NCBI GenBank assembly: GCA_002269645.1
Contig: NIVC01002600.1
Span: 62,001-126,000 of the forward strand
Length of the DNA stretch: 64,000 nt
Direction of reading: 5' to 3'
DNA from: Macrostomum lignano
Lineage: Eukaryota
The notes beneath the pieces were generated by a model, which did no database searches, was not told the origin of the DNA, and was given only the letters and a program-made list of their open reading frames with translations. The translations under genes were made by a program, and so were the position numbers. Shown here piece after piece: positions 1-64,000 of this stretch; within the stretch, counting starts at the first letter, position 1, and each line of letters starts with the position of its first letter.

Positions 1-697
1 GGTAGATTGGAAATCTCACTCCTAGGAAATCTCAGCCCTGAATATCTTCGAAAATCTTAAAATTGAAAATCTCACCCTCCAGGAGACTTACTAGATCGGA
101 AATCTCATCCCGATGACTTACTAGATCGGAAATCTCACCCCAGGAGACTTACTAGATCGGAAATCTCCCCATAGAGACTTACTAGATCGGATATCTCCCC
201 ATAGAGACTTACTAGATCGGAAATCTCATCCCGAAGACTTACTAGATCGGAAATCTCACCCTCCAGGAGACTTACTAGATCGGAATCTCATCCCGAAGAC
301 TTACTAGATCGGAAATCTCACCCTGGAGACTTACTAGATCGGAAATCTCATCCCGAAGACCTACTAGATCGGAAATCTCACCCTCCAGGAGACTTACTAG
401 ATCGGAATCTCATCCCGAAGACTTACTAGATCGGAAATCTCACCCCTGGAGACTTACTAGATCGGAAATCTCACCCCTGGAGACTTACTAGATCGGAAAT
501 CTCACCCCTGGAGACTTACTAGATCGGAAATCTCACCCCTGGAGACTTACTAGATCGGAAATCTCACCCCTGGAGACTTACTAGATCGGAAATCTCACCC
601 CTGGAGACTTACTAGATCGGAAATCTCATCCCGAAGACCTACTAGATCGGAAATCTCACCCTCCAGGAGACTTACTAGATCGGAATCTCATCCCGTA
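1..697. repeat. Minisatellite, ~30-33 bp unit AGACTTACTAGATCGGAAATCTCACCCCTGG
   Basis: Directly visible tandem array running off the window start. Confidence 0.95.
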
Positions 698-1304
698 GAT
701 TCCCTATCTGACAAAGGAAAACAACAAAGTTAAAGAGCGAAGAAGCTGGATGGAGAGAGAGCAGAGCACCGAACGGGATTCAAAAGAGAGGGGGGGGGCG
801 TTTAGGCAATCGGAAAAGATGCGATTACACAATAATAACAATAACAGTTGACCAACTCTCATTCTGCTCGATCGCAAGTCAAAACAGGCTACTGAATAAA
901 ATGACCGATGAGTAGTGCGCGCTGAATATGATAAGAAAATAGCTCGCAGTAAAAATAGATAACTTTCTTTTATAGATATTATATAGTAAAGCAATTATAA
1001 TTGCTGAAGCGGAAAGGCTGCTTTCCGAGACGGGACAGAGTGGCGGGTGCTGATTGAGGAAAGACCGTTCCAAGAGATAAAAAAGCCATTGTTTAACCAA
1101 GCCGACATGCTACAGGCTGCAGGCGGCATCAGGTTAAATAAGGCGCCGAGATACAAGGCAAAACTGGGGACCCAAGTGGCGCAATGGAAGCTCTAGCATT
1201 GAGCTGTGTCTCTGGCTCTCAGTATTCGGTGACAAAAATTGATAGAACAGAGAAATCAGTGCTGATCCATCAAAATAATTGTTTATAGAGAAATCTACTG
1301 CGTT

Positions 1305-1830
1305 AGATTAGCAATCCACTTTAATCCAATTGGATAGATTAGCAATCCACTTTAATCCAATTGTATAGATTAGCAATCCACTTTGATCCAATTGGATAGA
1401 TTAGCAATCCACTTTAATCCAGTTGCCTAGATAAGCAATCCATTCTAAACCAGTAGGCTAGATTAGCAATCCACTCTATTGGCTAGATTAGCAATTCACT
1501 CTAATCAACTCTAATCCAGTTGGCTAGATTAGCAATCCACTCTATTGGCTAGATTAGCAATTCACTCTAATCAACTCTAATCCAGTTGGCTAGATTAGCA
1601 ATCCACTCTATTGGGTAGATTAGCAATTCACTCTAATCAACTCTAATCCAGTTGGATAGATTAGCAATCCACTCCAATCCTGTTGCCTAGATTAGCAATC
1701 TACTCTAATCCTGTTGGATAGATTAGCAATACACTATAATCCTGTTGGATAGATTAGGAATCCACTATAATCCAGTTGGATAGATTAGCAATCCACAATA
1801 ATCCTGTTGGCTAGATTAGCAATCCATTTC
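1305..1830. repeat. Minisatellite, ~31 bp unit TAGATTAGCAATCCACTCTAATCCAGTTGGC
   Basis: Tandem array immediately downstream of the UBE2O stop codon. Confidence 0.92.
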
Positions 1831-1877
1831 CCAGTTGCTCCCAACCCTCAGAGACACAGAGAACCATATCAGCATCT

Positions 1878-4800
1878 TCATCGCTTCCCCTGCACCTTAT
1901 CGGCAAGTTCTGTGAGTCTCCTGACCACCGCAGTGAGCGACAGCTTGGCTCCGGCCGACAGCGGCAGCAGCGGGAAGCCTGGCCGGCCGCGGTCGGCCAG
2001 CCAGTCGGCCAGCTGGTCGGCGTAGCTCCGCAAGCGAGTTTCAGCGTAGCGGCCGACCTCGGCAGCAAACGTGTCCGGCGGAGAGGAGACCAGACTGGCC
2101 ATCGACTGGGCGGTTCGGACCACGGCCAGCTCGTTGTATTCGCGACTCTTCACCGCGGCCGCCTGGGTGCCCTTCTCGTAGCCGGGCTCGTTGAATAGCG
2201 GCTCCTCGACTAGGATCAGGCCCTGCACCGACACCAGCACCTGGCGGCGGTCAAATGATTTTAGATAGGGATTTTAATGAGTTGGGATTTTCAGATGGGG
2301 ATTTTAATGAGTTGGGATTTTCAGATGGGGATTTTAATGAGGATTTGGGATTTTCAGATGAGATTTTAATGAGGATTTGGGATTCTCAGATGGGGATTTT
2401 AATGAAGATTTTGGATTTTAATGAGGATCTGGGATTCTCAGATGGGGATTTTAATGAAGATTTTGGATTCTCAGATGGGGATTTTATTGAGGATCTGGGA
2501 TTCTCAGATGGGGATTTTATTGAGGATCTGGGATTTTCAGATAAGGATTTTATTGAGGATCTGGGATTCTCAGATGGGGATTTTATTGAGGATCTGGGAT
2601 TTTCAGATAAGGATTTTATTGAGGATCTGGGATTCTCAGATGGGGATTTTAACTAGCTATCTGAGATACTGGATACAGACAAAAATCGAATATCTAGCAG
2701 TTCAACTACAAAAGCTCACCTGCAGCAGGTTTGATTCGCCCGGTGCCCACCGCTCAGTGCCCTGGCCGTCCCAGGTGCCCAGCAACGAGACGCACACCTT
2801 GCCGCACTCGTACAGGTTGGGATTGAGCCGACCAGAGCACATGGATCGATAGAGCAGGCGCGGCGGCTGAGCGGGATAAGCAGTGGGCAGATGAAGGTCG
2901 AATAGGAACAGGGCGCCAGAGTAGGGCGTGCCGGCCGGGCCCTCGATGAGAACGGCCATGAGGTCCATCCGGTCCTCGTAAGCCTTGACGGTGACGCCCC
3001 TGGGCAGGTGGTCGCCAAGAAGGGCCAGTTCGCGTCTCCAGGCGGAAATGAACGCCTTCGGCGGCAGGCCGGAACTGGAGAAGGCCGACTCGGCGTAGTG
3101 CAGATGCGTTGGCGGGGCGCATTCGACTAGGAGGAAGGTGCCGGCTCCGCCCTCGGCTGCCGGAGATGCGGTTGGACGTGCTGCTGGCTTGGAGGCCGAC
3201 GCTGGGTTTGAGGCTTGGCGATCCGTCTGCTCCTGTGATCGCCGCCAATGAACATACCGCTGAGCATTATTAACTGCGTCTGCATCCTTAGCTGTCCTTG
3301 TCCATATCCCTAGCTTTCATTGTCTATCCTTAGCTGTCTTTGTCATATCCCTAGCTTTCATTGTCTATCCTTAGCTGTCCTTGTCATATCCCTAGCTTTC
3401 ATTGTCTATCCTTAGCTGTCCTTGTCCATATCCCTAGCTTTCATTGTCTATCCTTAGCTGTCCTTGTCATATCCCTAGCTTTCATTGTCTATCCTTAGCT
3501 GTCCTTGTCCATATCCCTAACTTTCATTGTCTATCCTTAGCTGTCCTTGTCATATCCCTAGCTTTCATTGTCTATCCTTAGCTGTCCTTGTCATATCCCT
3601 AGCTTTCATTGTCTATCCTTAGCTGTCCTTGTCCATATCCCTAGCTTTCATTGTCTATCCTTAGCTGTCCTTGTCATATCCCTAGCTTTCATTGTCTATT
3701 CTTAGCTACCATTGCCCATCACTGCCTATCCTTAGCTACCATTGTCCATCACTGCCTATCCTTAGCTACCATTGTCCATCATTGCCTATCCTTAGCTACC
3801 ATTGTCCATCATTGCCTATCCTTAGCTACCATTGTCCATCATCGCCTATCGTTAGCTACCATTGTGTCCATCATTGCCTATCCTTAGCTACCATTGTGCA
3901 TCATTGCCTATCCTTAGCTGCCATTGTCCATTATTGGCCACCGACAGACCTGATCGGCAGTTCCGGTCCCAGCCGTAGACTCCGGCACCGCTACCTCGGC
4001 AATTTCGACTTGCATAACTCGGCAAATAGTGCCGCGAAAGAATTCCAGATTGTTGCGGGTAGCCTCGGTCAACTGGCTGCCCATGCGAAGTCGCACCTGA
4101 CCGTACAGCAGCTGCATCATCTCTTGCATGGCGTTGTACTGCATAGAGCGGGAGTGGGGTGGGGAGTAAATAAGAGTTTAAGCTCTGGAGTATGTACGAG
4201 CTAGAAGCAAAATGACTAATTCAATATATGGACTGCAGACTATACATGACAAGCACAGTCTTGGTCACAGGTGCAACGAAATTTAACTATATTTATTGCT
4301 GCAGTTGTTAATTCTCCAAAGTATTGATATCTACAAAAAAGTAACACTCCATACCTAAATTTCAGAGTTGTGCCACCCTGTCAAACAAGAGTGAAGCGAA
4401 AATTTTTATGTACTTCTATTGCAGCACTTTAATCTTTGAACCTGTCCGAAATTGTGTTACGGCTTTAATTAAGGTTTTTTATTGATTATTGAAGCAGTTT
4501 GGTATTAATCAAAAGTGGATTCTGGAATCTGGGTTTGGGTTTAGTCAACACGGCATAATATGAACCGTTAAACAGTATAGTATCGACAGTTTTTACGAGT
4601 TCGGTGGCACATCCCAAGAACATCATCAAGTTTAATAGACAGGCACAGGCTCAAGAAGCGTGCGCTCTTTAGTTAAAAACACGCTGTGTGCTTTTCTGCT
4701 TTGTTGAATTTATGATAAACAACATACTGCAAGGCCAGATTGGGATCGGAAAAGACTGACCGGCATTTCCCCTCAAAAGTCGATCGATTGCCGAGGAGCC

Positions 4801-7800
4801 GCCCAAAAGAGAAAATTGGCTTTGTCTTTTCCCCGCAAGTAGGAGAAAAAAGATAGAACTAGTTCAAGCTTCGATTTTCTCCTTACGATGGATGGACAAA
4901 AGCAACTAGAAATGAGCGGCAGGCAACGAAACTGACACTGCGGATAATCATGCGGCAGACTTGGATCAGCAACGTCAATGCCTATTACTAAAGCCAATAA
5001 GGGCATAGTGAGTTCTCAAATCAATAACAAGCTTCAGGTCATATTACCGATTATCTTCCACATATTTTAAATAGTTATTTCTTTTTGCGCATTTCTAATG
5101 TGTAATGAAAGTCCTTCAATATAATATTTTTATCGTCGTTATTTATTATGATAGAGATCTACAAGCTAGATAATAAAAAAACCATACCAGAAGAGCAAAC
5201 CTAATTATGTTTCCATAGCTACAGTTCATGACATTCGAATTTCAAACCGAGACACAAGCGGCTGAAATTGCATTTAATTTGCAAATGGCTCGTCAAGTTG
5301 GTTCAGTTGTATTATTTTCCAAAAAGAAATTATAGCTTTTAAACAAAAGCTTAAAGTTGAGAGTCGAGATTATTGAGAGTATGCGTGCGGCCAGTGGGGG
5401 AAATCGCATCCTGACATGACAAACACCGAAGCTTTACTCTGATAGGATCCAGCCCGTGGAAGCCAATTGGACTCAGCGCGCAATGCTGATGAAATGCGGA
5501 GCAAAACTGCAACCACCCCTGCTCCGTTGCAGGAAAGAGTGGGGATAAAAAGAGACAGAAATTCAACGCGAAGAAAGACACACTGGAGCGGCAACCTAGC
5601 TCTCCTAACTGGACTCCATAAAGCACAACTGGCAGAGTCAAGGAGTCAACTGATCGGCTTTTTCAGTTCAGCTTTAAACTATAGCGTGAAGAGCGAAAAT
5701 GAAGCCGAGGTGTAAGTACGCCCAATATGTGGCCATCTTGGTATCTTTGGCGGTGTTCTCAACCGCCTACGCTACGTCGACGGAGCAAAAGCAAGAGCAG
5801 CATCAGCCGGAAGCGCTGACGGGCGAGAATGAACCATCGGAATTTGAGGTTCGCAACCTGATGCAAGCACTGAGCGAAGTTAATAGCCCGACCGCGTACG
5901 ACCGAGAGCCCTACTACGATCAGGAGGACGACGGCGAAGAGCAAGAACTGGACGATGAGAGCTCGAACGACAAGAGGTTCACTCCGCTTCGTGGCAAGAG
6001 GTTCACTCCGCTTCGCGGCAAGAGGTTCACTCCGCTTCGTGGGAAGAAGTTTACCCCACTTCGCGGCAAGAGGTTCACTCCTCTTCGCGGCAAGAGGTTC
6101 ACTCCTCTTCGTGGCAAGAAGTTCACTCCGCTTCGTGGCAAGAAGTTCACTCCGCTTCGCGGCAAGAAGTTCACTCCGCTTCGCGGCAAGAGGTTCACTC
6201 CACTTCGCGGCAAGAGGTTCACTCCGCTTCGCGGCAAGAGATTCACTCTGCTTCGCGGCAAGAAGTTCACTCCGCTTCGCGGCAAGAGGTTCACTCCGCT
6301 TCGCGGCAAGAGGTTCACTCCACTTCGCGGCAAGAGGTTCTCGTTCACACCGCTCCGTGGCAAGAAGATGTTTGACGAACTTCAAGACTGAATTATAGAT
6401 TAATCGCGGAAACTTTGTTCGTGTTGTATGAATGAATAATACTCTAAGCTAACAAACACAATTTGCGGTTACAATGAGCCAGACAATAATATAATGCAAA
6501 CGTATACCAACAGAAAGCAGTTGAAGAAAGATTTGAATTGACGTTAAAACCCCGACTCGCATCCCATTGAATTCGGTGTCGCGCCTTTAATTTTCCTATT
6601 TTCTTCTCCCTCTCGCTCTCGCTCCGTAGAAATTGTGCCAGTGCAAACTGATGCAGCATCAGCGCGCTTAGATCTTTTTGTTGCGCATGCTGTTGAGAAG
6701 CGGAAATAAATATACTAATACAATAAGCCAGCGACCACTTCTGAGCAATCAAAGTAAAGACTGCACAACCTGTGCCACCCTTTAGAGAGAGAGAGTAACT
6801 TAGAATTGATATTTCGATTGATTCAGAATCTGCATAATAAAATTAGAGGGCGAAGCAAGTCAGATGCCAAGTATGAACCTGACAGAAGCTTGCAGTAGCT
6901 GATGAAGAGGATCGATCAGAGGAGCAGGCCCGAAAGCGAGTCAAACTAGCAAAGGAAGCGATCGAGTTGGAAACGAAAGGGCAGGAGAGACACAGGAAAC
7001 ACGAACTTCAAGCAGTCAAGCTAGGAAGAGCCACTAAAGAGTAGGAAATCCAGATGAAATCAGTCACAAAAAACACGGATTGCTTTCTACTTAGAAGGAA
7101 AATCTTCCTGAGTGCTAAGAGACTTAGCCAAAGAAGTGTGATGCTGCTTTCAGGATTAAGAATATCGCTTGCTTCAAGCCAGCAGTCTAAATGCCTGCAG
7201 AAAGTCCCATCTGAAGCCAGTTGACATCGGTAGCACTTGAAATATCAGCAAAAATCCGGGGCGTTGCTTGCATTAATATTCTAGCTCAAGGATACAAATG
7301 CACTGTAGGGTTTTAGACACCAAAATCTTGCGGAGATTTTAATATAGCTAAAAGGTGGATGTGACACAGGTTATAGTTCGTATGAGCATGATTATTTTTA
7401 ATAGCAGACAATTTTTTTTTCAGTTCAGAAGATGTCCGGAAAAGGTATAATAATTTATGTCGAACGTCTATGATGTAATGAACCGAATTAATTTTCCACC
7501 TACAATTAGGAGTGTTTTGACAATAAATATCTCAAGAACAAGCAATAAAAACAATTTAGTCTTACGTCTCTTTTTACTTTCTTTTAATGCTTTTTACTGC
7601 ATTTTTAATAGAGCCGAGGACAGCGCTTAAAAGGAAATACGAGCGTACTAGTTGCCTTTGCTTTGCCCCGCATATGCCATTTTCCTCTTAACACTTGATC
7701 CCAGTTGCATTTCACTTATTCTCGAACTTCTCTTATGCTTTGGTGAGTCCCCACTTGGGAGTTTTGCTCCATCAAGTATTACACGCCTAACTGAACTGCG

Positions 7801-10800
7801 GGACTGAATGGCTGGCCATGCATTTTTGGCCGAGTGCCGAGTAGTTTGAAGTACCAAGCAGAGAGGAAGCGTTATCGATGTAGGCGACACACGTCACAGA
7901 GCAAACAAAGTGAGAGCGAAATCGAGGAGAAAAATAGAGCAGAGAGCACCTATACTAGGGATTTCAATCTTTCTGATTGACATCAGAGAGAGGGAGAGAA
8001 ATGTTTTGTCAATTTGCGTTTTGTCAACATGGTTTACTAACACTTTCTTTCACACAGACTAGCTATATCAATTTGAATATATTAGGTAATTTTCTAGCTA
8101 GCGAACGAAAGCCTCACAGTCTGCAAATCCAATGGAGCAAATGGAGCAATTCAATTGTCATCTATGCTCGTGTTAATATCTCTAAGTTTGGTCACGTGCA
8201 GACGACAAACTCGTAACAGGTGAATTCAAAACCTCATTAGCTATAAAGGCCTTCTAATCCTTTATATTGTGGGCTAATTATGCAAATGAGCTAATGGAAG
8301 TGGGCGTCCCACATCGTGGCCTGATCATGATGCAGTTCTGCTATGCTATTTATTTCGCTGCCTTTCCTCATCAAGAGTATAAATGCGTGGGTGAGTACAA
8401 ATGTTGCCACAGGTATGTCTCACTTCTATAATATGCCTTCGGGCATATTATGTAATGTGATACCGTTGTGTCACAACCCGCCTTTAGTCAGGTGGAGTGA
8501 CCCCTTTGTCGTACTTCGTAGATTTTACTTCTCGCCTTCTGACTGTTCTTTTTCTGTATTTCCTACCATTCTCCTACCTACATCTGCCAGATCTCACAGC
8601 CTTCTCTCCCGTATATCTTACCATTCCTTATCATATTTTCTGCCATTCTTCCTATTATCTTCCACCACTCTCTTTCCATTAAAATATCTTCTCTCACCAC
8701 AATCCCTCATAGCGACAATAAAATTATCCTACCCAAGGGAGCAGAAGACTTGTGTGCAGATTTTGCCCCCCCCTCCTGCCAAAAGTCTACTGATTTTAGT
8801 GACATTGAAAATCTATTTGCAGTGCCAGAAATTTGCAGTGCTTTAGTAGAAATGAAGATCCTGTGCTTAAGGCGATTAGCTTCTCCCTCATCCCTAAGCG
8901 TGGGAACCAGGCCGCATGGGAATATTATCGCCCAGTTCTACGCCTAGTGTACCCCAGTACGTAGATAGAATCGCGGAAAAATATTCGACTAGCAGAGTGA
9001 TCGAGAAGGTATTAAAAAGTAAGGAGGGGAGCTGCGAATCATGCAAAAAAGTCGCTTGCTGCCAAGTTGTCACCACAGCTAGTCTCAAAGTGTGCCCCAG
9101 AGTAATCTTGCTTTATCCTATAACACATTTTAGGCTCACGTATCACGAAAGACGATGATAGGACTTATCCACAATCCAAACCAGATAATAGTTCACAACC
9201 AAAATGGCTTCGGTGCACGCAATGTGGTATGTAGCTAAACGAAGCTAACTTTAGTCTTCACTCCACGTTATGATGCTCTCTCTTCCTTAACTAATCCGTA
9301 TGGAAAATCTACACGAACATGGTAAACCGTATAATTAGTTTGAGTCTTTAAGCTTGAAGTCTTGAGATAACTTGAGCAATTCTCATTAGCTTGAAGTGTT
9401 GAGATAACTTGATAGCAATCTCCTTAGCTTGAAGTCTTGCGAAAACTTGATAGCAATCTCCTTAGCTTGAAGTGTTGAGATAACTTGATAGCAATCTCCT
9501 TAGCTTGAAGTCTTGCGAAAACTTGATAGCAATCTCCTTAGCTTGAAGTGTTGAGATAACTTGATAGCAATCTCCTTAGCTTGAAGTCTTGCGAAAACTT
9601 GATAGCAATCTCCTTAGCTTGAAGTCTTGAGATAACTTGATAGCAATCTCCTTAGCTTGAAGTGTTGAGACAACTTGATAGCAATCTCCTTAGCTTGAAG
9701 TCTTGAGATAACTTGATAGCAATCTCCTTAGCTTGAAGTCTTGAGTTAACTTGATAGCAATCTCCTTAGCTTGAAGTCTTGAGATAACTTGATAGCAATC
9801 TCCTTAGCTTGAAGTGTTGAGACAACTTGATAGCAATCTCCTTAGCTTGAAGTCTTGAGTTAACTTGATAGCAATCTCCTTAGCTTGAAGTATTGAGATA
9901 ACTTGATAGCAATCTCCTTAGCTTGAAGTCTTGAGATAACTTGATAGCAATCTCCTTAGCTTGAAGTGTTGAGATAACTTGATAGCGATTCTCCTTAGCT
10001 TGAAGTCCTGAGATAACTTGATAGCAATCTCCTTAGCTTGAAGTCTTGAGATAACTTGATAGCAATCTCCTTAGCTTGAAGTGTTGAGATAACTTGATAG
10101 CAATCTCCTTAGCTTGAAGTGTTGAGATAACTTGATAGCAAATCTCTTAAGCTTGAAGTCTTGAACATTAGCGATTGCGCAAAAAAGTAACTGATGCCAT
10201 TTTCCGTCAAATTTAGGGTTGAGTTTCAAAGTCAAAACGGCCATTGTTTTGACTAATTCGGAGAGATTATATTTTCAATCTTCAATCCAAGCCAGCCAAC
10301 GCCTTGTTTGCAGTCTTTCTAAAGTTTACCAAAGTGTTAAGCATTCTACTATGCATCGACGGACCTTCGTAGATTTCGATTCCATCGAAATTTTTTAAGA
10401 GAATAGATGAAGGTAAACCTGTTCTTACATATTTGAGAACAATGGGTAGTACGATTGACACACATCGACTTGTTTGGTCTAGAGTATTACATTACTACAG
10501 GCATATTTACTTTAAAAAACTATCAAATTTAGCAGTCTGAAAGCAGGAAGTGACACACCGAGAGAGTCAGGCAGGCATCCGCTACTGCCTCATCAAGGTA
10601 ATTCCAAACCTCCCCTAGTAAGCCAGGGAGACACTAACAACACAGTGAGTTACTGCAATCTAACTAGAAAGCCGCCGGGCCTATGGTAACTCGATTAAGC
10701 AATCTCGCCAAAAAGCTTACTCGCGCACACAGGATAAGGCTCTCTTAATATGCGCGTTAGAGAAGAGAATGAAAGTGACCTAAAGTAGACTCGATATGGA

Positions 10801-13800
10801 TCACCAGAGATAGGATGCATTGAATACGAGGCTTGAAAAAGCCGCAATTTATTGGAGTATATTTATACACATAGGACAGGAGTCCAGTGCGTTGACCTGC
10901 GATTCGCTAATGCAACAAGACAGCCGGCCAACCCAGTACGATATGCATATATGAGCGTACTAGTATGCACAACGACAGAACATGGTCTGTTATGTACAGG
11001 TGTATATCAACGAGCAAGATAAGTGTGCGTTAGCCATAAAAAGAGCTATTTATTATGATTTTTATTGTTCAAAAAGTAGATTGCTAAGCAAGAATAAATA
11101 GACCATTCTCCAGAGTTGCTCTAGCGGGTTTAGAGGGAATTACTAGAGAGTTCAGAGGGGAATATTGGAGGGTTCAGAGGAGAATGCTGGAGGGTTCAGA
11201 GGGGAATACTAGAAGCTCCAGAGGGGAATACTAGAAGCTCCCGAGGGGAATACTAGAAGCTCCCGAGGGGAATACTAGAAGCGCCAGAGGGGAATACCTA
11301 GAAGCTTCAGAGGGGCACAGCTGTTTGAAGACAATAGTATGCAATGCTTGGAAAGAATCAAAACAGTTCATTAGTTTATTCATAGCCATTTTATCTGCAG
11401 GCAATTTAGCTATGGAATTAGTTAGCTAACTAACAAATGCGCCCATCAATCCAATACTGATTCGCATTCAAGGCAGCCGATTCCGACATTAATCCGTTTC
11501 AAGCATTCTTTGTTACTCATCTCGGCTGGAGTGTATTTAATTACAAATGAATCGATTCTAAACCATTACTGGTTAGTCCTGTGAATTGTTGTTTCTTTGC
11601 AACCGATGCGCTCTCTGACAAGCTTGCCATACCCTTCAGGAGCGGCTTTATCATTGAGCCTGGACCAGAAATTATGTCTTTATACGCATCTTTTATCTTA
11701 CTAAAGTCCAGACATCGGGTTGAAATTCAATGCTCAATTCTACATTGAACGTGCGGACCCCACCACAGCGACATCAATATCAATATAGAAACAAAACAAC
11801 AAAAATTTAATCAAAATTAGTAAGGTTTAAACAAACAAATCATAAAAATCCACCCCTTAAAATGCTTATAAAACTAGTGATCCCAATCTTCCAACTAAGA
11901 ATCCCAACCTCAAAAACTAAGAATCCCAGCTTCAAAACTAAGAATCCCAACCTCAAGAACTAAGAATCCCAACCTCAAATACTAAGAATCTCAGCCTCAA
12001 AACTAAGAATCCCAGCCTCAAAACTAAGAATCCCAACCTCAAAACTAAGAATCGCAACCTTAAAACTTAAAATCCTAACCTCAAAACTAAGAATCCCAAC
12101 CTCAAACTAAGAATCCCAGCCTCAAAACTAAGAATCCCAACCTTAAAACTAAGAATCCCAGCCTCAAAACTAAGAATCCCAAACTTAAAACGAAGAATCG
12201 CAACCTCAAAACTAAGAATCCCAACCTCAAAACTAAGAATCCCAGCCTCAAAACTAAGAATCCCAACCTTAAAACTAAGAATCGCAACCTCAAAACTAAG
12301 AATCCCAACCTTAAAACTAAGAATCGCAACCTCAAAACTAAGAATCGCAACCTCAAAACTAAGAATCCCAACCTCTAAACTAAGAATCGCAACCTTAAAA
12401 CTTAAAATCCTAACCTCAAAACTAAGAATCCCAACCTCAAAACTATGAATCCCAACCTCAAAACTAAGAATCCCAACCTCAAAAACTAAGAATCCCAACC
12501 TCAAAACTAAGAATCCCAACCTTAAAACTAAGAATCCCAACCTCAAAACTAAGAATCGCAACCTCAAAACTAAGAATCCCAACCTCAAAACTAAGAATCC
12601 CAACCTCTAAACTAAGAATCGCAACCTCAAAACTAAGAATCCCAACCTCAAAACTAAGAATCCCAACCTCTAAACTAAGAATCGCAACCTCTAAACTAAG
12701 AATCCCAACCTCAAAACTAAGAATCCCAACCTTAAAACTAAGAATCCCAACCTCAAAACTAAGAATCCCAACCTCTAAACTAAGAATCGCAACCTCAAAA
12801 CTAAGAATCCCAACCTCTAAACTAAGAATCCCAGCTTCAAAACTAAGAATCCCAACCTCTAAACTAAGAATCGCAACCTTAAAACTTAAAATCCTAACCT
12901 CAAAACTAAGAATCCCAACCTCAAAACTATGAATCCCAACCTCAAAACTAAGAATCCCAACCTCAAAAACTAAGAATCCCAGCTTCAAAACTAAGAATCC
13001 CTACCTCAAAACTATGAATCGCAACCTTAAAACTTAAAATCCTAACCTCAAAACTAAGAATCCAAACCTCAAAACTATGAATCCCAACCTCAAAACTAAG
13101 AATCCCAACCTCAAAAACTAAGAATCCCAACCTCAAAACTAAGAATCCCAACCTTAAAACTAAGAATCCTAACCTCTAAACTAAGAATCCCAACCTCTAA
13201 ACTAAGAATCCCAACCTCTAAACTAAGAATCCCAACCTCAAAACTTAAAATCCTAACCTCAAAACTAAGAATCCCTACCTCTCAACTAAGAATCCCAGCC
13301 TCAAAACTAAAATTCCTAATCTCCAAAGAATCCTTCAGATGAATACGAACAAAGATCGGTCCCAAACTGCAGCTTTGAACTCCAATGGAAATGCAATAAG
13401 CAACAAACAAACAGCAGAAGGTCCAGACAGACAGGCAAATCAAACGCACATCTGGCACGTCCAACTGGGCGTCAGTGTCCAGCTCAGCAGGCGGCAAGTC
13501 GGGCCCGGCCCGCATCAGGCTGGTGGCCGACTGCCACAGGCGCCTAAGCGAGTCGGACAGCGGATTGGACACCCTCGGCACAAATGTTGGCACAACGCGT
13601 TGCTGCTGATCCACTAGCAGCTGCTCGTCGGGACGGCGCAGAGTGAGCGCGTGACGCAACGGCGCCAGCTTGTCCGGCATGGCCTCCGGATCGGTGAAGG
13701 CCTCCAGGCAGCCGGTGTCGGCGGTGAGGTGCCGCAGGTGGCTGGAGAACTGCAGCAGAGCCTGGCGCTGACTAGCTGTGGCATTGCGGCACAGGCAGGA

Positions 13801-15453
13801 CGGCCGAGAGCGCAGGTCGTGCAGCTGGGTGCGCAGGCCGTGGGCTGTCAGCAGGATGGTGTCCAGCGCCTGGTGGATGCTGTGCACTACTGTTGATGTT
13901 ACCGTACGACAGGCATTTGCGTTTACAGCCTCGCGTAGGCAGTCGGCAATGAGTCGCAGCGGCTCCCTGAGCTGGACACCAACCTAAAATGGCGGCAGCA
14001 TAGGACAGCAGCATTTAGAAAGCACAGAGTGCGATAGATGCTGTGACAGCCTGCGTGACAGCCGGTATGACAGCAACTACAGGCTGCAAAAATCACTGTG
14101 ACAGCAACTACAGGCGCAAAAATCACCGTGACAGCAACTACAGGCTGCAAAAATCACAGTGACAGCAACTACAGACTGCAAAAATCACCGTGACAGCAAC
14201 TACAGGCTGCAAAAAATCACCGTGACAGCAACTACAATATGCAAAAATCACAGTGACAGCAACTACAGGCTGCAAAAAATCACCGTGACAGCAACTACAG
14301 GCTGCAAAAATCACAGTGACAGCAACTACAGGCTGCAAAAAATCACCGTGACAGCAACTACAGACTGCAAAAATCACAGTGACAGCAACTACAGACTGCA
14401 AAAATCACCGTGACAGCAACTACAATATGCAAAAATTACCATGACAGCAATTACAGACTGCGACAGACTATAAAAAACCCACCTGTCTAGCGCAGGCCCA
14501 CTCATCCGAGCAGGAGGCGTGGTGCGGCAGCCAGCAATTCGAATTGGCGGCAGTAGCCACTCCGCCCATCTCGTCGTCTCCCTCTGTAGCCATAGCAACT
14601 ACATCGCCGCCGCTGGTGACTTGAACAACAATGCCTACTCGGTCAGCCTCGTCCGGCTCAGCGGTCTCTTCGCTCTCCGTCTCCCAGGATTCGTTATCGT
14701 CCGAGTCGGCTTCGAAATTGTTGAAAAAGCTCGAAGACTCGCTAGCCGAGCGTTGCTCCGGGCCGCCACTGAGAAGGCCTTCTAAACTAAATAACTCACT
14801 GGGCCACAGATCCGACTCTTGGCCGTCTAACCAGGCGACACGAATTTTGCCCTGCCGATATGTATCGAAAGAACACTTTATTAAGAAGTGATTCGCTAGG
14901 ATACATAATAAGACTACATACAAGCTAGAATAGGCCTAAATAGACTTATAGTTAGGTAATGCTTATACCGATATGTATCGAAAAGTAATTTTATTAACGC
15001 GCTCTTTTATAGAACATATATGGAATGCTATAAGAACCAAAAAATGAAGACAGAAACTGTTCCACTGACAGCCTAGCCCGCAACCTGCAATAGCTTTGTA
15101 GTTATAATAAGCTATTGCGTATGCTGTTGAGCAAACAACTGTAATAGACGGAGGCAGGAAGTGCGAATCACTGGGGGGGGGTTGAAGCACATATGTAGGC
15201 AGCAGAGTTCCCATCCTCAAATATATGTCGGATTTTCGGCAAACAAAAAAGAAGAATTACACTGGGGTAGTGGGGGCGGTTATTAGCTCAAGAAACAAGT
15301 TTAATTCCCGGTCTCTTTGAAGATCAGTTTGCATTGACACTAACAGCTGATTTAGCGATGAAATAGAATGAAACTGAATTAAACTTTTATTACCAGTTTT
15401 TACACTACGTATGCCAAGTGGATCAATCTATTTCTGAAGTATCTGTGTCAATT

Positions 15454-15514
<61 letters not shown>

Positions 15515-15868
15515 GTCTCCCTGTCTGTCTATCTGTGTCTTAGTGTCTGTCTGTGTCTCCCTGTCTGTTTGTGTGTCTGGGTCTTAGTGTCTGTCTGTCT
15601 GTGTGTCTGTCTGGGTCTTAGTGTCTGTCTGTCTGTGTGTCTGTCTGGGTCTTAGTGTCTGTCTGTCTGTGTGTCTGTCTGGGTCTTAGTGTCTGTCTGT
15701 CTGTGTGTCTGTCTGGGTCTTAGTGTCTGTCTGTCTGTGTGTCTGTCTGCGTCTTAGTGTCTTAGTGTCTGTCTGTCTGTGTCTCCCTGTCTGTCTGTGT
15801 GTCTGTCTGCGTCTTAGTGTCTTAGTGTCTTAGTGTCTGTCTATCAATCCTGTCAGTGTCTGCCTGCC

Positions 15869-15959
<91 letters not shown>

Positions 15960-18900
15960 ATTGTCTGTCTGTCTGTCTGTCTTAGTGTCTGCCTGTCTGT
16001 CCTTCTGCACACCTGATTATCAATCAATCAATCTACATACTCATTTTCTAACTGTCCATCTACCCATCTATCTATTTCGTGCAGAGCAGCTCAGCGGTCA
16101 ACACCTAGCTATCGCGACACAACTACCTGGCTCATTAGTTAGAGTTTAGCGCTCTAATAATTTATTGAACAAATTAAACTTTAATTTGGAGCCTTGCATG
16201 AAAATTGGCTGGAGAAGGGCGGGGGGTTGTCGGGCGACTCGAACCCATGCCGGCCAACCCCCTCCACCCAGGCACAGTGTACATGCCTGACGATTAGAAA
16301 GTCAGGGCCGCTGTACACCCTGAGTGCTGTGCCTGAGTACAGTATTGACGCGCTCGCATCTGCTCAGGAGTCAGCGGAATGGGCAGATTTGGCTCAGCAC
16401 TAGTTTTTTATAACGATGTCGCCGAAGCAACATCTGAACCCTGACCCACAGCAGTCTCACCGTTTCCAGCACCACTCGCACAACGTCGCCTAACTGGATA
16501 GGGCCGGGCGGAGATGCCGCTGCCGCTTCGGGCTGATCGCCCACCAACTGCTGCGACTTGAGCATCACGATAGTCCTGGGCCTGTACTCATAGATAGGGT
16601 ACTCCTTTAGGTCGATGGTGCTCACTAGCTCGGGCTGGCCAAGCGGTTCGGAGGCGCCGCCGGTAGCGGTAGCGGCAGCCGGGCCCTCGCGAAACCATTG
16701 CACTCTGGCCAGCTTCTGTCTGACGTCATTCTCCAGCACCAGCCCGTAGCGATCGGGCATCGACGAGCTTGCCTGATTGGAGCCGTCGCTTATGTCGGCC
16801 TCCAGCTGCAGCTGCTGCTGGCTGCTGAGCACAAAATCGCCAGGAAAGAATTGGCTCTCCATGAAATCGTCGAACGGCACCAGATCGCTGTTTGTCGGTT
16901 TTTTGGTTTTAATTGGGGAAAAATGCCGTAAAAAGTTAGCAAAGCACATACAGATTCATGACGTCACACCGTAAGACGATGAGTGATTTAAAGCCAAGGT
17001 ATGAAGTCACACTGTATTTGAGATTAGCTTTCTGTGGAGTGAAGTGAATGTGTGAAGTCACACTGTATTTGAGATTAGCATGCTACGGAGTGATTGTGTG
17101 AATTCACATCATATACTAACACGTGGAGTGTAGGTCTGAAGCAACACATTATCTTGGTTTCGAAATGAAGAGAAACATGCCTAATTAGGAAGGTGGCTAA
17201 TATCTGCTAAATTGAAACTTTGCGAACTTCAAAGCCAAAGAAGAATAATACATCAACACTAATTGGAAAAAGGCATTTAAAAGCTGCTTGTGAAGTTTTC
17301 AAGTCGGCACTCAACAAAATAAAAAAGTAGCAGAAGCAAGCTTGAACAAAGAAACGCATCAACAAATGAAATAAAGGCAAATCGGCGCTCACCAAGACGA
17401 GATGTCGGTCTGCAGTCGGCCGTCCTGCCAGCGAACGTCCACCCGGGTGGAGCAGCTCACCACCTGTACCGCTAGCAGCTGGCCCGAGCGCAGCGCCCGC
17501 TTTTGCAGCTCCTGCAGCACGGCGTCCCCTTCTGCGCCGCCACCGCCGCCTTCGCTTCTGCCGCCGCCGCCGCCTCTGCCATCAGAGACTCGCCGATCGC
17601 CCCGGCCCCCGTTTCGACCGAAGCCGCCGCCGCCGCCGCCGCCGCCACGACGCCTTCGAGAAACGGGAAAGCGGGTGGGGGCGCGGGCAACAGCGGGAGG
17701 AGCTGAGCCGGCGGCACCGTCGGAAGAATCGGCAGAGAAATCGGCAGCGCCGTCTAGACAGCAGGCCGCTGCGACCGCCGCTGCCGCCTCTGCTGTGTCA
17801 GTTTCATCCCCGGACGCCTCCGCGACTGCTGGCAGAATTTCACAGGCAACAAGCTGCTCAGACGCCGCACGCTGCTCGCCGCCTAGCATCAGCTCGTATA
17901 GGACACAGCCGAGGCTGGTGTGCGGCTCCACCTGGAAGACGCGATCATCCTGGCGCAGGTTCAAGTACCTGGGTTTAGAGATAATGCCAGATTATTATGG
18001 TTGTCAAAAGTAGAAATTCCAAGGGGAAAACTACACGGGTTGCATTGGAGTAACCTGAGACATTGTGGCGTTGCAACTCGCCGCTACCCTACCACAGCAG
18101 GGTGAACTGCATCTCAGTGTGCTCAGTTTACAGGGGGCTTTTACGCTACCCTACCACAGCAGGGTGAACTGCAGCTCAGTGTACTCAGTTTACAGGGGGC
18201 TTTTACGCTACCCTACCACAGCAGGGTGAACTGCAGCTCAGTGTACTCAGTTTACAGGGGGCTTTTACGCTACCCTACCACAGCAGGGTGAACTGCAGCT
18301 CAGTGTACTCAGTTTACAGGGGGCTTTTACGCTACCCTACCACAGCAGGGTGAACTGCAGCTCAGTGTACTCAGTTTACAGGGGGCTTTTACGCTACCCT
18401 ACCACAGCAGGGTGAACTGCAGCTCTGTGTACTCAGTTTACAGGGGGCTTTTATTCACAACCGCAACCCAGTTAAACCGCAGAGGCAAGAAGTCAGCCCT
18501 GAGCACGCACACACAGGGTGTACAGCGGCGGCTTTGACTTTCTCATTATGAGACATGTACACACTCTGTGCCTCGTGGTTGACCTTCATGGCAAGAAGCG
18601 CAGAAGCCCCAGATCGAACCCAGGGCACTTTGGTGCGAGGGTCAGAGACGTTTACCGCTGAGCTTTATCTTGTCTATTTAACTGCGTACTAACCGCTGCC
18701 CACTCGGCTTAACTTGTAAGTGTTCGGTAGCGCAAAAAAGTTATTTACGCAACAATCTTGATATAACCGATCACTCTCTCTGTCCTTTGCTCATTTACAG
18801 TAATAGCAAATTGTAACAAGATTGCTTAAGTACAGTTGACGACGTGATTCTAATTAATTTATCCATCTCTACTTTACTACGCCATTGCCAGAGAGTGCAA

Positions 18901-21900
18901 ATTAGCCAGCCTAAGCTAAGCCAAGCGGCTGTTTTCAAGCTAAACAAAGTTGAACTCTCTCTAGTTAAGTTATTGTTTAGCCAGGTCGATAGATTTGGGC
19001 AAACTGGAGGGGGGGGGGCGGAGAGTGAACTACAGTCTGTCTGTAGAGTCTTGTCGATTACATTACACAGCATAGTTCCGGTTTAATGCATCCCATACCG
19101 GCACGCTCAGCTTGTCAAATTGATCTATAATAAGAAATTCATTAATCATCGATTGTGTACGGTCGATCAATTTCAGCTACAGCTCAGGAACACTTATTGA
19201 CTTTACTGCCGTTATTAAACATCTGTATTATATTATGTTATTACTATCATTTAATATATTATATCTGTGATGGAATTGGTCTGGCTGTCGGTCTGTCTGT
19301 CGGTTTGTATGTCTGTCTGTCTTAGTGTCTGTCTGTCTGCCTGTCTGTCAGTGCCTGTCTGTGTCTCTCTGTCGTCTGTCTGTCAGACAAGTGTAGCAGT
19401 CCGATCTACGATATAAGCATCATGAAATACATCATACTGATCAGACCTACCGATATGCATATTTACTAACTTGACTTAATTACATTGATTTATCGCAAGA
19501 CACTAACAAAAGGACTGCACCAAAGGACCATTGAGGGGCTGCTTAACCGAAGGAGAATTAGGGCGGGGTTCTCAAACGAAGGACCATTGGGGGCTCAACC
19601 GAAGGACCATAGGGCGGCTCAACCGAAGGACCATGGGGCGGCTCAACCGAAGGACCATAGGGCGGCTCAACCGAAGGACCATGGGGCGGCTCAACCGAAG
19701 GACCATGGGGCGGCTCAACCGAAGGACCATAGGGCCGCTCAACCGAAGGACCATGGGGCGGCTCAACCGAAGGACCATGGGGCGGCTCAACCGAAGGACC
19801 ATAGGGCGGCTCAACCGAAGGACCATAGGGCGGGGTTCTCAAACGAAGGACCATTGGGGGCTCAACCGAAGGACCATAGGGCGGCTCAACCGAAGGACCA
19901 TGGGGCGGCTCAACCGAAGGACCATGGGGCGGCTCAACCGAAGGACCATGGGGCGGCTCAACCGAAGGACCATAGGGGGGGGGTTGCTCAACCAATGGAC
20001 CATGGGGGGGGGCTGCTCCACCGAAAGGGAGTCTGGCTACTCAACAAAAATAATCCACACGGCGCCTTAAATGAAGACTTTACAGGAGAAGTAATAATAA
20101 AGCATCAGCTTTAAGCCAAATCCAACAATCATTAAGTGGGACAGTACTCATGCAGCAGTGCTCTGCCAGAAAGAGAAGATTAATGAAATATTGATGCTTC
20201 AAATTGCCGATTGTAAATTCGCGCATCTTTTAAGAGATGACAGAATGTAATTAATAATTAATTTATTCACCTCTGGGAAGCCGTAAAAATGGGACTAAGT
20301 GTAACTTTCTGTCTCTCTCTTGAAAAATGAACTCATTAGAAATTTAGCAAAAGTTTCACAAGTGCCTGCCACAGTAAAAGCTGTCTACTCTTAAAGAGTC
20401 AATGCAAAAAATATTGAAAAATCGGAATAAAAAACTTTCTGGCATTTTCGCTATTTACTTTATAGGGAAAGTGCAGAACCAACGCGTGTAAAGCAATAAA
20501 TAATCACAGTTTATTCCACTTAGTCAGTGCTTGCTTGAACCCACGCAAAGCTGCATCCTTGACCCACTTTGACAGACCCAAAACTCACGCGAAGCTGCTT
20601 CCTTGACCCACTTGGACCCACGCAGACAGATGCGGACTCACGCAAAGCTGCATCCTTGACCCACTTGGACCCACGCAGACAGATGCGGACTCACGCAAAG
20701 CTGCATCCTTGACCCACTTGGACCCACGCAGACAGATACGGACTAACGCGAAGCTGCATCCTTGACCCACTTGGACCCACGCAGACAGATGCGGACTCAC
20801 GCAAAGCTGCATCCTTGACCCACTTGGACCCACGCAGACAGATGCGGACTCACGCAAAGCTGCATCCTTGACCCACTTGGACCCACGCAGACAGATGCGG
20901 ACTCACGCAAAGCTGCATCCTTGACCCACTTGGACCCACGCAGACAGATACGGACTCACGCGAAGCTGAAACCCTTGACCCACTTGGACCCACGCAGACA
21001 GATGCGGACTCACGCGAAGCTGCATCCTTGACCCACTTGGACCCACGCTGACAGACCCGGACTCACGCAAAGCAGCCGAGAGTCAGCCTGTCCACCACAG
21101 CAGGCCGGTCGCTGCCAATGGCGGGATTGCAGGCCAGCAGGCGGCTCGCCTCCAGCTCTTTAGGCAGGTCGCCAAGCGGCCTGACAGTCAGACAGGGGAA
21201 GCAGAAGTGCCAATCAACTTCGAAGCTGCTCGGCTTGACGCTAATAACCTCGGCAACAAGTCGCCGCCGGCTCACAGCACGCCTTAGCGCGGCAGGATTG
21301 GAGCCGAATCGAATCCATTGAATCTCGGATCGAAGGGTGTGCAGTACGCCCGGGTGCAGCTCGACAAAGGCGCCGCGGTACAGCCGGTCGCTGCAGAACG
21401 GATGCGACTGGTTCGCGGAGAAATCGCCGATAACCCGAGTGTCGCCGTACTCCAGCACGTGCGCCGGCGCGCGGATTCTGTTTGTGTTGGTTGGCAGGAG
21501 AATTGGGAGAGCTGATGAGGCTTAACAGTTGAGATGCTGGAGAAACTCATCAGTCTATGTCTGATATCTATGTAAACAATATACTCGTAGCTGACATACA
21601 ATGATCATTGCACAATGACCAGCTATATGAAGCTGAGGACCCTGAACAATGACCAGCTATATGAAGCTGAGGACCCTGCACAATGACCAGCTATATGAAG
21701 CTGAGGACCCTGAACAATGACCAGCTATATGAAGCTGAGGACCCTGCACAATGACCAGCTATATGAAGCTGAGGACCCTGCACAATGACCAGCTATATGA
21801 AGCTGAGGACCCTGAACAATGACCAGCTATATGAAGCTGAGGACCCTGCACAATGACCAGCTATATGAAGCTGAGGACCCTGCACAATGACCAGCTACAT

Positions 21901-24453
21901 GAAGGTGAGGACCCTGCACAATGACCAGCTACATGAAGGTGAGGACCCTGCACAATGACCAGCTATATGAAGCTGAGGACCCTGCACAATGACCAGCTAT
22001 ATGAAGCTGAGGACCCTGAACAATGACCAGCTATATGAAGCTGAGGATCCTGCACAATGACCAGCTATATGAAGGTGAGGACCCTGAACAATGACCAGCT
22101 ACATGAAGGTGAGGACCCTGCACAATGACCAGCTACATGAAGGTGAGGACCCTGCACAATGACCAGCTATATGAAGCTGAGGACCCTGAACAATGACCAG
22201 CTATATGAAGCTGAGGATCCTGCACAATGACCAGCTATATGAAGCTGAGGACCCTGAACAATGACCAGCTACATGAAGGTGAGGACCCTGCACAATGACC
22301 AGCTACATGAAGGTGAGGACCCTGCACAATGACCAGCTATATGAAGCTGAGAACCCTGAACAATGACCAGCTATATGAAGCTGAGGACCCTGCACAATGA
22401 CCAGCTATATGAAGGTGAGGACCCTGCACAATGACCAGCTATATGAAGCTGAGGACCCTGAACAATGACCAGCTACATGAAGGTGAGGACCCTGCACAAT
22501 GACCAGCTATATGAAGGTGAGGACCCTGCAGTGCCCCGAATGCTGATGTATTAGGAACCTACATGAATTACGAGTATGGGGTTAGCATTGCTCCACAGAG
22601 ACCAAATTAATGACTTTCATTAAATCCTACAAAAGTCCCTAACACAATTGTCATGCACATTAATTCATTTCCGAGACTCCCAGCTGAGTACCAGACGGCT
22701 AAGATTACAGAGGCGACAGGAAATTAAAAAGATTCAAATTCAATAATTAATATTAAATAAGAAAGATCGTGAGATTTCTCTTCTCAATGCAACCATAAAT
22801 TAATTGCAGGCAATAAATTTCGAAAAAAATCTTTGATCACTCAGTTCACAGAGTTGTGTGGGCGGGTTTAGCAAAATCAATGAATTATAAATCAGATGCA
22901 ATAAAAATCTATATAAAAGTCGAACTATTCCGCTAGCATAAGTTATTATCGCGAATGTAAAAGAGGGGGTCATAAATGCTAGCTATTTTAAGTTTCAAAT
23001 ACTCGTAATTAAGCTTCTTCATGCTGAAAAAAGAAGCTACTTAATCTAAGTAGCCAGTTGCGTATTCGAATATTAAACAGCAAATAATAATGAGGCAAGC
23101 AGCTTACACGGAGCCGTCGACAAATTTGAGTTCCACCAGTTCCCGCGAAATGGACTGCACAGAGCCGTACCAGCCGTCGTACTGGACTGATTGGCGACCG
23201 AGTTCGTCAATGAACTGTCAATCAAAGGCAAGGGAGTTCGTTTCTTTTTAAAACTTCCTAGTGGTTAGAGCGGCGGACTCACGACTTGAAGGTCGGGGGT
23301 TCGATTCCCGATCCAACTGGAACAATTTGTCCTTGAGCAAGACACTTAACTCTGTCTTCCAAAACCACTATAGCGTTTCCCTAACGTGTACGATAGGGGA
23401 TCCTACCATGTACGATGGGGAATCCTACCATGTACGAGTTCAATTGGGAATCTCACTATGTACCAGTACAAAGGGAAATCCTACCATGTACGAGTTCGAT
23501 TGGGAATCTCACTATGTACCAGTACAAAGGGAAATCCTACCATGTACAAAAAATCCTATCATGTACAAATTGAAATTCTTACTATGTACGATGGGAAATC
23601 CTACCATGTACGATGGGAAATCCTACCATGTACGATGGGAAATCCTACCATGTACGATGGGAAATCCTACCATGTACGAGTTCGATTGGGAATCTCACTA
23701 TGTACCAGTACAAAGGGAAATCCTACCATGTACGAGTTCGATTGGGAATCTCACTATGTACCAGTACAAAGGGAAATCCTACCATGTGCAAAAAAATCTT
23801 ATCATGTACAAATTGAAATTCTTACTATGTGCGATGGGAAATCCTACCATATACGATGGGAAATCCTACCATGTACGATGGTAAATCCTACCATGTACAA
23901 TGGGAAATCCTAGCATGTGCGATGGGAAATTCAAAGCGTACACTGGATGGTCGAACTACCAATAAACGAATTGAATAATCTGAGCTAGACTCACATTGCC
24001 GCACAGGATGCGATCAGCCGAGACCCCGGCAATCAACCTGCTATAGCCGGGCACGTACAGGTGGCACTGGCGTCGCGTGGCCTCAACAGTGCCAGCTTGT
24101 CCAGCCTCGTCGTTGGCCCATCTGACCGCGTCGCCAGTCGAGAAGGCTCTATCAACAATGCTAACAACAGGCTCGGCGCCGCTATGGTTACTAAAATCGG
24201 CTGGCGTGGCGGCAACCTGAGTTGGGTCGAGCTCGCCGGTAGCGCCGCTGCACAGCCAGTCAACAGATGGATTAAGCCGTGGCTCCTCCGACGGTGCGTC
24301 TTCGTAATCTTCAACCTCCACTATGCCGATATCGGCGTAGCGCCTGTCGCGATCCAGTCGAACTACTAGATCGTCCAGGTAGAGACGGCATCCATTATTG
24401 GTGCTGTTGCTGGCGTTGGCGTCTGAGACGGCTTCAGCTACTCCTCCGTTCAT
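1878..24453 (-). CDS. UBE2O: E2/E3 hybrid ubiquitin-protein ligase UBE2O, complete, 10 exons, ~1315 aa
   Basis: Exons (minus strand, in order): 24453-23995, 23214-23108, 21477-21067, 17968-17393, 16887-16461, 14851-14483, 13983-13450, 4138-3950, 3232-2720, 2240-1878. All introns are GT..AG and phase-compatible; total 3948 nt = 1316 codons. The C-terminal UBC domain AYEDRMDLMAVLIEGPAGTPYSGALFLFD...RLNPNLYECGKVCVSLLGTW...LLQVLVSVQGLILVEEPLFNEPGY retains the catalytic Cys. UBE2O-specific motifs are present (VDVRWQDG, FFPGDFV, WETESEE, C-terminal GFPLLPLS). The 107-bp exon 2 (YDGWYGSV) is missed by the ORF track. Confidence 0.95.
2258..2652. repeat. Minisatellite, ~33 bp, in UBE2O intron 9
   Basis: GATTTTATTGAGGATCTGGGATTCTCAGATGGG units. 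Confidence 0.93.
3285..3932. repeat. Compound minisatellite (~42-43 bp then ~30 bp) in UBE2O intron 8
   Basis: TATCCTTAGCTGTCCTTGTCATATCCCTAGCTTTCATTGTC grading into TATCCTTAGCTACCATTGTCCATCATTGCC. Confidence 0.93.
5699..6391 (+). CDS. Neuropeptide precursor: signal peptide, acidic spacer and 16 amidated peptides (14x FTPLRamide, 1x FTLLRamide, 1x FSFTPLRamide); tachykinin/natalisin-like FxxxRamide
   Basis: 230-aa ORF with a hydrophobic N-terminus (YVAILVSLAVFSTAYA), a D/E-rich pro-region and (KR/KK)-FTPLR-G units giving dibasic cleavage plus a Gly amide donor. Synonymous third-position variation between units (ccg/cca/cct, cgc/cgt) indicates selection on the protein. AG acceptors lie at 5665-5666 and 5683-5684, just upstream of the ATG. 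Confidence 0.93.
   Translation: MKPRCKYAQYVAILVSLAVFSTAYATSTEQKQEQHQPEALTGENEPSEFEVRNLMQALSEVNSPTAYDREPYYDQEDDGEEQELDDESSNDKRFTPLRGKRFTPLRGKRFTPLRGKKFTPLRGKRFTPLRGKRFTPLRGKKFTPLRGKKFTPLRGKKFTPLRGKRFTPLRGKRFTPLRGKRFTLLRGKKFTPLRGKRFTPLRGKRFTPLRGKRFSFTPLRGKKMFDELQD
9345..10165. repeat. 38-bp minisatellite (~21 copies)
   Basis: AGCTTGAAGTCTTGAGATAACTTGATAGCAATCTCCTT units. Confidence 0.95.
11135..11315. repeat. Short ~22-24 bp tandem array
   Basis: GAGGGGAATACTAGAAGCTCC units. Confidence 0.8.
11895..13315. repeat. 21-bp minisatellite (~65 copies)
   Basis: AAAACTAAGAATCCCAACCTC units. Confidence 0.96.
14040..14460. repeat. ~31-bp minisatellite in UBE2O intron 6
   Basis: GTGACAGCAACTACAGGCTGCAAAAATCAC(C/A) units. 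Confidence 0.93.
15455..16005. repeat. (TCTG)n microsatellite with TCTTAGTG interruptions
   Basis: Directly visible. Confidence 0.95.
16255..16430 (+). mobile_element. SINE family A partial copy
   Basis: CAGGCACAGTGTACATGCCTGACGATTAGAAAGTCAGGGCCGCTGTACACCCTG core. Confidence 0.7.
18082..18452. repeat. 62-bp tandem array (6 copies) abutting a SINE
   Basis: CGCTACCCTACCACAGCAGGGTGAACTGCAGCTCAGTGTACTCAGTTTACAGGGGGCTTTTA units. Confidence 0.93.
18455..18665 (-). mobile_element. SINE family A copy (reverse)
   Basis: The reverse complement reads GCTCAGCGGTAAAC...GGGTTCGATC...GAGGCACAGAGTGTGTACATGTCTCATAATGAGAAAAGTC...CCGCTGTACACCCTG. Confidence 0.7.
19560..20005. repeat. 24-bp minisatellite
   Basis: GGCTCAACCGAAGGACCAT(A/G)GGGC units. 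Confidence 0.93.
20535..21072. repeat. 53-bp minisatellite overlapping the UBE2O exon 3 splice donor
   Basis: GACTCACGCAAAGCTGCATCCTTGACCCACTTGGACCCACGCAGACAGATGCG units. Confidence 0.93.
21610..22530. repeat. 34-bp minisatellite (~27 copies)
   Basis: CAATGACCAGCTATATGAAGCTGAGGACCCTG(C/A)A units. Confidence 0.96.
23258..23360 (+). mobile_element. SINE family B partial copy
   Basis: CTAGTGGTTAGAGCGGCGGACTCACGACTTGAAGGTCGGGGGTTCGATTCCCG...TGTCCTTGAGCAAGACACTTAAC; another partial copy lies at ~56075-56145. Confidence 0.7.
23380..23930. repeat. Compound ~22-bp minisatellite in UBE2O intron 1
   Basis: TGTACGATGGGAAATCCTACCA units and variants. Confidence 0.9.
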
Positions 24454-24764
24454 CTCTAGCGCGTTACCGGGCTAACACTCAGGCGCGAGATTTCTAAAGG
24501 CGAGCTGTAGCGGAAATAGCAATAAATGCTGCTTTATTGTCCGCTACGAGTAGCTATGGTTTATTTCTAGCATAAGGTCTTATGTCGCTAACTAAAGGAT
24601 CAATACTTGTTTACGAAATTAACAATGACCTTATGCATATCAAGGACCCTTTTTTACCTTAGCTTATTAAGCATAAGCTGGTTTTTATAAACGTTTCAGT
24701 GTTTCACTCAAAGATACAATTGCATCAAGGATTTCAATGACTTCAAAGACTTCAACTTCAAGGT

Positions 24765-25140
24765 TCAAGGATGACTGCTGCAATCGGTCAAGGATTGCTG
24801 GAATCGGTCAAGGACGATTGCTGGAATCGGTCAAGGACGATTGCTGGAATCGGTCAAGGACGATTGCTGGAATCGGTCAAGGACGATTGCTGGAATCGGT
24901 CAAGGATGATTGCTGGAATGGTTTAAGGATGACTGCTGGAATCGGTTAAGGATGACTGCTGGAATCGGTTAAGGATGACTGCTGGAATGGTTAATAAGGA
25001 TGATTGCTGGAATGGTTTAAGGATGATTGCTGGAATGGTTTAAGGATGATTGCTGGAATGGTTTAAGGATGATTGCTGGAATGGTTTAAGGATGACTGCT
25101 GGAATCGGTTAAGGATGACTGACGGAATGGTTTAAAGATG
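24765..25140. repeat. ~23-24 bp minisatellite upstream of UBE2O
   Basis: AAGGA(T/C)GA(T/C)TGCTGGAAT(CGGTC/GGTTT) units. Confidence 0.9.
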
Positions 25141-25714
25141 ATTCCCGGATTAGTTAAAGGACAATGCGACATTGATGCAATTCTAGGAATTAAACACACC
25201 TCCCGAATTAGGAAAAGAATAGAAATTATCAAAGCCAAAACAAATTTAACATCAGATAGAATAGGTGTACACCAACATAGAAAAACTTTTGATTTTTAAC
25301 AGAGCGCACAGTATAGCACAGGAAAATTGAAAACAAGAGAATGAGATAAGTTTGCTGATAAGAGCATACGAGGATACTGAAATAATAAATAGTATTTTTC
25401 TGTAGACTCACAAATACACTTGGCTCTATACCAATTACACTTGTATATGAAATTTTAACAAAAGCACGGAACAGTAAAACAGATAAATCACATGGTTCTC
25501 AAAGAAAATGACAAACTCATCTAGACGAACCTGTTAAAGTAGGGACAGCATAGTAACTAGACCTTAACAAGAATAATGTTTGGCATTCAGACAGAATTAA
25601 TAAAAGTAACTGCGGTTTCCATTATGGTTACTTGGATTCATACCACTATCGTCATAGGCGGACTACGATTTTAATCATAATCAAACGGACACATACTACT
25701 ACTTCTGTCATTGT

Positions 25715-25927
25715 CATAAGGAGCCATGGACTACTGTTGCCACTATGGTCATAAGGAGCCATGGACTACTGTTGACACTATGGTCATAAGGAGCCATGGA
25801 CTACTGTTGACACTATGGTCATAAGGAGCCATGGACTACTGTTGACACTATGGTCATAAGGAGCCATGGACTACTGTTGCCACTATGGTCATAAGAAGCC
25901 ATGGACTACTGTTGCCACTATGGTCAT
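25715..25927. repeat. 35-bp tandem array
   Basis: GTCATAAGGAGCCATGGACTACTGTTG(C/A)CACTATG x ~6. Confidence 0.9.
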
Positions 25928-27589
25928 GCATGCAAAAATGATAGACTAGCATTTTATCCCAGCCATATGCAAATTTACTTTGATAAGTCTTGTTAGACAA
26001 GAGTATAAGAAACGCAATATATAGACTAAAAACAAGTCTAACAACAGGCCGCAATTCCCCATAGAAAAATTGCACAGCCAATAAAAAGTCAAACAGAAGA
26101 GAAAAAGTTGACAATAGAAAGAGATTGCGACACTAATAAGCATCAGAGGTTGCACGTAGATACATTAGCAATTATTGTATAATAATGAATACTGATCATT
26201 GAAAAGCCCAACCCGATATTGCAAGTCCATACCGAATCTGATTGCCCTTACCATTGACTGACAATGGTACCTTGCACCACATTGTTATTATAATATATTC
26301 CACGCTTTACCAGTACGCAAAAAGTCTAATACAGGCAGTTAAACAGTGACAGAAAAGGTGAAAACAAATTAGAAAATGCACAATAGGCCTACAGCACAGT
26401 TATACTAGATCGGACAGACGTTTAACTTAGCAAGACAGCGGCATTTACCTTATTGGTACTCGTACGCAATAGCGACTTGTATAAGTGAACAAATTGGCTA
26501 CCAAGAAATGATTATAGATATTGTACTTTTATTGAAGTCCTAACAGAAAAGAATCGAACAAAAACTACACTGAGACGCGTTCAACAACAGAAAATGCAAT
26601 ATAGAAAAGAAAAAAGTGTTCATTAAGCACTAACAGAGTAGTGCTGAGATATAGCGCCAAATGGCCAAAAGAAATTCCGGGTAATGTGCTATTTTGACTA
26701 CTATACAAGCGCGGCACAAGTAGCGAGAAAGGAAAAATACAGTTATAAATTGATATAATTCGATAAATTCGAATAAACACACAAAAATTCAATTTGAAAT
26801 ACTCGACTCGAATGAAAAAATGAGACTTAGACAAAAATGACAAGATTTGCTAAGAAAAAAACAAATAGTATACATAAGTCCAAGTATAATAAACAATACT
26901 AAATAATAATGACGTTGCGTTACAATAGGATAACAGTTATACGAAGTTATTAATTGACACACAGTGGACCTGAACGACAAAAGTAAAATACTCGCGCAAA
27001 CAAACAGAGAAATGTTTTATTTAAAAACTTTCATTTTATAGTAAAAAATAATAAACTTGTTATAATTCCCATAAGGAGAAAATAGGCCGTTTAGTGTCAC
27101 AGCTAGTGTCTATCAGAACACATAAATTTTCATTTTGACACCCTGTTAGGAAACGTGGATGCTATTTAATTTAAGTTCCCTATTTTTTAATTCATATTTC
27201 ATTCGCAGTATCAAAAATTTTATAACTGTTAAAGATTTTTAGGATTTCAAGTCTTGTATCAATTATCAAATTCGAGTAATCTGTAAGTATGGGAGTCTGC
27301 AGACTTCTGCAATTTCTGTGGGTTAGAGGGGCTCAGCAGTGTAAAGGGTAGGGCAGGGTAGGGATGTCGACATTTTAATCGATTTTAAACTTTTTGGCTT
27401 GATACCAGACGGCTTCTAAATATCAAATATACTAAAAATGAAAACTTCATATACTAAAAATGAGTTGTTTGTGGGTATGCGATAGATTTAAGAAAAAATG
27501 GCTTAATTTGAACTAAAATTACTAAATGGCAGCGATTCTGACGCTTAGCTTAAAGAAACCCAGAATTAAATAACTTATGAAACGGTTAG

Positions 27590-27890
27590 GCAGGCCAAAT
27601 TTAGCTCAGCCAATGAGAGAGCAGTAAGGAGAGGAGGTCGAAGTTAGAGGGACGAAACTTAGCCTAGGGGGCAGTCCCAGCCAATGAAAGAGCAGTAAGG
27701 AGAAGAGGTCGAAGTTAGACGGACGAAACTCAGCCTAGGGGGCTGGCCCAGCCAATGAGAGAGCAGTAAGGAGGTCGAAGTTAAGACGGACGAAACTCAG
27801 CCTAGGGGGCAGGCCCAATCTAGCCCAGCCAATGAGAGAGCAGTAAGGAGAAGAGGTAAAATTCAAACACAAGCGGGCAAGAAGAAGCTC
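27590..27890 (+). repeat. ~70-bp unit x3-4 with AGCCAATGA (CCAAT) boxes; reverse copy at 43660-43865
   Basis: AGCCAATGAGAGAGCAGTAAGGAGA..GAGGTCGAAGTT..GACGAAACTCAGCCTAGG repeats. The reverse complement occurs at 43690-43860, including ACACAAGCGGGCAAGA. Confidence 0.75.
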
Positions 27891-28211
27891 AACTGTTCAT
27901 CGGCTCTGCTGGGGGCTGGGGCGCCACCTCTTTTCTCCGTCTTGAGTCGGTAAAACAGAATGAAGATGCTAATTTAATGAGCTAGCTTGTAGAAAGCCAG
28001 AGGAGATTTTTTCAGCTTCAAAAACTCTAGTCAAAAAGATTACATTAGATGGGTACATTTTCGCAATTGGCACATCTGGCTATACTAGTATATGTGAATT
28101 AGACAAATAAATGACAATTAGAATATATTGAATAGCTTTAGTTATACAGATTGAGCCATAGTTACCTAATTAAGTATTTGTATGGCTATTATTCCCCACT
28201 TGTACTACGGC

Positions 28212-28613
28212 CAGGGGTCAGCAAACTTTACCTCAAGGGCCAAATAGAAAATCCAGCTAATGGCTGCGGGCCAGGTGAGGATTGGAAAGGAGAGGGAATA
28301 GATGAGAGATGAGAGAAGAGGCGAGAGATAGGGGAGGGAAAAGATGGAAGATGAGAGACGAAGGGGAGAGATGAGAGAGGGAGAGCAGACGAGAGGGGAG
28401 AGAGGAGAGCGGAGAGAGGATAAAGGAAGAGAAGAGGAGAGGGGAGAGGAGAAAAGGGAGATGGGAGAGAGGCGAAAGAGCTGAGAAGAGACACAAACCT
28501 TGAGCCGGCCGGATTGCTATCATGAAGTTTCAAAGGACCCCACGACTGGATAGAGACTCGGAGAGGCTTCGAGGGCCGCATTTAGCCTGCAGGCCAGAGT
28601 TTGCAGACCCGTG
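28212..28613. mobile_element. hAT/Charlie-like MITE with a GA-rich interior
   Basis: Imperfect TIRs CAGGGGTCAGCAAACT / AGTTTGCAGACCCGTG (14/16) and internal GGGCCA/GGGCCGCA motifs typical of hAT MITEs. No clean TSD. Confidence 0.65.
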
Positions 28614-28655
28614 CACTACGCATATCGTAAAAAATTACAATAGTGTATAATGTCG

Positions 28656-28686
<31 letters not shown>

Positions 28687-29040
28687 TTTCACTTGCCCTG
28701 ACGAAGAATTTACCTAATCTCTCCCTCTCTCGTTTAAATGCTAAGACCTGGCCACGAATCATTAACTTAACAATGACGAAAATTTGTTGTCAATGATTTT
28801 CAGTTCTCTGTGCAAAGCTTGCTTCTGCTCATTTACAAAACATATAGCACCTGTACCCAAAACAGATGCTTAATGTCAGTATGCCGCGCAGCTGGAGACC
28901 AGAGCGTGAGAGTGCCTAACAGAAGTCAATTACTCGTAAAATGGTGAGCTTTTTTGGGACTCCCATAGATAGATGCCTAATCATTTCTATAGAAAATGGC
29001 ATCGCTGATTATTTGATAATTAACTCGCTCGCTAGCAGTC

Positions 29041-30228
29041 TCACAGACCAAACGCTCCGATACCGTTCAGCAATTCAGAATTTCGAAACTCCGATCCGAA
29101 TGCCGCATTATTGTCCTCGCTTCCGCCAATTTTAGCGCCCTGGGCGCCACCTGCTGTGCAATTAGTCGGATAATTAACAACGCAGCGACCATCGTAATCG
29201 TCAACTTCTTCTGACGATGGCGACGGTTCGATAGAAATTGCTGCTGTTGCTGCTGCTGCCGTGAAAGAGCTCTTAGCGAGTTTAATTCGCTTTATATTGC
29301 CACTAGACGATGCGACTGAGGAGGCGGCGGTTGGAGGCCTTCGGGCATAGAATCGAGCCTTTTCCTCGTCGGTGAAACCAACACCGCGTTTGCGACAGTT
29401 GCGAAATTTTTGACTCAGCCGATTCTTCCAAAGCGACAAGGCGTCCTCTGGTGGCAGGCCTTCGTCCAGTTGAGGATAAAGCGACAGAAGAGCTTCGGCC
29501 ACCTCGGCGTACTGACTGGTCTTTGGATAGAAGGTGTACTGGCGAATCTGCTGGAACAGAATATCCAACAGGCGGGTCAATTCGTCCCGGCTGAGCGCCC
29601 CGCCTCCGCCGGCGTTGAACACGGCGGCCGATAATGACGGGTCGAACCGGTCAACGGGAATGACGAATGGAGATGGCCAGTTGCTAGGCTGGTCGGCCGA
29701 GGCCGGTGCTGAACAGTCAACGGACGGCGTTGGCGATTGAGTCGGCGTTGGCGTTGACACCGTCACCTGATGCGGCGGCTGCTGCGGAGGCGGTGGCGGC
29801 GGCGGCAGCAGAGACAATGGCAATGAAAGCGACACTGACAATGGCGGAGGCGGCGAAGCCTGCTGCTGCTGCTGCGGCAGACAGGAAGATAAAGCAGTAT
29901 CGCTAGGCAACGAGTCATCGCATTCTATTAAAGCCTCATTACTGTTATGATTGTTGGTGCTAACAACAAATGAGGTAGCGGCAGAAGCAGCAGAAGTTGA
30001 CGGCGGAGGTGTCAGTGGTATAGCCAATAACCGTGTATTAGCCTGCAGCTCATTATCATCAGCTATTGGAAATTCGACATCAAGCCAGTCAGCGTAGGCG
30101 TCATGCCAGCGCTGCAACAGCAGCGGCTGGCGAACATTGAAACGACTGCAGATGGCCGATTCTAAGCTGTTAAGACAGTTGACAGATACCAGCTTTTTGT
30201 GCCTGCCGCAAGTAACATGAAACTCCAT
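29041..30228 (-). CDS. Uncharacterised intronless 395-aa protein; N-terminal PB1/ubiquitin-like domain, Pro/Gln/Ser linker, SAMD3-like helical domain
   Basis: Long GC-rich ORF between AT-rich flanks. The motif WPSPFVIP...LLDILFQQIRQYTFYPKTSQYAEVAEALLSLYPQL...LWKNRLSQKFRNCRKR resembles the YPxxxQYxxVAxALxxxxPxL...WKxxLxxKFxNxR signature of SAMD3-like proteins (recalled from memory, not searched). Confidence 0.7.
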   Translation of the reverse strand: MEFHVTCGRHKKLVSVNCLNSLESAICSRFNVRQPLLLQRWHDAYADWLDVEFPIADDNELQANTRLLAIPLTPPPSTSAASAATSFVVSTNNHNSNEALIECDDSLPSDTALSSCLPQQQQQASPPPPLSVSLSLPLSLLPPPPPPPQQPPHQVTVSTPTPTQSPTPSVDCSAPASADQPSNWPSPFVIPVDRFDPSLSAAVFNAGGGGALSRDELTRLLDILFQQIRQYTFYPKTSQYAEVAEALLSLYPQLDEGLPPEDALSLWKNRLSQKFRNCRKRGVGFTDEEKARFYARRPPTAASSVASSSGNIKRIKLAKSSFTAAAATAAISIEPSPSSEEVDDYDGRCVVNYPTNCTAGGAQGAKIGGSEDNNAAFGSEFRNSELLNGIGAFGL

Positions 30229-30825
30229 GTGTCGTTGGGAGGCAACTTTTATGGCACTGATTGGATAAAAAACTTTGTATTAATTTAAACAATTGTTTTT
30301 TTTCAATTGGTTTTTTCTTTAAAACCAATTTTTTCAACACCTTGTCAAAAGAATTAAGATGACAGCTGCAATGGAATGGCAGGTGTATTCAAGCGATTGT
30401 TGCTTGAATTTTGTCCCACAATGTTGAAAAATGAGTTCTCTAATAGTTCATAGCCACTGATAAAGATCATAAGCTTGCTTTATTTGAATAGATTAACATT
30501 TCATAATTTGGTTAGCCTAGGTGTATTTAATATGATGGGTCCACACTTATATAATATCTAGCTTTATGGCTAAAAAAACCTAAATGTTAATCAGGGCTTA
30601 ATACAAATATTTAACTAGTTAGGCTATCTCATTGTATATTAACCAATGATAGTTGGAAATGAATATTGCATATATTATTTACTTCATGTGCATTTACACA
30701 TGACTTCATATGCATTTACTGCATGTCAATTTAATTTTAGCATTATTAATTCTTATAATATGCATAAAAGAAACAACATTTCTTTTTCTTAATCAGATTT
30801 ACAAAGTATTATACCTTTATAATGG

Positions 30826-31110
30826 GGGGGCCATAGCCCAGCGGTAGCACAGCTGCTCTGGTATGCCAGCAACCCAGGCTCGATTCCAAGTGCAGTCACA
30901 TTAATTTGGGGCTGAATTGGAATCTCGGCTTGGCTCTGCTTGTGCAATTAATGGCCTTGAGAGCCAACCCCCCCAAGGCACAGTGAAGTGTACATGCCTA
31001 ACGATAAAATAAAGTTAGGGCCGCTGTACACTCCTGTGTGAGTATGTGCCTGCATATGTATCCACGCGCTTGTATGCCTGCTCAGGGGAGTTGGCGGAGT
31101 GGGCAGTTGT
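30826..31110 (+). mobile_element. tRNA-headed SINE family A
   Basis: A-box TAGCCCAGCGG and B-box GGCTCGATTCC, followed by the core GGCACAG..TGTACATGCCT..GATAA..AAAGT..GGCCGCTGTACAC shared with other copies in the window. Confidence 0.75.
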
Positions 31111-31997
31111 GCCTCTCACCAGTTGTGTGCCTTGTGCCGGTTGTGTGTTGCTTAAAGTGTGCCAGGGTGCACACAACCCCCCTGCCTCCTAATCAATAAT
31201 ATTTTATTCTTTTTCATTTCTTATAAATAATATTTAGTAATCCTAGGCTTAATTATTATACATTTGTCCTATTTCATTAAAACCTATCTAGGCAATATTA
31301 TAGTTGTACTATATAGAAAATTAGCAATAACTATCTAAATTTAAATTAACTATGAAATTTTGGAATCAATTATAACTTAACTTTAACTTTAGTTATAACT
31401 TTAACTTATTCATTTGCCAACAAACAAAAAAATTAAAAATCACTAGGGGCCTATGTATTAACTAAAAAGTAAAGTCACATAGTAAAGATCAAATAAAACA
31501 TATTGAAACAAAAAACAACTATTTAAAATTTTAATATTAAGCTTCTTATGTATGCCATGGTTAATATGGCAATATAATACTATAGACAATATAATAATAG
31601 TATAATTGGTAATTATATGCAAACCTAATTTAGACAAAAAATTTCTATACCTAGCCTATTTTAAGGCTTAAGATAGGCCTATTTGGCTTCTAGTGGTGCA
31701 ATCAAGGGGAGGGGTGGCAGTTGCCCCTTTTAGGCAAAGACCAAAAAAGAATCAAAGGGGAGAGCAAGCAAATTTTTGCCAAAACAGAGCCACTTCTCCA
31801 CCTCCTTTCCCGGGTCTTTATCCTCTAGAATCTGCCCTCCTCCTTATGTATGTAATGTTTTCTACATGTATATAACATTTTTATTCTAATCTAAGATATG
31901 TCAATCCTAAATTCCTTATGTAAGTTACTGTGATAAAGAAATTTTATCTTTTAGTTAAATTTTTTTTAGCTATTTATTATATAATACAAATATAATA

Positions 31998-32720
31998 TAT
32001 GTATAGGGCCCCTCCCAATTCTTTTACAAAATTGATAATTGTATAACTTATTTTGAATGTGTGCCAAATCTAGGAAAACATTTGTTATAAAACACATTTT
32101 TCATAATATTTTATACAAGCTAATTTTTGTTTAAACTAGCAGTAAATTTTAGTATAAATAGAAGCATTTTTGGCAGAGGAGAGACCTACCTTGCATATTG
32201 TGGTTCCTTAAAAAAAGAAGGCCAGTATCAAATAGTAAGAGTACCAAGTAAATGTTATTGAAGATTGTTTTCTGAGTTAATTATTTGCAAAGTAAAGTGA
32301 AATAGACCAAAGCATATATGGTATATACTACTACTGAGAGGCAGAAGTGTTAAGTAGTAGGAGAATACAAAGTAGATCCTAAATTGATACAAGCAAGAAT
32401 AACTGGAGGCTGTGACCCTCTGATCTTGGTAATATCTAGGACTGAAAGTACATGCAATACATCTACCAGTAAGCTAATACACTGCTCAGGCCATAATAAC
32501 AGTAGAACACAGCTTGTATACCAAGAATAATACTAAGAATAATACTCAGACAACTACTTAGATGTATACTCAGACTAATTCTAAGAAACATTTTTAGAGT
32601 TATTCTAAAAATAATAAACTCATAATTTATTAATAGAATAGTCTTGGTGGCAGCTACCAACAATTATAAAGACAGAAGTTAAGCCATGTTACAACTTTAG
32701 TGACCTCAGTAGGATTTTTA
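31998..32720 (-). repeat. Dispersed ~0.75 kb repeat, copy A (inverted relative to copy B at 50290-51100)
   Basis: Shared blocks such as AGATCAGAGGGTCACAGCCTCC, CTATTAATAAATTATGAGTTTAT, GTTGGTAGCTGCCAC and AATTTTTGTTTAAA in reverse orientation. Confidence 0.8.
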
Positions 32721-33439
32721 ATAGAGAGAAGCTTTAGCCCATTACAACTTGTTGGCATTAGTAGAATAGCTAAAAGAGGGAAGCAAACCCCTACAACATG
32801 TATATTACTTATAAATTGGACTTGTTTTAGTTATTTATATTTGTTGCTGCATATAAACTATATAAATATAAAGCTTTTAAGCAATTAGGTCCTAATCATT
32901 AAGATTATTTTTACTTTTAACAATATTTGAAAATCAAAGAACCAAAAAATGGTAATTCCATTGCAATTTTCATGCATTTGCTATACTAAAAATACAAAGG
33001 AGAATACAATATAGTTGTAACTATTTTATTATTTAACAAATTCTGCATAGATAAACACTTGCAAAATTTAATATCAATAAACATAATAACAGGGCCTAGT
33101 ATAGCTTAAAAAATCTGTATAAATGCTAAGCCTAAATTGTTAATTTATTAGCTTATTTGCCTTGTATTATATCTTGTTGCTAGATTGACTATTGCTAAAT
33201 TGATTGTCACTGGATCATACATGCCCAACACCTGTCCAACCCATCCGAACTGGATAGGTAAAATGGCTGCTGGCCAAGGTAAGTCGCAAAATCGAAAACA
33301 CAAAACAAAAAAATTGGGGAAAAAAGAGAGGAAAAGGAAAATAGAGGAGGGAGAAGAGAGAGGAAAGAGGAGAGAGAAAGAGAAAGGAAAGAAAAGAGAA
33401 AAAGGCAAGAAAAGTCATGTACAAAATGAAAATTAAATT

Positions 33440-33710
33440 GCAATTGGGGGAACTAAGTTGCAGTCAAGAAGAAATAAGTTGCAATTGGGAGGAACTAAGT
33501 TGTAATTAGGAGGAACTAAGTTGCAATCAAGAGGAACTAGCTTGTAAGTTGCAATCAGGAATAACTAAGTCACAATTGGGAGGAACTAAGTCGCAATTGG
33601 AAGGAACTAAGTTGCAATCGGGAAGAACTAAGTTGCAATCAGGAGGAACTAAGTTGCAATTGGGAGGAACTAAGTTGCAATCAGGAAGAACTAAGTTGCA
33701 ATTGGGAGAT
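33440..33710. repeat. 21-bp tandem array
   Basis: GGAGGAACTAAGTTGCAAT(C/T) units. Confidence 0.88.
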
Positions 33711-33929
33711 TTTTTGGCTGTCATCTAGGCATTGTATATATGGCAAATTTTAGAAGACATGATACATAGAAGGCTCTAATTTGTGTGCAGCACAATGGTA
33801 TTGGAAGAAATTGTTTCTTGCCCATGGTTTTAGCAAACTTGTAAGTCCAACTCAATTTCTTGTCATCACACATGCTTCAACTGTTGTAACACCCTGTAAA
33901 TAGCATCATTTTCACTCTTGCATGCGCAG

Positions 33930-35010
33930 TTACATCTTTTCAAAGTACTCTCCAGCAGATTCAATGCAAATTTTCATGCATTCAAACCATTTGCTGAAGC
34001 AGCTGGACCAATTATAAGCAGGCACCTTCTCCACATGCCAGATGAAAGCCTCCATTGCAGCTTCTGGCGATCCATAGCAGATCCTATGCATCTTGCACTT
34101 GATTTGTAGAAACACAAAAAAGTTGCAAGGGGGCAGGTCAGGGCTGTAGGGTAGATGACCAAGCTCTTGAATTCACTCTCTGGTCAGGAACTCCGCCACC
34201 TGTCGAGCCATGTGGGCTGGGGCATTGTTATGATGGAGAAGGATGCCCTAAGCTTGAGTCCTTGGGCGATGCCTAGAGAGAGCACTTAGCACTTCTGGCA
34301 GGCAAACCTTGGCATACCAGTTACCAGTGACTTTGCGCTGCTGCATGAGTGGAACTATGGCTAGATAACCAGTTTTTGCCACAAAAAATAGCATCTGCTT
34401 TGCCATGTTGTGCTTTTGCTGAAGCTTGGATGGTAGGATGCCACCAACTGGAGTCCACTGGGCCAACTGCTGCTTAGTCTATAGGTCGAAACTATAGATC
34501 CAGAACTCGTCACCACTGACAATATCCCAGACTGAGTTTGAGCTATCTTCATTGAATCTGTCAAGCATGGTGCGGCACCAGGTCACCTGAGCCTCTTTCT
34601 ACTTTGGAGTCAGCTTATGAGGCACCTAGCGTGCAGAAATCTTGCTTAGATTTATTATTTATCCTTTTACCCTTAGCTGTGAATGCAGGATTATCCTAAT
34701 AGATCCTGATAAGATGCCCACCTCTGCCTCTATCTAGACCATAGTCACTTGGACATTATCTTCAACCATGGCCCAGACAGCAGCAACATTATCCTTGGTT
34801 GTTGCAGAGACAGGCCAGCCGCTGCGCTCTTCATCATCTAGACTCTGTTTGCTGCATCGAAATTTAGCAAACTAGTCAAAAATGATAGATCTAGATGGTG
34901 CTTCATCTCCAAAAGCTTCTTGCAATCACTTAAGACTTTCTTGCTACCATAAACCACTTTTAAAATTGTAATAAATCATTGCTCTAAATTGACTCCTTTT
35001 GAGCTCCTTT
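33930..35010 (-). pseudogene. Degenerate mariner-family (DD34D) transposase
   Basis: Manual translation gives FRAMIYYNFKSGL, GDEAPSR, (W>stop)VPHKLTP, DIVSGDEFWIY, GNWYAKVCLPEVL, LLHHNNAPAH, HLPYSPDLPPCNFF and GEYFEKM*, with several in-frame stops. TIRs were not identified. Confidence 0.9.
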
Positions 35011-35171
35011 GTGAATTTGATAGATAGGGTAGGTAGGCCTATGTTAGCTTGGTTTGGGTGTTGCACTGGCTATATATGACTAGTGTGTCTGAAACTTTAC
35101 AAACAATATACTTATATAATGCGCTTGACACTTATGGTGTCAGATTTTGTCAGCTGCCTCTCAACTAGGCC

Positions 35172-35468
35172 CATACATGCGCAACGTCCAAAATTCGGTC
35201 GGCCGTGCGACTTAGTTTTAACAAAAATGCGACGTAGTTTTTGGCCAAAAATGCGACTTACATGTAAAAAAACCCTAAAGCAAAATTAACGCAACTTTGG
35301 GTAAACGGCGGGAGTAACTATGACTGTCTTATCAGGCAAAAATGCCTCGTCAGCTACTTAGTACTACTGCGTGGGTATTTTTTGGGTGGGCATTTTTGCG
35401 ACTTCCTTGGTTGGCTGCCAAATCAGTCGGCCGGATCGGCCGACTCGGCCGACTGTTGCGCATGTATG
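35172..35468. mobile_element. 297-bp non-autonomous DNA transposon (MITE), 14-bp TIR and 8-bp TSD (hAT- or P-like), carrying a 28S rDNA fragment
   Basis: TIR CATACATGCGCAAC (35172-35185) / GTTGCGCATGTATG (35455-35468); identical flanking 8-mer ACTAGGCC (35164-35171 and 35469-35476); subterminal TCGGCC repeats. Confidence 0.88.
35299..35362 (+). other. 28S rRNA-derived fragment (H69-H71 region), non-functional
   Basis: GGGTAAACGGCGGGAGTAACTATGACTgTCTTAtcaggcaaAAATGCCTCGTCAgCTAcTTAGT versus the universal 28S GGGTAAACGGCGGGAGTAACTATGACTCTCTTAAGGTAGCCAAATGCCTCGTCATCTAATTAGT: 53/64 ungapped identity, first 27 nt perfect. Confidence 0.9.
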
Positions 35469-38400
35469 ACTAGGCCTATGCACATCCAGAAACTTATTGC
35501 TTAGCCTTCATAACTGTTTTTTTCTCTCTAACTTTCTGTTTGGGCACATCTGGAAACTTACCCCCCTCCCCAGTCTTTTAGTGTGGTAGTGCATAGGTAA
35601 GTAACAAATCTGGACAAAACTAAGTTGCACCAGATGGGTGAAATTTTGAGGTTGGGCATGTATGCACTAGATCATATATTGTCATATCCTCTTATTGCCT
35701 AATTAATTGCCTGATACTGCCTATCTAGTGTAGACAAAAACAAAATAATAATAGGCCTAGGGCCTACACATACTCATATTGCACCATATTAGCACTAGGC
35801 CTAGGCCTAAAATGACAGTCACTAGATTGATTGTAGGCCCCTAACTAAAGTAAATACAATCCCTACGACCCTACTGATTAATTAAACTAAGTTGACGTAG
35901 GCCCTGCACTAGTGTAGTCCCTAGCCTACTTGCTACTTCTGCGTCTGTGACTCTGTACTAAAGGCCTAGGCCTACACCATTTTATAGTTCGAAATAGTGC
36001 TTTACTTTATATTGAAGGAAGTTTACAACATTAAGAACTTTAGAAAGTTACAGTAGGCCTAGGCCTGGCCTAATTAACTATAGTAGGCCTAACTTATAGT
36101 GGCCTAGCTTTCTTAATTTAAAGCTTCGATAACTTACTTAAGCCCTCAGCCCTTATGGTAAACAACAATACAACATCAAACAACAAGTTCTACATGCTGC
36201 TGCTGCTGACCATGACGAGTGATGATGAGCACTAATTGTTTAAATTTTATTCGAATTTATATTTTATAGCTACCTCAAATATTATGCATATGAATCTCAT
36301 TCACATATTTAACAAGCAAAAGGCCGGAACACAATTACATTCCTGATTGTCTGTTGCATATTGTAATTTGTTTTTGTGTAAAAGTTTTCTAAGAAAAAAT
36401 TAAAACCATAACTAAAAATAAAGCGGGCTTCGTGACTATTACAGTAATCCTGAGCAATGTTAATTAATTGATGCATTTGATATACATTTATTGTTAAGTA
36501 TTTTGCAATCACTCAAAAAGAGTAAAGGAAAGTTTAGTGCGTAGTAACACGTGATGTTAATATAGAAGTTTTGTCTACACTTCAAGTTTAAGTATTGGTT
36601 AGCAATTAGCATGAATTGAAAATTTTCAAGTAGACCTACAGTCACCTACTTACCCTACTTACCTTATTTTTACCTACTATGCCATTTTGACTATGCCTAT
36701 TGTCAGTATTGAATAGAAGACAAGTTATTTGAAAGTATGCCTATTTCAAGTTGGTCTAGGGCCTATTCATTAATTATTAGGCCTAGCAACTGTGACAGTA
36801 AGAAGTAGGCCTATTGCTTGCATTGCCATTGGCATAGGCATAGGCCTATTAATACTTTTAAATTTAATGATCCTCTTAATTGTCTTGCTAAAATATGCAA
36901 TTAATTAATTGTTGAACGAAACTAGAATCCCTACAACTCTTAATTTATCCTTTTAAAAACTAAGCTAGTAATATTGGTCCTCATTGTTCATTCATCAGCT
37001 CAAGTATTTTTGTGTTTAAAATTAAAAATCAAAGGTTGGGGCAGGGCCTAATTGTAACTAGAGTCCTGTCATGAGCCCATAGTTTATATGCCAAGTATAC
37101 CAAAAATTAGAAATGTGACTTTGTCCAGGTCAATATCAAGTATACCAAGTCCAAAGTTTTACAATTATACAACTTTACTTTTGCATTGCAACAATAAAAA
37201 ACCTTTTTCTATTGTTATGTTTGATATCTTATATGCACATTATAACAAAATAGGTGTTGTGTCTTTTTCTCATTTATAAAAACTTGCAATTATATAAAGT
37301 TCTAGTTGATTTATCTAAATTCTATAAAAGCATTAACAAATTTAATTACTATTATTATTTATTTGTTTAAATATTCCCATCACCTCTCAACTGCTTACAT
37401 TTTTCTTTGAAATGTTCTACCTTTTGTTATAGAAACTAGATTCTTTGTACCTTTTTTCAAAGTGCATTTTATATTACTTTTTTATATGCTATTGCATTGC
37501 TAAATATAACTTTTTTAGGATTCAAGCAGACCAAATATGCCAATAGATCTATATAGTAATTTTGCACTATTTGTCTATTAGTCTATCAAACAAATAGCAG
37601 ATTGAATGAGAAATAGCTTTGAATAGAAAGTGGATCAAATATTCAAAAAATGATTTTTCAATGCTTGTAATGGGTGCATTGTTTTTTAATTAAATTGTTC
37701 AGTTCAACCATTTAGGCTTCTTTGACCTTGGCCAATGTATAGTGTAGGATATAATATTAAGAATAAAGCTAAATGAGTTTTATGACCTTTGTGTAGCATA
37801 ATAAGCTTATAAATGGTAGGGTTTGTTTAATTTTATTATGGTTTACAATTAATAGACAATTAATAAAAGTGTGGGTATATATAAGAGGGGGTAAAAAGGT
37901 AGCCTGCAATTTATCAACCCCCTAAACTGCTCTGATCTTGTTTGTCTTATTTTATGAATACACAATACTAGGTAATACAGTTGCAGTTAGAGGCAATGAA
38001 TAGGCCTATCTAATAGGCCTAATTAATTCAAATTCATTTGGAAAATTGGTATATCAAATTTATACCAATTGTAAGTGGGCCAAATATTTGAAAACAAGTT
38101 TTTAATGCTTATAATGTTAGAACTTTTAATTTGAATACTTACTATTAAAGGCTTAGTGCCATAGTGTTCTTATATATATTCAGCAACATAAAAAATTTGC
38201 CATCATGGAAGATTTCTATTTGTCTCTTTTGAAAGTAGTCTCTCCATCTTTGTAATGGCAACACTTGCTACACTGCGGTAAGGTTGAGTTAAGGAATAAA
38301 GTGGGAAGATACAATGTGCAAGGTTTTGTTAGATGGATTAAAGCTACCCAATCAGTTTTTTTGTATCTTTTACTTATAGAATAATAATCCAAGAGACATT

Positions 38401-39849
38401 GCTCACTAGTGCATAGAGTGGCAACTTTTCAGTGGCAAGTAATCAAATATATATAAAATTTGAAAAATGCAAAAATCAATCTGGAATTAGGTAAAATATT
38501 CAAAAAAATGTTTTTCATGCTTTCAATATTTGAATTTTAATTTAAATGCCTTTAGGAAGGCTTAATGCACTAGTATATCCTAAAAGTAATGGCTTTTTCT
38601 GGGGTCAAGTGTGTCTAGCAATAAGCCTCAAGCCTCAATCTTGTCAATACCTTTATAAGTTTTGTATTCTTATTTCCTTATGCCTATTTACCTCATTTCT
38701 AACACCTATAATAATCTTTTATGGCTTCTATTGCCCTATTTTAAGCCTTAATTTCAATTTCCCAATTCCAAGCCTTTAAGGCTTCTCCTATCTTGTGCTT
38801 TATGCACTATAATCTTTGTTGGGCTTTATGCCTTGGTAATACACAAACTTAAAAGACTAGGGTCCTAAAGATTGAATTTCTCAAAAGGCTCAAAAAGTTA
38901 ACTGTTTATTTTAGATAGGTTAGTTAGTTATGGCTACTTTTATAGAATAATCAGGTAGAATTTTATTAGATAATGTTTAGCAAAACAAATTCACAGTTTT
39001 TAACAAATTAAAACAAATCAAATTTTATAAATCCATTAGCATGTTGATATGGTCTATGATAGTGACTTATAGAATCAAAAGTCAGTTATCTAATAGTTGC
39101 TCTTTTACCTTCAAGACAAAAAAGATATTCCAGACCCAGGTCCACCATGTAACCAGGATGAAGAATAATCTTGATATTGCTGCTAGCAAAGAAATCAATA
39201 GTCCTTAATAGTGTATATATTGGTATTGTCATAGTGCAGGCAGGTATTGCAGCAGTTATATTTGATAATTCTATTATAATCACCTTTGGGAGACAGATGC
39301 TAGTATACTATTGTGCTCATAGTTTATTCGTTTTACAATACCACTTGCAATTTAATCAGTTTTTTGAGAAAAAAGGTTGTCAAAAGCCTGTTAGCACTCT
39401 ATCTACAATTTCATAGGTGAAAACTTGCCATTGAAGCAGCAGACAGTTGATTAGCATTTAGTGTCTAGATCAAGCTAATAGATCTGTTTTGTTACCCATG
39501 AAAACATCACCTATGTCTAGCACACCACGACTAGTGCCTCCATTGAAGTGAGTGAGAAAATGAGGCACCCATTGTATACACAGCTTCTACATATGCCAGT
39601 GTTAGTGTTGAATGGTCTGAAGCTTCAACTTGCCTAGTTTCAATGTCCAGAACCTCTTGTAGCTGACTGTATCTGCTTCACAATTCTAAAGCCAAAACTT
39701 TACTTAGCCACTTTTTCTTACCCTAAAAATTAATGTTTTTCTATATAAAAACTTACAATTATTAAAAGCAGAAAATTTCTCTTGATTTCGGATCCTATCT
39801 GCTATTTCTTCTAGTCTAGCACCTAAAATTTGGCCTGTTTGCAGCAACA

Positions 39850-41217
39850 ATGTCCAGCACAGCTGATGACAATGACGACAATGGAGAAGATCGCGCCGTG
39901 CTTGTGCAGTTTGTCAGCGAGACTGGCGAGGAAGCTGGGCCGCCCCTGCAGGCTCTGCTGGGATCTACAGTAGCAGATCTAAAGGCGACACTCGATGCTC
40001 AATTGATAGTCCAGAGTGGGGATTATGATGATCAAGTTATTTATAAGTGAGTAGTATGCTTTGCTAGGTAGTGCGTTAGGGAGTTAGTAGGGGGGGGGGG
40101 CTTGTCAATTCTTTGGGAAATGATTCGCCCCCCCCCCCCGGTGATCAAAATAGCTCTACAATATGCGCAGCTTAATGAAAACCAAGAATTTTTGCTTCAG
40201 GGTGCCAAAAAAGGCCTGCGGCGCCAAAGGGAGTGTCTGTGGCGCCAGAAGGAGTGCCTTTGGTGCTAAAATGAGAGTCTTCGGCGACAAAATAAGTGTC
40301 TGCAGTGCCAAAATGAGTGCCTGCAGCGCTAAGATGAGTACTTGTGGTGCCAAATTGAGTGCCTATGGCGCCAAAAATGAGTGCCTTTGGTGCCAAAATG
40401 AGTGCCTGCGGCTCCAAAATAAGTGCTCAGCGGCGCTAAAATAAATTTAGCCGGATATGAAAGCTGATTAATAACCTAAATTAAATATAGCTGCGCGTAG
40501 ATTCGAACCTGCGACTAACTGCGCCCTACATATTCCCTACCCCAGATTTTTCGTAGACGAAGCGGAAGTGGCCACCAGTCTAGCTGGCGCTGTCGACTGC
40601 GGCCGAGTCAACGAGCGCCTGCTCCGCATAGTCTACCAACCGCAAGCGCTGTTTCGTGTCCGCCCGGTGACTCGCTGCACCTCCAGCTTGCCCGGCCACT
40701 CGGAGGCCGTCCTATCGGCGGCATTCTCGCCTGACAGCCGGAATTTGGCCAGCGGATCCGGAGACGCCGCCGTCAGATTCTGGGACTTGTCAACCGAGAC
40801 GCCTTTGCACGAGTGTCGGGGACACAAGCACTGGGTGCTGTGCATTGCCTGGTCGCCGGACGGCCGGCGCCTGGCCAGCGCCTGCAAGCGCGGCCAGATT
40901 TGCCTGTGGTGCCCGGACACTGGCAAGCAGATTGGCCGGCCGCTGGCTCGGCACACGCAGTGGGTGACCAGCTTGGCTTGGCGACCGCTGCATCTGGATT
41001 CTGAGTGCAGATTATTGGCATCGGCGTCTAAGGATTGCACTGTGATACTGTGGGACACCATTGTTGGACAGGTTAGCCGGGTTATTAGCGGACACGAGCA
41101 GGCCGTGACTCAGGTGAGTAACTTGGGGGCTGTGTTGATTTTTTAAAATTTTAAATAAATAGGAAAGGTGGATAGACGGGCAGACAGACAGACACTAAGG
41201 TTGGCAGACAGACAGAC

Positions 41218-41248
<31 letters not shown>

Positions 41249-42498
41249 CTAAGACAGGACAGTAGGAAGGCAGATTGATAAGCAAATGTTCAAATGCCTA
41301 AGTTTTAGACACTATCAAAAATGAATAAATTAAAATCGTGGTCCAGGCAATATACTTGAAAACCCTCACCCTCCATCCCATTGCACAGGTGCGCTGGGGC
41401 GGCACCGACCTGCTGTACACGGGCAGCCGGGATCGGACAGTCCGAGTTTGGCGCGCTGACGACGGCGCCCTGTGCCGCACCCTGCAGCAGCACGCGCACT
41501 GGGTGAACACTCTGGCGCTCAGTACGGACTACGCTATGCGGCTTGGTGCTAACGAGCCTGGCAAGCCGGCACCGGAGATTGGCGCGCCAAGAACTGAGCT
41601 GTGCGAACGGGCCCGGCGAGTCTACGAGGCTGCCAGGTTAGGCAATTAGACAATAGAAGACTACGGCTTCCTTAGCATCATGTTTAGTCTCCATGCAGTT
41701 TGCTAGGGTTCTTAGTGTGATTATATAATGCCCCCGATCTCATTGGATAATGCTCCCGATCTCATTGGATAATGCTCCCGATCTCATTGGATAATGCTCC
41801 CGATCTCATTGGATAATACTCCCGATCTCATTGGATAATGCTCCCGATCTCATTGGATAATGCTCCCGATCTCATTGGATAATGCTCCCGATCTCATTGG
41901 ATAATGCTCCCGATCTCATTGGATAATGCTCCCGATCTCATTGGATAATACTCCCGATCTCATTATATAATGCTCCCCATCCCATTGGCTAAGAACCAAG
42001 TACTTTACCCTTCATTCTCCCGCCCATCCCAGACGCGACCAGCCGGAACGCCTCGTATCAGGGAGCGACGATTTCACGCTAACGCTGTGGACCCCGGAGA
42101 CCGACAAGCGGCCCGTGGCCCGCCTAACCGGCCACCTGCAGCTGGTCAACGATGTCCGATTTAGCCCGGACGGCCGCTTATTGGCTAGCGCCAGTTTTGA
42201 TAAATCTGTCCGATTGTGGGACGGCCGGACAGGCAAATTCTTGGCCACCCTGCTTGGCCATGTTGGCCGAGTCTACCAGGTGGCCTGGTCGGCCGACAGC
42301 CGCCTATTGGTATCGTCTAGCGCCGACAGCACCCTAAAGCTGTGGGACATTGGCGCTGCTGGCGGCAAGAATCGTTTAAAGCCTGTGAACGATTTGCCCG
42401 GCCACGCTGACGAAGTTTACGCAGTCGATTGGTCGCCCGACGGCCAGAAAGTGGCCAGCGGAGGGAAGGATCGCGAATTGAAGCTGTGGCGAAACTGA
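39850..42498 (+). CDS. NLE1: Notchless protein homolog 1 (NLE ubiquitin-like domain plus WD40; Rsa4 ortholog, 60S biogenesis), 4 exons, ~492 aa
   Basis: Exons 39850-40046, 40546-41113, 41389-41636, 42033-42498 (1479 nt, phases consistent). Motifs: VLVQFVSETGE, IVYQPQALFRVRPVTRCTSSLPGHSEAV, ERLVSGSDDFTLTLW, DLPGHADEVYAVDWSPDGQKVASGGKDRELKLWRN*. Confidence 0.96.
41730..41975. repeat. 22-bp minisatellite in NLE1 intron 3
   Basis: CTCCCGATCTCATTGGATAATG units. Confidence 0.93.
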
Positions 42499-42774
42499 AG
42501 ATTACAAGTGGAATAGTTTAGCTTAATTAAATTGGTGTTTTTATCCTACTGTTAGTAGGCAACAGGAGCATTTTATATTTAGCGCACTTTGTTGGATTCA
42601 AATTGCCTCACTTCCCGGAGACCTTGTCAAGAAAGTAATAAAATTGTGACTGTCTAAAACTTTTTTGCATGAAAAATTGCCTTTTTGAGTTGTATTAATT
42701 TTTCTTCCACTGCCAGCCATCCCATCAGCTTCTATATGTTGGAGATTATAAACGCACGTTCGATTCACACCTAT

Positions 42775-42900
42775 TAGGGCCAACCCCAAAGACACAGAGA
42801 GTGTACATGCCTGACAATTAGAAAGTCCGGACCGCTGTACACCCTGTGTGAGCGTGTCCGCGCTCTTGTATGTGCTCAGCGGTCAATGTCGCCGAAGGAG
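42775..42900 (+). mobile_element. SINE family A partial copy
   Basis: GACACAGAGAGTGTACATGCCTGACAATTAGAAAGTCCGGACCGCTGTACACCCTG core; a shorter trace occurs at ~53765-53815. Confidence 0.7.
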
Positions 42901-43147
42901 TATGAGAGGTGGAACAGCCCGAACTAATCATCTAGTAAGCCTACTTGCAGTAGTCAAAGTTGAATTTAACAAAATACTAAACAACGGCCCCCGCAGCAGC
43001 AGCAGCAGCAGGCGTCAGGCCACAGCGGCACTATCCGCACCTGTACCGGATGTCAGCGCCAATTCTATCAGCTGACTGAGTTGAGCCCGGCGGCCGATTG
43101 TACAAGCTTAGCTGATGCCAGACCTTGTCGGCACTGCTTAGACGAAA

Positions 43148-46100
43148 TGGAGCACGAAGTATCGTCCAAAGTGGTGGATTCTGTACTGTTGCGTCATACT
43201 AGCGTCAGCCAATCGCTGCGCAGTTTTATGAGCAGCACACCGTCTAGGCCAGTCAGCATGCCGGTGTGTAGTAGAGTTGGCGAAGATCTGGCTGGCTCTG
43301 AACAGAAGTCTCCGGAAGGTAATATTGAAATGTAGAAAAAAATAAACTTAGTTTTGTTTTTTTATCGGCGGGGTTCCAGGCGCCGTTTGTCAAATTCCAG
43401 CTTGGAAAAAATAGAGGGTGTCAAAATTGAAGTTGATCTGTCGTGACCACAGATACTAAAATAACAATAGATAGATATTTTAGTGTCTGAGTTGCAAGAT
43501 TCGCCACAGGCTTTTTGTCCTTAAAGCGAACACATTCAATTAGCTTACGAGTATTCATCCTGTTGGCAGCTGCACCCAAATCCAATGCGTGTGCATAAAG
43601 AGCAGAGTGAAAAGGGTTGGCGCTCCAGCCCTCCAGCCAGGCCCGTAAAACAGTTTAAGGATTTCCTCTTGCCCGCTTGTGTCTGACTTTATAACAAAAT
43701 ACTAAAGCGAGTCCTTACTCCTCTCTCATTGGCTGAGCTAGATGGGGTCTGTCCACCTAGGCTGAGTTTCGACCGTCAAACTTTGACCTCTCTTCTTACT
43801 GCTCTGTCATTGGCTGAGCTATATTAGGCCTGCCTGCTCCCTAGGCTGAGTTTCGTCTGTATTACGTTCACCCGTTGGATTTTGATTTTCTAAAGTAGGC
43901 ATAAAAGGTGAAGAGTTTTGCACCTTCTGCCTCACTTTCGCCTCTCTTATGCCTATTTTGTTCCACTGTGCACCGCGTGTTCACCTCAGTGCCTCTGCAG
44001 GGTCAAAAGGTGAATTTAAGGCATGAAATAGGCGGTAGGGGCACAAGTGTCATAGGGGAGTTGGATGCATTAAAGGTGCACAGTGTGCATTGGAGGCACA
44101 AAAGGTGAACAGAGTAGGAATTGGGGGTATTGGTGGAGTAAAAGGTGAACAAAAGGTGCGCCGCGGTGGAGGTGCATAAAGGTGTACAGTGTGCATTGGA
44201 GGCACAAAAGGTGAACAAAAGGTGCACAGTGGGCACTTTAGGTGCAGAAGCAATGCAAGGGGCATTCCAACTTGCGAAAGTTCTTTGCTACTTTTCCTCA
44301 CTATTCTTTGGAAAGATTCGGAACTTTTCCACACTGATGCAAAACTTTTCATCACTTTTCGGAACTTTTCCTCAGTATTTGAAAGTCATTGGAACTTATC
44401 AGTATAGGGAATGTTTACTATCGCGGTTGGCCAGAATCAGGAAGGGATAGCAGCGATTAGTATAGGTGTAAATAAAGCTTTTCTATGTTTAATGTGCCTG
44501 CAAATTACGAGTATGTAACTTACAGTTAATTTTTATTACTAATTCCCATTAGAAAAGTTATGCAACCGCGTAGGCATAAAAGGTGAGAAAGGTGCACAAA
44601 AGAGGCACCTTAGTGGCCTATTTCGTGCTGGTTTTGGAAATGCACATGTACGCACCTATTTACTCCGTGACTTAATTGTCTTTTGAAAGAAGTAGTTTAA
44701 TTAGAATCATGTACACCCACCTCTGATTCACCTTTCATGCACTTTCTGTGCCCCTTCTGCACCTCCCGTGCACCTGCTGTGCCTCACTTGTGAGCCTGCT
44801 GTTCACCTTTTGCGCACCTCCAGTGCCCCTTACACATTTTTACTGCTCCTAACGCCGCAACCAATCAAAATTGAGAATTCACCTACTGCCTGACCACTTC
44901 ACCGATTTTACACTTTTCATGCCTCTTCAAAAATATTGGTGACATTTAGGCATACAAGGTGCACTCAGGTACATTTCCAAAACATGCAAGAAATAGGCCA
45001 CTTTTGTGCATCTCGTTCACCTTTTATGCCTCTGCAGTTGTATAACTTTTCCAACGGGTCATTTTGTTCCTGCTTAACCCCATTTGCTCTTGAGGCCACA
45101 AAACCCGAGGAAAAAAAGAAACTTTTAGCTGCCAAATTAAAATTTAAGAGAGGATGCGCAGAGAAACTACTGAAAAAGAGTAGACGCTCGCGAAAAGAGT
45201 TGACAACTGTGCTAAGAAGTGTTTCAGAAAGTGGTTAGATTAGCAGGGCTGGAGCAAAGCATACAGTATGCCGTAAAAATATTGGCAGTATAATTAAATA
45301 TAAATAATTAATAAACTCCAAAGCAGCCGGCCGCTCATTCTACAAATCAGCCGAATGGGAGGCAATCTGGTCTGTCAGCGACTCCCAGACTGCTCAGCCG
45401 TCGCCAACGCCGACCCCGTCGCATCGGGCAGCCCACCGGTTCTGCCCGCGCCATCCGGACCAGCTGGCTCTAGTCGAAGGCGATCCTATTGTTGTGCTAC
45501 GCGTCGACCCAGACGGCTGGGCTGCCGGGGTCAATCTGCGCACTAGAGAGCGCGGCGTCTTCCCTCTGCCGCTGGCAACTGCCGCCAAGCCCAGCTGCAA
45601 TGGCGACAGTCAGTCACTACTGCCGCCGGCTCCCGCCATATCGCCGCCGCCACCGCCGTCGTCCTCCTCGTCGTCGTTGACCTTGTCGACATTGTCGAGT
45701 CCGCCAACGACTGTTGTCGCTTCCGCCGCTGTCGTTGCCGAACCTGAAGGCGGCGTTGGCGGCAGCGGCGGCAATTTTGTTGCCACAGGTTTAAATTTTG
45801 TTGGCGCGGTTGAAGTGGCCGCCGGAGTCGATCGGGCCCGTCTGGCCAAGGCTTTGGATCGGGTGAGCATTGTGAGCCATTTGTGAGGAAATCTAGGGAC
45901 TCATTTTCTTAACTGGGTGCCATTACATTTATCTAGGCGCCATATTTCATTTAATTGGGCGCCATTTCATTTAACTGGGCGCCATTTCATTGAACTGTCT
46001 GATTTTTACTGAACTGATTATTTCTTTTAATCAAAAAAGAAAACAGATTTTTTGTCCCTCATCAAGCAGTTATGCTAATGCACATACTATTGATATTTAC

Positions 46101-47340
46101 TCATTTCAAGGTGCTCAGCAGCCAATCAGGTCGCAGTGGCTCCAACTGCAGTGTGGTAGTGAGCACCTACGGCATTAGAATGTCTAGCAGCTGTTTAACT
46201 GGCGAGGTAAGATGCCCTTTTTGTCGTTCCAAATGCATAAATTGTATTACAAAACGCTTCTCGCCTACTTACAATGCTTATGTGAGTAGTGTAGCGCTTT
46301 TGCTAACCTATTTTTTCATCTGTTATTATGTGCGCTAAAATCTAAAGTTGCCTGCTTTTTTCTTCGCTCAAGCAACAGCAGCCGCAACAGGGCGATGCAA
46401 ATTTTACGGCAAAGCATCGCCAGAAAACGGCGCCACCGCTGCTAACGCAGCTGCTGCGCCGCCTGTCCTCACCCTGTCTGGCAGCGTCTACGGGCGCCGC
46501 CGATCTTGTCAATAAGCGGGCATTAAAGCGGCAGTCACGTGACAGTCACTGCTGTTTGCAGCAGGTATTACAGATGCGTAGCTAAGGTTGCGTTTTTTAA
46601 GTCAGTAGGTTGGCTGATAAAATGCGGCTGTAATTTTAGCATTCAAATTGTTTTTTTTTCATTTTCGTAACTTTTTAGTACCCGTTTGTCAAACGAAAGT
46701 AAACATGGACAACTTGCTCAGTGTTATTTCTTAGGGGGTTGTAACCTAGTGGTTAGAGCGTCGGACTTACGACTTGAAGATCGGGGAATTCACGATCCCA
46801 CTGTTTGTGTCCTTGAGCAAGACACTTAAAACTCTGCATTGCTTCAGTTCACCCAGCTGTAAAATGGGTGCCAGCATTAGCTGGGGTAATTGAGAGAGTG
46901 TGTGGCGACCCTCCAAAGACGTCAATTTTATCATCCATAACTTGTGGCTTTTAAAGTTCCTCTGTTAGATGTTGAATATAATATTTCAAATCGTCTACTG
47001 ATTAGTAGCAAGGTTTGATAGTGAAATAAAATTTTAACAAACAAAAACTGATCCAAAAAAAATTAAATTTGTATTACAGCCCACTGCCGAACAGTTCAGC
47101 TATTACTTCAGCATGCGCAATGTGTCCCTGTGCTGCGTCCATCCAACTCTGCCAGCGGTTGCCGCTTTCGTCACCCGGCATCCTAGACTGGAGCGCCGTC
47201 TGGCCGCTGCTCACGTGTTCACTGGCGCCTGCCAACAGCTGGCCAGCTTAGTGTCGGCTGTGCAGGCTGCCTACGCCAGGTTCTACAATGAGTACATGGC
47301 GTTCTGTCATCCTACAGAGGATCTGTTTATTGATGAGTAG
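43148..47340 (+). CDS. MAPK8IP1: JNK-interacting protein 1 / APLIP1-like SH3-PTB scaffold (short form; start uncertain)
   Basis: Exons ~42997/43148-43318, 45324-45862, 46111-46206, probable 46373-46564, 47080-47340. SH3 HRAAHRFCPRHPDQLALVEGDPIVVLRVDPDGWAAGVNLRTRERGVFP, PTB ...FSMRNVSLCCVHP...FVTRHP, and C-terminus FYNEYMAFCHPTEDLFIDE* resembling the JIP1 kinesin-light-chain-binding tail (CPTEDIYLE). Confidence 0.82.
46734..46911 (+). mobile_element. tRNA-headed SINE family B (CORE/Meta-like core)
   Basis: Head CTAGTGGTTAGAGCG; core GTGTCCTTGAGCAAGACACTTAA...CAGTTCACCCAGCTGTAAAATGGGT. Confidence 0.75.
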
Positions 47341-47679
47341 CAGGCGTTACAGATATGGGTGGGTTTTTTTGCCTTTTAAAAGTTTAGTCTGTTTGTTGAC
47401 ACTATGGACCACGATTTCTAGTCACGTGTTCTCCGCTCTCTCTGTCTGTCTCTGAACTGTCTCTTAGCCGAAGGAGTTGCGCCAGGGTTTCCCAGAGGCC
47501 TCTCGTGATTATCATTCAACCCATATTTAAACAACTGTAGGCTGCCTAAGTTGACAGATTTCCAACTCTTTATAGTCAATCATAACAGTAATAATTGGTT
47601 ACACTTATGCAACCGACAGCTCAGCCGCAGCCATTGCGCGGCGCATCTGAAGGCTGCGTACGGCTGTTCAGTCCAAGGA

Positions 47680-47845
47680 CTGGGGGTCGCCACACACAGC
47701 CTCAATTAACCTAGCTAATACTGCCACCCATTTTACAGCTTAAGTGTCTTGCTCAAGGACACAAATTGTTCTGAGTAAGCCGAGAATCGAACCCCTTACC
47801 TTCCAGTCGGGAGTCCGACGCTCTAACCACTAGGCTACAACCCCC
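47680..47845 (-). mobile_element. SINE family B copy (reverse)
   Basis: The reverse complement matches 46734-46911 (GGGGTTGTAGCCTAGTGGTTAGAGCGTCGGAC...GTGTCCTTGAGCAAGACACTTAA...GTGTGGCGACC). Confidence 0.75.
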
Positions 47846-49393
47846 TCTTTTTATAGTCACTTAGCCTTCTAATCCTCGTCTGGGCTCTCAGGCTCATTGT
47901 GCCTCATTTTATTTCATATTCAGTGGCAAACACTTTAAATCCGCTTTATATGCATTATATATAGCAAAGCTAGCCTATGCTTTCACTGTACGGATATGTT
48001 TAATTTCTCAGCTAGCTCTTTTATAGTCTTTGTGATTGTTTACTCTGTTGCTTTCTTTAATACGATATAAAGCTAGACTTAAATGCTTTGCTAGATATTG
48101 ATTTCCAGTTATATTGTTGCAATTCACTCATTTTTGCGCTTTCGTCTATTCACTCTCTCGTATTTACTAACAAGCCTTTTGCAATATACTAAACATTTTT
48201 GTATGCTATAGATGCTACTCATAATCAGTATTATCCAGTGTTCATGTTTTTTGTTTTTTATTTAGTCTGCGCTTCTACAGCTGGCATTCAATCGCTTCCA
48301 ATGTCTTCAGTTACTATTGGGAATAGATTATTGCTGTTCATTTAACAATTCTGATATTGTCTCTCAAATTGACTACATTATTTTCTTTTTAATGTTCATT
48401 TATATTGTTTTAAAATACACACGATAATGTTGAATGTTATTATTTATATTGCATAATTCTAATAATTAAATAGAATTAAATGTAGCTGCAAAGCTGACAG
48501 ATGATAGTTGTTCTTGACTTGATGCCATTTGTTTATAGAAAACAAAAATGGTCTATGGCAGTGATTAAGGTAGGTACATGTACCTGCATACCTGAATAGC
48601 TTCGCCCCCCTCCTCACACCAAGCTCTGAAGCTAACTGAAGGAAAAAGCTATTCATGTTTCCTAGTTATCGGAGTGTTAGTTCGACCAGCACCAAAAAAA
48701 CGCTGCACATTCTAGGCATTGTCTCATCCAAATATAGCCTTGCTTGCTCTGCTCAGAGACTTATCATTTATTCCTTGGTATAAATATACCAAATAAATAT
48801 ACCTTGGTATAATCCTTGGAAATATAATCAAGCTATGGAAGACTAAGCAAGCTTCCGGAGCAAACTGACTAGAATCGATAACCGTTTTTAGCATAGTCCT
48901 TCAAAAAGCAGTCTACTAGCCAAGACAGTACAGTTACATTGTATCGTATGTTGCTAAATAATTTCTGATCTACACTGGCTAGGCATGTTTGGTGAAAGTT
49001 GTGTAAAAATCAGTTTAGCCATCTGTTTTTTATAAAATCGACTACACGAAAGAAATATATAGGCACATCATAATAATTCATAGTATATTCAAGAACTATG
49101 CATATAATAACTCAAGTTTTTTTCGTTTTTGATTGGAGAAAGTTAATTATTCATATTGCAGCAAGCTCGTGATGATCTTAGCGCCCATTTGTTTTAACAG
49201 GTTCAGGATCAAGGACTCCCAGTAGCAAAATTTCAATATATCAATTTTCCCAGAAACCGACTCCTCGACAGTTCTGAGGAACCTTTTATTCTTTATGCTT
49301 TTATGAGTTTCTGCTACATGCAACAGGAAAGTAAATAATAAACTGGTGTGCGCTTGACTGAATTTTTCTGCCTAATAAATCTGAAAAAACATA

Positions 49394-52300
49394 ATGGCTC
49401 CAAGGAAGCTTACATTAGAGGAAGCAATTCATGATAGTCCCAAGGTAAGTCAAAGTGATTTTACTTTTGATTTTAGAAGCCATTTTTTATTTTATGACTT
49501 CATTCATGACTAATGATTTGAAGCTTATTGCATATTTTATAATAAATACAAATATGATCTTTTGGGCCATTCAGTAAATTTCATATGTGTTCCTTCATAA
49601 CATTTTACATTTGGCTACTGTTTTTATTTTTTAATGTTTCTTTTATAGTCAATATTGTCAATAATAAATTATGTTATCAATAGTGAGAGCTACCAACCGT
49701 TTTGGCATTTTTACACTGGTAAAGGTTGAATATACTAGAAATATGAAGGGCTGGCAACTTGGTTTTTGTTAGAGAGATGCACGATAGATAGTTATATCTT
49801 GTTTTTATATTTTGCATATATTTGCATTATTCTGGTCTAATGTAGCAACAAAAATTGCCAGAAATGGGAATCCCCCCTATTAGTCCTATTGATAACTTTT
49901 GTTTTTAAATTAGTTAACTGAGTAAGAAATTTATTGTAAGATTTGTATATTAAACAAAATATAGTTTATCTTAATTTTAAAAAATTATAAGCTAATATTT
50001 AACACTTTAAAATAGTTTAATAAATATTCAATGTTCTTTGTTTTGATTTATTAAATTTCATTTATAGGTTGTTAAACCTTTTGTGCTTAAGTGCAAGTTT
50101 AAAATAGATTTATTTAATAAATGGAGCTTTATTAGAAGTTAATTAGAAATTAGAAATTAATAGAAAATAATAGAACAACATAAATGAGCAAAATTACATA
50201 TGTAACAGGGGTGATTCTTCCTTCTTAATAATATCCCACTGTTGTTACCAAAAGCTGTCTCAGGGGTCTTAATTATTATTTTGTTTAGCCTTACTAGCTG
50301 CCACCAAGTTGTCAAAGGGCTAAACTAATTTTTTAAGTTGGTAGCTGCCACTAGGATTATCCTATTAATAAATTATGAGTTTATCAATCTTAGAATAATC
50401 CAAGAAATGTTTCTTAGAATAGATCTGAGTATATATCTTTAGTAGTTAGTCTGAGTATTTAGTCTGAGTATTTAGTCTGAGTATTTAGTCTGAGTATTTA
50501 GTCTGAGTATTTAGTCTGAGTATTTTGTTCTTAGAATATTATTTAGCCCTTACAATTGTTATCGTTCTCTTGTTATTCTGGTAGCATTTACTATTGTTCT
50601 GGTAGCATTTATTATTATTCTGGCCTGAGTGGTCTATTGGCTATACTGGTATATGTATTTCATGTACTTTGCAAGTCCTTGGGTGTTACTGAGATCAGAG
50701 GGTCACAGCCTCCGGTTATTCTTACACTTATTACTTAGGAACTACTTCGTATTCTCTTACTACTCAATGCTGCTGCTTCTCAATAGTATATACTGTATAC
50801 GCTTCAGTCTATTTCGCTTTTATGTCTGCAAATGAATGACTTGGAAAACGGCTCCTCTTATAATTATTCGTAACACTCCTTTCTTTATATGCTTACTCCT
50901 TTCATAGGAACTGCACGAAGGCAAGTTGCTCTCTCTCAGCCCAGATCACGTCTATTTATACTAAATTATTCCGTAGTTTTAAACAAAAATTAATTTGCGA
51001 AAATATTTTGGAAAACATATACATTATAACAAATCATTTGCTTAGTATTTTGGCACGAATTTAAAAGCATCAAATCGTAAAAATATAGATCGCCCTGCAC
51101 ACATAGAATCCTTGAGCACTTGAGAAAAGACCTAGAACAATTATCCTTAGTCATAAGCTAATAAAATTCTAACTAGTCTTAGTCTATGCAAAGAATTTTT
51201 ATTATTTTATATATTTGAATGGCCACTTTCTAAAAGAAATAATTTGAATTCCATTGTAGACTCAGTCAGTGCTTTCTATCTATGAAGAAGATGCACAAAT
51301 GCTTAGGCAATTTGCCTATGAATTTCATGGCTACTGCGAGAAAATCCAGGCTGCTCAACAGGCTTTGGCAGCTGCATCTCATGGACTGGCAGCTCTGATG
51401 AAGAAGTATGGTAGCATGGTATGCAAGCTTGATCATATTGATTTTTTTCACAGGATTTGACCTCGTTGCTTCTGTCTAAATTGCTAGAAAAAACTGATGG
51501 ACTTTTTCCTTTTTATTCCAGAAGTTTCCTATGGAGAAGAAGAATTCTTGTCTGGTAACAACTTTTCCTATGCTGGCCGATTATATTGAGGAGGTGAGCC
51601 TACCGAACTTGTTAATTAACTTTGAATCTGAGTTATGAGTTAAATGACTCAAAGAACTGAACTGTGTTGCATTAGGTCTAAGCAGTGTTGGATTGTGTCT
51701 AGCCGTGTTTTATATCTAAAATATGTTGAATTGGATCTCAAACGCGGTCAGTCACTCTAATAAAAACATTTTTCCAGATAGGAACCATGCACCAGGAGGT
51801 CGCCCGACAGATCTCCCAATCCATGATCAACCCCATTAGTCGGTTTATTACAGCCGATCTTGAAGGTCATTGATAACTTTTCATTTATAAGGAGTTTTGG
51901 CGTTTATTAAGCCATGCTTTTTGGTTTTAAAGCTTTAAACTTAATTTGTTTACATCTTGTTACAGTGGTTTTTAGAGCATATTTATCACATATAAAGAAG
52001 CAAGGATTTTCGGTGGCACACAATTATGTCACGACATATATTTATGCTTTTACATTTTTACAGATCTTAACTCATGACTCGTTTGTCTACTATTTAAGCA
52101 GTTGAAATGATAAAGATTTTGTTATTGCCTGATTTATTTAGCTTTCTATCGCTTCAATCAATTTGCAGAGCTGATGCAGCTCCAAAACCTATATGGACTT
52201 GTTAGTGATGGTGAGTTGATCCAAGTGTGCAGTGAATTTGCTTCATTTAATTTTGTTTTAGCAAAGTCAATATAATTAGACCGCAGCCACCCATATGAAC

Positions 52301-54784
52301 AACCACCACCTCAAGGAACAACCACCACCACACGGAACAACCACCACCACCCCAGAACCGCCACCAACCCACCACCTCACAGAACCACCACCTCAGAACA
52401 ACCCACCACCTCAGAACAACCCACCACCTCACGGAACAAACCACCACCACCACACAGAACAACCCACCACCTCACGGAACAAACCACCACCACCACCTCA
52501 GAACAACCCACCACCTCACGGAACAAACCACCACCACCACACAGAACAACCCACCACCTCACGGAACAATCACCACCACCCCAGAACCGCCACCAACCCA
52601 CCACCACACAGAACAACCACCACCACCCCAGAACAACCCACCACCTCACGGAACAACCACCACCTCACAGAACAACCCACCACCTCACGGAACAACCACC
52701 ACCTCACGGAACAATCCTACCTCACAGAACAACCACCATCTCACGGAACAATCCTACCTCACAGAACAACCACCATCTCACGGAACAATCCTACCTCACA
52801 GAACAACCACCATCTCACGGAACAATCCTACCTCACAGAACAACCACCATCTCACGGAACAATCCTACCTCACAGAACAGCCACCATCTCACGGAACAAT
52901 CCTACCTCACAGAACAACCACCATCTCACGGAACAACCACCACCCCTTAGAACAACCACCACCACACAGAACAACCCACCACCTCACAGAACAACCCACC
53001 ACCTCACAGAACAACCCACCACCTCACAGAACAACCCACCACCCCACAGAACAACCCACCACCTCACAGAACAACCCACCACCACACAGAACAACCACCA
53101 CCTCACAGAACAACCCACCACCTCACAGAACAACCCACCACCTCACAGAACAACCCACCACCACACAGAACAACCACCACCTCACAGAACAACCCACCAC
53201 CTCACAGAACAACCCACCACCCCATGAAAAGCTACCATCGCACAGAACAGCCACAGAGCAGTCAATCAATTCGAAAACCGACCTTATTGCAGAGCACGAG
53301 CAATCAACTCAGCGCTACGCCAAACTGTCAACCAGATGCAGCGAACAGGCCAGACGCGAAGCTATTGACGAAGTTTATCACATGCGCAAGAAGTTGCACA
53401 GGGTAAGCCATGGGCCTGTCTGATGCACACACGAAAAGCTAACCCTAACCCTAACCCTAACCCGCAGACTGCGCTTCACTATTTCTCGTCAATGAATCTG
53501 GTGCAGCAGCGCCGCCAGCTGGCCTTCCTGGAGCCCCTGGCCGGGCATCTGCAGGCCCATCTGCGCCTGTTCAGGCTGGCCAATGAGTTTGCTGATAAGC
53601 GCGACTTGGATACGCTTAGCGGCAACGCCAGAGGCCTGTTGCTATGGTAACTGTTGCCGGTCGATTGGCTGCGATTAGACAAGCAGTCGTGCACATGCTA
53701 GTTAGAAAATTGGCTAGGTTAGCTACCTTGCACGTGTGCAGACCCACGATCATGAGGACCAGCTACCCTAGACACAGAGAATGTACATCACATGCCTGAT
53801 AATTAGGAAGTCAGCGGAATTGGCATGACTAGCGGCAACTCAGATATTAGCAACTGTATATACTGGGAACTCCAGAGTTAACCATGTCACAGTTTAGATT
53901 AGCAAACCTGGGTCTGCGAAACATTGAGGCCTGCGAGACCAAAAATCCCTCTAGAGAACAGAACTGTCCAAAGTAAGCTCTGTTTGCGTACGAGTCTTAA
54001 CTCCCGTTACGTCGAAGCATATTTTTATTCATTTTCATTATAAACATGATATGATAAACATGGCAATACATGACTTTATTCCGGATCGCACGCAGCCTGC
54101 AGCGCGAGTTCGACCTCGAACGAGCCGGCACAGCGGCTTCGGTGGCGCGGCTCGAGTCCGCTTATCCCGACGCCGTCTTTCTGCCGGACGACTTCGAAAC
54201 CGTTCAGGCCGGATCTCCGGCGGCGGGGCAGCCGGTGCGGCTGCGATCTCGCCGAGTCCGCGGCTACCTGATGCACCGGTGTCGGCCTGGCGATGTTGGC
54301 GGCGTCGGGCCGGCCCGCTGGGAGCGGCTGCACTGTGCGCTGCGCAGCGGCGGCCGGCTGCAGATTGAGGCCAGACGACGGCCGAGTCGGCCGATCGCCA
54401 TTCACCTACGCGGCGATGGTGGACCGGACTGCGCCGCTTCGGCTGCCCCCGCCGAGCTGGACGACAGGCGCAACGTGTTCATTGTGACCGTGCCGGATGT
54501 GGGGTGGGTTGCCTGGCTTGCACTGCCGCTGTGCTGCACCAGCTTGTTACTCATGCACTGAGGCTGTGGGGGTAGGGGGTGGCTAGTTAGTTAGTTAGTC
54601 AGTATGTTATTTAGTTAGTTAGTCAGTAAGTTATTTAGTTATTTAGTTAGTTAGTTAGTTATTTATTTAGTTAGTCAGTAAGTTATTTAGTTATTTAGTT
54701 AGTTAGTTAGTTAGTTAGTTATTTATTTAGTTAGTCAGTAAGTTATTTAGTTAGTTAGTTAGTTAGTTTTTTAGTTAGTCAGTA

Positions 54785-54837
<53 letters not shown>

Positions 54838-54852
54838 TTTAGTTAGTCAGTA

Positions 54853-54917
<65 letters not shown>

Positions 54918-54932
54918 TTTAGTTAGTCAGTA

Positions 54933-55002
<70 letters not shown>

Positions 55003-56372
55003 CTACATGTAGTTAGTTAGTTAGTTAGTTAGTTAGTTATTTAGTTAATTAGTTAGTTGGTTAATTAGTTGGCTAGCTGGTTAGTTGGCCATTTATCAAA
55101 AAAGCAAATCGTTGATCTTCCCGCCAGGCCGCTGATTCTGCAAGCCGAAAACGCTCGCCAGCGCAGCGAATGGATTGCCGCCATAGCGGAGGCCGCTAAC
55201 GCCGCTGAGGGCGGTGAGGACGTCGACAGCGATGAAGACGACAATGAGGCACGGGTTCGGGACGCCTCCAAGGAGGACGAAACCGATGAGGAGGACGAGG
55301 CTGCCAATGACGACCCGCCGCTGTGGCTGGACGAAGCCTCGGAGCAGCGGTCGTCGATGGCGCTGGCGCTCGGCGCGAATGACTCCGCCGAAGCCGACAG
55401 CGTCGGCAGCTGCGTGGCCGGGGCCGCATTCTCCCGCCAGTTTCCGGCCCAGCTGGTCGGCCGCTGCCGGACAAAGCCGGACGCCGTCGTGGATTCGGTT
55501 CTAGCCGCCGCTGCTTCGTCTTCGTCGACATCCGAGCAGCAGCAGCAGCAGCAGGTGCTGCTGACGGTGTCAGAGCTGGGCGTCTGGCTGGTGGAGCCGG
55601 GCAGTCGGCTCATCCGGTGCCGCCTGCCGCTGAGCCGCGCCCGGATCTGGCCGGCCAGCAGGCGGCTCTTCGGCCTGACTGCGGCGGCCGCCGGGTGTCG
55701 GCGCGTTGACTGCTTGGCGCTGCGTCTGGCGCCGGAGCAGAGCGGCGCCGATTGCGCCTTCACGACCGAGTCTGTCCTGGCCGCGGTCAGCGCCGCCGCC
55801 AGGAGCGCGGAGCTGGCGCACGAGAGGGAGACGGTGGGTTGCAATCAATGCTTCTCTTCGTTATCGATGCTTATTTATCAGATATCGATGATCAATTAAT
55901 TATCGATGATTATCAGTTAATTGTCTATTATCATCAATTAAGTATTGATAATTATTCATAGAATATCAATAATTATTCATAGAATATCAATAATTATTCA
56001 TTAGGTATCTATTATTATCTATCAGTTATAGATGCCACTATCCATGTTATTTAGGCCTACATCAATCCACTACTGCACCAGTGGTCATCGGATTCACGAC
56101 TAAAAAGGTCGGGGGTTCGAATCCCGACCCACTCGGAACAAATGTGTGGTCCTTATCAAGGAATATTCGCTGCTCCCAGACCGCTCTTACGCCCCACCTC
56201 AATCATCCCTTCGCAGGCGCTGCTGCTGTCCAACATCGGTCGCCTGCCTGACGCGTCGCCACCAACGCCGGCGGCTGGCGAGGATTCAGCGACCGACAAA
56301 ATGAACAACAAGAGTGAGTCGAGAGATTCAGTCTCAGAGGATGACGGAGAATTCGTCGAGTCGTTGGCTTGA
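49394..56372 (+). CDS. APPL1: APPL/DIP13 adaptor (BAR-PH-PTB), 10 exons, ~656 aa
   Basis: Exons 49394-49444, 51260-51418, 51522-51593, 51778-51865, 52169-52210, 53293-53402, 53468-53646, 54096-54503, 55128-55833, 56217-56372 (1971 nt, phases consistent). Motifs: KLTLEEAIHDSPK/TQSVLSIYEEDA, HYFSSMNLVQQRRQLAFLEPLAG (BAR), DDRRNVF...LILQAENARQRSEWI (PH), FPAQLVG...LLTVSELGVWLVEP (PTB). Ends ESLA*, a PDZ-ligand-like tail. Confidence 0.9.
50290..51100 (+). repeat. Dispersed ~0.8 kb repeat, copy B, in APPL intron 1
   Basis: Homologous to the reverse complement of 31998-32720; contains a small (AGTCTGAGTATTT)n expansion. Confidence 0.8.
52297..53225. repeat. CA-rich compound minisatellite in APPL intron 5
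   Basis: CAGAACAACCCACCACCTCA-type units. Confidence 0.92.
54585..55085. repeat. (TAGT)n microsatellite in APPL intron 8
   Basis: Directly visible. Confidence 0.95.
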
Positions 56373-57494
56373 ATTTTAAGAGTACAACTTACAGCAAAAA
56401 TGAACATCCCATAGCATTGGACTCAACTTTTGAATTTTTATTTTCTTAGCCAAGAATTGCGACAGATACGTAGCGTCTACTTTAAGTAGTGTACTTACAT
56501 GTACTTGGTGATATGTGCATCATCTATATACTTCTTATTTGTAGAGATTCTCCAAAATTAATAGTGTAATTGTTTTTTCTCGTGATCTTGTCAGGTTTCC
56601 AGTACATAAAAGTACATAGCTTTACTTTAAAACTACTAACAGTAGCCAGCAATAATAAATAAACTGACAAGGCAAGTCAAAAGTCGGGCACAATGTCTGA
56701 TAGCTTCTCTTGTAATAGTTTTTTAATGGACTATAAATAACCGAATACACGGGTCTTGAAGTCGAGCAAATGTTTTCATATTTTCTTGAACATTTATTGT
56801 GATAATAATTAGTAATATTTATTGTAGTAGTATTAAATATTATTATATTAATATGCTTCGGACTGCGCGGTGTTAAAATTTGAAAAAATAAGTTAGTGAT
56901 AACGGTTATATTGCAGAGGTTACTGATCTGTTGAGAAACACACTCAGGCAGTACAGTTCAACTTTCAGCTTGCTAATTGGTGTTAATTAATAATGCTCAG
57001 ATTACAGCTTTTAATTTAATAAGAAAACGGGTCAACAAGGACAAATCCTGGGACTCGGACAGGAGTGTGCAGAGCCTGACTGCATCAATAATAACAATAA
57101 TAATAATAGTAAATTTAATACATGATTAGTAGAGAAGCACAGATGACTAATGACATATATAGATCGGATGCACGTCAGTCACCTTTCCCGCTGTTGAAGT
57201 CGAAGGGGGGGTGGCTGAACACTAAACTGAGCTACTCAAGTCCGCTCAGCAACACGTCACGAGAGACGAATCGAGAGAAGCAAACAGAAGGAGAAAAACC
57301 AAGAGCTTCAATACAGCGCTGATTAACAAACTTTGCGGACAAAAAAAACAGAACTGCGTGTAAAGCGGGGACGAAGCGGCCTTTGTAGAAATGTGTTTAA
57401 TAATAAACATGTACTCGCTTTTGGACCAGAACACACCGATGGAAAAGCAACAGCACAGGCTACCAAGCAGTGATATAATCATCATTTTTAAGAG

Positions 57495-57800
57495 TTAATC
57501 TCAACACTAATTATTTGCAATGATCACTCCATAAAAATGATTATCCAGCGATTATCACTCTATGAAAATGATTATTCAGTGATAATCACTCCATTAAAAT
57601 GATTATCCAGCGACAATCACTCTATGAAAATGATTTTTCAGTGATAATCACTCTATAAAAATGATTATCCAGCGACAATCACTCTATGAAAATAATTATT
57701 CAGCGATAATCACTCTATGAAAATGATTATTCAGTGATAATCACTCTATGAAAATGATTATTCAGTGATAATCACTCTATGAAAATGATTATCCAGCGAC
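57495..57800. repeat. ~31-bp minisatellite
   Basis: GATAATCACTCTATGAAAATGATTATTCAGT units. Confidence 0.9.
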
Positions 57801-59209
57801 AATCCCTCTATGGACGACAATCCAGCGATAATAAAGATGATTATCCAAGAAGCCTTACAAGATGGTTATGCAGTAAATCCCAAAGTTTCAACTGCTTGAC
57901 CCACTGCCCCACAAACAGAATGTTTGTGTACAGGGGCCAGTGCGAGGTTTACAGAGAGACACAAGAAGTGAAATTTTGGCCTTAAAAAAGCGAAGAGAAG
58001 AGAACTATTAATAGAAAATCGTAGCAGTTTTACGTAAGTTAGGACTAATAAATAGAGAATTATTTTAATATTTAGGAGAGATAATTAATTATTACAAGCG
58101 CAACGGCGAAGGCGGGGCGATTAAAATTGGTAAATAAAACAGAACGCACAAGAATTTCATTGCATAGTTTAACACAATCGTATTAATAATAACAAACTTA
58201 TAGTGCGCTCAGCAAGAAAGCAGATAGATAAACAACAACAGGACGCGGCACAGGGGAGGCAGCAGGGCATGACGGAGCAGATGACCCAGCGGGCTTGGAT
58301 AACAGAGTCAAAGCAATCTTGCAAGCAAAAAAGACAGACGATAGAGCTACAGATACTGACTAGCAAGTTTAAGGCCAGCACTATACGCTTGCTGGTTTTA
58401 TCTATATTAGTTGTTTGAATGAAATTTCTCTCTTCTATGCCTTAATATTCTATCAATTTTCTATGGATATCATCATAGTACTAATAGTAAGGAGTATTAT
58501 AATAACAAACTATTTTTTACTTGTTTATAATCGCTAAACAAAGGTCGTACAAAAATTTGTATACGGCAGTTAGAAATAACAATAACTAATAAATATATAT
58601 ATAATGACAAAGGTGTTAATTGTTTGATCAAAGGACGGGGGAGGGCCCGAATACGAATTTAAACACAAGTCTTGATTGAAACAAAGAGCTAGCATTACAT
58701 AGCGATTACATTAACGACTGTCGACTTGAAATAAGCAGGTAATATTTAATATATATAGGTAGTCATAGTCATAGAGTTAAATGTATATATATATAGAAGC
58801 GCGTGCAAAATCATATGCAATAACATATAGGCAGGTCCGGAGGGTGTCACTCTGTGTGTGCGTGTGTCTTGAAGATCTGGTTAGTCTCTAAGTCCAGGTG
58901 AGGAGAGGGCCTGAGACACAGAGATAGAGAGATAGAGATATGAATTTGCAGTAGGAGCTGCATTTAGAGTTTGAGACACAGTGGGAGCACAAAAGCAGCA
59001 ATGACACAATGGCCAAAGCCCATTGCCCGCATAATTGAAGGCCTGCCAGTTGGGGAGCGGGTCTCAGGACCGAAGGGCAGCTGGGTGGACGAACGCACAA
59101 AAGCAAAAAAATGTAAAAAAAAACATGTGAAGAAGTCGAGAGGCTCCATCAAATAATTTCCCCTCCCCATCCCCAGGCTGATGTTCTCCCGAAATTAGCC
59201 CGGTTCAGC

Positions 59210-61099
<1,890 letters not shown>

Positions 61100-61259
61100 C
61101 TGCAATGCAAAAATGAATAGGAAGAGTCAATAAATTTTGGCAAATAATAGACTATGCAGCATACTCACATAGCCTTATTACTTCCCTCCCATTGATGCAT
61201 AATACGAAAAGTTATAGCCAATAAAATAGACCCCCAGTCTGAAAAAGTATAAATATTGT

Positions 61260-61748
61260 ACAGTCAGTCAGTCCCTCAGTCAGTCAGTCAGTCACCCACT
61301 CACTCAAGTCAGTCAGTCCCTCAGTCAGTCAGTCAGTCACCCACTCACTCACTCAAGTCAGTCAGTCAGTCAGTCAGTCAGTCAGTCAGTCAGTCAGTCA
61401 GTCAGTCAGTCAGTCAGTCAGTCAGTCAGTCAGTCAGTCAGTCAGTCAGTCAGTCAGTCAGTCAGTCAGTCAGTCAGTCAGTCAGTCAGTCAGTCAGTCA
61501 GTCAGTCAGTCAGTCAGTCAGTCAGTCAGTCAGTCAGTCAGTCAGTCAGTCAGTCAGTCAGTCAGTCAGTCAGTCAGTCAGTCAGTCAGTCAGTCAGTCA
61601 GTCAGTCAGTCAGTCAGTCAGTCAGTCAGTCAGTCAGTCAGTCAGTCAGTCAGTCAGTCAGTCAGTCAGTCAGTCAGTCAGTCAGTCAGTCAGTCAGTCA
61701 GTCAGTCAGTCAGTCAGTCAGTCAGTCAGTCAGTCAGTCGGTCAGTCA
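61260..61748. repeat. (CAGT)n microsatellite
   Basis: Directly visible. Confidence 0.96.
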
Positions 61749-63059
61749 AGTTCTTCATCATCTAGTATCCTTAGCCTTAGCTTAGGCCTAGTATTTTACC
61801 ACTCTCTGTTGAGGTCCAAATAACACAGAGGGATATCTAAAAATAGGTCATTACGCATGCTCATGAGAGAGCGAGAGGAGACGAAGACAGACCAGCAGAG
61901 TAAAAAATGGTGGCTGAGCAAGCGAAGAGATGAGCTCCCCTCTATCCCTGCGAAACGAATCCCGCCATAGGAGTCCAACCGTGCGCAGTGTCTTCTTCCC
62001 CCCAGAGACTGGGCGCATACCCACTCGATTTCCCAGTCAAGCAGTCCTAGCTCCCCTCTCTTGATACCCCGACGACTGTACTAGCAGGCCCTCGTCCTCT
62101 CATTTCGATTCCTATTCGTCTTAAAATATATTTTCGCATTCGCCTTGCTCAGCTCTGCCCGAGGACAGCAGCGACTTGTGTATCCCCCTCAGAGAGTACT
62201 CCCTCCCTCTCCCCGACTCCCAAAGTAAGTCGCATCTCTTTCTTATCCCCTTGCTCGCTCGCTCTGCCTCTTGTGCCCCTCCCCCGGCCTCCTCCTCCTC
62301 TCACGCCATTTTAGCTTCCCAGATCCCAAGCCTGCCCGGGGGAGCCTCCAGATATAGTAGTAGTATATAGCATAGTAGTGTATAAGCTAGAGGCTATTTG
62401 GCCACAGTGTGAAAGAAGCGGAGACGGCTGGGCGAGAGCGGAGGGAGGGAGTAGGATCGGCGTCAACAAGGCAGCCTTTCCTACCCTTTGGTCTCTCTCT
62501 CTCTCTCCTTTGCTCCTCTCGCTAATGCTCAGCAGCATCTCTTCGCGCCGACAAAAAATCCCCCCCTTGGTTGCCAAGGACGAAACGGGGAATATAGGTA
62601 AAGGGGAGTTTTTGGGGATGCGCACGAGAGTGCTAGCAGAAGAGGAAAAGAGCTCTCTGGGTTGAGCTGAGAAGAATTGGTCTTAGAAAAAATGAACAGT
62701 GGACCGATATGTGTACTATATGACATGCTGCTCAACCTCCGAGCCGCTGTTTGCTTTGCCTATAGTGTTGCAATATGCTGTGTCTATACGCTAACGGACA
62801 AGGCACCCACGGCTGACAAGGGGAGAGAGTTTAGCGAAATCCGATAGTATGGAGGCTGGCATCTGAGCAAAGGGGACCTGAGTTTGAGGATTAAGTTAGC
62901 CAGGAACAATGGTCTCCTCGCAATTCGAGGCGCCGGGAACTCTGTTTGCGCATGCAGACAATGCAGTTCAGATGTCTTGGCGACAGTGTAAGCACTAGGT
63001 TTTTTGGAGGGGGCAGCTCAGACAGTGATCCGATCTGAGAGCGATTTTTACTGGCACAT

Positions 63060-64000
63060 TTTCAGTGCCGATTTTCAATGGCGATTCTCAATGACGATTT
63101 TCAATGGCGATTCTCAATGACGATTTTCAATGGCGATTCTCAATGACGATTTTCAATGGCGATTCTCAATGACGATTTTCAATGGCGATTCTCAATGACG
63201 ATTTTCAATGGCGATTCTCAATGACGATTTTCAATGGCGATTCTCAATGACGATTTTCAATGGCGATTCTCAATGACGATTTTCAATGGCGATTCTCAAT
63301 GACGATTTTCAATGGCGATTCTCAATGACGATTTTCAATGGCGATTCTCAATGACGATTTTCAATGGCGATTCTCAATGACGATTTTCAATGGCGATTCT
63401 CAATGCCGATTTTCAATGGCGATTCTCAATGACCATTTTCAATGGCGATTCTCAATGGCGATTCTCAATGCCGATTTTCAATGGCGATTCTCAATGACGA
63501 TTTTCAATGGCGATTCTCAATGACGATTTTCAATGACGATTTTCAATGGCGATTCTTAATGACGATTTTCAATGGCGATTCTCAATGACGATTTTCAATG
63601 GCGATTTTCAATGACGATTTTCAATGGCGATTCTCAATGACGATTTTCAATGGCGATTCTCAATGACGATTTTCAATGGCGATTCTCAATGACGATTTTC
63701 AATGGCGATTCTCAATGACGATTTTCAATGGCGATTCTCAATGACGATTTTCAATGGCGATTCTACTGGCCGATTTTCAATGGCGATTCTACTGGCCGAT
63801 TTTCAATGGCGATTCTACTGGCCGATTTTCAATGGCGATTCTACTGGCCGATTTTCAATGGCGATTCTACTGGCCGATTTTCAATGGCGATTCTACTGGC
63901 CGATTTTCAATGGCGATTCTACTGGCCGATTTTCAATGGCGATTCTACTGGCCGATTTTCAATGGCGATTCTACTGGCCGATTTTCAATAGCGATTCTAC
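63060..64000. repeat. 26-bp (13+13 dimeric) minisatellite with a variant sub-array from ~63760
   Basis: CGATTTTCAATGG CGATTCTCAATGA switching to CGATTTTCAATGG CGATTCTACTGGC. Confidence 0.95.

Follow-up and report, generated by a model that had tools for sequence, protein, structure and literature searches.

A multicopy FTPLR-type prepropeptide gene nested in a UBE2O-like intron of the flatworm Macrostomum lignano, with a plausible tachykinin-type affinity

The forward strand of contig NIVC01002600.1 from the flatworm Macrostomum lignano carries, at positions 67,699-68,391, a single-exon open reading frame (ORF) of 230 amino acids with an ATG start, most of which is given over to a punctuated array of short peptides. 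In the 64,000-nucleotide stretch of this contig that was analyzed (hereafter, the window), it occupies positions 5699-6391 and lies antisense within a long intron of a gene related to the ubiquitin-conjugating enzyme UBE2O. The features of the locus, in window coordinates, are as follows.

2720..3259, minus strand: UBE2O-like exon downstream of the host intron, coding for the UBC catalytic core (...NPNLYECGKVCVSLLGTW...; Pfam UQ_con, 2.8e-17), its 3' boundary placed at a GTGAGT donor after ...NLLQ
3260..13449, minus strand: intron of the UBE2O-like gene that hosts the ORF, 10,190 nt, on a phase-0 GT..AG reading
5545..5551, plus strand: ATAAAAA, a TATA-like motif that precedes the ATG by 154 nt, a weakly supported candidate core promoter element
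5699..6391, plus strand: complete prepropeptide coding sequence including the stop codon, from ORF parsing and a GenBank gene with identical coordinates
5699..5773, plus strand: predicted signal peptide by classical rules, residues 1-25 (MKPRCKYAQYVAILVSLAVFSTAYA), cut after A-Y-A
5774..5971, plus strand: acidic spacer propeptide, residues 26-91 (66 aa; 21 D/E, 3 K/R, pI 4.05)
5972..6361, plus strand: tandem array of 16 units of the form K[KR]-peptide-Gly, from ORF parsing and TRF
6362..6391, plus strand: last dibasic site (KK), acidic C-terminal peptide MFDELQD, and stop codon (tail KKMFDELQD*)
6435..6710, plus strand: candidate poly(A) signals by consensus match (AATAAT at 6435, AATAAT at 6485, AATAAA at 6705)
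13450..13887, minus strand: UBE2O-like exon upstream of the host intron, ending ...AQLDVPD|gtgcgt on a splice reading, with a provisional 5' limit

The N-terminal segment follows the rules for a signal peptide throughout: a basic n-region (K2, R4, and K6) precedes a 10-residue h-region (V11-F20), for which 9-residue Kyte-Doolittle windows starting at residues 10-13 have means of 2.4-3.1, and the c-region A-Y-A|T has small residues at -3 and -1, in keeping with the -3/-1 rule. Downstream of the acidic spacer, the array is made up of 14 FTPLRG units, one FTLLRG unit (6236-6259), and one FSFTPLRG unit (6332-6361), the last of which is due to an in-frame 6-nt insertion and is the sole length variant, the reading frame being unbroken throughout. 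Every one of the 16 units has the form K[KR]-peptide-G and is followed by a further K[KR]; ten of them contain R-G-K-R, and all abut directly, with neither spacers nor a pre-motif. A preliminary description of the locus had recognized this architecture of signal peptide, acidic spacer, and 16 dibasic-flanked, Gly-terminated units, and its unit census is matched exactly on parsing 5972-6361. Upstream of the ORF, the 202-nt leader from 5497 to 5698 is free of ATG in all frames, an in-frame stop lies at 5687, 12 nt before the ATG, and the start codon has an A at -3.

The public record places across the ORF a minus-strand gene of 1315 aa with UQ_con and SH3-B/SH3-C_UBE2O domains. The Pfam matches of the exons agree with it, and the nested antisense position that had been proposed is thereby upheld. 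The intron, previously given as 9.3 kb, measures 10.19 kb on the phase-consistent GT..AG reading and also contains other minisatellites totaling 3,079 nt; across the M. lignano genome, introns average 1.1-1.4 kb (PMC5730564). The gene is likewise not hidden, as had been supposed, since the public gene-position record shows that a gene with coordinates identical to 5699..6391 has already been called in NCBI assembly GCA_002269645.1; it is gene-called yet unnamed. The annotation of this assembly took RNA-seq transcript assemblies and TransDecoder as its sole source, and noncoding and repeat-overlapping models were removed from it (PMC5730564). A transcript-derived model therefore exists for the gene, and the provenance of the annotation is indirect evidence of its transcription. 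Its retention by a pipeline that discarded repeat-overlapping models also disposes of the concern that such a pipeline might dismiss the array as a minisatellite. An exact-sequence look-up showed the precursor protein to be absent from the sequence-cluster collection, and an Rfam scan of the whole window gave no matches.

The array could be viewed either as a tandem repeat or as a series of paracopies held to a coding frame. As a repeat, it has a period of 24 bp, 15.4 copies, 92% matches, and 0% indels by TRF. Nine columns vary between the units, seven of them at the third codon position, and the 11 distinct nucleotide variants resolve into nine synonymous and two nonsynonymous changes, the latter being an R-to-K replacement inside the dibasic site and a P-to-L replacement that occurs once. 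With 26% of variants expected to be synonymous under neutrality, this excess in the peptide frame is significant (binomial p=2e-4), and none is seen in the other five frames of the array. As a control, five minisatellites of the window with periods divisible by 3 were treated likewise, and their 30 frames show no comparable bias (best p=0.04). The silent variation between units that had been remarked on earlier is real, and its excess is confined to the peptide frame. The nonrepeat N-terminal 273 nt have a GC3 of 0.69 and a GC2 of 0.35; the difference of 0.34 is exon-like, falling in the range of bona fide exons at this locus (0.18-0.35), and exceeds all 972 of 972 intronic null windows (maximum, 0.22). 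The GC content of the coding sequence is 0.55-0.58, versus 0.41-0.42 in the flanks. The variation among the units supports the action of purifying selection on the peptide frame across the paracopies.

We put at roughly three in four the probability that 5699-6391 (plus strand) functions as a transcribed gene of a single exon whose prepropeptide yields secreted amidated peptides, and it is likely that the product is a processed secretory peptide precursor. The 25-residue signal peptide would route the product into the secretory pathway, a prohormone convertase of the PC2 type would cleave after each KR/KK pair, a carboxypeptidase would trim the basic residues, and peptidylglycine alpha-amidating enzymes would use each exposed Gly to amidate the C terminus. 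Each precursor is predicted to release 14 copies of FTPLR-NH2, one of FTLLR-NH2, and one of FSFTPLR-NH2 (computed [M+H]+ of 632.3878, 648.4191, and 866.4883, respectively), along with the acidic spacer and MFDELQD. M. lignano has a PC2 homologue whose knockdown by RNAi gives a phenotype (PMC4490696). In the reading that we prefer, the ligand would be a neural or endocrine peptide acting on a rhodopsin-type GPCR.

None of the searches recovered a homologue of the precursor. A word-indexed search with the whole precursor returned 8000 candidates, none of them significant, and one with the nonrepeat N-terminal 101 aa returned no candidate. HMMER, run exhaustively against 1.84 billion representatives, gave 416 matches with E values down to 1.8e-70; these align to the repeat region only and are mostly unrelated repeat proteins (PSTGKT, PVVEKK, and others), and we therefore reject the E values as repeat-driven artefacts. 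Among the best 150 of these 416 matches, FxPxR-G-dibasic units in a multicopy precursor occur only in natalisin-like proteins of arthropods, including two from spiders. Neither kind of search detected precursor similarity outside the peptide units, and a scan of metagenome contigs produced 472 pattern matches, none of which was confirmed. In the full-text literature covered, the FTPLR strings matched only an unrelated sNPF paper; outside that coverage lies the study of McVeigh et al. 2009, who reportedly mined Macrostomum ESTs.

The C-terminal signature F-x-x-x-R-amide is common to protostome tachykinin-related peptides (TRP) and natalisins (NTL), and FTPLR-Gly, FTLLR-Gly, and FSFTPLR-Gly would all present it once amidated. 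The most likely single named family is the protostome TRP (FxxxRamide) group; a tachykinin-type identity of the FTPLR peptides is plausible, if tentative. The link that the comparison suggests is one at the level of a five-residue motif, and its two-residue anchor, F at -5 and R-amide, can come from convergence. The N-terminal extension that brings tachykinins (TK) to a length of about seven residues or more is seen only in FSFTPLRa, and Pro, or once Leu, stands at X2 where canonical FxGxRamide peptides have Gly. Homology to other TK precursors is missing outside the repeated units, which is weakly informative because TK precursors are generally poorly conserved beyond their peptides. Position X2 is relaxed in spiralian TKs, as in FAPMRa, FTALRa, and FHAVRa (Nässel et al. 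2019 Suppl. Table S1), and the Pro is therefore not disqualifying within Spiralia. Natalisins, which end in FxPxRamide or FWxxRamide (Jiang et al. 2013, 2016), also invite comparison, as the FTPLR units show an FxPxRamide-type C terminus in many paracopies. They have been reported only from arthropods and tardigrades, as the sister of arthropod TK, and since the host here is a platyhelminth, orthology to natalisin is unlikely; it would require revising the arthropod/tardigrade history of the family. Of the tachykinin/natalisin assignment made in the preliminary description, the fit to the C-terminal motif stands, while similarity outside the units is lacking and natalisin orthology is improbable on taxonomic grounds.

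The strongest alternative, somewhat short of even odds in our estimate, is an amidated neuropeptide specific to the macrostomorph or the flatworm lineage, its FxxxR-amide C terminus being convergent and its receptor not a tachykinin-type GPCR. Such a receptor could be another rhodopsin-type GPCR, an orphan flatworm-specific rhodopsin, or a peptide-gated DEG/ENaC channel. The precursor resembles no other beyond its five-residue units, only two residues of the motif are fixed, and the pentapeptide length and the Pro at X2 are atypical of TKs, all of which favors this alternative. So does the wider distribution: flatworms have many phylum-restricted peptide families, reviews report no TK from any flatworm, a GPCR survey of the liver fluke Fasciola never mentions tachykinin, and the 51 planarian prohormones, in which a counterpart might be sought, include no comparable multicopy R-Gly-dibasic (Arg-amide) precursor. 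On the other side, the TRP/NTL group is typified by an Arg-amide C terminus with Phe at -5, a combination that other protostome peptides seldom show, and FTPLRa is one substitution from the FTALRa end of an oyster tachykinin, Cragi-TK3. Furthermore, TK-type receptors are of ancient origin, occur widely in spiralians and xenacoelomorphs, and have been reported in one monogenean. The boldest form of the tachykinin reading makes FTPLR-NH2 the tachykinin-type ligand that flatworms have long seemed to lack, stripped to the five residues that activate the receptor and multiplied to 16 copies; this we regard as possible but doubtful. Were it true, tachykinin signaling, so far undetected in planarians and parasitic flatworms, would survive in the early-branching Macrostomorpha, and M. 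lignano, in which transgenesis is possible, would become a model for a minimal tachykinin system.

Another possibility, to which we give a low probability, is a secreted, convertase-processed product of a nonneural gland (reproductive, adhesive, rhabdite, or defensive) that acts outside the animal or on a mate. The R-G-K-R of ten units also fits the furin-type consensus, R-X-K/R-R, so that processing of these would need no regulated neuronal pathway, and the missing homologues would suit a fast-evolving secretory gene. However, the Gly strictly conserved before every dibasic site points to amidation, a neuro/endocrine hallmark, and a pentapeptide that is nearly invariant over 16 copies despite synonymous drift argues for a tightly constrained ligand rather than a rapidly evolving secretion.

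It is very improbable that the array is instead a nonfunctional 24-bp minisatellite open by chance, with the gene model an artefact of intronic or antisense transcription and an ORF caller. The setting does lend itself to this explanation: tandem repeats make up 22% of the window (28 arrays), four further frames of the 5972-6361 array are likewise open, other arrays of the window have ORFs of 130-310 aa, and the databases searched hold no homologue. We nevertheless reject a chance ORF on the strength of the control arrays, from which the frame-specific synonymous excess is missing, and of the 273 nt of unique sequence through which the ORF extends upstream of the array, with their exon-like GC3 above the null windows and their rule-conforming signal peptide. 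The dibasic/Gly punctuation, perfect in 16/16 units, and the retention of the model in a repeat-filtered annotation argue in the same direction.

A bradykinin/kininogen-type precursor (Pfam PF06753) is effectively refuted: the Pfam "Bradykinin" score of 56 bits (E=2.7e-15; cut-off, 20.7 bits) and the similarity of FTPLR to the FTPFR/FSPFR end of bradykinins would favor it, but the score accumulates from weak matches, 16 in all, to positions 8-14 of a 19-position profile with no individually significant stretch, the RPPG half is missing, the C-terminal Arg of bradykinin is free whereas a Gly amidation donor ends every unit, and the family, presumably built from amphibian skin precursors, makes orthology to a flatworm gene implausible. 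A pyrokinin/PRXamide (FxPRLamide) identity is rejected, as it already had been in the preliminary description, because the predicted C terminus is ...PLR-NH2; such peptides share Phe and Pro within a short amidated C-terminal core but differ in the terminal residue and the position of Arg, PRL-amide being absent here.

A new multicopy amidated peptide precursor is thus well supported, and by its five-residue motif FTPLRamide is the first flatworm peptide that can plausibly be proposed as tachykinin-type. FTPLR-NH2 is a concrete candidate ligand that can be synthesized, by which the question of whether flatworms lost tachykinin signaling becomes testable through receptor deorphanization and peptidomics, and M. 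lignano is open to both RNAi and transgenesis. Even without the family link, a highly amplified, uncharacterized Arg-amide pentapeptide joins the flatworm peptide repertoire, and flatworm neuropeptide signaling is of practical interest as anthelmintic target space. For annotation, the lesson is that frame-specific synonymous drift can tell a peptide array from junk repeats even in a window so rich in minisatellites.

Several parallels are offered by known precursors. The planarian mpl, npp, and spp precursors (Collins et al. 2010) share with the M. lignano gene a signal peptide, dibasic sites, Gly donors, several paracopies, and the dependence on a PC2-type convertase that is predicted here; their peptides differ in ending in RL/RMamide, RFamide, RRVVamide, Wamide, and others. 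The natalisins are alike in their acidic spacers and high copy number, with 11-15 units per precursor in the matches recovered and up to 15 copies in Manduca (Nässel et al. 2019). In two spider proteins of natalisin-like type, XP_042905745.1 and XP_054719796.1, F-x-P-x-R-Gly-dibasic units are likewise numerous, and some read FFPLRG, one residue from FTPLRG. In contrast, natalisins are 15-24 residues long in Drosophila and have spacers between peptides as well as a conserved pre-motif such as DDPF, seen in P0026 (DDPF[YFI]PMRGRR) and DmNTL4 (HRNLFQVDDPFFATRa); the FTPLR units lack both spacers and pre-motif. Spiralian TKs, at 7-12 residues in 2-7 copies, differ from the M. lignano array, in which 15/16 units are pentapeptides and the copies number 16. 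They are otherwise similar in having Gly-amidated, dibasic-flanked paracopies on a single precursor in a spiralian host. In the oyster Crassostrea gigas, Cragi-TK1 is FGFAPMRa and Cragi-TK3 is FRFTALRa (Nässel et al. 2019 Suppl. Table S1, citing Dubos et al. 2018); the former shares FxPxRa, with Pro at X2, with the predicted FTPLRa, and the last five residues of the latter (FTALRa) differ from it by one.

The FTPLRG-type peptide gene and the UBE2O-like ubiquitin-ligase gene that hosts it in an intron comprise the following elements.

Features of the peptide gene and host intron (window coordinates unless residues are given)
5699-6391, plus strand: ATG-initiated ORF of 230 codons (translation)
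Residues 1-25, plus strand: predicted signal peptide, MKPRCKYAQYVAILVSLAVFSTAYA (classical rules)
Residues 26-91, plus strand: acidic spacer, 21 Asp/Glu versus 3 Lys/Arg, pI 4.05
5972-6361, plus strand: 16 consecutive K[KR]-peptide-Gly units, starting at residue 92 (unit parsing)
C-terminal tail, plus strand: KK-MFDELQD-stop (translation)
3259, minus strand: upstream-side end of the UBC catalytic-core exon (…NPNLYECGKVCVSLLGTW…; splice reading)
3260-13449, minus strand: host intron, 10,190 nt (GT..AG phase-0 reading)
13450, minus strand: end of the next upstream exon (…AQLDVPD, then gtgcgt; splice reading)

As read from the sequence, the ORF has the anatomy of a classical prepropeptide. It reads as a multi-copy precursor of amidated peptides, and this interpretation is well supported (probability about 0.8); the class itself is well known, and the gene adds a new member to it. 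The N terminus satisfies the rules for a signal peptide: the n-region is basic, the hydrophobic core spans 10 residues, and positions -3 and -1 hold small residues (A-Y-A|T). Fourteen units are FTPLRG and one is FTLLRG, while the final one is FSFTPLRG, whose 6-nt in-frame insertion is the sole length variant. Tandem Repeats Finder (TRF) resolves the array into 15.4 copies of a 24-bp period with 92% matches and zero indels. The preliminary description of 16 dibasic-flanked, Gly-terminated units, an acidic spacer, and a signal peptide is thus accurate by ORF parsing and, for the signal peptide, by rule-based prediction.

The principal alternative is a chance minisatellite. Across window positions 1-64000, TRF scores 28 tandem arrays at 200 or more, and together these occupy 22.4% of the length (e.g., 9351-10164, 11893-13310, 19571-19978, 21609-22530, and 63042-63998). 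Several contain ORFs of 130 to 310 aa, several with periods divisible by 3 are open over long stretches of both strands (up to 310 aa), and the FTPLRG array is itself open in four further frames. Hence, an open frame is by itself no evidence of a gene, and in this genome genes are poorly indicated by the length of an ORF. Three independent tests, namely, substitution pattern, composition of the unique part, and start context, set the array apart from this background. When the 16 units are aligned, seven of the nine variable columns fall at codon position 3, and in the ORF frame 9 of the 11 distinct variants are synonymous (neutral expectation, 26%; P = 2e-4), bearing out the silent variation noted earlier. 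Of the two replacements, one is a single Pro to Leu; the other, Arg to Lys at the second dibasic residue, preserves the cleavage function. This trace of selection is absent from the array's other five frames, and five control minisatellites from the same window with periods divisible by three (30 frames) reach at best P = 0.04. The 273 nt of unique sequence 5' of the array is exon-like in composition (GC1/2/3 of 0.62/0.35/0.69); its GC3-GC2 contrast of 0.34, against 0.18 to 0.35 in the window's bona fide exons, exceeds all 972 phase- and strand-permuted null windows taken from the surrounding intron outside its repeats, the highest of which reaches 0.22. GC content is 0.55 to 0.58 in the peptide coding sequence versus 0.41 to 0.42 in the flanks. 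An in-frame stop lies 12 nt 5' of the ATG, an A occupies -3, and the 202-nt leader upstream of the ATG is ATG free in all frames.

The exact protein is a called gene on contig NIVC01002600.1 of NCBI assembly GCA_002269645.1 (gene-position record), which is Macrostomum lignano Mlig_3_7 (PMC5730564); the window spans 62,001-126,000 of this contig. The GenBank annotation has a single source, RNA-seq transcripts assembled with genome guidance (StringTie/TACO, the TBONE boundary pipeline, and TransDecoder), and non-coding and repeat-overlapping models were taken out before submission (PMC5730564). Hence, the gene is neither hidden nor, as had been feared, dismissed by a pipeline as a 24-bp minisatellite, and, given this provenance, a transcript model exists for it, which answers the question of a plus-strand transcript only indirectly. 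In the searchable literature the peptide was found neither named nor described; McVeigh et al. in 2009, who reportedly mined Macrostomum ESTs, may list it. Elsewhere in the window, two exons of a WD40 beta-propeller gene (40568-41146 and 42115-42498, plus strand; Pfam WD40, 1.9e-29 and 8.5e-38) sit downstream of the peptide gene at a distance of about 34 kb, and a 395-aa ATG-initiated ORF rich in Pro/Ser/Gln tracts and with no Pfam match (29041-30228, minus strand) may be a single-exon gene.

The public record of the host is a minus-strand gene of 1315 aa with UQ_con and UBE2O SH3-B/SH3-C domains that spans the peptide ORF; Pfam scans of the minus-strand exon translations agree with it, upholding the intronic location opposite UBE2O. 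Both exon junctions are phase 0 and GT..AG, and this splice reading reproduces neither the ordinal "intron 7" nor the 9.3 kb first given for the intron, which is about eight times as long as the genome mean of 1.1 to 1.4 kb (PMC5730564). Other minisatellites account for 3.1 kb (about 30%) of it. Opposite-strand genes nested inside long introns are a common arrangement, and we attach no special meaning to the antisense nesting. Apart from this length and the word "hidden," the overall observation holds.

Processing and amidation, like cell type and receptor, are predictions. The precursor would enter the ER cotranslationally, a convertase would cut after every KR/KK pair, a carboxypeptidase would strip the basic residues, and the exposed Gly would become a C-terminal amide. 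The predicted yield per precursor is 14 FTPLR-NH2, 1 FTLLR-NH2, and 1 FSFTPLR-NH2 (calculated [M+H]+ of 632.3878, 648.4191, and 866.4883, respectively). M. lignano is documented to have a PC2 homologue whose RNAi gives a strong phenotype (PMC4490696). The furin-type consensus is matched as well, by the R-G-K-R of ten units, so that on sequence alone processing outside neurons is possible. That the pentapeptide hardly varies while its codons drift synonymously implies that the ligand-receptor interaction is under tight constraint.

As for family, the C terminus of the units rules out a pyrokinin, as originally stated. The Pfam "Bradykinin" profile (PF06753) matches the array (5972-6361, plus strand) above its curated cutoff (56 bits; E = 2.7e-15); we reject it because the score sums 16 sub-threshold matches to half the profile, with no stretch significant singly. 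Automated annotation could mislabel the gene as bradykinin/kininogen. No precursor homologue was recovered by word-indexed searches with the whole protein or its unique N-terminal part, in metagenome contigs, or by an exhaustive HMMER scan of 1.84 billion representatives. The 416 "significant" HMMER matches are all confined to residues ~86 to 220 and most are unrelated repeat proteins; hence, their E-values were rejected as repeat artefacts. The exact protein is present in the gene-position index (NCBI assembly) and absent from the collections searched for homologues, so missing Macrostomum paralogues or orthologues there are uninformative rather than evidence of absence. Two multi-copy precursors whose units read AFNPWGGKR or FTPWGGKR, a leucokinin-type FxxWG-amide pattern, were recovered only through the common KR-F-x-P-x-x-G-KR layout (P0132 from ENA, with a weak Pfam "Kinin" match, and P0058 from JGI/IMG).

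Among the best 150 of the 416 matches, only four proteins are multi-copy F-x-P-x-R-Gly-dibasic precursors, one with DDPF[YFI]PMRGRR units and three with SSFMPMRGRR, FFPLRGKK, and FFATRGKR units; all four match published natalisin patterns (FxPxRamide; DmNTL4 …DDPFFATRa). Two are "uncharacterized" spider proteins, from Parasteatoda tepidariorum (P0090/P0151, XP_042905745.1) and Uloborus diversus (P0097, XP_054719796.1), with 11 to 13 (S)SFMPMRG[RK][RK] units plus FFPLRGKK and FFATRGKR units; by their motifs, these look like natalisin-type precursors not yet named. BLASTP similarity between the flatworm precursor and the Uloborus protein is confined to the units and acidic spacer composition. 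Since natalisin is reported from arthropods and tardigrades only, orthology is unlikely and natalisin is rather an analogue. The proposed tachykinin/natalisin assignment holds at the level of the FxxxRamide motif, common to natalisin and tachykinin-related peptides.

That the ligand is of tachykinin type we propose tentatively; the hypothesis is reasonable and testable, and it stands on this five-residue motif. Against it, flatworm tachykinins are unknown in the literature, tachykinin goes unmentioned in a GPCR survey of Fasciola, and none of 51 planarian prohormones is a multi-copy Arg-amide precursor. In its favor, receptors of tachykinin type are present in xenacoelomorphs and other spiralians, with one monogenean report. 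Further against it, the flatworm peptides lack an N-terminal extension, and the copy number, rightly called unusually high, is far above that of spiralian tachykinin precursors. The interest of the gene is that flatworms gain through it a first concrete candidate for tachykinin-type signalling, in a species amenable to genetics, and that its product is unusually reduced, to a pentapeptide repeated 16-fold. Gly at X2 is not required in spiralian tachykinins, which include oyster FGFAPMRa and FRFTALRa, scallop YGFHALRa, Platynereis QPPQGFHAVRa, and Capitella AYPSGFTMPRa (Nässel et al. 2019, Suppl. Table S1); FTPLRa shares FxPxRa with the first of these (Cragi-TK1) and differs by a single substitution from the last five residues of the second (Cragi-TK3).
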